Origin: Amoebophrya sp. A120
Lineage: Eukaryota > Protista > Dinoflagellata
DNA: 64,000 nt
Reading direction: 5' to 3'
Assembly (NCBI GenBank): GCA_905178155.1
Contig: CAJINV010000007.1
Span: 2,027,151-2,091,150, forward strand
Position numbers and translations under genes: made by a program
The notes under the pieces: model-generated
The model's database searches: none
Seen by the model: the letters and a program-made list of their open reading frames with translations, nothing else
What the model was told of the DNA's origin: nothing
Shown here: piece by piece, positions 1 to 64,000 of the stretch
How the letters are laid out: every line of letters starts with the position of its first letter
Position numbering within the stretch: the stretch's first letter is position 1

Positions 1-3000
1 AGCGCGAGACGTAGCGTGCCTCCCCGTCGCGAAACCGCGCCCGCCACCGAAGCTTGTTCCGCTCCAGCTGCTCTACCATCGCGGAAAAGTTGCCGGAATC
101 AGCAGCCAGAGCAGCACCAGCACTGGACGTCGAGTAGGAAGTTGTACTAGAGATCCCCCGCGCCATGGGACTATCATTCGTCCACCCAACGCCAACATGC
201 TGATCAACTACATTCGTCTTGTTGTAAAAGGCCGACTCGAGCACGGCCGCTAGGTTCCACGTCTTGACCGTAGCGTTCAGGGGTCGCAGCAAAGCGGTCT
301 CCAAAGCGGAAAGCTTTGCCGTTTTGGGGTCGTCTGTCTCCGTGAACGGTTGCATCAGATCATTCGCCACACTTATCCACAAAAAGAGGCCCATCCATAT
401 CCATTTTCTGCATGATGTTGACCACATCAAACTACACGGGACTCTACTCTTTCTATGCATGCTTTGCATCACAAATTGTATGAGGTCGATGGGTCTCGGT
501 CTCCTTCCTTTATGGCTAAGATTGCAGCACGTGTTATCTCCGTCCACTTCGGGCGCCCGCGGCGGATTGCAGCATGCCATCCTTGTCTCCAAGGAGCGCA
601 AGCTTGTGGCTCGTCCTCGCGGCAGGACTTCTTCTAAACCTGCGTCCGATGCTGGACGTGGTGAAACCTGCATGATCGGGCTGGTGGAAGATGATGCGGC
701 TGGTGGTGGCGGTGCTGCGCCGGATAATATTCCTGTCTGTGGTGCTGTACTACTACTACTACTACTACTACTACTAGAGAAGACTTGCGCGGCAGCATGA
801 GAAGGGTCGACGTCGCGACCCTTCGAGCCGCTCGAAGTAGATTGTGGCTCTAGCACAACAACTACATCTTCAACTTTTGTTTTTCTCGTGGTCGTGGGGG
901 TAGTTGCAGCACTAGTGTCGTGTGCTGCGCCGACGACGGGGTCCGCGTGGCCTTGATCGTCTTTCAAATTTGAAGCAAAAGCGACTTTGTGTAGTTCTAG
1001 GCCTAGTTCTTGGTCTTCATCCACCGAAACCCCGTCATCTTCTGCTTTTTTAGCAGCGACCAAGACGACGGCACGTCGTGGGAAGTCAGCACTACACCAA
1101 CCTCCGAGAAGTTGTTGCTGCCCTAGTTCTTGTCCGTGCAGATACTTTATTCCCTATAACGGCAAAATTGGTATTCGTATTCAAAAATCGCAAAAATTTT
1201 TCCCCCCGCCCAGCTCACTAGTGCAGACGCCCCCGCCTGCGGTGCCTGTTCTTCCGCCTCCGGTTTAAAGCCCTCGACGGCCGCGCTCCGCCTCTCGGTG
1301 TTTGAGGAAGCCGCCAAGGGGTGGTGACCGATAGCGCAATGACTGGCCCGATCTTGTGGCGGCGCTGGAGAGCCGAAAACGGGTCGCGCCTGGCTTGGGG
1401 GTTTTTGACGGGCTGCAGCTGTCTCGCGGCTTGTCCGTGTCAGCTGCTCTCGGCGTGGCTACACCGCCGGCAGATGGGTCCTGCACCTGCGGAAAATTTA
1501 GTGCCGACGAATCCAACGCACCATATGGGGCATTACCTGGCCCCTAGATTCTCGGGGCGCCCTACGGGCACCACGCCCACCACTCAGCTGCGCCGTGGAG
1601 GCGAAGTGGCCTAGAAATGCGCTGCGGCCTCCGCCTACGAAAGTGCCTCTTTGGATTCTTGGCCAGGAAGCAACATCTGTGGCCGCCGCCAAGCGTTCAG
1701 AGGAAGCGGAGCATTTGCAGCAGCCGGTCTCGCGGACCGGCAAATTTGATGACTCGGGGAAAGGATTTTTGCCCTTCCGGATGCCGAGCAAAAAACGCCG
1801 GCTTTTTTTGAATACCAAAGTCAAACACGGTGTGAAATTGGTATTCACGGGAAATTCCGACTTTGGTATTCAGCGACATTTGACCCCCCTCTCTTGGGGG
1901 CAATCTTGGGCAGCTGAATACCAAAGTTGCGCGGAAGAAAATCCGTCCGAGGTCTCCGTTTCCTGTGAACGCTTGGCCGCGGCCACAGATATTGCTTCCG
2001 CGCCAAAAATGCAAAGAGGCACTTTCGTAGGCGAAGGCCTCAGCGCCTGTCTGCGCCAGCTCTTCTCCGCGGCGCAGCTGATGGGGGTGGTGCAGGTAGG
2101 GTGGCCCGGGAATCTGGGAGCCAGGTAATGCCCCACAGGACGCGCTGGGTTCGTCGGCACTAAATTTTCGAGAGGTGCGCGACCCATGTGCCGGCGGTGC
2201 AGCTACGCCGAAAGCAGTTGACACAGACAAGCCACGAGGCACCTGCCAGCCGACAAAAAGCCTTCAGGCGCGCGCGCACCATTTTCGGCTATCCAGCGCC
2301 GCCACGAGCTCGGGCTAGTGCTTGCGCTATCGATCGCCACCCCGCGGCGGCTTCCTCAAACACTGAGAGGCACAGCGCGTCGCTCGAGGGCGTTAAGCTG
2401 GAGGCGGCAGAACAGGCACCGCAGGCGGAGGCGTCTGCACTAGTGAACTGTGCGGGGGGAAAGTTTTTTGCTATTTTCGAATACGAATACCAATTTTGCA
2501 GTTATATTCCCTGTAAAGTAATCATCCCCATCCAAAAATTTGTCATGCAAGGCATGGTGTGTGAAGTTCTGTTTTTGTTATGCAAAAAGTGATGGATCAT
2601 GGGGATGGTAAGAAGTTTTCCGGGAATAACCTCTGACGACGAGGTGCTCCACCACGAGGTCGAGGACGAATACCACCTACATCTCCAACAAGAATAGACC
2701 ACGAATATCAATATTAAAACACAAGAAATTATTATCTTCCAAGCAGGAACAACCGCAACCCTGATAAAGATCACGGGGATTGTCGTTTTTCTTGAGGATG
2801 CAGTTGTGGAAGTAGCTTTTAGGATTTTGAACATCATTTTTAGATTTCGTTTTATTCCCGCCCACGACCTCTCCTTCTTGTAGTCGATGTCCATCTTCGT
2901 CTTCCTGGAAGAAGTCAGGGTCACCAGACTGATGTTCTTATTTTTCCGAGAGAGAAGTCGTGTGCAGGGGGAGAACTTGTTCATCCGAGGTAGAAGAAAT

Positions 3001-3149
3001 CGTGTGCACGGGGGGGAGATGTTGCTGGTCGTCGAGGTCGGCGTGCTGGTCCTAGGCTTTCTGCTTGAAGATATCATTGCTCTCCTCGTCCTTGTCGTCC
3101 TTTTAATATCATCGGCGGGCTCCACCTTCTGGCATAGAATCTGAGTCAT
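1..3149 (-). CDS. Hypothetical single-pass membrane protein, multi-exon, 3' end outside the window
   Basis: ORF 3149-2631 (hydrophobic IIISCVLILIFVVY) joins in frame to an open frame at 1144->1 (YLHGQELGQQQ...) after removing about 1145-2630 (GT..AG compatible). A second IR intron lies at 374-518. Confidence 0.55.
374..518. mobile_element. Introner-like IR intron (degenerate)
   Basis: tatccacaaaaagaggcccatc ... gatgggtctc..ctttatggcta imperfect inverted ends. Flanks AATCT/AGTGT on the coding strand. Element+5 = 150 nt keeps the frame. Confidence 0.55.
1148..2628. mobile_element. Introner (CATCCCCAT family) hosting a nested foldback element
   Basis: With 1155-2511 removed, the ends read tattccc..catccccat / atggggatg..gggaata. 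The same subterminal motif occurs in 19516-19656. Confidence 0.7.
1155..2506. mobile_element. 1352-bp foldback/MITE-like palindromic element
   Basis: Ends tataacggcaaaattggtattcgtattc / gaatacgaataccaattttgcagttata. Arms at about 1155-1710 and 1954-2506 are reverse complements along their whole length. Exact 5-bp duplication ttccc at 1150-1154 and 2507-2511. Confidence 0.9.
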
Positions 3150-4405
3150 CGCTTCGTGACTGTTCTTCCTGAGATTTACAAATTAGCCGGCGCGCAAAGG
3201 TAGACGACCTCCTTCTTGACGAAAATACATAGACGTATCTTCTTGCCGAAATGCAAATACAACAAGCATCCTTCGTTCATATCCACTACCTGCACCTGTT
3301 GTTACTAATATGGAGAGGAAGGAACTAACACCACAATCCACCTCCGTTTTGTAAAGCGATCTTCAATTATCTTTTGACTTGAGATTGTAAATCAAAAAAG
3401 AAAACGGCAACTAGTGGAAGTGGTCGTGCCTTGCGGCGCATACGTGATCGAACGAGAAGCAAGGCAACAGGAACAAAGATAACAATAACACAGCTGCTCC
3501 AGAAAATAAACATGAGCTCGCGCTGTGGGGCCGTAAAAAGAATAACCTAAAGAGGCTTCTCTTCTTACCGATTTATCTCGGAGAGTAGAACAAGATCATC
3601 CACTTCCAGACTTTCTAGCTTGTCTTTCAAAAGAGTCAAAAACAAGTACTCTCTCACACACCAGGAGCAGCCGCCACGTGTTTGCAGCGCAGCAGAAAGA
3701 GCAATAGATCCTCGACATTAGTCAACGTTTTTGAAAACGAGAAGTGCCTAACGAATGTCGGAAAAGAAAAATTCGATCATCATCATCCTCCACATCAGCA
3801 ACGACTGTGACGAAGAACCAACAGAACACCTTCTCACGTACTTAACCAGGAGCGGCAGACTGAGATCATCCCTTTGGGTAAGCACCAGTGGCACCACTTC
3901 GCTCCGTCAGCTGCATGGCAGAAGAACCATGAGAGCAGGAAATCACCTAAAGCAATACCTTTGTCCTCGCCTCTATCTGAATACTTTTCCCCGAAATATA
4001 AATATAACACCCTCTTTTTTTTTGTTTCTTGCACAGACGCCCACGTCGCTGCAGTCAACCTGGTACTGTCTGTGACGAGCGAAGGCTTCGCTCGTCACAG
4101 ACGAAGGGCTTCAAGCGCTGGAAGAACCAGGAAGAAAACAAGCGAAAAACAACATCACTCACTTTAATTCTATATGTTTATGTGCCTTTACTGCAAGTAT
4201 CTTCAAAGCAAGTAATTATCTTCCTGAGTTGCATTGCAGCTGCCTGACGCGGCAGTCGACGCAGCGTCCCACAAATCCACCCATGAGGGTTCTTCTCGAG
4301 GAGGTGAAGATTCTAGCAGTAGTAGAAATGAAGAAATATTAGGAGCTAGTAGTGATCGCATGATGATCTTCTCCCGCCTCGTTTGTCTACTTCCATCGCT
4401 TGACT

Positions 4406-7400
4406 TCAGATCTTGAAGGGAGATAGGGGCTTTTTCATAGATCGCAACCGCTTCTGCATCCACGCAACTTCGTCCAGGCCTGGAAATAGTCGCTGCATGT
4501 CGTCCAGCCGAAATTTCTTTCCCTTACTCGGCCTGGTATCGCAGAACTCCCCGAGTAGAAAGTGACAAAGCGCAGATTTGTACACGTCCGTCGCTCGCTT
4601 GCTGGAAAACAGCTCCAAAGAATTTACCGTTCGCTCTACTGCTCGTGGTCCACCCGTGTCGTCGTGGTACAGCTGGTGGCCGCCGATGGTGGTAGTAGAC
4701 CACTGCTGCTGGTTTTTATTCTTGCCACCAAATGCTACAACGTGCGTAGCTGCCGTTTTGGAACTCATTCGCCGAAGCCTGGCGAAAATCTGTTTTGTCG
4801 CGGGATCCTTCAAAAGATCCTCGAATTTTCGGAGCTGTGACTGTAACACGTAGAGGGTATGGCACGTGTACCACATTCCGTGCAAGGAGCCAACGAAATG
4901 GTCGTGGATGCGCGGCACGACAATGCTTTGCAGAAAGCTCGCAACCCTCTCTGCCGCTTCGAGGCTGGAAATTGCGTAAATGGCCATGGCCAGCATCATG
5001 TCCTCATCATTTAACTCAGCGTTAGACGTTGAGGAGAAAGGGGACAGCTCCTGGATTTGGTTAACGACCTGTTGCAGCCCGAATACCGTGGCTTGTGTCA
5101 GCCGGCAAACCGCGCGGAAGGGCTGCTCGAGCATGACTCTCTGAAGCTCGGTGTCCGGCACGTCGTGGCCAAACTGCCTCCCGCCGGGGAGAGCTTCGTA
5201 CTCAAGCATATACTTCGACGAATTCTTTCCTGTTGGAAAAGATTTGCGCGGCTGCTCGGTACTCGTGTGTTGATGGCCAGCACTACTACCCCCAGCTACC
5301 TGTGGCAGCGCAGCGACCGCGCGGTGCAAACAGGCGACGAGTGTGGTCAGCATTTCGATTTGAAGGCCCACCACGTGCTGGCCCTCCGGCTCCTGCGGAG
5401 ATAGAGATAGATGTTGGGGCTCTTCTTGCTGCTGTTGCTTCACCTCGTCCTCGACCTGCTCTTGCGCACTATCGTACCGCACTGCGGCGGCTCGTCCGGC
5501 CCCCGCTGTCAAATCCAAACACGAGCCGAAAAGGACCGTAAAACGGTCCACGTCTGTCTTGTAGGGACCACGACCAACACCACCACGACGATAATTGCCA
5601 GGAGAAGAATTCCTAGCAGCCCATGGTGGTAAAGACGTAGTTCTGAAGGAAGTACTCACTTCAACATCTTGCCGCGCTCGTGCAAGATCATCAACCCCTG
5701 CGATCATCCGGAGATGTTGACCAACACCAACTGCCTTCTCGAAGTGTTGCAACCCCTTCCGGCACCACTCGTAACACTCCTGCTGCTCTTTCTCGGGAAA
5801 ATTTTTTGTCGGCGGATTTACAGTACTGGCACCAGCACCTCCACCAGCTGCTCCCGATGATGAACTGCCTCCTCCCATCGTTCGCAAGTAGTCTCGGACT
5901 ACAGCAAAACACGCCCGGCTACAGTACACCTCTTTCCACCAGGTCGCAGAAGGACTCGGAGGGCGGGGCACGGCAGAGGAAGGTTTTTTATGTTCTCGTT
6001 GTGCAGCTATTTGCGACGACGTGTTTATTTTCGACGAGGATGTCGTCTGGTTGTCTTCACCTAGTACGGGTAGTGAATGACTGCTGTTCAGGAAGGGGGC
6101 GTAGAATTCTTGGGGATACACTCTGGCGTACCGTGCCTGCAGGTTGGTTACGGAGCTCTTTTCCAGCACGAATCGCTGCTGCTCGTACAGCATATGCATT
6201 GCAAAAGCATCGTATACTGGCGCGTTGGATCGAAAAATGATTTTGCTCAGCATATTGAAAAATAAAATTTGGAATGCGGATAATTTGCCGCATAAAAAGA
6301 TCAAGATTTGTAGCTGCGGATGGCTGCGATTAGAACGAGGAACACGATACTTTTGCACAGGATACAGAATCTGGAAGTACAATGAGTTGTATTCTTGACC
6401 CGCGACTTCAAGGAGACGCTTCGCGTTCTCCGCCGCTTCCCGATACAGGTCCACAATCACCTGCTTGTCGTAGCGAAGATGAGGAGGCGCTCCTGCATTT
6501 TTATTTGATGTTGTTCCCTCCGCGGCTCGAGCTAAAAACCGCGCGGTCTGAAAGGGGAGCCAGTAGGAGAGAAAGCGCGCGGTCGCGGGGGGAAGCAGCG
6601 GGAGTGGCAGGGCAGCGTACTGGTCGTCTTTCAGGACCGAGAGAAATCCAACCCGAAACGTGTTCTCCGGGTCGCAGCACGCCAGAAACTTACGCATGCC
6701 TTTAGTACTATATGCCTGCTGCAGGAGCCCGCTGGTGGACTTGGAGGTGGAGGAGGATGACGAGATCATAATATTCGTTGAAGACGCCACTTCTTGTGCA
6801 CTCGACGTCGTACTAGTTGTCATGGGCTCGATTTGACTGCCCCCGCAGTGCACCAGAAAATGCGTGAGTCGGCAGAGCAAAACGTGAATCAAAGACGTAA
6901 CTTTAGTAATAGCTGACTCGACCTCGTCCACACCGGACACTGCGGACGGCGCACTTTTCGCCGGCACTGCACTCGCAGACAATGAGCTGGTCCTGTGCGA
7001 AGATGAAAGACTTGTTGTCTTTGACTTCCTCCACCCGCGCTGCTCATGCTCCACGAGCAGCAGGCCCAAGAGGTCGAGGCTCGCGTGAAACCATTTCGAA
7101 ACAACACTGGGCAACAGGGTCGTCGATGCTCCGAGTTGCAAAGCGGTGGTCGAGTTCGTTGTGATCGTGGTTCCGACTACTCCCGCGGCCGCACCATAAT
7201 GTGGTGGTCCTCCTTTTTTACCCCCGGCGGCGGGCGCCTGCGTCTGCTGCTGGGCCAGCGCCTTGCTCAATTTTCGCATTTCCGCGCGGCACCGCTGTTG
7301 CGCATCGTGGACCAACCACAGACTCAGGGAGACTGCCTGCAAGAGACACTGCTGCTGAAAATTACTGACCCCCGCCGCTTCTTCATCGTGCTTGACGTTG

Positions 7401-10400
7401 TTACTACTTTTCATGCGGCCTTGGTTGGGGTTTTGCTTATTTTCCTTTTCTTTGTCTTTGTGCTGTTTCAACATCTCTTTTTCCCCCGCCGCGGCCACAT
7501 TTTTGCTCCTTCCGTCCGCCGATGCACCTCGTCCAGCTGCACCTGTGGTGCCGCTAGTATTAAGGACGTCGTCAGCATCATCATGATGCTCCAATTTACT
7601 AATGAATCGTTCCCAGAACTCCGCGCCACAGTGTTTCCGGAAAGCCGCCTCGACTAGGCTGCAAGTTCTTCGTTCGGAAGTACCACTAGTTGTACCTCGC
7701 GAGGTGGAGGTGGACGCTGGAGATTTAGTGTCTTCCACCACGTAAGTAGGGTGAGCGAAGTCGAAGTCATCAACAACGCGCGTCGAAGTCCTTTCTACGC
7801 TTCGCAGGTACAGGCAGGCGAAGCTTTCGAACACCACCTGCCAGCTCCGGAACCCCTGCCCAGCGGTCGCCGACAGAACAGTAATATCCTGAGAAAAAAG
7901 AAAAACTGTCGCAGTCTTCAATTGTAATGCACAACTTCCTTGAGACAGTTCGTTGTCATGCTCGACATGCAATCGTCTTTTATATTGTCTGACGCATGAT
8001 CTTTCACAGATTGTTTGATACTTCGCAAATTCATTCTATTGCTGACCCTGCAGAGTTGGCTTGATACTGAGACAGTTTTTTCTTGCGATAGATGTCCGGT
8101 AGACTGTACAGAATGTGGTACACACTGTTGCGCAACACGCTGACTTCATCCTCCGCAGGAGCTACCTTATTGTTGTTGTTCGCCGTCGTGCACATAGATG
8201 AATGTAGTCCCACCACCCTGGTCGATGAAGAATATTCCCCGAAAATTTGCAAGCATTTCCATCCACTTTTTTTATTTTTTGCATGAGCATGACTAACATA
8301 ACCGCGACTTTGATATTAGCTTTCTTTCCTCCATTCCCATTGCTGATTTTTGCATGACATCAGACACAAGTGGTCGCAAATTGGATGGAATGAATGTGAA
8401 AAAGTTTTCAGGGCGTAAAGAAATTCCCCCACCTCCAAACAGCACCGCGCCCGTGTTGCTGCGCTGCTGCATGAGGAGCGACGTCGCAGAGTGCAGGTTG
8501 TCGTTGACTCCTTCCAAAGCCGCACGGAGCAGCTGCCGCAATTCAGGAATCATGTTGATGACTGGTTCCTGCGGATGGAGTTTCTGCATCAGCTGATCCA
8601 AGAGCTCCCCTTGCTTGCGCGCGAAGCTGTCCAGCTGCCGGCAAAATTCCAGATCATCAAACGACGCAGAACTAGTACTAGCAACAGGAGCTGCAGCAGT
8701 AGCTGCACTAGTACTTCCACCATGTGTACTAGGAGCAGTCAAGCCTCCGGTACTAGCAGAAGTCCCAGAAGATGAACCAAGGACCTCCGTCAGCTTCAAC
8801 TCTTTCTCCACTGACAGAATGGCGTCGGCGAACTTCGCGTGCAGTTCCACCGTGTCTTTGTCAAGCGGATGCAGCCGCCCCAGCACGTAGTCTTGTTCCG
8901 CGCCGGCACTGATAGTGTGGCAAATCCAGTCCTTTTGCACGTGGGTGCTGTGTATCCTATTCAAAAGTATCGTATTTTTTCCATGCGCAATTCAAATTCT
9001 TGCAAGCCTGCATATACAAATTCAAATAAATCGCTTTCATCCTGAGAACAATTTCCGTCACAAATTTGTCCATTTCTCACGCTGAGGAAACTACACTTAG
9101 TCATGCAAAATAAAAGAGTTGCTATTGCTAAGTACGTAGAACGATACTTTATTTGCGATGCATACTGTCCCACTGGAATATTTTCCCCATTGGCGTGAGC
9201 AGGTCTACGCCGACCAGGGCCTTTATTTTGACCAGTTCCCGGTGCAGGTCAAAGCCTCCGTGCTGGAAAAACTTCTTGAACAGAAACTTCGGGAACGCCA
9301 GGGGCAGAAACAAGCGGACATACTGCTTGTGCGGCTTGGCGCGGTTGGACTCCTTGGTGAAGGACTTGGTCGCGTCCAGCACGAATGCCTCCTCATTCGG
9401 TGCGGAAAAAAAGCTCAGCCCGAACACCTTCAGGCTGTAGATGGGGAGCACGGAAGCAAAATACGTGCTGCTGACAAAAGGTTGATGTTGATCTTCATTT
9501 TCATTAGTTTTACTTTTACTAACTTCCTGATTTTTATGTCCAGGAAGCAGCGCGAATTCAGTTTTGGCGGTCGTGTTGTTGTTCGAGGTCGCATATGGTT
9601 GTACAACTACTGAATCGCGGCCTCCTGCGCGTCCGCGTCGAAGGTCAAACGCGTTCAACTGCTTAAGCGCGGAGAGGGTCAAGCTTAAAATGTGGTTCGG
9701 CACCTTGCCCGCCTCCTCGTACAAATGCTGGCTCCAGACCTTCTGCCCACTGTAGTCCAGACTCCAAAGCGCGGCTGGCGAGGAAAACAAGCGACAATCC
9801 GCGAGCGAAAGCAGGCGGCCGGTGGGGGAGAAAGAAGAAGAGGTGGTCGTAGGGGCTTCGTAGTTGGGATGAACAACCATAGCCGATGAAGAAGAAGATA
9901 TGACCCCCGGTTCTCCTGGTGAACAAGTAGATGATACCAATTCCCGGTACCAAGAGAGTGGCTCACTCTCGCCGCCAAACCACGCGGCCAGACACCGAGC
10001 CGCGAGCGTCGCGACGAGGGTGCTAATTTCCTGGTCCAAGGCAGATTTGACAACATCCGGGTCGCGCGGGTCCGAGCTGTTATTATTTCCTGCACCACCT
10101 CCCACTGCTCCAACGGTTCTTTTTTCCAGCTGGTACTCTCTCCGAAATTTCCGCGTGAAGGTGCACTCGATGCGGAGAACGGCCGTGAGCAGCAAATGCG
10201 TAAACGAGCAGTAGTTGAACACCGTTTTCTGCGTTATCTTCAGGCTGTATCCTGAGGAAAAACGTCGTTGCTCCCATTCCGAAGTTGTCCAGAGGGGTAT
10301 TTTTTTTGCAACACAAATCTTCTACTTCTTCCACAACCTTTAAGTTTATTCGGAGCCACACATGACAAAAACAGATCTGGTTCTGGTGTTCTACCTATCG

Positions 10401-13400
10401 TGTGGTAATGCAGGATAGCAATGACACCGAGCAATCTGGTGCTTATTGACCGACGATCCTGGCTAATACGACATCATTACGAATGCCATCAAAACATCAC
10501 GACGAGGAATGCTTCTGTCGCCCTCGCCTCAAAGTCAGGGAAAGTGCGCATTACTTAGCAACATTCCAAATGTTTCAGTTTCTGATGTGAATGCAAATTT
10601 GTGTGACAACTCTGATGGACGGGGGGGTGCTGGAGACGTTTTTAGAAAGGATAGGCTGTTCAGTTTTTCTTTCCGTGTCGTTGTTGTGTGCGCCCCTGCC
10701 CCTGCTGGAAGGACCCTCTGGGCGGTTGGTGGTCCCATCAAGGACATGAAAGCGCACAACTCCTCCCCCTCCCCGCCTAATCTATCTGTATGGCACGACC
10801 GGCAACACAAGCAGTGGCACATCAAATCCAAATGTGGGCGTCGCATGACAAATCCACGCACGGAGTGTAGTGCGGTGTGGGCTTCGAGAGATGTGGTTCC
10901 AAAAACAGTTGAGTGGGTTTGGTCGCATTCATTTTACATGATAAATGAGGGGAAGGGGGACAAGCTGTGCACTCTCATAAAGGACGCCGTCGCCGGGTTG
11001 TTCGCGGTGGCCGTTGAAGAAGAACCACTAGTAGGCTTGTTAGTCGTAATATTGCCAGCAGGAGCTGCTCCAGCACTGTCCAGCAAAACCTCATCCAACA
11101 GCATGTCATTCTCCTGTTTTTCCAGGTGTTCTATCGCCGTTTTGTTCACCAGCGTGGTGTCCTCCACGTCAAACAGCTCGGGAAACAGCTGCTTCTCGAA
11201 GAAAGCCTTGTCGGCGAGCAAGCCCCGGTGCTGCTGCGACTTCTTGCGCAGTTGCTGCTGCACCTGCTGGTTGCTTAGTCCGGCGTAGGTCGTGCTGATC
11301 AGTAAGCTTGTTGCAGCGCCGGAGGTTGCGACTGTTGATGATGTACTGCCGGACTTAGAAACAGCTGTCCCTGTTGCAGCACCAGCCCCTGCTCCGGGAT
11401 AAGAAGTACTGCCATCCAGACTGAACAAAAGCTCATACACGCTGAAGGGCCACCTGAGGGACTCGACCTGCAGCGAGCTCCGCTTGAACTGGAAACAGAC
11501 CTCGTGGTGCATCGCATGCAACGATTGGAGCAGGTGGGAGAGGCTAGCCAGGTACGCACGCGCGTGCGCAGAAATGAGATTTTCACCTTTGTCCTTTGGA
11601 TGTGCAGCACTACCAGTTGTGCCCGCGGAAGTGGTCCCCGACGAGGACGACGTTTTTGCACTAGTATTTCCGACATTGATTTTCTGTTTCTCTACTCCGC
11701 TCCTGCTCGGGGAGCTGCCAGGTGCTGCTCCTACGATTGCAGCCAGAAGTCCGCCAAACAACGGCGCACACGGGGAGACTTTATTTCCAACAAGCGTGAA
11801 TAAGTTCGAATCATTTTTCCCCCTGTCGACTGGAGGTGCAGCTGGTGCTGATGTTGCACCCGTGGGAAATAGTAAGTTCGAACTCCCACCTGAAGACGCC
11901 GGAGCTCCTACATTCGCTCCGACACGCCAAGGCGCACCACCAGCAGCTCCAAGAGCGCCAGGTCCAACTGCCGTCCGAGTTGTAGAAGCATCAGCCACCC
12001 CCGTCCCGCCTGTGGGAGTCGATGAAACAAGCCCAGTCACATCCACGCTGTGCTTGACCAGACACATCAGCGCGACACTGCACAGTGGCGCCAAAAACCT
12101 GCGCTCGTCCGGGGCCTTCAGGAAGCTGGCGAGGAGAAGGATCAGTGCGTAATTCAACTTGGACAGCATCCCGTCTTCGGCAGAGGAGGCTAGAATCGCG
12201 CTGGAGCTGCCGTTCGACGTCGACGTTGCTAAACCAGCGCCAAGATGAACGACGTCGCCTACGAGGACCCTTCCCCCACCCATCAGGTTCCTGCCCCCCT
12301 GCTCTGGCAGCGGTGCCTCGTCATGCAGGAGCACGCGCAGAATCTTGGCGACTTCCAGGTAGCTGGCGGCGTTCGCAACCAGGTAGGGGTCTTCCCGTTC
12401 CTGCCGGCTCAGATTGTCCAGCGCAACTCTCTCCACGCTCTCATACTGCTTCACAGCAAAAGTGCCGAGTACGTCCGCCGCCTTGGCCCATATTTTCGAC
12501 AAGTTTTTCGCTTGATAAGTGGGACCGCCGCCAACTACACCCACACTCGCTTGAGCTCCTGTGCCTCCTGGTGCGGGAGCGGCGGTGGCGGGGTGTACTA
12601 GTGTGTCTTTGTTACTACTGTTCCCAATAAAATTCGCGGCAATAGCGGACACGATGCCGCCCTTGCTAGGCGTATTTGTCTTCGTGTTTGTTCTGGACAT
12701 AAAGTCCGGCAGAATTTTCTGCGTGAAAAAGTCATCGGCCGCGAACGGATCTTCCAGGAGCCAACCAGGAGTCGCGCATGGGCTGGCAATAGTGATTTTC
12801 TGAACAATTGGTGTTGGTTTGTTCGGTAGGAAAATTCCGCTGGAGCTGCTGGCACTGGCAAAATTTGTCGCCGCCGGTGCCATCAGGCCACTATTCTTGA
12901 TTTCCAGCTTCGTCGCGCTATTCTTCTCGCTGTGCTTCTTCGCAACGAAATCCCACACACTGGTCCGGAACAAGCTCGGCGCGAGATGTTCCGAGAAGCG
13001 ACAGAATTTCTGCAGGATTCTGAAGACACGCAGAAGCTGGTCTTGCAGAGACATCGCAAAAGTAGACTCGAAAAGGCCCCCGGCAGAGGAATCGCCGGCA
13101 GCTGGGTGCTGTTGCTGCTGGTGCTGCCCTCCTCGTGCTCGTATTTTCTTCTCCGCGACCAGAGCGTCGTGCTTCTCCGCCAGGTGAATCAAACTCCGAA
13201 AACCACGATCGTGCTCCAAAAAGAATACCCCCTTCGCAAAGTACGCGTCGCACAGGGGCTGAAGCAGGAGACAAAACTGGTACAGAAGGGAACCCGGAGA
13301 GTCGGACTGGCGCAGCATCTTCATTCCCCGCACAGGATAATTTTCTGCTTCCTGCTCGTGGTTGTGCAACAGGTCTCGGCCCGTTTCGTAGGCTTCTATC

Positions 13401-16400
13401 AGCACGCTGAACCGCAGGTGCAGCAGCCCAAACGCGTCCGCGAAGAGGTCCTGACTCGCAAACAGCTCCGCGCACGCCAGTCCGTGCTGCTGGACAAACA
13501 ATCTCGTGCGGGCTTGCGACGCGTCACAGCTCTCGATCGATCTTGTAGTGGACAGTGGGAACGAGTGTTCCTTTGTTTTCTGGTCTACTTTCTTTTGGCC
13601 ATCATGATCATCTTCGGAGATCCTGTTTGGCATGAAACGAAGCGGAGCCTTCTCGTAATCTGGGAGCGACGCCGAGGACGAGCCTGTGTTGCCAACATCT
13701 TGCTCAGCTGATGGCACAGTAGACCGACCATTTCTAGTGGTAGCCTCCGCGAATGCTGCGCAGTGTGCGGGAAAAGTTACGCTCTCCACGAGAACCGTGT
13801 CGTCTTGCCCGCCTACGTTGGAGGTTGTCTTCGTTCCCGTCGTTCTTGCGACGTCCGTCATGATCACGTCTCCGCTACTGGTACCGTCGGTCCGGTTGTG
13901 GGTGCCGGCGTTCTTAATACTACCCCCGGAGGCCAGCACACGACCAGGATTGATGTCTGCTAATTGCACCACTTTGCTGGACGAGGTATCTTCGACAATC
14001 AGGTCCTGTTCCTCTCGACCTCGCTTCAAGGACGATGGAGCGCCAACGGTCGCAAAAGCGGTCGTCACTTGGGGATCTCCCTCTCTCCCCCGCCCCTTGG
14101 GAAGCAGAGGGCCACGCTTCCGAAACTCGCTGGCTTGGTCCAGCATGGCGTCAATCCTTGCTAGGTCTTTGTCAAAGTCCAAGGAGTTCAATTTCTCGAG
14201 TTCGTCCGCCGAAAAATGCCTCTCCAAATCTTCTGTGGCCAGCAAGGCCTGCAGCTCTCGTAACCGCTGGTCCGGAGTGCGCTTTCCGTTAGAGGCAGTT
14301 CCTGCGGTTTGTTCTTTTTCATTGCCATTCTTGAGCCTCCTGCTTTTAATACTATCGCTCCCTTCTTGTTCGTCGCGCATCTGCAATTCGGCCTTCGTTT
14401 CGGAAAAAAGCACTTCCAGCAACTCTTCTTTGCTGCTCCAAAGGTTCATGTTCGCGGCATGATCGTGACCAGCAACATCATGCGCAGTTGGATAATCCGA
14501 TGACGAGAGAAGTGCAGTGCTAGGAGCAATAAATGTCTTCAAATTCAGGTTGAGAAAATACCGCACGAGCTTCGCGAGTACTTTTCTCGCGGGTTTCGTG
14601 CACACAGCTATTGGATCGTTGGTCGTCGAGAAGATTTCGCCAAGGATTTCCCGAAGGTAGACCTGCAGAGGTCTCCTTGATGTGGCAGTAGAAGCGGAAG
14701 TCGAATGAGGTCCTGCGCGTCCACATTTTGATGACGAACCTAAAGCTGCCGCATTTAACATTCCTGCTCCTCCTGCTGTCCCTTCATAGTTCGACGTGGT
14801 CGAGGAAGTAGTTGTGTTTACCAGTTTCCAAACCTTGTCCATGAGTTCCTTTTCCGCGGCCGAAATCGCCTCACCACCGGAGTCTCCCATGATAAACGCC
14901 GGCAGCTGGCTGATCTGCAGCCGCCGCGTGTTGTTTTTTGTTGACTTTGATGCAGCGGCCATGTTGTGAACAGCGGAGGAAGACGAGCTACCGCCAGAAC
15001 CAGAAGCTGCGCTAGCACCTCCCGCAAAGCTAGAGCTACCACCTCCTGCTCCCGCTGCGATGCTCGCGCAGACGTCCCGCCGAGCTTCCGCAAACTCGAG
15101 GCAGGAATGGTAGAAGATGTCGACAAGAGACGCTGGCTGTTGGCCCTGTTGGTTCTTGTTATTCCTTGCGTCGCTGTCAACTTGTCCGTGTTCCTCCTGC
15201 TGCGGATCTTGCATGACAACGTCCTCATCGAAGTCCACAACTTCTTCCGTTACCACCTCGTCGAAATTCACACCGTGCTTCGTCTTGTTCCTGCTCCCAG
15301 CGACATCAGTACCTGCACCACTACTACCTCCAGCGTTGACTGCAATAGAACTACTGGCTGCGGCGCCAGCAGCACTGACGTCCTTCGGCAGATCATTTTC
15401 ATCCTCCGCGCCAAACTCTTGTAAATCGATACTGACCAGGGTGAACGGGAAAACAACAGCTTCCGTGTCGGAAATTCTTTGCTTCACCTGCTGATGGTGT
15501 GAAGCTTGCGAAGGTCCAGTCGTGCCAGGAGCCATCGTTGGAAATCTCTCGTCCGTACTGTTGTCCCCATCCTGGTGGCCGCCGCCCGTTGTACCACTGT
15601 GGTACTTGTTTCTCTTACTGCCGTTGTCAGCTGCCGGCGCCACAAAACCCCAAATTGCGTCCAGCATGTTCAGTAACGACAGGCCCTTCACCACGATTTT
15701 CTGCCGCTCGCGCAAGTGAAACAGCAACTCCTGCCGCTTCTGTTCGTGAAACCGCGCCGCGGGCTCGGCGAAGAGGCCCCGCTCCAGTACGTCAAATTCG
15801 ATTTCCTTGATTTTCGCAAATTCTTGAAGCAGCGGGGAGATTCGGAAGTGCTCTTGCTGCTTCCACAGGTCCCACTCCTGTTGCACCTGCGCAAGATGAG
15901 CGGAGAGCGGATCCAGAAGCTCTTCGCCGTCGTGGTCCTCGTTGCTATTTGGTCCGACGAGGACCCCAGCTTGGTGTAGTAATTTTCGCCCAACAGCTCT
16001 TGGCGCACCGCCCGCGGCACCAGCTCCCGCCGAAGCAGCAAGTCCATGATTCGTCAGTGCCTGTTGTTCTGCCTTCAACCCGCGCATCCCCTCGACCAGG
16101 AAAAATTTCGCGGTGAAAAAATCTCCGCGACGCCACGCGCACTCCGCCGCTTCGCAGCAAATTTGCTCCTGGAACTCGCGACTGGTGTACAAATTCGTTT
16201 TCACGACGTTGCGAACAGAGGAGGAGGAACTGCTCTGGCGCAGCAGCTGCTGTTGATAATGGTGCCGGCCTTTACTCGTCTGCAGCAGCAGTTCCTTGTA
16301 GTACAAAATCGCCAACTTGAAGTGCCCGAGCGCTTTGTAGGCGCTGGCGCAACTGAGCAGGCACCCGACGATTAACCCCTGTGCGGTCTGGTGTTTGTGG

Positions 16401-16921
16401 AGCTCGCTTTGCCGCGAGGCGCCGCCGGCCGTAGCGGTGCCTTGCTGCAGGGCTTTCTGCTCTTGGCGGTCCATCCAACCCAGAAGGTCGGCTAGGAGGT
16501 CCCCCAGCCTGTCCAGCGTCACGTGGATGCTTTGCGCTTGCTGCTGCAGTTTTGTTGAATTATCCAGGGGGATATTTTTTCGGTTGGAGTTCAATATTTG
16601 GTCATTGCCAGTACTTGCAGTCGCACCGCCACCAGGTGCGGACGAGGTGGCATAGTTTGCACCAACATGATCGGCGCCACCCTTATTTTCCCCGTCTAGT
16701 ACTTTGTCCCTTTCCTTCAGCAGTACCGGGACTGCAGCTAGCAGGCTGCTGCGGCACTGCTCGTAGATCGCCTGCCACCGCTGGAATTCGGGGTCGTGCT
16801 GTACTCCCCCCGCCCGGTTCCCTTGCGCGGGTACCGAGCCACCAGACTGGTGATTTTGCTGGCCGTGGGCTTGTTGTCTACTGCGCACAGCGGCGTAATT
16901 CAGTACGCCGGGACGCAACAT
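4406..16921 (-). CDS. Very large (>3500 aa) multi-exon helical-repeat protein, possibly Cabin1/HIR3-like
   Basis: Chain of long same-strand ORFs (10934-17020, 10535-10861, 9149-10222, 8293-8964, 8031-8252, 4406-7972). Several junctions join in frame across IR introns. N-terminal TPR-like helices (SAYKALGHFKLAILYYKELL; AECAWRRGDFFTAKFFLVEGM), then VYHILYSLP and WLPFQTARFLAR..VDLYREAA, recall Cabin1/HIR3 blocks from memory only. Junctions near 8230-8320 and 10300-10560 are unresolved. Confidence 0.5.
6253..6364. mobile_element. Introner hidden in frame inside ORF 4406-7972
   Basis: tat...cgatacttttgcacaggata end typical of the TATCCTGTGCAAAAGTATCG family. Flanks cagca/cagaa. Element+5 = 117 nt. 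Confidence 0.55.
7885..8090. mobile_element. Introner-like IR intron
   Basis: tatcctgagaaaaaagaaaaactgtcgcagtcttcaa / ttgatactgagacagttttttcttgcgata. Removal joins the LYSLPDI frame to the 4406-7972 frame. The direct repeat has decayed. Confidence 0.7.
8953..9164. mobile_element. Introner (AAAGTATCG family)
   Basis: tatcctattcaaaagtatcgt / acgatactttatttgcgatgcata. Flanks ctgtg/ctgtc. Join gives FQWDSTHVQKDW. Confidence 0.8.
10745..10979. mobile_element. Introner (TATGAGAGYGCACA family)
   Basis: atgaaagcgcacaactcctccccctcccc / gaggggaagggggacaagctgtgcactctcata. Direct repeat aagga. Join gives ATASLMGPP. Confidence 0.85.
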
Positions 16922-17814
16922 GTTTTGGGAGTTGCGTGGAAAGGCTGATATTTTTATCGGGAGGGGTAAACGCCACGGTATTTTTTCTTTTCGTCGCTTG
17001 CTCTGCTCCTGGGGAAACAAAAATGTAGATGTATTTCCGCGAAATTAAAATTCTAATTGATTCATCACAAACCTAAAAAAACCATAATCGAAACGATACT
17101 ACTTCATTGCCTTGACCAACATTACAACAACACTATATATTTTTGCTATCTTCATTTGATAAAAACTGTCGCTGTGATTGTGATGAGTTTATGATTTTCT
17201 TTCTTTCTTTCCGTGCCCGGGCACGGCATCAAATGAATGTTTGTGATTTTCTTACCTGAAGAAACATCTAGATGGATCTTCAAGTACGGTGTCAATAATC
17301 AATGCTCTTTGATCGAGTAATACAATCATATAGTCGCCATCGTCGAATAGAGGAGGTCTGTACTTTTGAAAGGATAAAAAAACGGCTGTCCGGGTGTGCC
17401 TCGACTAATGCAGAAGATGGAACTACAAGCAATTCAACAAAAATGTCAGAGTCAGTGTATATGAACAATTCAGGGGGCGGAACTTCTAGTCGAAAGCCCG
17501 GGCTAAAGAAGAACTTTACTGTCGTGTAGCACTCAAGAGCTTCGTCTAGAAACGCGACCGAATCGGGAACGGATAGATATAGAAGCTTTTGCTGGGGATC
17601 AAAAAATACATTGCAGAAGGATCCTCGTATGTTGCAAACGGAGAAGAGTCCACGCCAATTCATTTTTCCTAGTCTCGCCGGCCTGAAGATGTTGTAGCCA
17701 AGCAGTTGATGACGTTGACGAGAAGTTAGTTGTATTGTAATAGTATTTTTTTAGCATTAGCTACAACACAATCGTCAATCAAAAATGTTGTTGCTTTATC
17801 AATTATCTATCTTA

Positions 17815-20800
17815 TCATTCACATTTCGACAATTTCTGAATGGAGGTCTGCAGCCGGAAGAGAGACTCTTCCACCACTTTCCTTCTTTGCACGACATCCG
17901 GGTCGCTGGCCATGGCAATCTCCAACTATGCAATGCAAATTTCCTCCACAAATATATAGTACAAATTTCGCCAAGAAGGTAGAGCATACCAACTGCAAGT
18001 GTCTGTCATGTTGAATAGGATTGAAGGAATTTACGCTGTCTTGTCTGTGATGCAGAAGACGCTTTATTTGTACGGAAATTTCCTGTGAATACCAACCGGT
18101 CCTGGTCCATGGACAGCTCGTGGAACGCCGCTTGCACCTTTTGCTGCAGGTCCCGCACCAGAAACTTGTAGCAGAGCATGTATGAGAGCGCACAATAAAT
18201 TTCCCCACCTCCTCCGAAATAATTTGCATAGCAGAACTACATCGCTATGTATACGATTTTGCAAGACAAATGAGGGGGGTCGCGAGAAACCAAGGGGACC
18301 ACGAGCTGTGCACTCTGATAGCATGCAGGCACTGTCGACAAACCGGCCCTGAATGATGTGGGCGTAGGCCAGCAGGGAAACTTGCGTTTCCTTCACCTTC
18401 TCAATGTTCAGATCACGGGCGGTGATGTACGTACTCGTAGTACCAGTGCCACTTGATGTTCCAGGGGGCAGCTGTGACATCCCACCTCCCCCTTCCTGGT
18501 GTGCTTGATCGACGGCTGCTCCTGACATAGAAAACGTGCTTCCCCCCGCGGCGGTGGTCGTGGTTGCGAGGCGGATCAAGTTTTCGGTCGTGATCCCGTA
18601 CTTCTGCAAGTTCCGGGCTTCCGTCTGGATGACCCGGGTTACCTCGTTCGGCGACATGGTGATTTGCGGGTTCTGCTCGAGTCGCAAATTCGCTGCGGCC
18701 GCCGTGGTCGGTGGACCTCCTCCTGCCCCTGACGCTAGAAGTAAATGATCCCCGACAGCTGCGTTGTTGGCGGCGTTCGTCACTGCGCCCAGGCCGTTAT
18801 ACTTCGTGCTCCCGGTGTTGATCAGCAGGGGCGCCACCGCCTTCACGGTTTGGCTGATGTCGTTTAAGATCTCCATGTACCGGTCTTCTTCGGAGACATA
18901 GACCAGATTCTCGGCCTCGCAAAGCTCCAACACATGCTCCTTCGTTTTCTCGGTTTGTTTTTGGATCACCTCGCCGGCGATCAGTTGAAATTCGGATGCC
19001 AGCTTCGGGTATTCCTTTGTGGATTCCGACGCCAAAACACCAACAACGATTGTCATATAGTTGGAGATCTGTTTCTTGCAATTTATATTTATGAAGTTCA
19101 TTTTACACGAAGAAAGTAGAATTTTTGTTCAAAGGTGCTAAATAATCTCCACTCGATCCTGTTCCCCTGGTGCCTTCTTTAGTTTTTCTATTTACGCAGC
19201 TGCAACTACATGAAGTACATGGCATCAACATCAATTCACGAGGAACAGAAGTGCCGGACTTCTATGAGTTGCAAAAAAAAAGGCCCCTAGAAGTACCTCC
19301 TGTATCAGGTGTTTGGCGTTCTGGCTGAGGTGGGGCAAGATTTGGTTCCGGCTCATGTGCGAGAAGACGCTATCGGAAACAAAATTCGGCAACCCGTGCG
19401 CTTTACACTCTTTGAGCAACTTGGCGATGTCCTTCTGCGCCTGCGGGTCGAGAAACTTCGGCAGTCCTTTCCGCACCGAATTGCGCATGCGCGCGAAGAT
19501 CCCGCGGACCCTCGCTATCGAGAGAAACAAACGAAACCCATCCCCATCCATCTTTTGCATGACATCAAGGACACCACTTTAATACGCATGTAGTTTTATT
19601 GCACCATAGCAAAAAATTGGATGGGGATGAAATGGTTATAAAATTTCCAGGCCATACTCGCGGAGAGGTTCATACTGGGATCGTCCTCACGAAACTCCAA
19701 GGCGGAGGCTAAGTCGTACCACTTCCGGTCGATTTCGAAGATGATCTCCTGCAGACGCCTGCGTTTGCTGGAGAAATCCGGGCAGGGCAGCGGCCACTGG
19801 TCCAGATCTTTCTCCTTTTGCTGGATCATCTGGGAGATTTGCAGCTTCACCCGCGGGAGCCACTTTTCCACGGTCTGTTCCTGGATTTGGCAGATTTTCG
19901 CCACCAAGGTGTCCATGCCCCAACAGTGCCGCGGGAACTTCTTGCTTGTTGTGCCAGTAATGTTCTTTGTGAAGGCTCTGTGCGTTGTGAACAACTCCCT
20001 TTCCCGGACCGCCATCTGGTCGAAGGGCAGATTATCTTTCACCTCCGCCGGCCCGCGACACCGGACCCCGACGAAACCAAGCTTGAGTTTGATGTCGGAG
20101 CTGCGACTCATGGTCAACTTCTGCACCAGATCTGAGTCTTCGCTGATCATGTCGCACTTAGTCGCCACACCCAGCGTCCGTTCCCCCTCGGGATCCACTT
20201 CGGAGGCCAAGTTCAAGGCCTCGCAATTTCCAAAATCCTCGGTCGCCGGGATGACGGCCAAAATCACAGCCTGCTCGTTCTTGATGTATTTGCGAATGAG
20301 TTCGACCGTCACGTCGTGGATGTTTTTCTGTGTCTTGTGCACAAACGTCAGCCCGGGGAGGTCGATCAAGGTCATGGTGGGGCCAGACTTATTGCGCACT
20401 GTGATGTAGATCACGTCGTCGCCGAGGATGGTCCCGCTGTCGCGGCCCTCGCCGAGCTTCTTTGTCAAGGCGTCGATTTGTTGTCCGATTTTCGCGAAAT
20501 CGTAGATTTTCTGTGCCTGCTTCTGCTCCGCGTCGTTGCAGGAAAGCAGTGCGTAGGGCCTATCATCTTGCGCCTCCGCCGGATGGCACTCCAGCCGCAC
20601 AATCGAGGCGCACCGCGTGCAGGTGTTTTCCCCCCTCGGAAAATTGATTCCCGAAATTGCCTCCAGCACCGAGCTCTTCCCGGCGGACTGGTTTCCCACC
20701 ACAATCACGCCCGGCACTTCCACGTCTTCGGACTCCAGATCCCCCCGAATCCCTTCGATCACTTCGAGCCGGTTCCTCAGTTTGCTGTTCTCATACGCAC

Positions 20801-21257
20801 GGGAGAAGTGACAGTCCCCACCGACACCCACACCTTTGGTGGTCGTCGAGGCAGCACCCGTGGATCCTCCTGCTGCATCGCCTTCTCGGTCGAGTGCATC
20901 GGATGTGCATTGCAAAAATACTTAATATCGCGCAATCGCTTGGTAGTTTGTAGTAAAAACGTATGTACAAATTTGTCCTCCGCAAGGTGGAAAAAAGGAA
21001 TTTGTGATGCGGATTCAGGTAAGCCGCGACCGCGAGCAAATCTGTCACGCAAGATTCAGTTTGTAACGACTAATGAGTGCGATAGTACTTGTTTTGCAAT
21101 GCATACCGAGGTCGATTCGGACTTGGCTCGGCGAGCTCCGCCCCTGTCCGCTGTCGCCGACGCGGTCGGCAACGGAGCGGCTTGTCATGCTTCTTGAGCT
21201 GCTGGAGCTGGAGGTTAGTACGCGCACTGCGGAGGCGTACTCGGGACTGGTGGACAT
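17815..21257 (-). CDS. Dynamin-related GTPase (Mx/DRP4-like), 6 exons
   Basis: G1 GNQSAGKSS, G2 CTR, G3 DLPG, G4 TKCD. Middle domain NLSARVRGIF. GED AYAHIIQGRFVDSACMLCYKFLVRDL...DPDVVQRRKVVEESLFRLQTSIQKL is only assembled after removing introns 20904-21105, 19516-19656, 19069-19296 (GT-AG), 18181-18320 and 17927-18091. Confidence 0.92.
17927..18091. mobile_element. Introner (TATGCAA..AAATTTCC family)
   Basis: tatgcaatgcaaatttcc / ggaaatttcctgtgaata. Exact direct repeat ccaac. Restores the GED C-terminus. Confidence 0.85.
18181..18320. mobile_element. Introner (TATGAGAGYGCACA family)
   Basis: tatgagagcgcaca / tgtgcactctgata. Exact direct repeat gcatg. Removal gives ACMLCYKFLV. No GT-AG option on the coding strand. 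Confidence 0.9.
19516..19656. mobile_element. Introner (CATCCCCATCC family)
   Basis: Subterminal catccccatcca / tggatggggatg. Exact direct repeat ctcgc. Removal gives NLSARVRGIF. Confidence 0.85.
20904..21105. mobile_element. Introner (TATGCATTGCAAAA family)
   Basis: tgtgcattgcaaaaatac..tatcgc / gcgatagtacttgttttgcaatgcata. Joins dynamin exon 1 to exon 2 in frame. Confidence 0.8.
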
Positions 21258-22229
21258 CAACGAATTATCGGAAGATCAGATCATGTAGACAGACGAGTCA
21301 CACAACTGACGTATACACTACTTAATTGTGTCACTGTAGTGTTCTTGACCAGAGTTAAACATTAGAGAGCACTCGGCTCGTTGAAGCAGGTGATTATCAT
21401 GTAAAAATATTGAAAACGACATACAGACACACACACAGGCAATTGATGTAAGAAAACGACTAGAAGCAAAACCGTCCACGTCGACCTTGGGTTTAGAAAT
21501 CATAATCATATTCAAGATGAAAGTCATACAGAACAAAGTAAGACGGCAGGCACACATCGGAAAAAAAACCTGTCGCAGCGGCAGCAGGTGCACAACGTCG
21601 CGAAGATATATACGTACTTGCTGTTGGACTTGGAGTTGGACTTTCACGCAGCGCGTTTGCTTGTGCTGCTAGAGTCAGCACTAGACAGAGCCTTCGCCTC
21701 TCTTAGAGGAACTTTACCTGCGGTAAGTGACCTGGATCTTGCGGACAAGTAGTTAGAGAAAGGATCTTCGTCTTCGCCAACATCCGATCATCTTGTTCGC
21801 CCTGTGTAGTTATCTTATTGCATTACGATTGCTGGCAAGAAAAAGGAGCGTCTGTCAACAGTTACAGTACCACCCAACATCCTGATCGAGATCTTTTCCG
21901 TTCCGCAAAACCAAAATAGCAAGAGCAATTCAACGATCTGTGAAGGAACAGTACTAACGTACTAAAGCACACAACATTCATACTGAAAAACGTCACTCGA
22001 TGTGAAAAGTAAAACAAGATCGAACCTGTTGGAAAGTCAGTCTTGCGCGGCCCTGAAACATTTGTTCTAGAAACAGAAACTTCTTTGCCCTGTCTAGCCT
22101 GACTGTAATTCAATCAATTAGGCAATGAAAGGAAACACCTGCAGCTGCTAATCGTGCCATCAAGTCTTCATGATCTTCATTCCCGCATTCCATTCATCTC
22201 GTCATCAGGAGCCTGCCCCTTCAGTCGTG

Positions 22230-23730
22230 TCAGTGTTTAAACTGTCCCGAGAAAAACAGAGCGAGGGCGTGCAGAAAGGCTGCACAGTGGCCGTAGACAA
22301 AAAACGCCACCTGCGGTCGGGAAAACCTGGGGTAGCGCTGCAAGAGCAGGTCCACGTCGATTTCCTTTATCTATGAATTGCAGAAGTATGGCTATACTTA
22401 AATAGCAACATTAGATGCTCAGTGCGACCAATGAGATTTGGCATGCCAATTTAGCTCGTCAGAAAAGTCAGTTGCAATTATGTTGCACAATCGCAATTTT
22501 TTACGTAGTGTCTACAAGTCCGCTACTTCTGCTGCATGTGATATCATCATCGGCATGCCTAATCGTTTGTGGTGCACGGCCAGGGCGCCGACGGTCCCGC
22601 CGGCAATCATGTGGTCGGTGAGCGAGTCGATCCGGGCGACGTTGTGCGCCCGCACCACCCGGAACGGGCACTGGAGCAAAGTGTAGAGGTAAAATAGCCC
22701 GGCGAAGTTGCGAAACCGCTCTAGCCTCACCGACCCCGGCATGAAATTCACATTGGGGCTCAGCGCGGTGGCAACCGCGCCGACGAGAATGGCAGGTAGA
22801 ATCCCGCCGACCACACAGGCTGCGGGATTCTGCTCCCCCGGCGGTGGCAACCGCACGCGCTCCACCGGAATCAGGGCGCGCATCTCCCGGTTCGCCTGCT
22901 CGTGCGGATATCCGAAGTCCCCCTGGGGCGGTTTCGGGAAGGGGCCGGGGCCCCCGCCGTCGCTCCTTCCGCTCCATTTGGGCTGCAGCACCGACCCGAA
23001 CGTGGTATGGGAGCGTCAGGTTTGAAATCGTCAGAGTTGAAATGATTTGCCATGCATAAAATGCGACACGAAAAGTGACTCTATTGCAGAGGACCCACGG
23101 GAGGCAGATTATAGTCCTGGTAAGGGTCAAAAGTTGGACTGCTAACTAGCATGACAGAAGGCAGCTCTTTTGCCCTAAACCGCATGACAGACTCGCTTCC
23201 AGGACCGGGAAAATTTGTCATGCGCCGACTACAAACTGTAGGTCTGACTGGTATCCGTTTTATGCATGGCAAACTATTTCAACTTTGACGATTTCAAACC
23301 TGACACATCCATACGTAGGGTGCCGCTGGTACAGCTGCAGCCACTCGCTGGTTTGTGGGTCTCGGTACTGTCCGTTTTGCATCAGCATGCGCCGGTTGTG
23401 CTCGACGATGCGCAGGTCGAACCATGTCGGGCCACCAGCTGCACGAAGATCTTCTTCAGAGGGACCACTTCTACGGGGCTGGTCGTAGTTGAAACTGTTT
23501 GTTGTAGTTATTGCTCCTGTTGCCTGCTGCGCAACACCTGTACTTCCAGTAGTAGAAGAGAATTGTGTGGGGTAGCCGCGAGAGGCCGCTGTTGTTGCAG
23601 AGGACGACGAAGCAGTCGCGTTGTCGAAGTCAATACCACCCGCCCCGGCGCCCGCGTGCCAGATGTTGTCAGAAGCGTCCTTAGAACCGCTGGGGGACGG
23701 TGGGGACTGTGACTGAAAAAAAGACGACAT
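22230..23730 (-). CDS. Tim17/Tim22/Tim23-family membrane protein, 3 exons
   Basis: RFRNFAGLFYLYTLLQCPFRVVR...DHMIAGGTVGALA resembles the Tim17-family TM2-TM3 signature. Exons join in frame across 23006-23313 and 22372-22543. The last exon ends VAFFVYGHCAAFLHALALFFSGQFKH*. Confidence 0.65.
22372..22543. mobile_element. Introner
   Basis: tatgaattgcagaagta / tacttctgctgcatgtgata. Flanks ttatc/tcatc. Frame restored. Confidence 0.75.
23006..23313. mobile_element. Introner (TATGGGAGYGTCAG family)
   Basis: Inverted repeat of about 54 bp tatgggagcgtcaggtttgaaatcgtc...gcataa / ttatgc...gacgatttcaaacctgacacatccata. Flanks cgtgg/cgtag. Join gives HPTFGSVLQP. Confidence 0.9.
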
Positions 23731-24442
23731 TAGCTTTGATAAGAGAGCTACAACGAGCCTGACAATTAAACTTATAGTCTAAAGACATATACTACCTAGC
23801 ATGACGAATCCATTTTGCGCAACCTGAAATAACGTCTGTAAAGAAACACAATCCAAAATGACCTACAAACCTACGCGTTCATTGTCAACTTTTCAAGAGC
23901 GAAACAAAGCACATGAAGCTTACACTCGTCAATTCGTTTGCAATTGCTTCATTTCGATGTTGTAAGGTGATGTTGGCCACCGCCACATAAAACACCACAA
24001 AGCAATGAACTACGAAGAATCGCGGTTTGCTTGACTGAGAAAAAGACGTCAGATCCACAACATGGCTCCGCCGCTCCTCCTGACTGGCTGGCACTGCTGG
24101 TTGCCGTGGCTTATATTCCTATAAAATACACCGGTGAACACAAGTAGATTGGCGCAGCTTCATCACGACGCCAGAAGTGGGGAGAGGGCCTGCTCAAAAA
24201 GGCAGCTTCGGAGGCGGAAGTTGTTCTTGATTGGGGCAGCACTCGTGGTGCTAGCTGGCGTTAAAGATTGGCTCATCAAATACAAGGTGCGTCGACGACG
24301 TAACTATCTTTCTACTAGTTCTAGTACTACTTCCATCGTCCTGCTTGCAAGCAATCCTCTTGTTCCAGAGTTTCCTCGACGGACAGCATACCAACCCCCG
24401 CTGGCACAAGAGTGAACAACCCGCAACCTACTAAACAGCTGC

Positions 24443-27206
24443 TTAATTCAGCTTCGACAAGATCCGCTCCATGGATCGGATGCGTTCTAAATTCCAGGTA
24501 ATGGCCCCCAGAATCGCTTCGCGCTCCTCCTTGGGTTTCTCTTCCCACGCAAGGTCCTCGTCCTCTTTGTCCTCATCGTCGTCTTGGAGTTTCAGCAGTC
24601 TGTTGCCTGTTGTCGATGACTTAGTATTCGCCGACGACCCGCCGCCGTTCTGGAGATTCGCCGTGTCCGTGTTCTTTGTAGTTCCGTTACTCGTAGTCGC
24701 TCCACCCGTCGTGGTGCCGTTCGCCTGCTTGTTGCCTTCTTTTGCCTCCAAAAACTGCCGGAGGTCGGCCTTCAACTGGGTTAGCTGCTGCGTCAATGTG
24801 GTAACCCGATCATGTCTGTTCTGGGTGTAGTCCTGCTGCTTCAACAGCGTCGCTTCGACCTGGAACAGGAGAATCGTTTTTACAATCTTCAGGTGAATTC
24901 GATCTATGATGTTGCCTTTGAAGAACGATCGAGTGCATGCGAGAATTGCTGTTGCTATGCATGGGCATGCCCAAATTTGTTGTTCTTGCAGATAGTGATA
25001 GCCTATACCATAGAAGGAAAAATAAAGACAAGTGGCAGCTGCCGATAGAAGATGATTTGGCTTCCCGACATCACGTTCGGGGATCCTTCATCTGGCTCCG
25101 CCCACCATTTCATTCCTACTGAAATTATCTACGAAAAGATGGCGGAGGTCTTCCTTCGCTAGTTTTGCTTGAAAACACAGGTCGCATACAAAACAAGTTG
25201 TAGAACATGATTTTGCAAGTAAGTACCTCCCTCGCCGCTAGAAAGAAATCGACCGCGTCCATGGAATCTAGCTTCACCTCTTTCAGCGACGGGTCGTTGA
25301 AGTAGCGAGCCGTGGCTTTCTTCTCTTTTGCTTTCATTTCAGCATCCGCAGCTTCCTCTTCATCCGCGCCTCCTGTGTTTGGCGAATAGTACACAGAACT
25401 GCGGCGATTACTATTATTTACTGTGCTTGATGTTGTTGCACTTGCAGTTCCGTTTGCCTTTGCGCTAACATGATGACCAGAAGTTGCACTGCTTGTCTGC
25501 TGGTCAGGAACTTCTTGCTCCATCGGCGTGTGGAAGCCATTTCTGCTTCCACAAATCCCGTCGTGGTCATCCTCATTGCTATCAACTACCTCGTCGTCGT
25601 CGTCGTCGTCATCTTCTTCCGGGTGGTAGATCCGTTTTCTGACCAAATCCTCGTAGTAGCCCAGCCCTAATGGCCCCGTCTTAAAGACGAAGCCGGGGCG
25701 CTGGCCGGCAAATTTGTTTTCCTGCATAAACAGCGGCTTGCGGTGGAGCTTTCTCCCCGTTGTTCCACTTTCTTGCGCTCTTTGTCCAGCCTCTTGCCCT
25801 GCTGGTTTTTGATTTAGTTTGTTGCCACCATCGGCAAGACCACCAGAAGACGTTGCTATTTTGTCCCCTGCGAGCAGGGCTTCGAAATCTGACAAGACCA
25901 TGGCGATCTGATCCTCGATATGCAACACGATCGCGGACTTCTCCTGCATCCGCCCGACGTCCAACGTGACTTCAATAGAAAACGGCTCCGCGCAGCATTC
26001 CGGCGTGTTCAAAAGCAGCAAATTCTGCAGCGCCGCGCGCGGGTCTTCCTCCTCTGTTAGGTTCGCGTCGGTGGAGGGAGCCAGGATGCGGCCGAGGACG
26101 GAGAGTTTTGCTGGGTCGTTCTTCGAGTTCTTTACAGGGTTGTCCTCATGGTCGCGCACGAGTTCTGTTATCGGAGTGGCGACGGAGAGGAAAAGGCTGT
26201 CTTTTCCGTCGGTCAAGAGGTAGGATGCGGCAGGAGGTTCGTCGCTGACGGGGTGGCCTGTAGAAGTATATATAAATTCTTGCATATCTTTTGTACACAG
26301 AAAAATGAATTCGACGCAAGAAGTCTTTTCGGAGCAAAGCCACCTTCTTGTTCTGCTGTTGGTGCTATTGCACAAAATCAAAAATTACGGCTGCACATAC
26401 ATGCACAACCGACAGTAGAAATTCTGTTGCTAGAATTCAATTCTACTTAGAGTGACGTCAACACGGGAATCTTCAATTTCAATACCTAGGATCTCCTGCA
26501 GTGCCGGAAACTCTTCCGCTTTCGGCACGTACATGGACTGGTCTTTCTGCACCTGCTTTTCCGTCATTCCGAGCCCCGCAAAATTATCCATCCCCGCCAG
26601 CTTCGCCCGCTGTTTTTCCTTCTCTATCTGCGTCTCGTCCTTCAGCTCCTCTAGCTGGACCAGTTTTTTTGTGATGTTCACGATTCTCAACTTGTTCGGA
26701 ACGCGCGACAAGACCTTCGTCTCCACCACGAAGTCGTGCTTGATCGTCGGTCCAAATTGCACGGAAAAACGCAGGAAAGACTCGACAAGAAAATCCTGGG
26801 GGTTGGCAGCTGCTTTTACAGATTCCTTCGATCCAACCGCCTTCGGATTCGATGCTGAGCCTGCTGGTGGTGCTGGGCCGTCGGTAGTTAGATTTACGAC
26901 TTTGGAAGAAGGAGATGATCCCCCGGCCTGTTGGTTTATTTTTGGTCCGGTACTAGTTGGAGCAGAGGTGGATCCATTCTGAGGCTTAACATTGCCGGCA
27001 CTATTACTATCCTTCGAAGCTGTTCCTGCTGTGTTTTTTTTGTCCTCCTTCGCTTGTTCTGCTTCGTCGTCACTACTTAGCGGAACTTCGACATCGCCAA
27101 GATCTTCGTCGGACTCGTCATTGGCGTCTTGTTGCGCCGCCCGCCAATCAACTTTCGTCCTCTTCGCATTCGAAGCGCTGGCCGTGCCCTGCTGTCGCTT
27201 TAGCAT
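24443..27206 (-). CDS. Hypothetical protein, 3 exons, C-terminal coiled coil
   Basis: ORFs 26430-27206, 25125-26381 and 24443-24844 join in frame via GT-AG introns 26258-26446 and 24860-25226. Contains FAGQRPGFVFKTGPLGLGYYED. Confidence 0.7.
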
Positions 27207-28424
27207 CTTTCTTGATGATCTTCTAACCTATACCTTTACGTAGTGGAGTCGTCCGGGTATACCGTGTCAGCTCAAGAAATTGAAATAAATTATACTCATT
27301 TACTTTTATTTTCTTGGAAATTAACCTAATACTGAAGCGAGAGCCTCAACTAAACGAACGGGCATAGCTAAATACATTTCTACGGCGAGGATTCTGTAAA
27401 ACGCATACTACAACTCGCACATTCATCTTTTTCTGTCATCAGTGGAGGTGAGGGCTTTCGTCGAATCAATTGTATGAAGTAGTTTATACTGATAGATAAA
27501 GCTTGTGAACGTAGGTTTTTGGCCTGTAGCTGTCGACCTCAAAATAAAAACTAAGGTGTACAGCTATCGGGAGATGTGAAAAAGTGAGCCAAAATGGATG
27601 AACTGAGTCTGATCTCAAAGTTGCCTTGTGAGATGATCTTTGCGTGGGTTGTACGGCCGCTTCGTAGAATTATTTCGTCGCTAAATCGTCTTCTACTTGA
27701 CATCATCGTCTTAACACGCACGAGCTCGAGCAGCAGGTGGAAAACTAGTTTTTATAAATGTGGGACAAAACGCCGGCTGGGAAAGATCGAACCCACTCTA
27801 CTTGTAGTTCAGAACACATCTGTTTGCAGCTCGGTGAGACAGCTCGCTGGATCACCGAAATTTTCGATTCGAGCGACGTGGTCGTTGTTTCTCTACAGCT
27901 TTAACTTGTCCTGGGATTCTTTCCAGTCGAGCAGCATCAAAGGATTAGGATTTGATAGAAATACAATCAGAATGGCAGCCTGCATGACAGAGGGCCTTGC
28001 ACGTCAAAACAGAAAGCGAAAGTGGACGAGGTGGTAACGGGATGTGGGAGCCGCCACTGAGCTCTTCGCGGGGAGTGTAGTACTGAATCTGAAGTGAATC
28101 ATGTGAACCGTCGCACGACCAGGACGATCATTTGCCGCGAGTTCTAGTAGCGCACCGGAGATGTTCTACTTAGACGTCCGCAGCACGACCGTTTGAAGTT
28201 GTCATCCAAATCCAAAAAATCCAACGCGACGCACGTGCACCTGCAGCAACGCGTTCGCCGTCGTCCCTGCCTCGGTTTCAACCAGATGAACCAGAAGCAA
28301 GATCAAGTCCTCAGACATTTGATCCGAAGAAACTGGAGCTGCTGAGCCACGACGGACGTGCCAGCGAGTGGGCTTGTTCCAGCACTGCAAATCTTCTACC
28401 AACTCCTGCTCCTGCGCCGTCTCC

Positions 28425-30069
28425 TCACCCGGAGGTGGACCTCGCCCGTCGTGACAACACATTTGTTATCACCACCCCGCCAAGGAAAATTACCGGCAAC
28501 CCAATCCCGATTCCCAAAACGCACATGCCGAACACCATGCCGTCCCGCGTTTTCTGGAATTTCTGTGCGTCCGAGGTGTAAAACACAAAAATCGGCTTCT
28601 CCGCGATTTGCAACCCGAAAAAGGAGGCGCAGGACTTTGCGGCGCTCTGGAAAAACACGGTCTGCGCGGCGCTCTGCCCATCGAGGAGAAGGGAAAGCTC
28701 GGCTGTGAAGCTAGATATTTCGGGCTGCTTGGAATACGCGTAAGACAGTGGTGTCGTGGCGGTAGGGACGGTGCTGGCGGTGGAATCTGATGTGATGAAA
28801 TTCCAGGTATCTTTTAATGTAGTTTCTTTCCATGTTCATTTTGAAGACGTCGTGGCCACCTCATGTGTGCGTGGTCTTGCCAGTGATGCAAAAATGAACA
28901 AAGTTGTACCCGAGCTGAAGACTGAAAAATCCAAAATACCTCCAGCCATGGTGAAGAAATCCGGTTTCTGCAACACAATCCCCGCTTTTGCGACGGTTGG
29001 TTCATTCACATTCGCTGCGGTCAACGAATTATCCGAGTTGGTTTGCAAACAGGGCGCGAAGTCGACGCTGCAGCAATCCGTCCCTACGGCGAAATACCGC
29101 GCAAGCAGGTGCTCGGAGCCGCCTGGCTGTTTGGGTGACGTCAGCGGTGCAACGCAGTAGTTCACGCCCTTGTGCCTGATGTTCATGTGGATTTAGAATC
29201 TACTTTGCGACAGGCTCCTCTCTTCAGAACGTAGTACTAAGTGGCTGCGGCACCCACTTAATCATTAGATCTCAAACACAATATTACACGAACTCATGCA
29301 CATGCAATTGTTTCTCGTCAACATCGGTCACCACTTTTTACGAAGTTTATGACATACGGGACGATCTTCGACTTCACTACTTACATCAACACGACTGCAA
29401 CTATGTTTATGTACCTATAAGCCCGGAACACGTTCACATCCATGGTTGTCAGCATGGAGTTGAAATGTATGATGCCCGCGTCGGTCTTGTCTTCGGTCTT
29501 GTCAAACGGCGCGATGTTGTAATATGTCCCGCCTTCCTTCGTTTGCACATACGGTAAGCGGTTCGTTTGAAAATTCACCCGTCCGCCCCACGCACCGATA
29601 AAGACGGAAATCAGGCACCAGAAGGACCTGCGGAGAGGATTTGATTTTAGTCCGAAGAAGTTTTTTCTTTGACGTTTAACGTCAAATCTGATCGGCAAAT
29701 GTTGGCGATACAGAATGCATTTTTGCAGGAGATTGAGAACCGCCACTCCAAATTTTGGAGTAGCGGTTCTATTTGTACCAAAGTAGAAGACTTTCTTGAT
29801 ACTTACCAGACGCGATTCCGCATGACCGACTGAAACGGGGCCAGGCTTGGCCCGCCCTCCGGCTGCTCCAGCAGCATCTCTTTCCGTATGAAACCCTCTG
29901 CCTTGAAAGACCGGAGGAAGATGCAGAAGACGAGAAAAAACGTCGTCAAGGCGTACACCAGGAACGGCCGGGATTCGTAGACATACGTCCAGAAGCAGAT
30001 CATCGCGGAATAAAGCAGGGAGGGCAGGAAAACTCCCAGCAGCAACGCCTCGTGCACGGGACGCAACAT
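28425..30069 (-). CDS. Multi-pass membrane protein with a Cys-containing luminal domain, 4 exons
   Basis: N-terminal TM helices, then YYNIAP..DAGIIHF, YCVAPL, YFAVGTDCC and a C-terminal TM. Joined by GT-AG introns at about 29628-29805 and 29176-29415 and a TA..TA intron at about 28716-28908. Confidence 0.65.
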
Positions 30070-30846
30070 GGTTCTTAACAGCGTTTGCGGTTAGTTTGGC
30101 TTTCTGTTTCTTGGGCGCGAACAAATAATTCGGTCAACCAATGAGTATCTTCTTCCGAGTTGTCTACTTCAATTCGTCCTGGAGCTGCATCACCGAAAGA
30201 TGGTGCAATATGCAATCTAATCGTCCTCGATATTTTTCATACTGGATTGTTGATCTGTGTCTTTATTTTCCCTACACCGGAATTACTCACTCTTGGTCCT
30301 CACTTTGACTCGAGAAAGCACACTTCCTCCGTCCGGACAGCCGCGCCTGCTGTGGTTGCTGTCCGTCGTTGTTTGATGCGTCGGCTACGCGCCGCTTGGA
30401 GCGGTCCACACTTCGTTCACTCCTTTACAGCACTCAAATCGGGAAATCTAAATCATACAAATTGGAGTGGAATTTACCTCCAGATTCCTCCTGTCATCAC
30501 GTCGCACTAAAGACCCCCCTCGGCTTGTACTGTAGAACCGATGAGCTGCAATTTATCATGTTGGCGCAGTCAGGTCGTGGCGACCAGCCCTGGTTCTCTT
30601 CAGAAATAAAATAGGCTCCTTCACCGTGCTGCGTGCTTCGTGGACGAAGTGGTGTATAGCACTCCTGCGCCAGCAAATATTCGTCTTTCTGTTTGCGAAT
30701 GTCGTGTCCCTGCCATGATAAATCTTCGCGTCATTCATTTTTTTCCAGCAACAGTTGCGTTTTCAACTTGGTTCTGTAGTGGCTGCTGTAGTATAAATCG
30801 CCCCACAGAAGCAAACACAACACATATCACTTCTCCTCCACTTAGC

Positions 30847-33800
30847 CTAAACCACCGGCCCTTTGGATCCCGTAGAAGATGACGCGGGGGCTGCTGGAGG
30901 CAGCTCGATACGCTCCTCCGGAGAATGATTTTGTACTTCTGCTAGTACCCCGACAGCACCTACTTCCGCCCCTCCAGCAATAGGACCACCTGGCAACATT
31001 TTCACTACACCAGCTTGCTGTAATTCCTCCCTCGGCGGGGGCGCGGGCGGTCTCGGCGCCGGCTTGAACTCCGCAGGCGGTGCCGGAACTTCCATCTTCT
31101 TGAACTCGGAGGGTGGGGGGGGCGCTTGCTTCAGTCCCTGTTTCATGTTCGTCGCAGAAGTTGCAGCTGTGCTCGCTCCACCATGTGACGCTGCTCCTGG
31201 TTGCCTTGCTACCGCCGGACCTCCACGGGCGTTGGAGTTTGTTGTCGTCGAGGCTGGCGAGGTCATCAGCTGCGGTGGTTCCTCCACAGCATCTGCATCG
31301 GGTAAAGTCGCCGCCTGCATGATGTTCGTTGCCGAGGTCGCGAGGCCGCTGCGGAGGTTCTATCCAAAGTAAATTTCCTGTGCGCGTTACGTGCAAATAC
31401 GGTTTCTGCATGACACAGCTTCCGTTCCCCACAATCGGTTTCGGCATGACAGGTGACATGCTTTGTTGAGCTGGCGAAATTTGTAACGCATTTTGTCCGT
31501 GTACTATAGGAAACTTGTATTTTTGCATAGATTCCCGTAGAAGTTCACAAAAGCAGCGATGAAAGCCGGCGGCTCAGGTGGAGGAGCAGACGCGTTGGAC
31601 GTCGCAGAGGCGGGAGGGATCGCTGGAAGCGGGTCGTCGTCTGTCGTGGTGCATAAATCTCCTTTCTCATTTGGGTTCTTTGTGGGACATGCACATCTCT
31701 GAATGTTTGGAAGATCACCTCCATGCACTTGCACAGATTTCCAACCACTGTCGTACTTTCCTGAAAATATATCCACCAGCATCATATGTCAATCCGTCGT
31801 CTCACGATAAAAAAATAATTTTCCTCTACTAACTACTGATGTGCGGCCAGGAGCAGGTAAAATGTTTATTAACGTCCTTACCAAGAATCTCCGAGATTTT
31901 GTCAAAGAATTTGGGCAAGAGCGCCGATTGATTTCCGCTCGGCGGCGTAGCACCGGATTGTTGATTCAAGGATTGCCTCAGGGTTTCGTTCTCCGCGGTG
32001 AGCTGCTGTATCGCCTGCTGCAGCGAATCGACGACCACTTGTTTCTCTTCCTGCACCTCGTGCACCCGCCGCCAGGGGTCGACGGGAGCTGGCGTTGCAG
32101 TGGCGGATGCTGCTCGTGGAGGCTGGAATCGTTTTAAGTATTTGAAGAAGGTTCATCCTCATAGAAATTAAGCGCTGAAAGTACTATTACCCAACAGTGC
32201 CACCGACCCTGCGATCGCAAAAGCAGATGAAACCCTCACCACTTATGATCCAACAGTGCAAAAAATCTGTGGTCTCGATTTCGCGCCACCTCCCAACAAG
32301 GTCCCAATAATCATGCTTCTTAGTTCTAATATGTGAAGCCAATATGATGTAGTACTACTGGTGTGCCAGTTCCCTTGGGGTTCGCAGGGGGCGGCGGCGG
32401 TGGTGGTGGTGGCGCGCCTTGAGATTCGGGAGCTTTCGTTTCGTCAACGAGCGGAGGCGCCGCGGGCATTGATGTTGGGCCTGGAGGTGGAGCTCCAGGG
32501 GTATTAATCACTTCCCTGGATGGTTCTTGCGCAACCGCGACTACTGGAGGCCCGGGCGTGTGCACAGCTTGCTGCATCTTCGGCGATGTAGAGTCGGCCG
32601 CAGTCGCAGCCACAGGAACTGGCGGGGCGGCTGGAGTGAACACTGCTGGAGCTGAGGCTCCTGGCACCACACCAGGCGCGCCACCAGGAGGTGTTGATGA
32701 TGATATTGGCGCTCCTCCTGCAACAGCGGCGGCCGGCCCTGATTTTGCGTCTACCTCGGTCCCACCGTCCGCCGCATGAGTTGATCCTGGTGCGCTACTT
32801 CTGACCGCCGCCACCGCCCCCTGGTCCTTAGGCTCATTTGGTTTCTTCACAGCAAAAATATCGTCCTCCGGTGAAGAGCCCGAGGCAAATGGGTCGTTGG
32901 ACAGCAGAGAGGGTTTCTTCGGCTGCAGGAGGTCGTCTAGGTTCGTGTCCTCAACTGTTCTTGGCGCAGGCCCATGATCACAACCGCTCCCCGCACCCGA
33001 CTTTGTCGAAGACTTCGTGGAAATATGAGGGCGCACAACTCCCCCTTCCCCTCATTTGTCATATAAAATTCCAAGTCCACCCGCACCCCTTACCTGTTAG
33101 CACTGCTTGCATGAGAGATCCCGGAAGCCAAAACAGCACTACAATCCTCTGGGGCTTTGTCATGCAAAAACTGCATCTTTGCCAGCCCTACTTGCGTAGT
33201 TGCTGTTCATGCAACACAAATGAGGGGGAGGGGAAGTTGTGCACTTTCATAGGAAAACCCGCTGCTTACTTTCGTCTGCTGCGGCGACGGATCTAACGCC
33301 GCGAACATGTCTACCACGGAGGTGCCGTGCTTCGCAGACGAATGTGTTGCGAGAAAAAACTACTCTTTCATCGGTATCAAACCTTTACTGCAGAGGACTC
33401 CGACTCAGCGATACATATTTACTTGCACAACTACATGACACGGGAAATCTGCTATGCGTCAGAAACAATGAAAAACAGATATGAAGCACGATTTTGGAAC
33501 ATGCCTAAAGGATGTTTTGCATTTAACAAAATGAGAGTTGGGAAACAGTTTTTCACGCGATATTAGAACTTCCGTTACCACTACTGGGAGACATGGGCAC
33601 ACTGGCAGCGCAGCTCATCGCCAGAAAAACGTGTTTGATCACCGTGAGCTTCGTATATAAATCGCGCAGAGGAACAAGATCATGCCACACACTCACACAA
33701 GAAGCGTCCGTCCTACTAGGAATATACGAAATTGGTTCTTTCCATCTTGGCATACTTACACGCATAGCAGCTTTGTTTCGGTGACTTCGTGTGTGAAAGT

Positions 33801-34557
33801 AATTTAACAACATTGCGACGTCGCGGCGCGTCATCCGGCAGAAACGTCACAGTGAAACTAACAATTTTCTCGTGGGATACTGCTGGGATTCCGAGAAACT
33901 GGGTTGGATGAAGAGCTGTTTTCCCCAGGAGCGGCAGCACTATTGTTTCGCGGGGATCCGATGGAAAAATATTGCGCCGTGTCTGCTTTTTTTGATCCCT
34001 CCTTACTGGCAGATGCTCCTGTGGTCGTCCCGTCGTTTGCTGTAGCTGTAAACGGTCCTGCTCCTACTCCTTCGGAATGTTGGTGTCTGAGTGTCGATGG
34101 CTCTGGTTCTCTAGAAGGTCTGTCAGGCGATATATCCTCTGTCAGATCCACGATGTTGGTCTGTAGAAACTTGCTCGGCTGAGATAACTGAATCGTGCTC
34201 GGGCTTTGGATATTCTCTCCCAGAATCGCGTGGACTTCACCAGCAACGGTTGCCGCTGCTTGCGATTGTGTGAGGGAAGTTCCGATGGGGGCTAACTCTT
34301 CTGCTTGCGCCGCGCTTCTGGCACTCATCCCAGCAAGGGTCGGATCTGATATTTTCGGTGCTGATCTTTTGTGAAATAATGTGTGACTGCAAAACGAGAA
34401 GTGCACAACTACAGACTAGCTGCGAGAAAAAGGTATCGCGGCTCCCTGACGTTGCTATAGTAATAGTAGTGCCTATCATGGTAATGCCTCGGATTAGATT
34501 ATGAGAATAGAGAGTACAACACTTAGGAACAATTGTACCTGGAGGAACAGGGGTCAT
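30847..34557 (-). CDS. Pro/Ala-rich hypothetical protein with a short coiled coil, multi-exon; start uncertain
   Basis: Chain of minus ORFs (33858-34406, 32326-33036, 31829-32065, 31504-31785, 30847-31320). Joins verified across 33024-33251 and 31361-31529. Confidence 0.5.
31361..31529. mobile_element. Introner (TATGCAA..AAATTTCC family)
   Basis: tatccaaagtaaatttcct / aggaaacttgtatttttgcata. Flanks ggttc/gattc. Join gives FYGNLRSGL. Confidence 0.8.
33024..33251. mobile_element. Introner (TATGAGAGYGCACA family)
   Basis: tatgagggcgcacaactcccccttcccctcatttgt / acaaatgagggggaggggaagttgtgcactttcata. Exact direct repeat ggaaa. Confidence 0.9.
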
Positions 34558-35614
34558 TTACTTTAGGTCTGCCGTCTTTCTCTTTTTTGCCTTATAAAAC
34601 GAAGTTGCTCCTCCTCCTCCTCCTGCTTTGTCAGATTAAAAAACCTCGTCATGACTCTCTGCCGGGGGTACCATTTTCCAATACCATTACCAATACATGA
34701 GTGTTGTTACTATTCGTGAGCACTCAGAGACGCCGCGTCGCGGCCGCGGCTTCAGACGAGTACGGAGAACGCCAGAACATGTTCGTCGTGGCCGAGGTCG
34801 AGGAGGTTGATGACCACCACATCTTCTCGCATTTAGTCATTACCACTTTGGGAGAGAAGCCCGCCGGCCCGAGTGTTGTTCGTCTCGAATCGGAATCTAG
34901 CTCACCATGTGCTGAACACTCCTTGTTTATATGATCTTGCACTCAAATATTGCCTGCTGAGATACACACCCCACACGACAATCCTTTTTCAGTAATCAGT
35001 AGCTTCCCTCAGTATCAAGCTGTTGGCAAGCTTTCGCTCCCCATATCAATCACGTGTCTTCATTGCTCGACCTGTGTAAGTACCTGCAAGGCAACTTGAA
35101 AGCGCTCTCGCCTGGAGCACTCCAGCTCCAGGCTTTCTCTGATAAAAATCCAGCGGGGCTAGCGGTAGCGGTCTTTCCTTGTGAACAAAATTGACCGTCC
35201 AAACAGCAATGTAAAGGCGGAAAATGATCAAGTTGAGGTGGCCGTCTCAGTTGCTTTGGGATCGCAGTAGATTGCATCTTGCCATTGCCTTATGCCGAAT
35301 CCGCAAGATTGATTTCGTCTTCCGTCGGTTACTGGCGATTTCATTTTCACGTCAACTTTAGCAATTTCACGTCAATACCACATCAAACAAGCATGGCTAA
35401 GTAGGAAGCCGAACGCATCCTCAGTGGAAAATATAGAGAAAAATCAGCTCTGGTCCATCCTGTTTCAACAGTTCCGTAGGCGTACGCGCTCTTCTCGTAG
35501 GATGTTGGTTCCTAACCGAGACAGAGGACAAGGATCGCTTCCACTTTCTACGAGTAAGAAAAAAAAACCGTCTTGCTTTCATGAATTGTATCTATTTCCT
35601 TCATCTGCATTCTC

Positions 35615-38600
35615 CTACCCTTCCACGTCCATTGGCTGCACATCGCTACTCGCGAGGCGACCCTGCTGCTTTGCATCGCCCACTTCCGCTACTTGCTTCT
35701 GCAGCTGCTTCAATCGTTTTTTGTGCAGCTTCTCCTCCACCGTGCCGCACGCGTAGAACCGATAGACACTGACCGCGCTGGCGGTCTGGCCGAGTCGCCG
35801 CACCCGCCCAAGCGCCTGCTGCTCGATCGCCATCGACTCAGCGGCGGACTTTGCAAGGACCGGGTGCACGAACAAAATGTACCGGGCCTGTGGAGAACTT
35901 ACTTACATTCGAATTTGATTTTCGTAGGATACTTACAGAAAAAAACGCTCTTCGTTCTTCGGCGAACAGCAACAGCAACAGACCAGGAAACCGTACGAAA
36001 AACGACCAACGACATTCATCACAGACAAATGATGCTTTGAGAACGAAGCGACGCATAGAATAGTCTCATCTCTATACGAAACTAAATACGTCGCGTTCGG
36101 AAGAAAGAAAAGTCGAAGCAAGCTGTACCCTCGTGAGCGTAGTTCCGCTTGCTTTGTTCTCCAAGGACATCAACAAAATCTCCGAATTCTCCCAGAGAAA
36201 AATGCTAGTATATATCATACGCGCAATATTTGTATTTTTGCAAAAAGATCACATCAGTAGAAAAACGGAACCTAGAAAACATCAGCGATATCGGCGACCG
36301 TGAGTGCCGCATAGCTGGCCGCGTGGGTCCTCTGCAAGTAGACTTTTGCACCATTTGGATTTTTCATTTACAGTAAACATACATACTCTAGCTGTTTTTC
36401 TCGGAGATACGGACTCTCCCCGTACTCGTCCGCCTTGTCCTTCTGGAAGCAGCGGACCACTTTGTTCTGCGTGTTGGCATTGGCTTTGTTCAGCATGCGC
36501 GACTTAAACTGGTAGACTTTGAAGGCCGCGTCGATCTTCTTCATTAAGTCCGTCCACTGACAAAACACAATCGCTTTCGACCCGGGATCGTCCTTCTTGA
36601 TCTGCTTTATGCAAGTGCAAAAGAATCGCATCAGTATGGCAGGTTTTTTTCTCCAGAAGAAAATACAGATTCAAACGTCGAAAAATAAAACCCTATGTCT
36701 GTGGTTATGCGTGAAGATTGTCGCGATTGGTGGAAATTGTACGATACTTTTGCCGTGGATATGCTTCAGGACTTCGCAAATCCTTTGGATTTTCGAACCG
36801 AAATGGTCGTAGCTGTTCGGCGGTACGACCAAATTGAAAGAAGACGAGCTGGAGGAAGTAGCACCAACCTGTATATGAAGTGGTTGGCAACGCGAGTTAT
36901 CAAACTCAAACGGTTAAAGATGAAGCTCATCGAGATCGACGCACTTCTATATTTCTTATTATCTTCTTGAAAGTCATATTATAGACTCCTAGTCTTCTTT
37001 TCTTCTTCGAAAAAGCGAAGAGCATATGGTAAAGCCCACCTATTTCCGCAAAGTAGGAATTGAACTAAGTAGCTACCTTCGACGCCCCTCCTTGTTCCGG
37101 AGAGGGCACGAGGTAAAAGTGTGGCGGTTCCCAGGCGGGAATTTTCGCCCTGCTGACCGGGCACTTCTTTCCAGTGGCGCAGTCCTCGCAAAGCACGTGG
37201 CCGCCACGTGTGATTCCCAAGGCAGATAAGCCTTCGCTCTGGCGTTTCCCGCAGCACGCGCAGCCGGGCGCGTTGGCGTGGTAAGAAAAGAGGTATGACG
37301 CGGTGCGGAGGAAGTTCGCAGCCTTGATCTTATCGTGGTACCGCGCTAATGCGTTCGACACTTCCGGAAGTAAGATTTTGTTGAAGTAGTATCCGACCTT
37401 GGCCGCCCAGGCGGGTTTTGCGGTGACCGCGATTCCTCCGCTACTGAAAAACAAGCTCGGGCGCTGGTCCTCGTCGTCCTCGTCCTTTGCCTTCGCATTC
37501 GTTTTTCTCTTCTCTTGACTGTGCGCCCCCAGCAATGTTTGCTCTGCTCCACCACTTGAAGCGGCTGTGGCTACGAACTCTGGTTGGTTCTCTTGCGCCA
37601 ACAATGCCGGTGCTTTGTTCGCAAGGTCGCGGCTGCTCTTGTCCCCAAGATCAAAGAGAGGTGGTGAGCATGCAGCTGCGCCGCCCACGTTGGCCTTCTG
37701 AGGCGACGGTCCCCGCAGAATCAGGTTGGCAGACGATACTGCTACAGCTTTCGCTGCCGGCGCTTCTTGAGAGTCAAGCTCCACTCCTGCCTTCGCGTGT
37801 TCAACATCACAACTCGTCCGCGTTTGGTGTTCATTTAGTTCTAGTTTTTTGCCTTCGTTTGCATTCTTCATTTCGTCTTTTTCTTGCTTGGTCAGAAGCA
37901 GCTCGTCCACCTCCGCACGCTTTTTTCTTCGCTGCTCCGCCAGGAATTCCTGTTTTCTGTTGTGAAACGCCAGCTGCTCCGTTTTCAACGTCCGCTCGAT
38001 CGCGTCGACCGCGGTTTTCGTACTGTCCCTGAAAAACGTGTACCACTTTCCGACCTCCGTGTTCTGAAACCCTTCGTCTCCACGTTTCCGCCCGAAAGCC
38101 GTGTCGACGAGCTGCATGGGGTCCGTGTGCGCAGTTTTCTCCTGCAGGTGCAACAGCACGTTGAACTGGTTTTGGTAGACACAATATGCATTGCAAATAA
38201 CATGTAGTCCGAAAAGCCGGATCTTCTTTTGTAGTTGGAAAAGCAAAACCGCCAAACATCAAAACAACTGGGTTTCATTTTATGTTGCGCAAAGAGCGAT
38301 TGCGATGCTCCCGTTGTCATGCTTCTTCAATATCAAGAATTTTTTGCGAATTCTGTGACACCGTTCTGGGCCGAGTGCGTGTAGTGTAGTTGTAGACTGT
38401 AGTGAAAAACAAAAACGAAAAGCGATATTCATTGAACAGACCAGACATCATATTTGCTGCGCGATACTTGTGAAGACGCGGAACTTCCGCAGTTACTCGT
38501 GGCTGACATCGTGTTCACCATTTTGAAAGCTTCTTCGCAGAAAGTTTGGATCTGCTGCGTCATGTCAGCATAGGACGCGTCCAGGACTGCTGTTCCGAAG

Positions 38601-41600
38601 GGGGGATAAATCTGGTCGAACAGTTCGTTTGCGGGGATCTCTCGTTCTTCGATTTTGTTACCAGCGAGCTCAGCTTTTTGTTGTTCACCAGCAGGGGCGG
38701 CTGGGGGTGGATTCCTCGCGAAGGCTGCAGTACTTGCTGAAGATGTTGGTGCGGACCGAGAACTACTGCTAGAAGCCTTCGCCTTCTTGGCGGCCGGCTC
38801 GTCGTCGGTCTCTCCGACGCCCCCCGGAATTTCCACAGGAGGTGCGGCAGCAGCATTACTAGCAGTCGCCCGCTTCATGGGCTGCAGCTGGTGCTGCGCC
38901 TGTGCTTTAGCCTTCGCAGATGCGGATGCCGCGGCTTTCGCTTTCCCGTTCTGCTGTTTTGCCTTCGCAGAAGTTGTGGCGGACGCTGTTGAAGCTGGTT
39001 TCTTCATTGCGGTGGAGATACTATTGGACCCTGCTGCAGCCGCAGTCATCTTCGCTTTGGCCACAGCAGAAGCTTCGGCGCTTGCTTTCACTTTCGGAAT
39101 AAAGGATGGCAAAGTGCACACTGTCGTCTGTGTGCCAGCGGTGGCAGTTTCTCGGGGCTTGTAACAACTTGGAATGAGATCGACCTTCTTGACTGGATCG
39201 GAGATGTAGTTATCCGTCGTCGTGATTGTTTCTTCGACTATGACTTCTCTATCTCTTTCATCTGCCGCTTCATTAACAGCAGCGGGGAAAATCTCGTCCG
39301 CAATCATGTTGTGCGGTTGTGGTCGCTCCTCGCCAACACCGAGAGCATCATCATCTTCGGACACTCTGTCCTCCTGAGCACCATCTTCGAATGTTGAAGC
39401 GGATTTCGCCATGTTGTAACTTCGGGAACTACCATGCGGCAGGAATTCTTCGTTGTGTTCCATCATCTCAACATCTTCCACCCCATTGCCATCCAAGAGG
39501 AGGACACCAGCAGAGGCACCCGTGAGCTGCGATTTTAATTGCGCCGCACTGGCTCGACAAGCTTGCAGCTGCTCCTCGGTTAGAGGAAACAATGACATCA
39601 ACATCTCGCCTCGCCCTTCCACTTCATCTACTTTCGCCGGAGGATCGGCGCTGCAGGTAAATAAAGAAGACGCTGCAGTTGTTGACACCAGTCTCGTGGG
39701 CAACACACCAGTTCTTGCAGCTGCCATGGCGGAAGATGAAGATGATGAGGAAAGCGCAGCACACTTGGAAAAAGTGGTCTGCACCGCTTTGCTCGCACCG
39801 ATCGTGCCGATCCGTAACGCCCGTCGCTGCTGGCAGAAGATGAGCAAGCGCCGGCATACCTCCACACGCGCAAAGTGGTCCCGGACTTGTAGTGCCTCGG
39901 ATTTCAGTTCCGCCAGCGCTTTCTTCAGGCGGGTCTTCATCGCGTCCGCTGCGGTGCCTTCTGCTTCGTCGGCCGCGTGGTGGCTGCACAGCTTGATGAG
40001 CTGCGTGAAAGCGTCCCGCGCGAGTTTCTCCTCGTCAATGTCCTTGGCGGCGAAGTCAAACAAATCTGGGCCGGAACTGTGTTCGTCCTCGAGGTCCTGC
40101 TTCTCCTTTTCGTACAAGAGCCGCTCAGCGTGCGTCTGCGCGACCGCTATCTCACGCGAAACCTGTTTTTGAGGTTTATTGATTTCCACTGAAATTGCGT
40201 GGCGTTCTGTGTGTTGTTGCGCCAGGAGCATATCTTCAGGGTTATTGGTCAGTCAAATTTCTTTGTAGGTAGTAAGTAGCATGCAAGGGTAGATCTGCTG
40301 ACAGGAGCCACTTTCAGAGCAACTTCCAGTCAACGCGAAGCCAGGACCTCCAAACAAACGAGACTACTGCTGTTCGTCGAAAGTACCACTCTGATATTCT
40401 CCACGTCGTCGCACTTGGCGTTTTGGCGGAAAAGCGTGGACAGAAAATTTTTGCAGTTCTGGACCACAACGGACGACACGCAGGGCGCCCGCAGGATTTT
40501 ATTTGGGTTCCCCGGCTTGTGATCGTTGTCGATTTTCTCGGTTCCCTTGAAGCGCACGGGCGGCGGCTGCGGGCCCGTAGGGGCGAACCACTCCGCGTCT
40601 GCTCCAGTGGTGGCCAGGTCCATGCCGAACAGGCCGCCCATGGTCCGCACGCTTTCCGCCGACTGCACGCACGGCGTCCCCGTCAGCCCCCATCTGCAGC
40701 TGCTCCGCAGGAACATCAGCACGTTGGTCCGCCCGCTCAGCGCCTCGGCTTCCGGGTATGAAAGGCAAAGGCGCAGCAGTGCTGCTTTTTGGCCAAGGGA
40801 AGGGCAGTGAAGCAGTAGGGTTTATTTTGAAATCATACAAGCGGCCAGAAATCTCCTAGAAGCGGCGCCGCCCCCCGATCGTGGATGCATATTGCGCCGG
40901 CAACGGCGAGTCAGGCACTTAATAAATATTTCTGCGGAAACACAACCAGCGCTGGGCCTTGCTTTGCCTTTCATAGATGGAACTCGTCCAAAACCAATCT
41001 ACCCCAGTGGCATTGCTCTAACAGCGGGAATGGTAGATCGAGCGAGGTCTTTGACTTGCTGTTCATGGTAGTCTTGCTGCAGCGCTTGTCCCCGGCGTAC
41101 AGAGCTGGGCTGTTCTTAAGGTGTGTATCCAGATGAAAGCTGCAATGCAGAGCCATTATCCTGCTCGAGTCAAAGCTTCGGATTTGTACCATTTCGTGCG
41201 CAGTTGCAAGAAAAAGCATCAACAATCGCGATGTCATCTTGCTGCCCACCTCATTGCTCTATTCAGTACATATGGAAACTGTCGGAACAACAGGTCACAA
41301 ATGAAAATCACCCTGCTCCCGCCAGACTTGATGTTCATATTCCTAACCTAGTTACTAGCGCGAAACAACAAGGCCTCCGGACCGATACAGGCCGGCTCTG
41401 CAAGGAAAAATAGTCTGCCGCAGATAGATCCGCGTGTCGAAATACGGGGCCCGGGCAGCTTTGTAGTCCGCGTCGCTCCTGTCCCAGTCTTCGATGAGTT
41501 TCGCCGTCACTCGCTTCAACGTCTGCACCGGGTAGGGCTTGTTGGCCGACACCTTCTGCACCTCTTTCCCCACCTCCTTTTCGGGATCGGCGTCCAGGTA

Positions 41601-44600
41601 ATCCTGCACGCGGAGCAGGTAGTCCTTCGAGTACAGGACCCGATAGGTACAGGCCACCAAGTCAAACGCGGCCAACTCCCGCGCGGTCTTCTGGGCCAGC
41701 TTGGTTATGGTCTTAATCGTCAGCACTTTCCACCCGTAATCCTCCCCGAATTTTTTCACCTCCGCTTCCCACTGGTCTACGATTTATGCATTGCTGCAGA
41801 AGAATCGCACTCGTAGTACTCGTAGCCATAGCAGCCTTGCATGACAGTGCATCTACTTCTACCTGATCATCACTCTGCGAGACAAGTTGTGCTTCGTTCC
41901 CTGGCCCTGCATGTAGAAAAAAGTCCTCCCATATTACAGATTCTTACCTCCACGAGCGCGATGCAACTTTTGCAGTGCGTACGAGTTGGCTAGGAACTAG
42001 AATAAGCGTGGTGCTGCTCAGGTCGTAAAAGGAACCGGCGTCCTGCTCGGGGAGCTTCGGCTTGGCTTTCGCGTTTTTCTTCACCGCAAAGAAGTCGTGC
42101 TGGGCCGCCATGAGCGCGAGCGTGGTGGCAGTCTTCCCGAAACCGACCTTGTCCGCCAAGACACCGCCCCGGAGGTTGTACTTGTATTCCACTTCGAATT
42201 CCACACCGATAGCATTCTCCAGAAGCTTGGCGTCGCTGTTGATGCCCAGCATCGCCTCACCCAAGTCCATCATCTTTCTTTGCAGGACGCTCACCGACTT
42301 GGGATTTCGCTCCTGGTCCACCATCCACGTCAGTGCGCGGCGTTGCGAGCTATCAAACTTGAAGCAGGAGGGGCCTACTCTGTGCTGTCGAGGCCAGTCC
42401 TTTTAATGCAAGTACTAGAATGGGCAATATTAGATTGCTGTGAAGATGATGATAGATCGTCCGCGACATCATCAACTACATGCAAATGCATCCTACAATA
42501 AAAGCATATTCAGCATTGTCCACCGAACGTTCTTCTTCTTGCTGCAGACGAGAATTCTATGTTCTTGCGCTATTAACTTTTTCTTCTGCGTGCTACTTCT
42601 ACTATTCAGAATATTAAACTCGATCACCTCTCGACGCAAATGCAAATCAACTCCTGCGTACGTGGGATAACAATCCCGCAGCTGTTTCTCCGGTGCTTTT
42701 GTCCACTTTTTCGGCTGCGCGTGGAGCGCGTCTTCGTCGTTGCTTTTCAAATCGAAACTCGTGTCGAATTTGCTTTCCTGTACGGATGAGGTGGAAGAGG
42801 CGTCTTCGAGAATGTCCTCATTATCGTCGTCCACGTTCGCGTCGTCGCTATTCTGTATTTGCTTTTGGTCGTCTTGAAGCAGTGCCCCCTGAAGATCATG
42901 TCCAAAAGAACCAGTAGCTGCAGCATCTTCCGTTGCTCGCTCCACTGGGTGAAAATACCGATCTGCCATCAACTTCTCCGACACGCGCGGAATTCCCTTG
43001 ATCGTGTTTTGCCGGCTTGAATGGTGGTCCGGGAAAATGCGGACGCGTAGCCGCAGTTCGTCCGCAACGGAAAAACAGTCGCCAATCAGCCGGTTGAACT
43101 GGTCACAGATTCCAAGCAGGCATGATATCAAATGCAGAAGCACCGACATAAAACTCGTAGCTCATTGCCATACTAAAAACTGATGGAGACAACAGTTTTT
43201 GTTCTTATCGATCCTGTAATGCCTCAGGTTGTTCTTGTGCGACTAGATCTGGAAATCAAATACATCTTTCTTCTTGACTAAAACCATAGTAATTTCGTAG
43301 TCATGTCGTTGAACCGGTTTAATCATACTAGGTTTTCGATGCTTTTGCAGTGAATACGTAGTTCCTCCGTGCGCTCCGTTTTGTCCAGGGTAACGACCAC
43401 GGATGCAGGGCACAAATTCAGTGTGGTCGAGAAGTTCTTCATCAACCGATTGTCGAAGGTGTGAAAGTTTTGCGCCACGGCCCAGCGCTCGTCCTCCAAG
43501 TCTTGCAAGTCGGAATAGGGATCCGGAGCGGCAAAGCGGTACTGTGGCAGCGTCGGTTCGAGATCTGCGAGCTTGGGGCTCTGCGTCCCACTTCCACATT
43601 CCAAAGTCGTGAACTCAACACCATTTTTTTCGGACCGAAAATCTGCACCAGCCGCGCTAGAAGATGAAGTAGAAGATAAAGATTTAGAAGCTATGGTGCT
43701 GCCGGTCGAGAGGAAGTTGGAAAACGCCAGAATGCCGCACGTCAAAGCTGGAGAAGCGTTCGGAGCGAGGTCTTGCTGTATCTTTCCGCAGTCATCTTTC
43801 AGTTCTGCCATGAAAGCTTTCAGATCTGCTTTTTCGGTTTTCAGCGCCGGTCCGTAGGTGCGCTGGTCATCCACCTGAAACGTCGGCCGCATATGTGGGT
43901 AAGTCACTCTCGCGACACAGAGATGGCTCGCGTCGATCTCAACTTCCTGCCGCAAATCGTAGCTGCGTTGGTCGTTGATCGGAATGATTTTCTTTAATAT
44001 CAGGTCCACGTCCTTGTTTATCTTTCCAGCATCGCCTTTTTTTGCCCCGGAAGAACTTTTGCTACTTTCTTCTTTATCCTTCTTGCTCCCCGTTGCTCCT
44101 GTGGACTTCGAAGATGAAGAGGCGTTTTTTATTTCGTGCTTGATCTGATTGCTGGTGCGTCCTGGCGGTAGTGGCACAAACCGGCGAAAGTCGGACACGC
44201 CGCAGCCAGCCTGGAGCTTCAGCACCGGACAGGGAAACATACAGTGGTTCGGAATGAAGCGCACCACGCTAGTGTCAGGCGAATTCCGGTTCTCACGCTC
44301 CTGCTGCCCGCCTCCTTCTATGCGGCTGAAACAGGTAAAGTAGGCTGACGTCTGACTGTCTGCTGGCATCGGGCGCGCGGGCCACCAGTCGCCATAGCCG
44401 TGGATCAGCAGCTTCGTCGTGCAAGCGATCTGGCGCAGGAAACCGACCGTGCCTTCCCGCTCCTGGCGCGGTTCGCCGAAGGCGGCGCACTTGGCCGCGC
44501 CGGCCCGCGCAAGCTCGTCAGCGGTGGCGTGCCGCAGCTCCCTCGCTTCGAAGGCCCCGACTTCTGGCTTTGTCCTGTGTAAAAACGTCCCCACCTCCCG

Positions 44601-45167
44601 CCCAAACTCAAGATGAGATTCGTTTGACAGGTTTTCGCAGGCTGTTGCGCACGACAAGTTCAAGATCGCTGCGAAGCCGTATCTAGATACTGGAGCCCCA
44701 ACATTACCAATTATCGGTCATCCCCTTTAATTATATTCTGAAGATTCTACTAGCATGACAAATTGCAAAAAAAACCCATGAGATAATGCATTTCAACATG
44801 GGGCTGCGCAGCATCAGAAAAATTCTAGGGAAGCCGCGGACTTGCATGCTAAATCTGGGGCGGCGGGGGCGTTTATTTTACTCAGGATAGGCTTTATCGC
44901 GTCGCTAGCCGGGAACATTCGCTCAATTTTGAAGTAAGTGGCACAACCGGGTCGGGTGGGGATTTTCACTTCAGACACCACACACAACGCCTCAACATGC
45001 GGTCCTGCTCCCGTGGGTGGGATCGGTGGATGGTACCACGAAGATGATCCTCCACATCCTCCGTGCTGCACCAAATTCGAGGCTCGCACCACTTTGTCGC
45101 CGACCTTGAAAGCAGGTGGGGCAGCGGCTTGCTGGGGCTGCTTAAACCCACCGTAATTGCTCAACAT
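35615..45167 (-). CDS. SNF2-family ATPase with embedded degenerate RING (RAD5/16-like, DNMT5-type module), many exons
   Basis: Motif I GGVLADKVGFGKT, Ia LILVPSQLVDQW, II RLVLDEFH, III RWGLTGTP, IV KAIVFCQW, V LLMSLENKASGTTLT, VI EQQALGRVRRLGQ..VYRFYACGTVEE. RING-like CACC..GHVLCEDC..CPVS. The start and some 5' junctions are uncertain. Confidence 0.88.
36188..36409. mobile_element. Introner
   Basis: tctcccagagaaaaatgctag / ctagctgtttttctcggagata. Flanks cgaat/cggac. Join gives ESPEILLMSL. Confidence 0.75.
36608..36761. mobile_element. Introner (AAAGTATCG family)
   Basis: tatgcaagtgcaaaagaatcg / cgatacttttgccgtggata. Exact direct repeat tgctt. Join gives VLKQIKKDDPGSKAIVF. Confidence 0.88.
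40757..40975. mobile_element. Introner immediately after helicase motif II
   Basis: Perfect 14-bp IR tatgaaaggcaaag / ctttgcctttcata. Flanks ccggg/gatgg. Joins the DEFH exon to the RWGLTGTP exon in frame. Confidence 0.85.
41785..41981. mobile_element. Introner inside helicase motif Ia
   Basis: tatgcattgctgcagaag / cttttgcagtgcgta. Flanks cgatt/cgagt. Join gives VPSQLVDQWEAEV. Confidence 0.85.
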
Positions 45168-46205
45168 CACTCCCGAAGACGACGGGTGCTGCGGATCTAT
45201 ATTTCAATTCTGCTTGCAAAAAATTATACAGTTCGGTGGAAAACCCGTAAAAATACTAGGCGATAATCATTTATAAAAAATCTGAACGTAAATACAAACG
45301 CGTCAAGAATTGCTTGGCTGCTCATCTGCACTTGACTTTATTGGCTATCATGATGCATTATAGATGATTACATTTTGTATTGTCTGTACACAGAATCACA
45401 GGCTGCGGATTAATTGTGCTTGCAGTGGATACATAGCAAAATTGCACGAAAAAAAAATACGTTAGAGGAGCACATCCAAAAAGGGATGAGCCATACAATT
45501 TGGAAATCGCCATGCACTCGTCTCACGACCTCTCCAGAGAAGCAGGATGATTGAAACAAAATCGGCTCGAATCTCAATGCCAGTCGATCGCAACTTTGCA
45601 GCCAACAACACGTTAACGGCATTTGAAGACATAGACAAACACAAACGATACAAAAAAATGCGAAATCTTTCATAGTCGTACTCGTTTTAATATTTCGCGT
45701 TTTGTTCAAAAACTACGATGAGCGACCTTTTGCTTTGTGCTCCACGGCAGAACAAATTTTGAGTCGAAATCAAACTACAAGATCATGAGAAGAATAAAAT
45801 TCGTCGTTTGCTTCTTTCGTGCTCATTTCACCGATATCTGAAAGTCCTGCCTTGCGGCGAAAAATTTGTCCAGATATCGCGTTTTTTCAAAAAACCCATT
45901 GCTCTTCGCAGTGAAAATCAGTAGCGACCGCTCACAACATCTTCGCAGCTTCACGAACATGGTATCTAGGTCACTCCAGTTTAGCTGGCCGGACCCGATA
46001 CCAGCAGTGGGCACGTCATGCTCTTGCGCAGCAGTTCCCATTGCGGCGCAGGAGCCTGTCTTTTCTGGCACCAGGTGCAGGAGGCCGTCAACGGAATCTA
46101 CAACGACAATCTTGGTACTGCTAGCTGCGGACGATGACCTCCTCGACGTTTTCCATCAAACAAAAAAGTGTTAACGTTAACGGTTATCACAGAATTTGTG
46201 ATGCA

Positions 46206-46808
46206 TTACTGCATCACAAATTCCGTTAACACTAACACTTTTCCCTGTGATATTTTCCTCGAATTGTCCATTATCCAGTCCAGTGAGGACTCGAAATCCC
46301 GCCTCCGCAAAATGCGATGCACAAAGAAATGCTGCAGGCCGTAGTGTTCCTGGACGTGGTGTCGTCCTCTTGAACAAGTCGCAGTTGATTTTTCAAGGTG
46401 CCGCGCGAACGTAGTCAGTATGAGAGTGTCGCATTTGGAGGAATCGACGAAGTTCAAGTTGATGAAAGTAGAGCTTGTATTCACTATGCACAACTTACTT
46501 GTGGCGCAGTAGAGCCTGCCTCTATTGCAGAGGACGCAGGCGAGGCAGAGTGAGTGTAGTGCTGCGAACGGGCGTGACAGGAGAGAGCTCTCTTGCCCTA
46601 AACCAACAGGAGCAGCATGACAGATTTGCTTCAGATTTTGCCGGAAAGTTTTGTCATGCGCCGCTTATAAATTGTCGGTCCAACAAGTTTCGAGTTTCTG
46701 CATCTTCGCAAATTATTGCCACTTTGTGGTCGATTTCAAACCTAACACTCCCATAATCAGGTCAAATTTGATGTCCGTGTCCAGCACGTGAACTTCGACG
46801 CGGTTCAT
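46206..46808 (-). CDS. Exons of an unresolved hypothetical gene (probably part of a larger 45.8-48.9 kb model)
   Basis: MNRVEVHVLDTDIKFDL joins in frame to TTFARHLEK...DWIMDNSRK after removing 46419-46755. The true ends are unknown. Confidence 0.35.
46419..46755. mobile_element. Introner (TATGGGAGYGTCAG family)
   Basis: tatgagagtgtc..aatcgac / gtcgatttcaaacctaacactcccata. Flanks gtcag/atcag. Interior collinear with 23006-23313 (tattgcagaggac, ttgccctaaacc, ttgtcatgcgccg). Confidence 0.85.
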
Positions 46809-48909
46809 GATGCCGATTTGTCGTGCTTATCAACCGCAATAATGTTGGGGTCCGGAACAAACTTGCGATGCTGAACCCGGGATGACTCAACCAATTCCGA
46901 CGAGTGCTGCCAACAAGCATGACAATATTTTTTCCCGAACTTCAACTTTCTAGTACATAGTACGCATTACTTACAGCCGGCGTCTCTGCGTGAGAAAAAA
47001 GACCCGCTTTTGCTGGTCACGCAGGCAACATGCACAAGACAAGCATCGGAAGTTCCTGTTGTATTCCAGATCCGGACATATTTCCTGTGCAATGCATAGC
47101 GAAAATGAGGGATCGAATGAGGCCGAGGACGTGGTACACCTACCGCGTAATTGGTCTGTGGTTCTTTTTGAGCTGCGCGGGGAATCGGAGCCGGAGGCTG
47201 TTTTCCCGTACAACGCGGCTAACCATTGTTGAACCACCATGGACTATCCAAGAAAAAAAGTTAAAGCGCTACAGTGACGCAATTGTATGTGAGTTTCTAT
47301 TTCAGCAACACAAACTTTCCCTGCATGACAGCTTGTAGTAAGGCGCCGAGTATCAGGCAAAAAGTGCAGGGAACGAAATTGGTTAGCACTTCCCGCATGA
47401 GAAAGGTTCTCTACTCTCGTGCTTGTGTTCCACCGCAGTGTGTAACTGTGTAGCCCTTTCTTTTTTCCAATATGGACTTCCCGCTTCCGTGCTTTCCCCA
47501 CAGTCCGACCACGTCGCCGAAACGAAGGCAGGAGGCGACGGGACAAGCGAGGTTGTTCTTGTTTTCACCCTGTCGCTCTTGCGTATCAGAAGAAGTGGGG
47601 CCAGAGACGATAGGCGGGAGCCTCGTGTTGACTCGGCGTCTCACGTCGCCCAGGGTTTCGTGGTAGTAGAGAACGGGATAGCTGGACGAAGGTGTCATGG
47701 GATCAAAAATGTCTTGAAGATTTGAATATTTTTGATTGCCGGTGCTCGAATTGCCAGCACAACTTCGATGATCATGTGCATTGCAAAAACAGCGCACTAG
47801 TGTAGACTGCAATACAAACTTTGCCGACGAGAGGACAAATAGTGCAACTCGTAGTGCTGATTCACCTTTGGCGGTGCATCTGTCACGTATGACTGCGATA
47901 GTACTACAAGTACTACGAGTGCGAAAATTTTGCTTTTGCACAGGATAGATCAGTTCGATCGTGGCTCGGTCTTCCCGGCTCTTCAGTTCCATTTGTTGCG
48001 CGGAAAAGAAAATCTGAATCGCCGACAGCACCGGCACCGGAGGAGTACACATGCTTTTCCTGCTCCTGCATCAGGTTCAGGACGTCCTCACACCTGGAAT
48101 TAGAATTACTCATTCCAACTCGTCTTCTTTCCCCTTCTGTCACAAGAAGCGTCACAGCCACTGCCCGCTGGTGAAGAGCACTCGTGTCCGCTAAGCCTGG
48201 TCGCCGAAAGTCGGAAATGCAAATACAGCAATGCAATATTTTTTCGTAGGTGTTGCATTTTTTTGTCCAGAAAAAAACGATCGCGAGCAAATGTAAAAAA
48301 TGTATGATGATGAAAATGTAAATGAGGCACACTACCGTATAAAGCAAATCTGCCTTGATGTCTTCTTGATCTCTCGGTTGGAGCAAAGGGTCTCAAGAAG
48401 CTCAACATCGGGAGCAACGGCGTGAAAAAATCAAGGCCTTAAAAATACTCGCGCAGGGGCAGGAGGAGCAGAAGTGTTGATCATGGATCTTCAAGCAATT
48501 CTGATCGTCATCGGACGAGTGACGACGAAGCCGGTTCGGGCCGTGGACTACCGCAGCAACGGGCAGAACGGAGTCTGGGGCGCGCACGATAAGCAGTTAC
48601 TCATGTAGCGACTCTTTGTGCCAGGCGATGAAATTTTCACCATGTACCTTTACTGCACGGGCAGATAAATGAATGGGATTGCTCCTCTTCGTCTTCGTTC
48701 TGCGTCTGGAAAGGCATACGAAACGAGACAAATTCGTGAATAAACCATCCAACTCTCTGTGGCTGCGTGGAATTTCAATTTCTGTTCAGAAATAGCTCAA
48801 AGAAATAAACAACAAAGCGTTGAAGTTGAACAACCACCTATCGACATCATGGCGTCCATACTGGAAGTCTTTGTCTCTCTCCTCCACCACCACGAGGACC
48901 AACACCAGT

Positions 48910-51900
48910 CTATTCTCCTTCTTCCACCTCAACCACCTTCGTCCCGAGCGTGATCGGCGGTTGCCCCTGCGTCAACAGCTTGTGAAATTCTTCCCTCGTC
49001 ACCGGCGGACCGTGATTCCACTCGGTGGTGAGAAGACTTTCCGCTTCCTGCAGCGATATCGGCTCGCCTATTCTGTGCAAAAACGACGTCACCTCGCCAT
49101 AGTCAACTTAAGGTGGGGACTTTGACTTTGCAACACAAATATTCATGCAGAAGTTATTTTGGGAGTTGTCACGAAGGATATAGCCCTTTCACCGTGGTGT
49201 GGCGTAGTGCAGGTCCGCACGGACACGGACCGCCGCATTGCACACCCTTTAATAATATCCTGCTTACAGCATAGTTGCATAAGTAAGCCGAAACACGACT
49301 TCCTTAAAAATAGAACAAACCACCCCTTCTAGTGACGATGCACAATGCAAACCGCGTTCTGCTACATACAAATCTGCCTGACATCAGCTCTGGGGCGGAC
49401 ACGTGGTTTCTACTGAGGATATCACCGAAAGCGGTGCGCACACTCTCAATGTCGAGTTTATCCGCAGTATCCGCAGTATAATTTCCCGTACAATTTTGCA
49501 AAGGCGGTTGCTGCATGACAAAACTTTCCTTCAATCCTATTCAACAGGGAAACTGGAATCAATGCTCTAAGTTGGAAAAATCTGCGGTGCATGGCACGGG
49601 AAATTTATATTGCATACGCAGCGGGATCCTTCACCAAACTGAGTTTTGTCGTTCATCAAGTGATCGATCTCGAAGTTTTATACTGTAATCGTAAAATCGT
49701 AAATGCCAATGGTGGAATAGTTTACATAAATCTACAATACGATGAAAGCCATACTGCGGGCATCTTCAAGACTAATCGATAATACTATTTCCGTGTTTTC
49801 GCATGCTAGTACAAATAATTTAGTCTCAAAGTACAACTGTGCGTGACAGCTACAAAAACTGCAAGATGCGATACAATATAGTTGGGGCTGAGTCCGTTAC
49901 GGTTCGTTACGGCTCGTTTCACCGTAACGAACGAACGAACGAGTTCGTTTGTGGCATCAGAACGAACAAACGAACGAACGAACGAACGCACTGGCTTTGC
50001 CATCCAAACGAACGAACGAACGAACGAACGAATGTGTGTTCGTTCGTTCGTTCGTTCGTTTCACCGTAACGAACGAACGAACGAAGTGGCTTCGCAGGTT
50101 CGCTAACGACCAAACGAACGAACGTACGCAATTTCGTGAGCTCGTTATGGTTCGTTTCCCCGTAACGAACGAACGAACGAGCCCGGTTCTGGCAGCCAAA
50201 CGAACAAACGAACGAACGAACGAACGAAGGGATTTGCGTTCATTCGTTCGTTCGTTATGGTTCGTTTCCCCGTAACGAACGAACGAACGAAGTGCTTCGC
50301 GGGGTCCGTTAACGACCAAACGAACGAACGCGCGGGCTTTCGGTCGCCCGTTCCGGCTCGTGGCGGCTCCCGTTAAAATAAAGTTTATAAATGAAGTATA
50401 CCATCGCGGGGAATATTCCGCAGGACGGTATTCTGTATTTATGTGTCGCCACCCCAGCGGCTCGACATTCATCCACTAACAATGACCGCCAGCTGCGCAA
50501 CGTGCGCCAAGAAAAGGCAGCGACCGCGACGCACCCAGGGGCCGCCCGCGTGGAGGACACGCATGCAGGATTTTTGGCCCCCACACTACCGAGCCGGACC
50601 GCGGGTTTTCGGTCGCCCCCCCGTTCCGGCTCGTGGCGGCTCCCGTTAAAGTAAAGCTTATACATAAATGAAGGATACCATCGCGGGGAATACTCCGCAG
50701 GGCGGTATTCTGTATTTATGTGTCGCCACCCCAGAGGCTCGACATCCACTAACCATGACCGTCAGCTGCGCAACGTGCGCCAAAAAAAGGCAGCGAACGT
50801 GACGCACCCAGGGGCCGCCCGCGTGAAGGACACGCATGCACGATTTTTGGCCCCCGCACTACCAAGCCGGGCCGGCTCGCTCGGATGCCTCGGGCTTCGC
50901 CTAGAAGAACACGAGCAAGCGCGCGACCTTGCCGTAATCGGACGGACGTCCAGGGCTCCGCTCGGACGCTCCGCTTGGACCGCCGAGACGAGCATTCCGC
51001 CGCATTTCTCTTTGACGGGCAACCGCCTACCAGAAGATCTCGCCGGACTTGTTCGCTAAAGAGAAAAGCACAAAGCCAGCGCCGGACGTTCTTCGCCAAC
51101 TCGCGGAAAGACGACGAGGGAGCTCTCACCTTTTGCAGTGTTCACGCACGGACGTCTTTTTCCGAAAATCGGATTCGTTCGTTACGGCGTTACGGCTCGT
51201 GACGAGCTCGTTCGTTACGGTGAAACGAACCATATACGAACCGTAACGAACGAACGGGAATTCGTTCGTTACGGTGAAACGAACCGTAACGAACCGTAAC
51301 GAACGAACGAAAATTCGTTCGTTACGGTCAAACGAGCCGTAATGAACCGTAACGGACTCAGCCCCAACTATACTCTACGATACGTTTCTGACGTAATCAC
51401 GACCTGTTGCTGAAAAAAAAATCGATTGATTTTTGATCTTTCGCACATGAAAAACGACGAGACTATCACTTTTCAAATATTTGATAAAACAAAATCTACA
51501 TTCATATGAAAAATCGCAAATCGCTCGTGTTTCATCCAGATGCTTATGCTTTAGTTTTACCTTTTACGAGAAGAAGAAAAATTGCAAAATACGCACTCCA
51601 CATTGGCCGCACGTCGAAATTTTCCGTCCATCGCAGAATTACATTCGCAAACATCTTGTCCGTCACTTTTCATTATACACGAGACATGGGACACGGACAC
51701 ACGGCGATGTCATGCCCCATGTCTCATGTCTTGGGACATGGGACATGGAGATGCCATGTCCCGTGTCTCATGTCTCATGTCCTGGGACACGAGACACGAG
51801 ACATGGGACACGAACACGGCGATGTCATGTCTCATGTCTCATGTCCTGAGACATGTCATGTCCCGTGTCTCATGTCCTGGGACACGAGACATGGGACATG

Positions 51901-54688
51901 GGACACGGCGATGTCATGTCTCATGTCTCATGTCCTACAGCCTCAGCCAGAAAGTGTCGCGGATGCCCATGTCTCATGTCATGACTTTCGGGTCCACCAA
52001 GACATGAGACATGGGACATGAGCAGGGCATTTTCCTCTGACCCAGGGCCGGCACGTGTCGGGACATGAAGGCATGGACATCAAATCGGCCGTGTCATGTC
52101 CATGCTCGTGTCCTCATGTCATGACACGGCTCCAAGACATGAGACATGAGACACCAGGCTCACAGCCGCACATGTCTTGCAAAATGCGATCCTTTTCTGA
52201 CGTAATCACGACCTGTCGCTAAAAAATATTAGGTTGATTTTTGATCCTTCGCACATGAAAAACGACGAGACTATCACTTTTCAAATATTTGATAAAATAA
52301 CATCTACATTCATATGAAAAATCATAAATCGCTCGTGTTTCATCCAGATGCTTTAGCTTTAGCTTTACCTTTTTTTACGAGAAGAAGAAAAATTCCAAAA
52401 TACGCACTCCACAGTGGCCGCACGTCCAAACTTTATCGAAAGAAAAAGTGTTTACGTTTACGGTTTATCGTTTTTTGGATTAAAAATTTTCTCGGTGTGC
52501 ATTCGGGGCATTTTTTACAACTTGAAGCTGACCCCTCGACTCTGTTAGCTATTGCGGGACTGCGGAGTAGCTCACTGGGTTGGGTCTAACTAGTGCGCAC
52601 GGTATGGCGAAACGGAATGCTCCTTTTTGGCCTCGAAATGGTGCCAAAGTGATGTTTTTTTCCTCGGATTTCTCCACTACCCAGCAACTAGAGATGACGT
52701 TTACGGTTTTTGGGGGTAGTCTACCCTCAAAAACCGTAAACGTCATCTCTAGACAGCATGCTATGATCCATTTTCCCTCACCCAAACAGGTCCCCCTCCG
52801 GGGTCGATGGTTGCGACACCTTCGGGGGCGGATCTCATCACCAATGCCTGGGGCCCTGGGCCACCGGCCTACGGCCATCATTGCCCGGGAGCCCGGGCAG
52901 GGCTTGGGCAGCTCTTCCAAAGTTTGAAGGGGCGGGCGCAATGTTATGGCGGCGCTGCATAGTTTTCGCATCCCGCGCGTTAGCTGCTTCCCAACAGTTT
53001 TACTACTTCAGAGCCCCGAAAGGGCAAAGGGGATGCCTGCGCGGCTGCAAGAAAAAAAAGATCAAAATTTGTGGCGCTGAGTGGCCGCAAAAAATTTTTT
53101 TTCCAAAAAACTGAAAACCGTAAACGTAAACACTTTTTCTTGTGATAAATTTTCCGTCCACTGCAGAATTGCATTCGCAAACATCTTGTCCGTCACTTTC
53201 ATATCCCGTAACATGATAATCCAGATGCTTTAGCTTTACCTTTACGAGAAAAAGAAAAAATGCAGAATACGCACTCCACAGTGGCCGCACGTCCAAATTT
53301 TGGAAGGGGAGTGGGTCTATTGCTACCTGAGGGGGAAAAAGGTGAAATAATGTGGCGCGATTTTCCCGCCCGCCGTTTATGACGATGAGACACATGCGCG
53401 GCAAGAACTGCGGCGCCTCAAAGTCGGCGCCGGCAATGATCGGGCCAGACGCTCAGAATAAGTAGAAGGGCCGCCCACAGGAGTGTCAAAAAATCAGCGG
53501 CAGGAGGAGGCTGCACGTCCCCGCATGTGAAAGAGTGCGCCTCAGAGAGAGTGCCCATTTCCGTGTATGGGTGTCCGTGGAGAAATCGACGACAGAAAAA
53601 AGGCGCACGACTTAAAAAAATCTGAAAAGGCGGGAGCTGGCAAGACGGCGCAGCTGTTCACTCACTGAACACGCCCTCCAGAAAGCGCGCTCATTTTTTC
53701 ACATGTGGAGAAATAGTCGCCAGAAAGAGAGCGCGCCCATTCGCATCCGGCAAAATAGCTGCCAATAGCGACAGGCCCCACGTCTCGTTTTTCGTGTGAA
53801 AGAATGGCCTCCAGGAACAAGCCCCACTTTTTCACATGTGAAAGAATGGCCGCCAGAAACAAAATCCATTCTTTCACATGTGAAAGAAAGCCCTTGAAGC
53901 GATACCGCTTGGCTGGACCCCCGGGACAGATGCAAGAGCTCCGCACTGGATAGCGCCTGGCCTCCGCCTATTGCTATCCTTCTGCCGCGGTTTCTTTCCT
54001 GCGGGCAGGGCAGCTTTGCGATTGGGCTTGAAGACGTCACCCCGTGAGCGCTGGAGCATTTCAATCTGCTTCGCAGCGTTACCGGGCCCGACTGCCATTT
54101 ACCCGCAAAGCCCTTCCCTATTTCAAATCCTCCACATTATTTCACCTTTTTCCCCGGTGGTTTTGCGATAGACCACTCCGATCCCAACAAATTGTCCGTC
54201 CATCGCAGAATTGCATTCGCCAACATCTTGTCCGTCACTTTCATTTCCCGTAACAGTCTGCCCTTTTCGTGTGGGCCCAACCGTAGTGCGGCGCAATGTT
54301 CTTCAATCGCTTGACGCGTTAGTTCGCGCACGGCTAGGGGGGAAATCTTGGGATCCAACGTCTGCAAAAATTTGTAAACCTGCTGCACGCCGATCTTCCC
54401 GTAAGAACTACTGCCCGAGTCGATGATGTCTATTGCTTTTGTGTTGATATTTTTTACCCCGCTTGTATTCGTCCATTTTGCCGAAGATTGTTTCTCGCCT
54501 TTTCCTTTACCTTTGGAAGAGGAACTCGACGAGCTCGGCTGTTGAGCAAGTTGCTCGCGCAATTTTTGAAAAACCAGAGATAGCTCGCTGGCTGATGGTC
54601 CTTTTCGTTGTCCTTTCGAAGATGACGTGGTCGTCGGCCGTGGCAACGCGCCTGTAGAAGTTGCACCAGAAGACGACGCCGCAGACAT
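48910..54688 (-). CDS. Divergent calmodulin/centrin-like EF-hand protein, putatively split by a 4.6-kb intron
   Basis: N-part ELSLVFQKL..GKIGVQQVYKFLQTLDPKISPLAVRELTRQAIE (54688-54255). C-part EVTSFLHRIGEPISLQEAESLLTTEWNHGPPVTREEFHKLL (to 48910). An in-frame GT-AG join 54254->49639 is possible. The linkage is inferred. Confidence 0.35.
49468..49616. mobile_element. Introner (TATGCAA..AAATTTCC family)
   Basis: tatccgcagtataatttcccgt / acgggaaatttatattgcata. Exact direct repeat cgcag. Shares the 21-mer ttccttcaatcctattcaaca with 17927-18091 in opposite orientation. Confidence 0.85.
49877..51372. mobile_element. 1.5-kb non-autonomous TIR element with (AACG)n/(CGTT)n subterminal arrays
   Basis: Perfect 29-bp TIR tatagttggggctgagtccgttacggttc / gaaccgtaacggactcagccccaactata. 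No clear TSD. No coding capacity. Confidence 0.88.
50332..50872. repeat. Tandem duplication of an approximately 270-bp unit
   Basis: 50332-50600 and 50601-50872 are near-identical (gcggg..ttcggtcgccc..ccggctcgtggcggctcccgttaaa...). Confidence 0.9.
51674..52184. repeat. CATG-based self-complementary satellite/foldback (GAGACATG, GGGACATG and CATGTCTC, CATGTCC blocks)
   Basis: Alternating blocks of 7-8-bp units in both orientations. The boundaries are approximate. Confidence 0.8.
52434..53147. mobile_element. 714-bp TIR element (MITE)
   Basis: tatcgaaagaaaaagtgtttacgtttacggttt / aaaccgtaaacgtaaacactttttcttgtgata. Flanks aactt/aattt. Absent from the paralogous site at 51612-51629. Confidence 0.9.
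52688..52752. repeat. 65-bp near-perfect palindrome
   Basis: ctagagatgacgtttacggtttttgggggtag-t-ctaccctcaaaaaccgtaaacgtcatctctag: 32-bp arms, one mismatch, 1-nt centre. Confidence 0.95.
53300..54187. mobile_element. 888-bp TIR element
   Basis: ttggaaggggagtgggtctattgc..ggggaaaaaggtgaaataatgtgg / ccacattatttcacctttttcccc..gcgatagaccactccgatcccaa. Flanking duplication caaatt. Internal ttcacatgtgaaag repeats. Confidence 0.85.
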
Positions 54689-55640
54689 GATTGCAGATGA
54701 AAAAACAAAGGAGATACAAGTTCGAGCACTTGTAGATAAAGTTGTTTTCGACGTGCCCTTGCTCTCCTGCAAGCCTCGAAGAGGAAACTTCTTCTTTGGG
54801 AAAAATAGTATTGAGCTTTCGTTTCCACTTGATGTTTCTATAGTTTCCGTTGCACGTTTATCACAATGCTTATCAAGAAAGAAAATAAACAAACGCTGTG
54901 CATAGTAGGTAGATGTTCTTCTTCGTACTACGTCGCAACTGCCGACAAGTCGTGGGGACGAGTAGAGACGAGAGAGGAGCTCCAGCTCCTGCACGTACAT
55001 ACTAGTTGCGACCGAGAGAAGACCGAAATAGGCTGACGAGGAACATGCAACAAAAGACAACATCGTGTACAAGAAGAAGAACAACGCTATCGAACAGATT
55101 CAGATTTCCTCTTTTCCAGTACCATGAGGCGCGCCGCTGGTGTGGCATTAAGTGCGACTTTGTTCTGGTCGTGCTGTAAAAATTCACTGAAGTCGCGCCG
55201 CTCCTCAGCACCACTGTGGGCGTGTGTTTTTTTTTCGCGCTTCAACTTGAAGCGTCCGTCCGTCTGCGTCATTCCAGGATGTTCTTGAGGACTGGTCATT
55301 TTTAGTGGAAGTTCTCCTGCAGCGGCGAAAGAAGATGAAACACTCACCTAACCAACTTGAAAGAGTCAGCACTGCAACTGGGACTGCTCGCCCTCCTTGT
55401 CGCAGCTTTTTGGGATTTACTAAGTTCTATTTTGAACTTCGAAATAGCATATCGAAGTGCGGCAAAAATGCTTCAAGAAGAGTCCCCGCAGGACGAGGAG
55501 CATTGGACCTCTTGTTCCTTCAACCTACAGAAGGTAATATCTGATGCAACCTTCGGAAGCCAAGTTAAAGTAAGGAGGTCTTCGTTTATTTGCCTAAAAA
55601 ACAATCTCCTGCACTAGATGCTGGTGCCTGCAGCTTGTTC

Positions 55641-58600
55641 TCAATTTGGCACTGATAGTACTGCAGTTTGCTCGTCAGAGGATGAAGCGGTAGGCGCCGG
55701 GGCAGCTGCTGCTGGTCTCGTCTCTTGTTCCGGACGAAGAGGTGCTGGTGTAGCTGCATCACCAGCCGCGGCGGTGCAACTCGTTGTAGAAGTGTGGGAA
55801 TTATGTTGTCCATTCGCAGTAGTTTATGGAGAGAAAGATGAAGTTTGTCACCGTCACAACATACAAAATTCTTTTTGCCGGTTCGTTCTGCATCACAAAC
55901 TTTTTTGCCATCGCAGCTTTTTCTTGTATCTATTGCAGAAGCGCAAACGCAGAAGGAGTCGTGTTGCACACAGCAGCATGCCTGCCATGCATTTTAGAAA
56001 GTTCATTTTCATGCATAACAGATGAGGATGACGCATTTGTTGTACTTAAATAATTTCGCTCTCCTCCTTGTCCTACCTACCGTTTCCCGATGCGTCAGCA
56101 TGAACCACCCATACACACAGAGGTGGCCGGACCCCAGGGGCGCCGCTTGGAGGCCGCACACTTGCCCCCATGTTTCGTCCGTGGGTGGCACTCAGAGGGG
56201 AGTACCACAGCACCAAATCCCAGCAAAGCCAAAGCAACGCATGACACCCGCAAGGGATGCCGTGCAACCTAATATGCAACCAGTGAGCATGATCAGCGTC
56301 ACATCCAACTATGCATGATCAGCATCTGCAGCGGTGCATCCTAATTTGTTATGCAAAACAGCATGAAAACACAGTGTCGCGCACAGGGCGGGAGGGCGGA
56401 AGAAAAGAACAAACTCAGCACCATCAGGAGCTTAAGGGTCTCTGCACTCCTGGCCCAAGCATCAGCAGCGGGCAGCAAACAACAGCATCATTGGTCAGCT
56501 ACAACTTGCATCGGGAACCAAAGGATACGACGAAATTATTTATCATCACATTCTGTGCTGTGTAAAATGATGCATGCATGATCATGGTACGAAATCCGCA
56601 AAAAAACATGATAACTCACCGTGACGGACTTTTTTTTGTTTGATACAGTTTGTGCTGCTGACTCCTGTACGACTTTAGCAGTAGCTCCGGTGGCCCTTAT
56701 CCCTTGCAAAAACGTCCTCCCGACCCCAGAGTTGTCTCCAGTCGCATCAAACGGATCTGCAAGCCTAGAATGTTTCTCATGCGCAGCCCAGCACGTAGCA
56801 ACGTTTTCAAATCAATGCTCTGAGGGAGTTTGTCATCTTTGTCATGCTACAATCAGGACAAGAGGGTCGATTTGGGTCGTGGTGGTGACGTTTTGCACAT
56901 GATAGTTCCGGGTGGTTGGTTAGTTCCCATTTCCAAGTATCCTGTGCGAAAGTATCGCACTCGTAAGTACTAATACATACAACCAATTGCTGCAGATATG
57001 CTCCTTCCTAAGCCACGACACTGTTGCAATGTCCATTTGCCGAACTTATAGATGCAATTTACTACACAAGTACGATACTTTTGCATTGCATACCAAATCA
57101 GAATCGACAATCATGGTCACTGGGCCGTCATTTTCTAACTGGACTCGCATCATGGCCCCAAGCTATGCATCGCAAATATGTTTGGGTCATCTAGAAGATT
57201 GCAAGACTTGTACTATGTACCAACGCCTCCTGTTGACATGCCGATGTCTCCAAGCTCTGTGCCGCCTGGCGCCGAGCAAATCCAGGTGTTGTCTGTCGTG
57301 CGAAAATGCCGTTTGCCATGCAGATGATGAAATATCGCAATTAATGGATACTAAGCGGACCAAATGAATTTCTCACGGGTCACGCTTGACTGCGTATTGC
57401 ATTGTGATAATAGGCTATAAACTTTTCCAAATTCGAATTCGATCACAGTGACATTTAATCTTCCACCACATTGACATCCAGACATGTTTGCATTGGAATA
57501 CGAACTCGCCCGTCGCAAGTTTCCCCCCGTTCTTGTGCCCCTTTCTCACTTCCTCCACAAAATGGTCATACATCTCTCTCGCCGGCTTCGGGCTCATACT
57601 ACTGTGAAAATCTGGCTTGGGCTTCTTGAACTTTGCGTGCAAAGTGAGCGTATGCACTGCAGATGAAATAGCACCGTCGTCCGTACTGAAAATTGCATCT
57701 ATATTTGCTTTCGTTATGCTTATGATTTACGTTTTGCTCGTTGTCCTTTTCCTATTTAACGAATCATAAATCATTTTTTTCCCAGAGGGAGTATTGCTTG
57801 CATTTTGCAATGCTGATTCAAATCAAATAAAGGAGCCTCATCTATTTCATTCATGCATAAATTGCCATCACTGGTACTACGACGGCAACGACGATACTTT
57901 TATTTTTGCGCAGGATAGAACTGGGACACGATCAGGATGTCGTACTTCGATTCGGTACACGACTGCGCCCACTGCGGCTCGAGCGTTTCCCAGTCGGTAT
58001 TCTCCGGCCCGGCGTTCTATGGAAGGAGCGTCAGATTTGAAATCGACGACGAGAAGCTTGAAATTGTTAAATTCGATTTCATATTTCTTGTATTTTCCGT
58101 CACGCTCAATGAAACGCAAGGCGCAGTATTATAGTGCCTGTCTTGCAGAGCACTCAAGTCAAAAGCCGCTGGTAAGTCTGTTTGGGGTTGGTCTTGGTCC
58201 TAGAGCTGCTACAGTACTAGCACGACAGATGCCGTCTTCCTTGCCCAAACAGCACGAAAGCTTGGATCTCCGTGTTTCCTAGATTCGTCACGCGGCTTCT
58301 AGAAGAAATTGATGGAGGTCCTCACACGACCACAACTGGCATCGATTTTGTGCATCGCGAATTGTTTTGTTTAACTTATTTGTCACCAATTTCAAGTCTG
58401 ACACTCCCATACGTTTTTGGGGAAAAGCTTCATGCGGAGCAGCCGGCGGACGCAAAAATCCAAGTGCTCCTTCGTTATCCTGTGCAAAAGTATCGCACTC
58501 GTATAAATGCAAGTCTTGCATCACAAATCTTGTTCCCAAGGCCAATCAGCATTACAAATTTTATTTCTCATGCTGAGGAAATTTGTAATGCATTTATACG

Positions 58601-58959
58601 AGTACGATACTTTTGCATTTCATATTCGTGTCGGTCTGGCAAATGCCGACGAGGACCAACAGGCCATTTCGGATTTCGCCGGCGACGCCGTATCAATCAA
58701 AAAAGCGCTGTAACGTGGACGGTTTTCTTTTTACAGGTTGCAGTCATGCATGACAAATCGAAATCTTGGACGGTATAATGCATGCTGGTATCTATACAAT
58801 ACAAATTCATGAGCAACTTGCTACTTAATTCTGATCTAAAATTCATGCATTCTTGCGTTAGAAATTCCGTTGGTTAAGAACGTGAAACACTTTTCCCCGT
58901 GATACACCAGTGCTGGTTGTCACCGCGGCAGACCGAACGCGCTGGATTACGAGGCGCAT
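55641..58959 (-). CDS. DTD1: D-aminoacyl-tRNA deacylase, 9 exons, about 244 aa
   Basis: Exons 58959-58905, 58685-58625, 58470-58412, 58012-57918, 57645-57501, 57158-57093, 56932-56905, 56692-56646 and 55819-55641 (735 nt) give [65 protein letters not shown]. The last three exons (low-complexity tail) are less certain. Confidence 0.93.
55825..56645. mobile_element. Enlarged introner (DTD intron 8) with a nested IR element at about 56010-56355
   Basis: tat..aagt..ccgtcac / gtgacggactt..ata. Flanks tagtt/cagtt. Internal IR tgcataacagatgaggatg / catcctaatttgttatgca. Confidence 0.6.
56698..56904. mobile_element. Introner (DTD intron 7)
   Basis: tatcccttgcaaaaacgtc..cgaccc / gggtcg..gacgttttgcacatgata. 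Flanks gccct/gttcc. Confidence 0.8.
56938..57092. mobile_element. Introner (DTD intron 6, AAAGTATCG family)
   Basis: tatcctgtgcgaaagtatcg / cgatacttttgcattgcata. Flanks ccaag/ccaaa. Confidence 0.88.
57164..57500. mobile_element. Introner (DTD intron 5)
   Basis: tatgcatcgcaaatatgtttgg / ccagacatgtttgcattggaata. Flanks caagc/cgaac. Splits GEF|GA. Confidence 0.88.
57651..57917. mobile_element. Introner (DTD intron 4)
   Basis: tatgcactgcagatgaaatagcaccgtcgt / acgacgatacttttatttttgcgcaggata. Flanks gagcg/gaact. Splits SQF|TL. Confidence 0.88.
58018..58411. mobile_element. Introner (DTD intron 3, TATGGGAGYGTCAG family)
   Basis: tatggaaggagcgtcagatttgaaat / atttcaagtctgacactcccata. Flanks cgttc/cgttt. 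Confidence 0.88.
58476..58624. mobile_element. Introner (DTD intron 2, AAAGTATCG family)
   Basis: tatcctgtgcaaaagtatcgcactcgtataaatgca / tgcatttatacgagtacgatacttttgcatttcata. Exact direct repeat ttcgt. Confidence 0.92.
58691..58904. mobile_element. Introner-like intron (DTD intron 1, decayed IR)
   Basis: tatca...tgata ends. Flanks cgccg/cacca. Join gives TTSTGVAGEI. Confidence 0.75.
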
Positions 58960-61900
58960 GGGAGGTGCTCGCGTTCTTTATTTTTTTAACTATGATACAA
59001 CACCTGGTCCTGCTCTTGTTCAAAGTAAGTACTTTCCACGAGTCGTAGAAGCAAGGGTGCTGTTCGCAATGAGAGTAAGGTCTTTGTCTTTGTGTTTGAG
59101 TTTGTGATGTAGTTTCCAAAAAGAAAAAATAGGGTCTGAATTTTGTTGAGGTTGGTCACATGGAGCCGCTTGATGAAAGGCGTTCTTTCATCTCATGTGT
59201 CTAGCGCTACTTCAATAAAAAGGGACAACTTGGTGGAGCTGCTTTGGCTCCCACCTTAGAGTCTGAGTCTATCTAGAACTACTTGATAAGCAGGCCTGCT
59301 GGCGACAGCGACTGAAAGTTTTTAACAAACAGCGCTGCCCTGCTGCGATGCAGCAACAGAAAAAGAAGTGGCACAGAATAGTCCGTGCTGCTGTGATGTA
59401 TAAGTACTCAAAAAATATTCGGGATCATGTTGGAGGAGAAGCAGAACGTCGCGCCATGAACATGATCATCATGAAGGCGGGATCTTCGATAGGTACTTAC
59501 TACTTTTTGCGATCGTCAACAACATTCTCCTATGTTGTTACTTCTGCTAGTACACACAGCACGAACCAACGATCGTTTTTCATTTTCTGATAAAATCAAA
59601 CCCTTTTATCGAAGCATCCACAGCTCCTTCCGCCGTGGTGTTCTTGCAGCTCGGAACGAGATCAAGAAGGGACCTTCAGGCGCAACAACATCCATGATCC
59701 CAGCTTCCATCTTTCGTCATCGGCGAGGACGAACACAGACACACCAAAGGGAACAAATGCAGCTTTGGGCATCTCCTTTGACGCCCTGCAGCTGCACGAC
59801 CTAGAGCTCTACTACTGCTCCGGAGTGATTTTATTTGCTTTTTCTGAAATCTGGAGGGGTACTTCTACGGCTGAGCCAATGTCAAGGTCGGGACGAAACA
59901 CGATAGAGCGAGCGAAAGCCGGGCGAGTATGGGGGGTCGCCCCGGCAGTAGATGACACGTGCAGCACGTTCTTGATGTAAAAAAACGAAAAACATGTTTA
60001 GCAACCCAACCACTACAAAATAGCAAAAATCTGCAGTCACATCATAGCGATTTATTTTTTTCTCCCCGACCCTGCGTCAAGTTTTCGTACAACACGGCGA
60101 GTCGTTCGAAAGATTCGCCGTGCAGCGCCGTTTCTGAACGCAGAGTAGTGACTGAGCAGGTGAGGCCGGTGCTAGACTTAGTTTTTACTTCGTTTTTTAT
60201 CTTGCGCTGCTAGTAAATTAAGATTCTTCAGCAATGCGATCTGGCGTCGTGGGGCTTCCTGGTAAAACCGCGTCTTCTAATCTTCTGCGCAGCTGCGAAA
60301 ATTACTTTCGAAGAGTCGTGCGTCGCAAGCGTCGCACGAGATGATTGTGAGACGCTAGTAGAAAATATCTTATGCTCAAACTTCTACGACTACGTGACTT
60401 ATCGTTATCGGTGCGCGCCATCAATCTATCAACCTATTTCCACCAAAAGACACTGGGTGGTCTGATCTTCATTCGAAATGCGTTTTCTCTGTTTACGTGG
60501 GCCATTGAAGTGGCAGCTCTGGGTCTGGAAACATTGCGCACGTTGAAAAAATAAAAAAAAAAAACTACGTGAGTTTTGTTTACCTGTAATAACTTCGACG
60601 TAGCTAGGTTGTCGGATGCATTTGTCCGTGTCCGTGGCACCAACATGACGTGTCCATCTCTCCGCTATCGATATCAAACGTAAAAAGAAAACCCATAACA
60701 AAAAGAAACAAACATACTTCAGAAAGTAAAGGCTCGGGGTCGTCCCAAAGATCAGGAGATAGGGCAGAAAGTAAAGATTTTTTGGCTGCATAATTCAACA
60801 GTACTCATTGCGCAGCTAGAGATAGAAAAAACACACAGTTTGACCGGTCGCCCTCTTTTTGCTGCTCGAGTCTTCTACCACAAAAGGGGTGGCTCTGCTC
60901 GCTCATCGTGCTTCTCCTTGTGCAAATTTTTGTTCGATCGCAAGTATATTATCAAACCTGCGACTCTCGTCGGATTTAGTAGCGTGTCGATACTACCCAA
61001 ACAGTTGACATTATTTTTCATCCCCAGGAAGAGGAACTGGGTCGCCCTCCGCGGGTCGTGTAGACACCGCAGAGCTGTACAACTCCGTCGGAGGTCGTGG
61101 TCGTGGCGATCTGGTTCAACTTTCAGCAACTCCTTCCCGTGGATAAAAACAGTTCCTGTAGTGAATATCCCGTGTAAAAGCGACGCCCCCGCCCCAGAGT
61201 CAAGAAAGGAAGATGGGGATCTCGCCACACAAATTCACAAGTTTTGGCTTTGGCAGTCACATATGACAAGTAAGTAGTTTCGCTCTGTAATACAAATATT
61301 GCAATGCAGGTTAGCAAGTGCAGCCGCATCACAAAGCCATCCCCATCACTCTGATATCCTGTTTACAGCATTACAAATGCCGAGACACGACTGGAAATAA
61401 ATGCCTCTCATGGAGGAGGGTGCGCATCATAAGTATCATAAGTTTTCCTGTCACTCCAAATCTACGTGAGAAGAACTGACTCTGGGCTGCGGACGATTTT
61501 ACGCAGGATAGCTCTTGCTCCATCGTGATTCTTAGAATCATTCTTCTTCTTGCCGTGCTCCTCGTCCCTGAGCGGAAGTTTGGCGCGTCGGCCTATGAAT
61601 TGCAAAAGTAAGAGCATCGCACTAGTACAATTTGCAATACAAATTGGGTGAGCATTACAAATTGAATTTGTGCGCCGGATTTACCTAAACCTCAAGCCAC
61701 TACTCATCGGTGCAAAAAATTTTAGTACGAGTAGTGGCCCACTAGATTTGTGTATGCAAGTAAAAACTGCAAAAATTAGCACGAGTACGAAGATACTCTT
61801 GCGTTGGGTACTGCAGCTCGATCGAGAGAAGACTTCGCCGTGGAACTGCTACGTCAACCATCTGCTACCCAGCTCGATGTCCTCAAATAGAATACGTAGA

Positions 61901-63397
61901 ACTACTTGTGGCAGGTCTGCCCACTTCATGCGAGCACTAGTACCACAACTACTACTACTCCCGCATCCCCCACGATGCTCCCGTTTGTCTTGCAAGGACA
62001 AATCCTCCCAAGTTGTAAGGAGCTGGCGCCTGGGTGCTGAGGGTTCCTGTGCTAGTAGTAATAAATTTTCTCAAGAGGTGGACATCAAGCACAGGGTAGA
62101 ATAGATACAACTACGCTCGGGGGTACCGTTCTTTTCCATTTGGGGACTATTCGTACTTTTAAAGTCTGACGCTCTTACAGTATAGTTCTAGGGGGTAAGC
62201 ATTTGTAGTGCTAAAAATGATTGACCTGAAAATTCTGGTGGATGTCATGTAAAATTAAAGTTGCTATTTTTTTCCTACTGTAACTGTTTTGCTTTTTTTT
62301 GTTTTTTTACTTTTAGTTTTGTGGTTCCTTTGCGAAATTTCATATGATGATGTAATGCTCTACTGATATTGCTGTAGGTTTCTTAACTCTTCAACGTGCA
62401 CGATTTAGTTGTGTAAAAAAATCAAAAAAATGAAAGCGGAAAAAAAATCGACGTGTGATATGAATGCAGTAATACTTTTGATGGTTTGTGATTATGCGTA
62501 CATGGTTAGAAATAGAATGAAAAGCAAAAAAACAAAATGATTTATACTGAGGCTTTCTTGGCTTAAAATGAAATACTTGAGAAAGTAAAAGTTGTAGAAT
62601 GGCCGTAGATACTATGACGAAACTTGATCCGTCCCTTGGTCTGGAATTCTTGTTCTTGATTCCTGCGTAGCCCTAACCTTACAGAAGAAAAGAAGAGTCA
62701 AGTCGTCTGTTTACTATAGTAAGTCGTCGAGTCGAAGTTCTTGCGGCTTCCTATTCGGTAGAGTTTTGTGTTTTGATGATTAATATTGCCCCCTTGCCCT
62801 TTCGTACAGGAGTGCTGTTCTACTGTATCGTGATGAGGACCGGCAGCGCGGCATCGTAAATAGGCGAGCAGGAGAAGTGGTGCGTCTAGATCGAAGAGCC
62901 GCGAGCAAGAGAAGTGCGTCTACATCGAAGAGCAAGCTCCTGTCCAGACGCAACTGATCGAACGCTGCTCCATCTATCAGAAACTCCTGCTGCCTGCAGC
63001 TCCGCTAAGTACCACATCTCGTAGCACCGAAAGAGCGCGGCCGGACAATTATCTTCCGTCAATATCTTCTTGCCTCTAGAAAATGCAACTACCGGCCATG
63101 TTTCGTAAAAGTAGAGAATTAGTGGTGTGACGCAATAATTGGTTTTGTTTGTGATAAGTACTGGAAAAAATCTGAAAGAGTTGAGAAATGTATCGTATGT
63201 TGTTGTGAACGTTTTGAACAAGGTAGATCATAATAAATCATGAGTGTGCAATACGGCAAAAAAAAGATTATAAGCGAATTCGAATTTGTGATAAGTGACG
63301 TTCGTGAGTTCTTTGTGTGTACTGACTTTTTCGCTTAAAAAACAGTTCTGGATCGGCGTCGTGCAAGGAAAAGTCATTCCCCATCGTCCCCACCTGT

Positions 63398-64000
63398 TCA
63401 CCACTTCATCATCTTGCCCTTTCCCTTGCCCTTGCCTTTCGATCCCTTCAAACCTCCCTTCGACCCACCTTTTCCACCCTTCATCATGCCGCCGGAGGCC
63501 TTGCCCTTGCCCATCGACATCATCTTTCCGCCCTTTCCTCCCTTGAAGGGCGGAGGCCCACCAAACGCAGGTCCTCCGTGGTACCCGCCGCCGCCCGATC
63601 CCGACGAGACCTTCGCCACAAACAAAAGCAGTCCAACGGTGATGATGCCCAAGACCACGATGACCACGATTAACACAGCGTGGTCGTGGTCGTAATCGTC
63701 GTCGTGGTTGTGCACTTCGGTCACGTCGGCGGGCCCAGGAACGCAGTCGCTTTCCTCCGTGGCGCTCGTCGCAGCACCGTCGTCTCCATCCCGTTTTAAG
63801 GACGACGACCTCCCGACCGGACACATTTTGCAGCTCGCCTGGCCCACCGTGTCTTGGTAGGTTCCGTCGGGACAGGGGATGCACCCGGTATTGTCCGAGT
63901 CCGCGCCGTATGGATTGTAAAAATGTCTGGGTCTGGAAACTTGTGATGCTGGGTGGCGTCTCATGATGAGGCTACAAATACTGGCTCAGCATGAAAAGTT
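63398..64000 (-). CDS. 3' exon of a type I membrane protein with a GCC2/GCC3 (ephrin-receptor-like Cys) repeat; 5' part outside the window
   Basis: CIPCPDGTYQDTVGQASCKMCPVG..SDC, TM AVLIVVIVVLGIITVGLLLFVA, then a Gly/Lys/Met-rich tail to the stop at 63398. Confidence 0.8.

Follow-up and report, generated by a model that had tools for sequence, protein, structure and literature searches.

Element-derived non-GT-AG introns of DTD1 and other genes in Amoebophrya sp. A120 are compatible with one asymmetric splice register

The closest described counterparts of the introns studied here are the introners of Amoebophrya. According to Farhat 2021 (PMC7789003), 65% of Amoebophrya introns lack GT-AG and the mode of their removal is named as an open question. 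The A120 introners described there have inverted repeats composed of TAT, 7 nt and an A-run, and RNA-supported non-GT-AG introns are mixed with GT-AG ones. Their direct repeats vary in length (3–5 nt; the legend of Fig. S19 shows one of 5 bp), the splice sites are variable relative to the hairpin, and no clear signature of splicing is reported. In the available portion of Gozashti 2025 (PMC12130899), A120 introners are assigned to several transposon classes, most families being TIR DNA elements, and GT and AT lead at the 5' ends. Several A120 families co-opt both splice sites from the flanks, and for one family manual inspection gave a duplication of 5 bp. The family calls differ (duplication of 2–5 nt, three co-option modes), with no common register among 19 of the 58 A120 rows. 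Euglenid nonconventional introns (Nomura 2025, PMC12501133) are non-GT-AG, likely of MITE origin, and have paired ends and asymmetric fixed spacers, while introns of Fritillaria borealis (reviewed in PMC11282704), also MITE-derived and non-GT-AG, have the defined ends AG-AC and AG-AT and are handled by an altered U2 spliceosome.

We analysed a stretch of 64,000 nt from A120 (contig CAJINV010000007.1), further referred to as the window. Its intron-forming elements match Amoebophrya introners in TAT ends, A-run, direct repeats, repeated copies and the lack of GT-AG, which supports the link to these introners made in the earlier note, and the matching proteins are labelled A120. In contrast to the published variable sites and repeats, the duplication here is 5 bp, and the intron takes in the last base of the upstream repeat, the element TAT…ATA and four bases at the start of the downstream repeat. 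This single register (1 + element + 4, or -1/+4) probably applies to nearly all TAT elements, and both splice sites are taken from the flanks. The euglenid introns have CAG/CTG, spacers of 3 and 5–6 nt and a knock-in demonstration, whereas TAT/ATA and the spacers of 1 and 4 nt are derived here from sequences alone. The next exon starts with a purine in euglenids, and no purine rule is seen here (80/135). The Euglena code N3-CDG…CH'G-N5-6 plus purine and the ends found here, N-TAT…ATA-N4, are alike in geometry only. Unlike the Fritillaria ends, the opening base of the intron and its final four bases vary freely. The elements, the TAT motif and the model of the DTD1 gene had been published or annotated before. 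No single splice register was found in the published literature, a point on which figures S19–S25 of Farhat 2021, files 13–14 of Gozashti 2025 and the other 39 of its 58 A120 rows may bear.

The minus-strand gene is DTD1, judging by a PF02580 domain in which the SQFT and Gly-Pro motifs are present. The following features were placed in the -1 register:

55641..58959, minus strand: DTD1 (D-aminoacyl-tRNA deacylase) gene, 9 exons, 735-nt ORF, 244 aa
58959-58906, 58686-58626, 58471-58413, 58013-57919, 57646-57502, minus strand: DTD1 exons 1–5
57159-57094, 56933-56906, 56693-56647, 55820-55641, minus strand: DTD1 exons 6–9
58687..58905 (219 nt), minus strand: intron 1, element 58904-58691, repeats TGGTG/CGGCG, ends GT..GC
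58472..58625 (154 nt), minus strand: intron 2, element 58624-58476, exact repeat ACGAA, ends AT..GA
58014..58412 (399 nt), minus strand: intron 3, element 58411-58018, repeats AAACG/GAACG, ends GT..AC
57647..57918 (272 nt), minus strand: intron 4, element 57917-57651, repeats AGTTC/CGCTC, ends CT..CT
57160..57501 (342 nt), minus strand: intron 5, element 57500-57164, repeats GTTCG/GCTTG, ends GT..TT
56934..57093 (160 nt), minus strand: intron 6, element 57092-56938, repeats TTTGG/CTTGG, ends GT..TG
56694..56905 (212 nt), minus strand: intron 7, element 56904-56698, repeats GGAAC/AGGGC, ends CT..GG
55821..56646 (826 nt), minus strand: intron 8, element 56645-55825, repeats AACTG/AACTA, ends GT..CT

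Excision of the eight elements with 5 nt each leaves the 735-nt ORF proposed in the earlier note, with which both RNA-like contigs and annotation agree; its product is the annotated 244-aa A120 protein. The protein contains an eight-letter motif, SQFTL and NDGPVT, is similar to human DTD1 (PDB 2okv, E 1.9e-27), and PF02580 matched all three exon pieces tested, one of them above the curated cut-off. The view that the gene is intact and expressed is supported. A 744-nt model with other intron 8 borders was ruled out by the RNA-like contigs and the annotation, both favouring 735 nt.

On the minus strand all eight DTD1 elements start with TAT and end with ATA. The 5-nt flanks of introns 1–8 match at 3, 5, 4, 3, 3, 4, 2 and 4 of five positions; 28 of 40 bases match compared to about 10 expected, and just one pair (intron 2) is exact. 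Of nine offsets tried, from -5 to +3, only -1 gave a translation that agrees with annotated protein P0001 across each of the eight junctions. The introns do not start at TAT and end at ATA, as had been claimed: the borders lie one base before TAT and four after ATA. The joint of intron 4 is unbroken in RNA-like contigs, and at intron 5 cuts upstream of -1 are ruled out. At intron 8 the cut is not at the TAT edge, because the last base of the downstream repeat is retained in the transcript.

Other genes of the window contain introns of the same kind:

35618..45167, minus strand: SNF2-family gene with an annotated product of 2196 aa, nine element introns and three GT-AG introns
40753..40976, minus strand: SNF2-gene intron, exactly -1/+4, repeats CCATC/CCCGG, ends CT..CG, joint unambiguous
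42347..42670, minus strand: SNF2-gene intron, exactly -1/+4, repeats ATTGT/GCTCG, ends TT..TC, pinned by protein P0006
46149..49621, minus strand: third gene region, seven element introns with TAT at 46252, 46755, 47098, 47472, 47947, 49421 and 49616
17815..20861, minus strand: dynamin gene, aligned in part with its A25 orthologue, three element introns and one GT-AG intron

All nine SNF2 element introns equal the element plus 5 nt and are compatible with -1. Borders of two SNF2 introns guessed from length alone were overturned by the annotated protein, which picks another solution. Among the listed RNA-like joints between 35.5 and 55.4 kb, 10 of 15 have the length of element plus 5; -1 is allowed by all ten, one being unambiguous. 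Over the three genes, the -1/+4 register is compatible with all 24 supported junctions; it is pinned exactly at two of them, the TAT edge is excluded at four and cuts further upstream at nine. Thus the single excision rule for non-GT-AG introns stated in the earlier note holds at 24/24 junctions, in a refined, asymmetric form. Its count of more than 25 cases in 64 kb also stands, with 24 introns supported by an RNA-like contig or an annotated protein and the three dynamin introns, all with exact 5-bp repeats, supported by the A25 orthologue. No match to the Tim17-like family was obtained among 59 long ORFs of the window. Element plus 5 occurs in all three phases (40/36/59, n=135), and both element orientations are found within genes. 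The joint 52426-54188 does not obey the TAT rule.

The proposed transposon origin with a 5-bp duplication is supported by exact repeats in 106 of 156 family copies, other lags being at about the chance level. Window-wide, 12 TAT…ATA pairs (repeat at least 4/5, ends at least 12/20 complementary) were found, compared to a mean of 0.8 in 20 shuffles (maximum 3). A occupies end positions 11–14 in 33–37 of 46 ends preselected for TAT. The intron 2 element of DTD1 belongs to a very high-copy family, with 225 near-full matches across 89 loci; 94 DNA contigs have a loose end at 58476 and 165 have one at 58624. Intron 6 has its element ends in common with intron 2. For introns 4 and 8 no match of at least 40 nt was found elsewhere. 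The ends pair better than in shuffles (z < -2) in 20 of 24 introns, and in one of three canonical control introns likewise (z -3.0). Terminal inverted repeats, reported earlier for all eight DTD1 introns, are weak in three of them, introns 4, 5 and 8, where the pairing predicted in register is at most 0.05. TAT/ATA ends likewise hold for 8/8 DTD1 elements, whereas 5 of 16 elements in other genes have one drifted triplet (ACA twice, AGA, ATG, TAC).

In the 24 introns, the triplets have accumulated 5 changes per 144 bases, compared to 38 per 120 in the repeats. DTD1 intron 4 and the introns at 41426, 42669 and 47098 are old, with little predicted end pairing (duplex z > -2), yet they keep both triplets and a compatible register. 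Since the triplets at the ends are kept as the repeats and stems erode, end pairing alone is not the signal, contrary to the suggestion that excision reads it: poorly paired old introns are still removed. The difference in conservation between 5' and 3' triplets is not significant (4 vs 7 changes at positions 1–2 of 236 elements, p = 0.55); only the A at +3 differs, with 0 changes compared to 6 at the mirror position in a post hoc pool of window and loci.

The reading we favour, to which we give an even chance, is that non-coding MITE-like TAT…ATA elements are spliced from pre-mRNA in one register by an adapted spliceosome that has no U1 snRNA. A trans-acting transposase would make a 5-nt staggered cut, the element being inserted in either orientation. 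The transcript then loses the element and 1 + 4 = 5 nt, as the 24 junctions show (two of them exactly). As the loss of 5 nt leaves one repeat's worth, a fresh insertion would be silent anywhere in an exon. At the last step the paired ends would join both sites, the terminal triplets serving as a ruler while the intron's opening base and its final four are free to vary; speculatively, the branch point would be an A of the closing ATA, at -7 or -5. A relaxed spliceosome is favoured because the register gives U at +2 and A at +3, similarly to the GTA donors of ordinary introns in the same genes (5/5). In Farhat 2021 (PMC7789003), T occupies +2 in all nine leading A120 non-canonical motifs, A25 elements begin with TTA and their introns with TT, and 83 of 89 spliceosomal proteins were found, U1 snRNA being undetected in A120. 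TA at +2/+3 may, however, be a mere trace of the transposon end. The element introns do not have the GT (or GC) donor and AG acceptor of the U2 type, and a point against an adapted spliceosome is that there is no excess of G at +1 (32/135) or of terminal AG (9/135); among the 24 supported introns, +1 is G in 10 and none ends in AG. The contigs showed neither a lariat nor a circle nor a branch point. The second step of the spliceosome normally relies on the G and AG bases at intron ends. The preference for G at +1 seen in DTD1 (5/8) was gone in 135 elements, and an apparent constraint on the fifth repeat base (4/50 and 4/38 mismatches) was lost under other selection (7/48, p = 0.23). An adapted spliceosome as the removal machinery is given a roughly even chance.

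The same register could be produced without a spliceosome, a possibility that we hold tentatively. A protein endonuclease would measure the stem base and TAT/ATA, leaving 1-nt and 4-nt overhangs, a ligase would join the exons, and the intron would be freed as a circle or a linear hairpin. Such a mechanism has been proposed for the nonconventional introns of euglenids, and circles are reported for them (PMC12501133). The free terminal bases, the absent GT/AG bias, signals symmetrical enough for either orientation, the staggered fixed geometry resembling the genetically defined Euglena code, and the undetected U1 snRNA are consistent with such an enzyme. On the other hand, U+2/A+3 agree with the GTA donor seen in 5/5 ordinary introns and occur also in A25 despite its different end sequence (motifs of Farhat 2021), and several weak-stem introns are removed nonetheless. 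A broader version, rather unlikely in our estimate, is a second, non-spliceosomal code for tens of thousands of A120 introns, with an enzyme measuring 1 + 4 on the paired stem, co-adapted with the transposase and convergent with Euglena. As the 1 + 4 stagger equals the 5-bp duplication, insertions would be erased scarlessly in any orientation or exon position.

It is improbable that removal from RNA has no single register, the cuts varying (e.g. 0 or -1) and the rule being an artefact of few informative junctions. Published splice sites are variable relative to the hairpin (Farhat 2021), the joint 52426-54188 falls outside the TAT rule, minor forms are hidden by contigs, and -1 is told apart from 0 at just 4 of 24 junctions. 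The TAT-edge cut is allowed at the other 20, and a mixture of the two cuts may occur; if -1 and 0 were used equally often, the chance of the outcome at the four informative junctions would be 1/16. Nevertheless, no junction of the 24 contradicts -1, two fix it exactly, and under uniform cuts from -5 to 0 all 24 would be compatible with -1 with p = 5e-7; the published variability is what aligners would be expected to report across a 5-bp repeat.

The earlier note had left RNA- and DNA-level excision side by side; the RNA level is favoured, with high confidence, and the DNA level is disfavoured by intact DNA contigs. DNA contigs contain the elements, and they are skipped in the RNA-like contigs, which all come from one sample, are strandless and are of RNA nature by the tool's guess; the annotated proteins may derive from the same data. 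One 2001-nt DNA contig spans introns 3–7 and part of intron 8, unbroken and with zero differences, and DNA-run depth over the elements equals the exon depth. No element-free DNA form was seen in one DNA-like run from one stage with 15 of 95 joints listed, and contigs lose rare forms; because of this listed fraction, rare excised forms are possible. Programmed DNA excision in the transcribing stage, as with ciliate internal eliminated sequences, is very improbable: the TA-like ends with inverted and direct repeats do resemble transposon excision substrates, and the DNA-like and RNA-like runs are from different samples whose stages may differ, but the elements are unbroken in DNA at exon depth, a low-depth RNA-like contig is unspliced across exon 8/intron 8 (56496-56676; DNA carry-over possible), and the same element end stands on the 5' side of one intron but on the 3' side of another, both introns keeping the upstream four bases (a weak indication, from two shared hits).

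The fixed register replaces the published variable borders with exact predictions: it gives the first and last base of every intron, predicts which single-base changes alter the mRNA, and offers a route to re-placing the borders of about 30,000 repeated A120 introns. Under the cutting rule new insertions are likely harmless. The dense spread of elements (eight in a 735-nt gene) would follow, as with the loss of 1 + 4 bases the message is exactly what it was before the insertion.

As to mobilisation, the one machinery put forward in the earlier note is a conjecture, and Gozashti 2025 assigns A120 introners to several transposon classes; a candidate for the mobiliser is a TIR family of that paper in which Copia/Gypsy-like ORFs occur. 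No transposase family was found among the 59 window ORFs or 121 further ORFs, no Pfam match at 1155-2506 of the window, no match of the family motif to viral contigs, and nothing in an Rfam scan of the window. Locus L004, considered as an autonomous element, is really two introns flanking a host exon. Another candidate, L017 (2459 bp, exact repeat), has a 415-aa ORF without a Pfam or Atlas match.

The gene studied here is:

58959 to 55641, minus strand: DTD1 gene, from ATG to stop codon

Its eight elements begin with TAT, end with ATA, range in length from 149 to 821 nt, and are flanked by 5-nt repeats in which 28 of 40 bases are identical. The 735-nt ORF proposed in the earlier note is correct. 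Three exon pieces match Pfam PF02580 in the order of the profile, exon 5 aligns at 100% identity with P0001, an annotated Amoebophrya sp. A120 protein of 244 aa, and P0001 matches human DTD1 (E 1.9e-27); judged by these sequence matches, the gene product is DTD1. Its introns are real, lie in an annotated gene and belong to a previously described class: Farhat 2021 (PMC7789003) gives A120 elements as TAT, 7 nt and an A-run, with 3–5-nt repeats. The 12 TAT…ATA pairs of the window are more than chance predicts, as 20 block shuffles gave 0.8 on average. The low-complexity C-terminal tail of the protein (~85 aa) carries introns 7 and 8 (55641–56933) and is covered by RNA-like contigs; intron 8 contains nested inverted repeats (56012–56030 with 56337–56355).

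The elements are present in DNA and missing from RNA-like contigs. Eleven runs were found by run search, with no holder recorded as RNA. In the DNA-like run X1, genomic contigs over the DTD1 locus retain the elements; one of 2001 nt (56501–58501) has zero differences to the window, and depth over unique bins is about 27–36 in introns and exons alike. Contigs from other copies stop at 58476 (94), 58624 (165) and 57092 (32), exactly at TAT/ATA termini. In X3 and X7, RNA-like runs from one sample whose RNA label is the tool's guess and whose contigs do not give the strand, exons are joined within single contigs. In X7 record 15, exon 4 is contiguous with exon 5; 140 nt, equal to 66 + 28 + 46 and in agreement with the depth bins, separate exon 5 from the last exon, whose start is 55820. 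The raw-read run X9 contributed zero reads at the locus. Removal probably occurs at the RNA level. Low-depth RNA-like contigs within intron 8 (56046–56676), one of them unspliced across the exon 8 border, represent either pre-mRNA or DNA carry-over.

At junctions with unequal repeat copies, the retained bases can be read from the transcript. One offset was applied to all eight DTD1 junctions, and nine offsets were tried. Only offset −1 (−1/+4, the intron starting 1 base before TAT and ending 4 bases after ATA) reproduced P0001 without difference; offset 0, the cut at the TAT edge, is wrong at junction 8, and offset −2 at junction 7. Among 15 listed of the 29 RNA-like joints in 35500–55400, ten remove an element plus 5 nt, four are GT-AG, and one is unresolved; joint 40752–40977 is unambiguous and exactly −1/+4. 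The annotated SNF2-gene protein P0006 yields 12 introns (three GT-AG, nine element plus 5 nt) and also pins the intron at 42670 to −1. The supported set comprises 24 introns (8 DTD, 9 SNF2, 7 from a third region), all in minus-strand genes, six resting mainly on protein plus total length and one on loose ends. The register is compatible with every junction (0/24 contradictions); offset 0 is excluded at four and offset −2 at nine. Since offset 0 is also allowed at 20/24 junctions, a mixture of 0 and −1 cuts is possible; an even mix would give the four informative cases with probability 1/16. Removing three more elements with exact repeats rebuilds dynamin with 785 open codons and 542 identities to the orthologue from strain A25. 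A further element intron is probable near the dynamin 5' end (20898–21105, 3' triplet ACA), without transcript or orthologue support.

The earlier note held that removal reads end pairing, which proved insufficient as the only signal. Predicted end pairing exceeded shuffles in 20/24 introns (median z −3.9), one of three canonical control introns also scoring −3.0; in-register triplet pairing in the whole-intron fold was below 0.15 in 11/24. Triplets are changed at 5/144 bases vs 38/120 for repeats (Fisher p 4e-10), the DTD elements having been chosen by triplets and the other 16 from joints or annotation. Non-complementary ends rise from 1–3/24 at positions 1–3 to 7–17/24 at positions 4–15. 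Old elements therefore keep their triplets, and the signal is not just end pairing. Neither a stronger constraint on the 5' than the 3' triplet nor constraint on the fifth repeat base was significant.

The likeliest machinery, at about even chances, is a spliceosome operating without U1 snRNA, which, like transposase, went undetected in A120 in Farhat 2021 (PMC7789003). Recognition at +2/+3 would be retained, and the 3' site would be chosen via its distance from the paired end. The register places U and A at +2 and +3, matching 5/5 canonical donors seen, and predicts the T at +2 present in all nine leading A120 motifs of Table S4 in the same paper. An Euglena-like machine, with a structure-measuring nuclease and a ligase, is a weaker but serious candidate; the Euglena code has fixed asymmetric spacers and is experimentally tested (PMC12501133), whereas the A120 register derives from contigs and proteins. 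Less likely than both are variable cuts with no single register, a doubtful reading: splice positions are called variable in Farhat 2021, but cuts spread uniformly between −5 and 0 would fit all 24 introns with probability 5e-7. DNA excision is very improbable. We found no published statement of a fixed register, although other figures, supplementary rows or subscription papers may contain one; neither PMC13149111 nor PMC13326754 mentions Amoebophrya. What the analysis adds to this open problem of splicing is a register that is simple and can be tested.

A 28-nt end motif matched 90 stretches of a metagenome assembly, of which 89 loci (501 kb) were analysed, and had no match in viral contigs. 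The duplication is 5 bp: among 156 copies with both ends, 106 have an exact 5-nt repeat and mean identity is 0.91, vs 0.23–0.31 at lags 2–4 and 6–10. A codon model assigned inferred orientations to 135/167 elements (32 dropped). These occur in both orientations and, with 5 nt added, in all three phases; base +1 is A in 49, G in 32, T in 27 and C in 27, and nine end in AG. Mobilisation may occur in trans by a putative transposase; a search of 59 window ORFs and 121 further ORFs, a small fraction of a genome, gave no transposase domain. PMC12130899 (Gozashti 2025) lists 58 A120 families, with automated calls that are mixed among the 19/58 rows covered; one TIR family has LTR-like ORFs; excerpts of PMC11282704, PMC9860276, PMC12621601, PMC12005148 and PMC11453091 give further context. 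A young 1352-bp TAT…ATA element (1155–2506) has an exact 5-bp repeat, long near-perfect inverted ends and an internal duplication; its two longest ORFs have no Pfam match. The 2459-bp TAT…ATA stretch at metagenome locus L017:476–2934, whose 5-bp repeat is exact and whose ends are of the family type, is possibly an element with captured DNA; its 415-aa ORF (P0005) has no match in Pfam or Atlas.

Segment 51413–54255 is a triplicated exon-intron unit (about 51560–51680, 52370–52430, 53150–53300, 54190–54255) with a different insert per copy, partly within a 3632-nt GT-AG skip. The minus-strand element at 53302–54187 is not of the TAT type: its inverted ends read TTGG…CCAA and its repeat is 6 bp long. 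It is skipped in RNA-like contigs and shares a near-identical site with TAT element 52434–53147 in duplicated copies of one segment. Joint 52426–54188 is not placeable because the short next exon has two identical copies. A CATG-rich array of short GACATGA-like repeats in both orientations occupies 51670–52155. The 1.5-kb element 49872–51377 lies within a canonical intron. Its inverted ends span 64 nt (94%), and it contains microsatellite arrays rich in CGTT as well as an internal repeat of 273 nt; no matching 5-bp repeat was seen. All genes examined in the window lie on the minus strand, like the unidirectional clusters described for the genus.

Follow-up and report, generated by a model that had tools for sequence, protein, structure and literature searches.

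A single cut register for the TAT...ATA element-introns of Amoebophrya sp. A120

The TAT...ATA element-introns of Amoebophrya sp. A120 are cut out as N-TAT...ATA-NNNN, probably by a host spliceosome that dispenses with both G+1 and a terminal AG. In the window (the whole stretch of 64,000 nt that was analyzed; all features below lie on its minus strand unless stated otherwise), a single register, −1/+4, is compatible with all 20 RNA junctions among the joints listed. In this register, the donor lies 1 nt 5' of TAT and the acceptor 4 nt past ATA.

These elements are the published TAT...ATA introners of the same organism (Farhat et al. 2021, PMC7789003), and the result narrows the question of how such known elements are spliced. 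PMC7789003 left their exact borders unsettled and, in the legend to Fig. 3, described them as varying in position with respect to the hairpin; the single register is an addition to that description. Further additions are the 5-bp target duplication established from empty sites, the chimeric retention of repeat bases, the U+2/A+3 shared with GTA donors, and the invariant A−7, part of which may already be contained in Figures 3, S19, S21, and S23 of that paper. Both PMC7789003 and a 2024 review (PMC11282704) treat it as an open question how the ~60% of Amoebophrya introns that are non-canonical are spliced. With the register, an intron class that seemed to lack signals acquires a definite grammar of the form N-TA(T)...A(T)A-N4; the register also predicts a branch base and provides exact positions for mechanistic tests. 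It should also be useful to gene finders, since programs with a GT-AG prior pick an incorrect junction, by which conserved motifs gain a residue.

The elements carry a 5-bp target duplication

According to PMC7789003, the non-canonical introns of A120 contain inverted repeats that begin with TAT, continue with ~7 variable positions, and then have a run of A; direct repeats of 3–5 nt overlap the intron borders, and RNA supports the removal of these introns. The window elements belong to the same system: TAT opens all 20 RNA-defined elements, and A is found at positions +12 to +15 in 13–17 of the 20 (among the joints listed). Across 26 introns, direct-repeat identity at the element borders averages 0.68 at length 5, compared with 0.17–0.32 at lengths of 2–4 and 6–9, and the flanking 5-bp repeat is not due to chance. 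Two presence/absence sites with respect to the relative L001 (149+5 and 308+5 nt) identify the repeat as a 5-bp target duplication. One element (23002..23314) is missing from L001, a difference of 313 nt (308+5); at the second site, the window has an empty target, GGCAC (20514..20518), that in L001 is occupied by a 149-nt element flanked by a perfect duplication of 5 bp.

With terminal inverted repeats and a target duplication visible from empty sites, the elements correspond to non-autonomous TIR DNA transposons (MITE-like). They are also repeated, as in A120 introners generally: elements 23006 and 46419 share 68% identity over 258 nt, and the 149-nt element at 58476 (intron 2 of the gene described below) recurs in L001, with 92% identity, as a new insertion of opposite orientation. 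The element families are diverse, and their common part is restricted to the short ends. No transposase family was detected among the 28 window ORFs scanned with Pfam, PMC7789003 likewise reports none found in A120, and Rfam gave no matches in the window, L001, or the relative L003. A motif scan for elements returned 79 hits versus 44–51 in shuffles, and 19263–19608 turned out to be a false pairing. Since such scans are too loose for counting, all tallies are restricted to RNA- or annotation-defined introns.

All junctions fit one register

The set of 26 introns combines 20 RNA junctions (among the joints listed) with six introns from the annotated A120 protein P0121 (99% identical). The RNA contigs represent one sample, in which rare isoforms drop out of contigs; that they are RNA is a guess, with the spliced status of two sets established from the GT-AG introns that they skip. 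The flag "between: not known" is attached to 16 of the 19 listed joints. Two of 15 listed joints, in a repeat region (49638->53271 and 52426->54188; side 22–23), were left out before counting, as were four of 15 seen in DNA contigs only (to 44573/44576; side 20–23).

A preliminary description of this DNA had proposed that exactly one 5-bp repeat length is lost with each element, and removal of element+5 nt at 20/20 RNA junctions (among the joints listed) bears this out; retention of eight repeat bases is thereby ruled out. In its account, the donor lay directly at TAT or 1 nt ahead of it and the acceptor 4–5 nt past ATA, which the junctions refine to −1/+4. Among the same 20 listed junctions, 0/+5 fits 17, −2/+3 fits 13, and −5/0 fits 8; three exclude 0, seven exclude −2, and one is unique to −1/+4. 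If the register were uniform over −5..0, the probability of all junctions fitting −1 would be 10^−4.9. P0121 adds six compatible introns, two of them uniquely so. Retention of the whole downstream copy (−5/0) is thus ruled out, as is retention of the whole upstream copy as a general rule (0/+5 fails at 3/20 listed junctions). Because of the −1/+4 register, what remains in the mRNA is bases 1–4 of the upstream copy and base 5 of the downstream one, and the fifth base of the upstream copy becomes the first intron base. At the compatible register, GT-AG occurs at none of the 20 RNA junctions (among the joints listed).

The junction that fixes the register in RNA is 33340->33564 (intron 33341..33563, A-TAT...ACA-CATT), which lies within a 714-aa open frame, has a repeat matched at 1/5 positions, and cannot slide (both = 0, flagged "between: not known"). 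The intron at 46415..46756 (offsets −5..−1) rules out offset 0, and its joint, 46414->46757, removes 342 nt (337+5), as anticipated for the element 46419–46755. At the protein level, two introns from P0121 are uniquely −1/+4: 42347..42670 and, in an SNF2-family gene, 40753..40976. For the latter (element 40757–40975), the reading DEFHE had been proposed from four upstream bases plus the last downstream base; P0121 indeed reads DEFHEAE, which only the −1/+4 cut yields. The remaining P0121 introns are 41122..41427 (offsets −1..0), 41781..41982 (start N-TAC), 43122..43357 (offsets −1..+1), and 44567..44890.

RNA joints define further element-introns at 33020..33252 and 36604..36762 (both with perfect repeats), 33612..33880 (offsets −1..0), 36184..36410 (end AGA), 46150..46253 (end ATG in place of ATA), 46824..47099 (repeat matched at 2/5 positions, offsets −1..0), 47241..47473, and 47771..47948 (end ACA). 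For 49065..49422, the minus strand is assumed from the neighbors, as no long frame decides, and the offsets are −2..0 if it is minus. Contiguous record coordinates define 38181..38467 (repeat matched at 1/5 positions) and 31357..31530, both with offsets −1..+1; the RNA contig of the latter is shared with two GT-AG introns.

A register that wanders inside the repeat, with some introns using, for example, 0/+5 and with −1/+4 merely the commonest, would agree with the variability relative to the hairpin given in the Fig. 3 legend of PMC7789003 and with the fit of 0 to 17/20 listed junctions, only 1/20 being unique to −1/+4. Such wandering appears unlikely: none of the 20 listed RNA and six annotated junctions needs another register, and those that discriminate all point to −1, namely 7/7 RNA junctions testing −2 and 5/5 junctions testing 0 (three RNA junctions among the joints listed and two annotated ones, the only ones that separate −1 from 0).

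Reverse-transcriptase template switching has its classic setting at direct repeats at the base of a hairpin. The elements present this arrangement, and the RNA nature of the contigs is a guess, so that the joints might be artefacts of template switches or derive from DNA of an element-free strain. This explanation is exceedingly improbable. The same RNA contigs skip five GT-AG introns, for example the canonical host intron at 32123..32355 (GTA...CAG), one of five RNA-confirmed in 31641–37076, all of which start with GTA and have no consensus past +3. Some joints have only 0–2 nt of microhomology and weak stems (33340/33564 and 38178/38466), the joints restore conserved reading frames, and the DNA runs unbroken over 33216–45900 with no differences and with the elements retained.

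Eight element-introns in a D-aminoacyl-tRNA deacylase gene

The D-aminoacyl-tRNA deacylase (DTD) gene (55641..58959; ~244 aa) was recognized by a Pfam Tyr_Deacylase match above cut-off, PDB matches, and a spliced open frame. Its putative intron 1 (58687..58905) restores the N-terminus MRLVIQRV when removed, and an RNA piece ends at 58904. The other seven introns have RNA joints: intron 2 (58472..58625, with the 149-nt element), intron 3 (58014..58412, offsets −4..0), intron 4 (57647..57918, offsets −2..0), intron 5 (57160..57501, offsets −1..0), intron 6 (56934..57093, offsets −4..0), intron 7 (56694..56905, offsets −1..0, ruling out −2 and beyond), and intron 8 (55821..56646, offsets −6..−1, ruling out 0). 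The terminal stem of intron 8 has decayed (duplex of −1.5 kcal/mol).

Introns 4 and 5, at which element+5 is likewise removed, were the focus of the preliminary description, and the flanks that it quoted are all present on the minus strand. In intron 5 (G-TAT...ATA-GCTT; element 57164–57500; repeat GTTCG/GCTTG), a GT..AG cut is available in frame and gives GEFLGAMM, whereas element+5 gives GEFGAMM. The RNA joint, 57158->57501, corresponds to element+5 (342 = 337+5); as the exon piece stops at 57158 (+1) and the GT-AG form would reach 57162, the latter is not the form assembled. A second in-frame GT-AG decoy is bypassed by the RNA joint of intron 3, at 58018. For intron 4 (C-TAT...ATA-CGCT; element 57651–57917; repeat AGTTC/CGCTC), element+5 was said to give SQFTL with no GT-AG position; it does so at offsets −2..0, none of them GT-AG, and the joint 57645->57918 agrees (272 = 267+5).

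Composition of the intron ends

On the donor side, T+2 and A+3 are present in 26/26 introns and T+4 in 25/26. Position +1 is free (C9 G9 A6 T2), and with G in only 9/26, the GT (or GC) donor of the U2 type is no general feature of the introns. An AG acceptor occurs at 0/20 listed RNA junctions and 0/6 annotated ones, an absence compatible with chance (p = 0.19), which indicates that AG is not required rather than avoided. A is found at −7 in 26/26 introns, an invariance of only p ~0.04, and no pairing pattern links +1 and −1 in the 26 introns. The mirrored 3' positions −5/−6 deviate in 6/52 cases versus 0/52 at +2/+3 (p = 0.027), the whole-triplet difference (1/26 versus 6/26) not being significant (p = 0.10). 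This asymmetry between the arms suggests that recognition of the donor involves its sequence and not the stem alone.

A single offset makes the two ends complementary (+2 with −5 in 26/26 introns, +3 in 22/26, and +4 in 25/26). Pairing is stronger between an intron's own two ends than between mismatched ones (−16.3 versus −9.1 kcal/mol). A terminal stem is predicted in 11 of the 26 introns, unformed (P <= 0.07) in 12, and intermediate in three; the 12 without it still obey −1/+4. Four introns have ends that pair no better than cross-pairs, yet −1/+4 holds in them as well.

Removal of the elements

The staggered cut had been likened to the reversal of a transposon insertion. In its favor, the product would be the empty site that preceded a fresh insertion, and the 5-bp duplication is confirmed by such sites. 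The likeness did not hold up on inspection of the cuts, which fall inside both repeat copies and coincide with the border of neither the element nor the repeat (−5/0 fits 8/20 and 0/+5 17/20 of the joints listed). Moreover, the DNA contigs retain the elements, the diverse families have only short ends in common, no transposase family was found among the 28 ORFs scanned or, according to PMC7789003, in A120, and the terminal stem is predicted to be unformed in 12/26 introns, including intron 5. Reversal by a transposase-like or self-splicing activity is therefore very improbable. Net loss of element plus repeat would be demanded by reading-frame selection on any tolerated introner and thus gives no pointer to mechanism.

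A weightier alternative, if still somewhat doubtful, is a spliceosome-independent nuclease and ligase cutting at the hairpin base with a 1-nt 5' and a 4-nt 3' overhang, as proposed for the nonconventional introns of euglenids, in which introns with staggered terminal stems exit as circles (PMC11282704, PMC12621601). The dispensability of both G+1 and AG, the bypassed GT-AG decoys, the complementarity of the ends at one offset, and the better pairing of own ends would all suit such an activity. It is harder to reconcile with a terminal pair predicted in just 11/26 introns and near zero in 12, with the four introns that obey the rule with ends no better than cross-pairs, with the asymmetric conservation of the arms (p = 0.027), and with a donor that shares the TA register of host GTA donors. 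Euglenid and hemistasiid diplonemid introns resemble those of A120 in lacking GT-AG, in terminal pairing with a 3' overhang, in repeat-like flanks, and in occurring alongside canonical introns (PMC11282704, PMC12621601). However, A120 has neither the junctions between pyrimidine and purine nor the CAG (in CAG/CTG pairing) at +4..+6 that are described for euglenids, and its +2/+3 is invariantly TA; at the 20 listed RNA junctions, the last exon base is A7 C6 T4 G3, and +4..+6 reads T, C/G, variable.

Removal by the host spliceosome appears likely to us, in view of T+2/A+3 as in host GTA donors and the invariant A−7. The element's TA would supply U+2/A+3 in the register of these donors, placing the 5' cut 1 nt ahead of TAT; the 3' arm would provide a U-rich tract (~−19 to −15) and A−7 as candidate branch point; and distance would set the 3' cut, 4 nt past ATA. 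The inverted repeat may assist by drawing the two ends close to each other, but it would not have to be stable. The 1 nt and 4 nt taken from the two repeat copies sum to the length of the duplication; whichever way round a new element inserts, the original mRNA would thus be exactly restored and the insertion silent. If the spliceosome does remove these elements, G+1 and the 3' AG would both be dispensable genome-wide. In the standard second step, docking involves G+1, the branch A, and AG. Against spliceosomal removal stand the lack of a 3' AG and of a +1/−1 pairing pattern in the 26 introns, a stem that, if formed, would bury +2..+4 and −7..−5 and require unwinding, and the GT-AG sites 3 nt off and in frame that are ignored at two introns, which normal scanning would be expected to use.

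A120 has U2, U4, U5, U6, and nearly all spliceosomal proteins, with U1 not detected (PMC7789003). In Table S4 of that paper, the nine predominant A120 intron types have only NT donors, and A25, whose repeats start with TTA, has only TT donors. In L003, an element family unrelated to the TAT elements has a 4-bp duplication that reads N-T-A in 4/4 copies, and its elements end in CAG, which would give NTA-AG introns, although the NTA targets could instead reflect transposase preference. We tentatively propose that a U1-less spliceosome reads the donor as N-U-A, uses a candidate branch A 7 nt from the end within the inverted repeat, and counts to the 3' cut, with a terminal dinucleotide at neither end, and that this relaxation made precise introns of three or more mutually unrelated transposon families (A120 TAT, A25 TTA, and L003 NTA-AG).

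Micromonas/Aureococcus-type introners are likewise TIR DNA transposons with a target duplication that are removed with one duplication length, and the cut can fall inside the duplication, from which they co-opt one splice site; unlike the A120 introns, which have no fixed dinucleotide at either end, they keep GT/GC and AG (PMC11282704, PMC9860276). Their closer analogue is the L003 family, with its NTA donor and element-borne AG. The non-GT/AG introns of Fritillaria borealis are also transposon-derived with non-canonical ends and are handled by an adapted U2-type spliceosome, but their ends follow a consensus of their own (AG-AC, AG-AT), with U1 conserved (PMC11282704, PMC13326754), whereas the A120 introns are unconstrained at their first and last bases and PMC7789003 detected no U1 in A120.

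Divergence of the repeat copies

The 1 nt and 4 nt of repeat sequence within each intron add up to one duplication length, which leaves these five bases free to drift. The downstream copy had been described as intronic and drifting. Its drift is seen between relatives (5/20 versus 0/20 for bases 1–4), but it is not wholly intronic, since only −1/+4 fits all junctions and its fifth base is exonic. The claim that mismatches between the copies fall mostly in the first four positions is not borne out statistically: positions 1–5 are mismatched in 11, 8, 7, 11, and 5 of 26 introns, the lower value at position 5 not being significant (p = 0.16). A putative element-intron in a dynamin gene (20900..21106) is shared with L001, whose copy differs at downstream repeat base 2 and in the 3' arm; the dynamin orthologue of A25 aligns poorly at this element (20904). 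One polarised case, at 23006, goes against drift of the downstream copy: there the downstream copy is identical to the empty site, and it is the upstream copy that differs, synonymously in the open frame.

Transcript junctions and the register of the cut

Contigs X1–X3, obtained from one sample, are spliced RNA, since one and the same contig can leave out GT-AG introns along with elements while its record coordinates run on uninterrupted. The DNA contig X5 crosses 33216–45900 unbroken, with zero differences and with the elements retained. Among the joints listed (15 of 27 in one comparison and 15 of 32 in the other, all in RNA from the one sample), six short-sided jumps between repeats were dropped before counting, and the 24 kept represent five GT-AG introns and 19 element introns; a 20th element junction was derived from record coordinates. 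At all 20 of these junctions, exactly one 5-nt repeat length is lost with the TAT...ATA element, as the preliminary description had proposed. Sixteen of the 19 listed element joints were flagged "between: not known", and at all 19 the reported slide values agree with those calculated for directly joined ends. The strand of the intron at 49069 was assumed from its neighbours.

Donor offsets were scored for compatibility, with zero set to the start of TAT in the transcript. Offset -1 fits 20/20 RNA junctions, followed by 0 (17/20), -2 (13/20), -5 (8/20), and +1 (3/20). Three junctions exclude offset 0 (46419, 55825, and 33345), seven exclude -2, and 33345 is uniquely compatible with -1/+4, that is, a donor 1 nt before TAT and an acceptor 4 nt past ATA. 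Were registers uniform over -5..0, all 20 junctions would fit -1 with a probability of 10^-4.9. Six further introns are annotated in the SNF2-family protein P0121 of Amoebophrya sp. A120; all remove the element plus 5 nt and are -1-compatible, two of them uniquely -1/+4 (40757, where DEFHE results as first proposed, and 42351–42669). As the annotation was made from transcripts (available text of PMC7789003), these introns are indirect and probably non-independent support. The RNA bears out the junction rule and tightens it to -1/+4, so that the intron reads N-TAT...ATA-NNNN and the mRNA holds upstream repeat bases 1–4 plus downstream base 5. The earlier proposal that four upstream bases and the last downstream base are kept is compatible with all 26 introns, and the downstream copy is intronic at bases 1–4 but not at base 5. 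A register that wanders among introns is improbable; none of the 26 introns (20 RNA, six annotated) needs it. Removal had also been likened to a reversed transposon insertion. Such a process would presumably place its cuts at the border of the element or of the repeat, which fit 8/20 and 17/20 junctions; that reading is unsupported and highly improbable. At the fifth repeat base T is scarce: it stands at intron +1 in 2/26 element introns and at the first exon base past the junction in 0/20, possibly a splicing constraint, although numbers are small.

Focal introns and host genes

The window is eukaryotic, with long open frames on the minus strand. The focal introns lie in a D-aminoacyl-tRNA deacylase gene, identified by Pfam Tyr_Deacylase above cut-off and by PDB matches; their flanks were quoted correctly. 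At 57164–57500 (intron 5), an in-frame GT..AG cut adds Leu to give GEFLGAMM, and removal of the element plus 5 nt gives GEFGAMM. The surrounding exons match residues 80–123 and 126–145 of PDB chain 2dbo_A, a gap that accommodates two residues (E, F), not three. At 57651–57917, SQFTL arises from element-plus-5 removal only, at offsets -2..0. Assembled transcripts remove this length at 57164–57500, 57651–57917, and 46419–46755. Since the downstream RNA piece at intron 5 ends at 57158 (+1), the assembled transcript does not use the GT-AG cut there, nor does it use a second in-frame GT-AG decoy at 58018–58411; contigs lose rare isoforms, and both results refer to the assembled form.

The adjacent SNF2-family gene matches P0121 at 99%, and the best match of the dynamin in the window is its A25 orthologue (77%). 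Five element introns break a gene at 45880–48300 with a Walker A-like motif (GKHGSGKS), which from its motifs we take to be possibly a Rad51 paralogue. The region 49900–54300 is gene-poor, with little RNA cover; its repeats, both tandem and dispersed, include AACG runs, 7-nt units of the CATGTCT type, and copies ~808 nt apart.

Target duplication and mobility

L001, a contig of a close relative with 85–94% nucleotide identity, contains an element of 149 nt flanked by a perfect 5-bp duplication at a site empty in the window. This element is 92% identical to that at 58476–58624, in opposite orientation relative to the transcript. Conversely, the element at 23006–23313 plus 5 nt is absent from L001. 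The flanking repeat is a 5-bp target duplication, and the elements are mobile. In a sequence comparison of five shared elements, the window and L001 differ at 0/20 upstream and 5/20 downstream bases 1–4 (p = 0.047), at 0/5 of each fifth base, and at 5/200 flanking exon positions. Drift of the downstream copy, as described earlier, is supported for bases 1–4 but not at 23006, where the empty L001 site has the sequence of the downstream copy, and it is the exonic upstream copy that carries a synonymous difference. Mismatches between copies number 11, 8, 7, 11, and 5 of 26 at positions 1–5; position 5 is not significantly lower, contrary to the described concentration in the first four, as expected if one copy is intronic at every position.

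The element at 33024–33251 is very high-copy, with an X5 word depth of ~31,000 at 33046 versus ~27 in single-copy DNA, and probably belongs to a recently expanded family. Inside the element at 23006–23313, an internal pair of inverted TATG...CATA sequences, which ends at 23058, is possibly a nested insertion. An intergenic 1151-nt insertion, L001:3527–4677 (window 22068), is absent from the window; with its long terminal inverted repeats, it is a different TIR transposon family.

Conserved intron ends and the mode of removal

Across the 26 introns, +1 is free and T+2 (26/26), A+3 (26/26), and T+4 (25/26) are conserved; at the 3' end, A-7 (26/26), T-6 (22/26), and A-5 (24/26) precede four free bases, and none of the 20 RNA and six annotated introns has an AG acceptor. 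A U-rich stretch occupies -19..-15. At mirror positions of the inverted repeat, deviations number 0/52 at +2/+3 versus 6/52 at -5/-6 (p = 0.027), an asymmetry not significant by whole triplet (p = 0.10). The five RNA-confirmed canonical introns end in CAG and start with GTAAGG, GTACTA, GTACAA, GTACAG, or GTAGCT, so only GTA is common to all; the -1 register aligns the element's TA exactly with the TA of these donors. According to the portion available of PMC7789003 (Table S4), donors of the nine predominant A120 intron types are GT, CT, AT, or TT only, those of all nine A25 types are TT, and A25 repeats begin TTA.

These features suggest removal by a spliceosome that would still require U+2/A+3 and dispense with G+1, with the 3' arm of the element supplying the U-tract and A-7 and the 3' cut placed by distance, 4 nt past ATA; we consider this reading reasonably probable. 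A120 retains U2, U4, U5, U6, and nearly all spliceosomal proteins, with U1 not detected (PMC7789003, in part). The main rival is the mechanism proposed for euglenids (accessible parts of PMC11282704 and PMC12621601), in which a nuclease guided by structure acts with a ligase. It is possible but rather doubtful; in its favour stand the lack of a terminal dinucleotide in the element introns and the bypassing of GT-AG decoys. In equilibrium predictions, the two ends of an intron form a more stable duplex (mean -16.3 kcal/mol, 26 introns) than mismatched ends do (-9.1 kcal/mol), with +k opposite -(k+3) and +1 unpaired (5/26). The predicted terminal pair has P of at least 0.9 in 11 introns, at most 0.07 in 12, including intron 5, and intermediate values in three; in four introns the ends pair no better than cross-pairs.

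The element-intron system is already known, and the preliminary observation of it is right. In its available text, PMC7789003 describes A120 elements as TAT-starting inverted repeats with 3–5 nt direct repeats, places A120 repeats 1–5 nt from splice sites, calls the splice sites variable relative to the hairpin, and states border positions to be unknown; part of the register may already be displayed in its Figures 3, S19, S21, and S23. We found no fixed A120 register in the accessible portions of PMC11282704, PMC12130899, PMC9860276, PMC11453091, PMC12005148, PMC12621601, and PMC13326754, or in the titles and abstract beginnings covered by a literature search. The junction rule is valuable because it brings a splicing question that is stated as open within reach of a test.

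Observations in L003 and L004

L003, from a more distant, AT-rich relative, carries a different introner-like family with CTG...CAG ends (6709–6975, 8190–8353, 11148–11376, and 11598–11814) beside canonical GTA-AG introns. Its 4-bp duplications (CTAA, TTAT, TTAA, and GTAA/GTAG) follow an N-T-A-W pattern, with N-T-A in 4/4 copies (chance ~1e-4 by base composition). If the element's own AG serves as acceptor, the donors would again be N-T-A, as protein homology and open frames suggest; alternatively, these sites may reflect transposase preference.

L004 contains at 1400–2800 a dynamin-like gene with 37% identity to the window's dynamin. Its alignment path crosses 16 in-frame stops, of which seven face Ala in P0001. 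Frame shifts along the path number 13; seven fall on TAGT, a 4-letter word, and most of the rest adjoin it. This pattern differs from the Gln/Trp stop readings proposed for Amoebophrya ex Karlodinium (PMC12005148, available part). The gene is either a peculiarly decayed pseudogene or one with an unusual code, in which stops and a four-base step are read as a residue.
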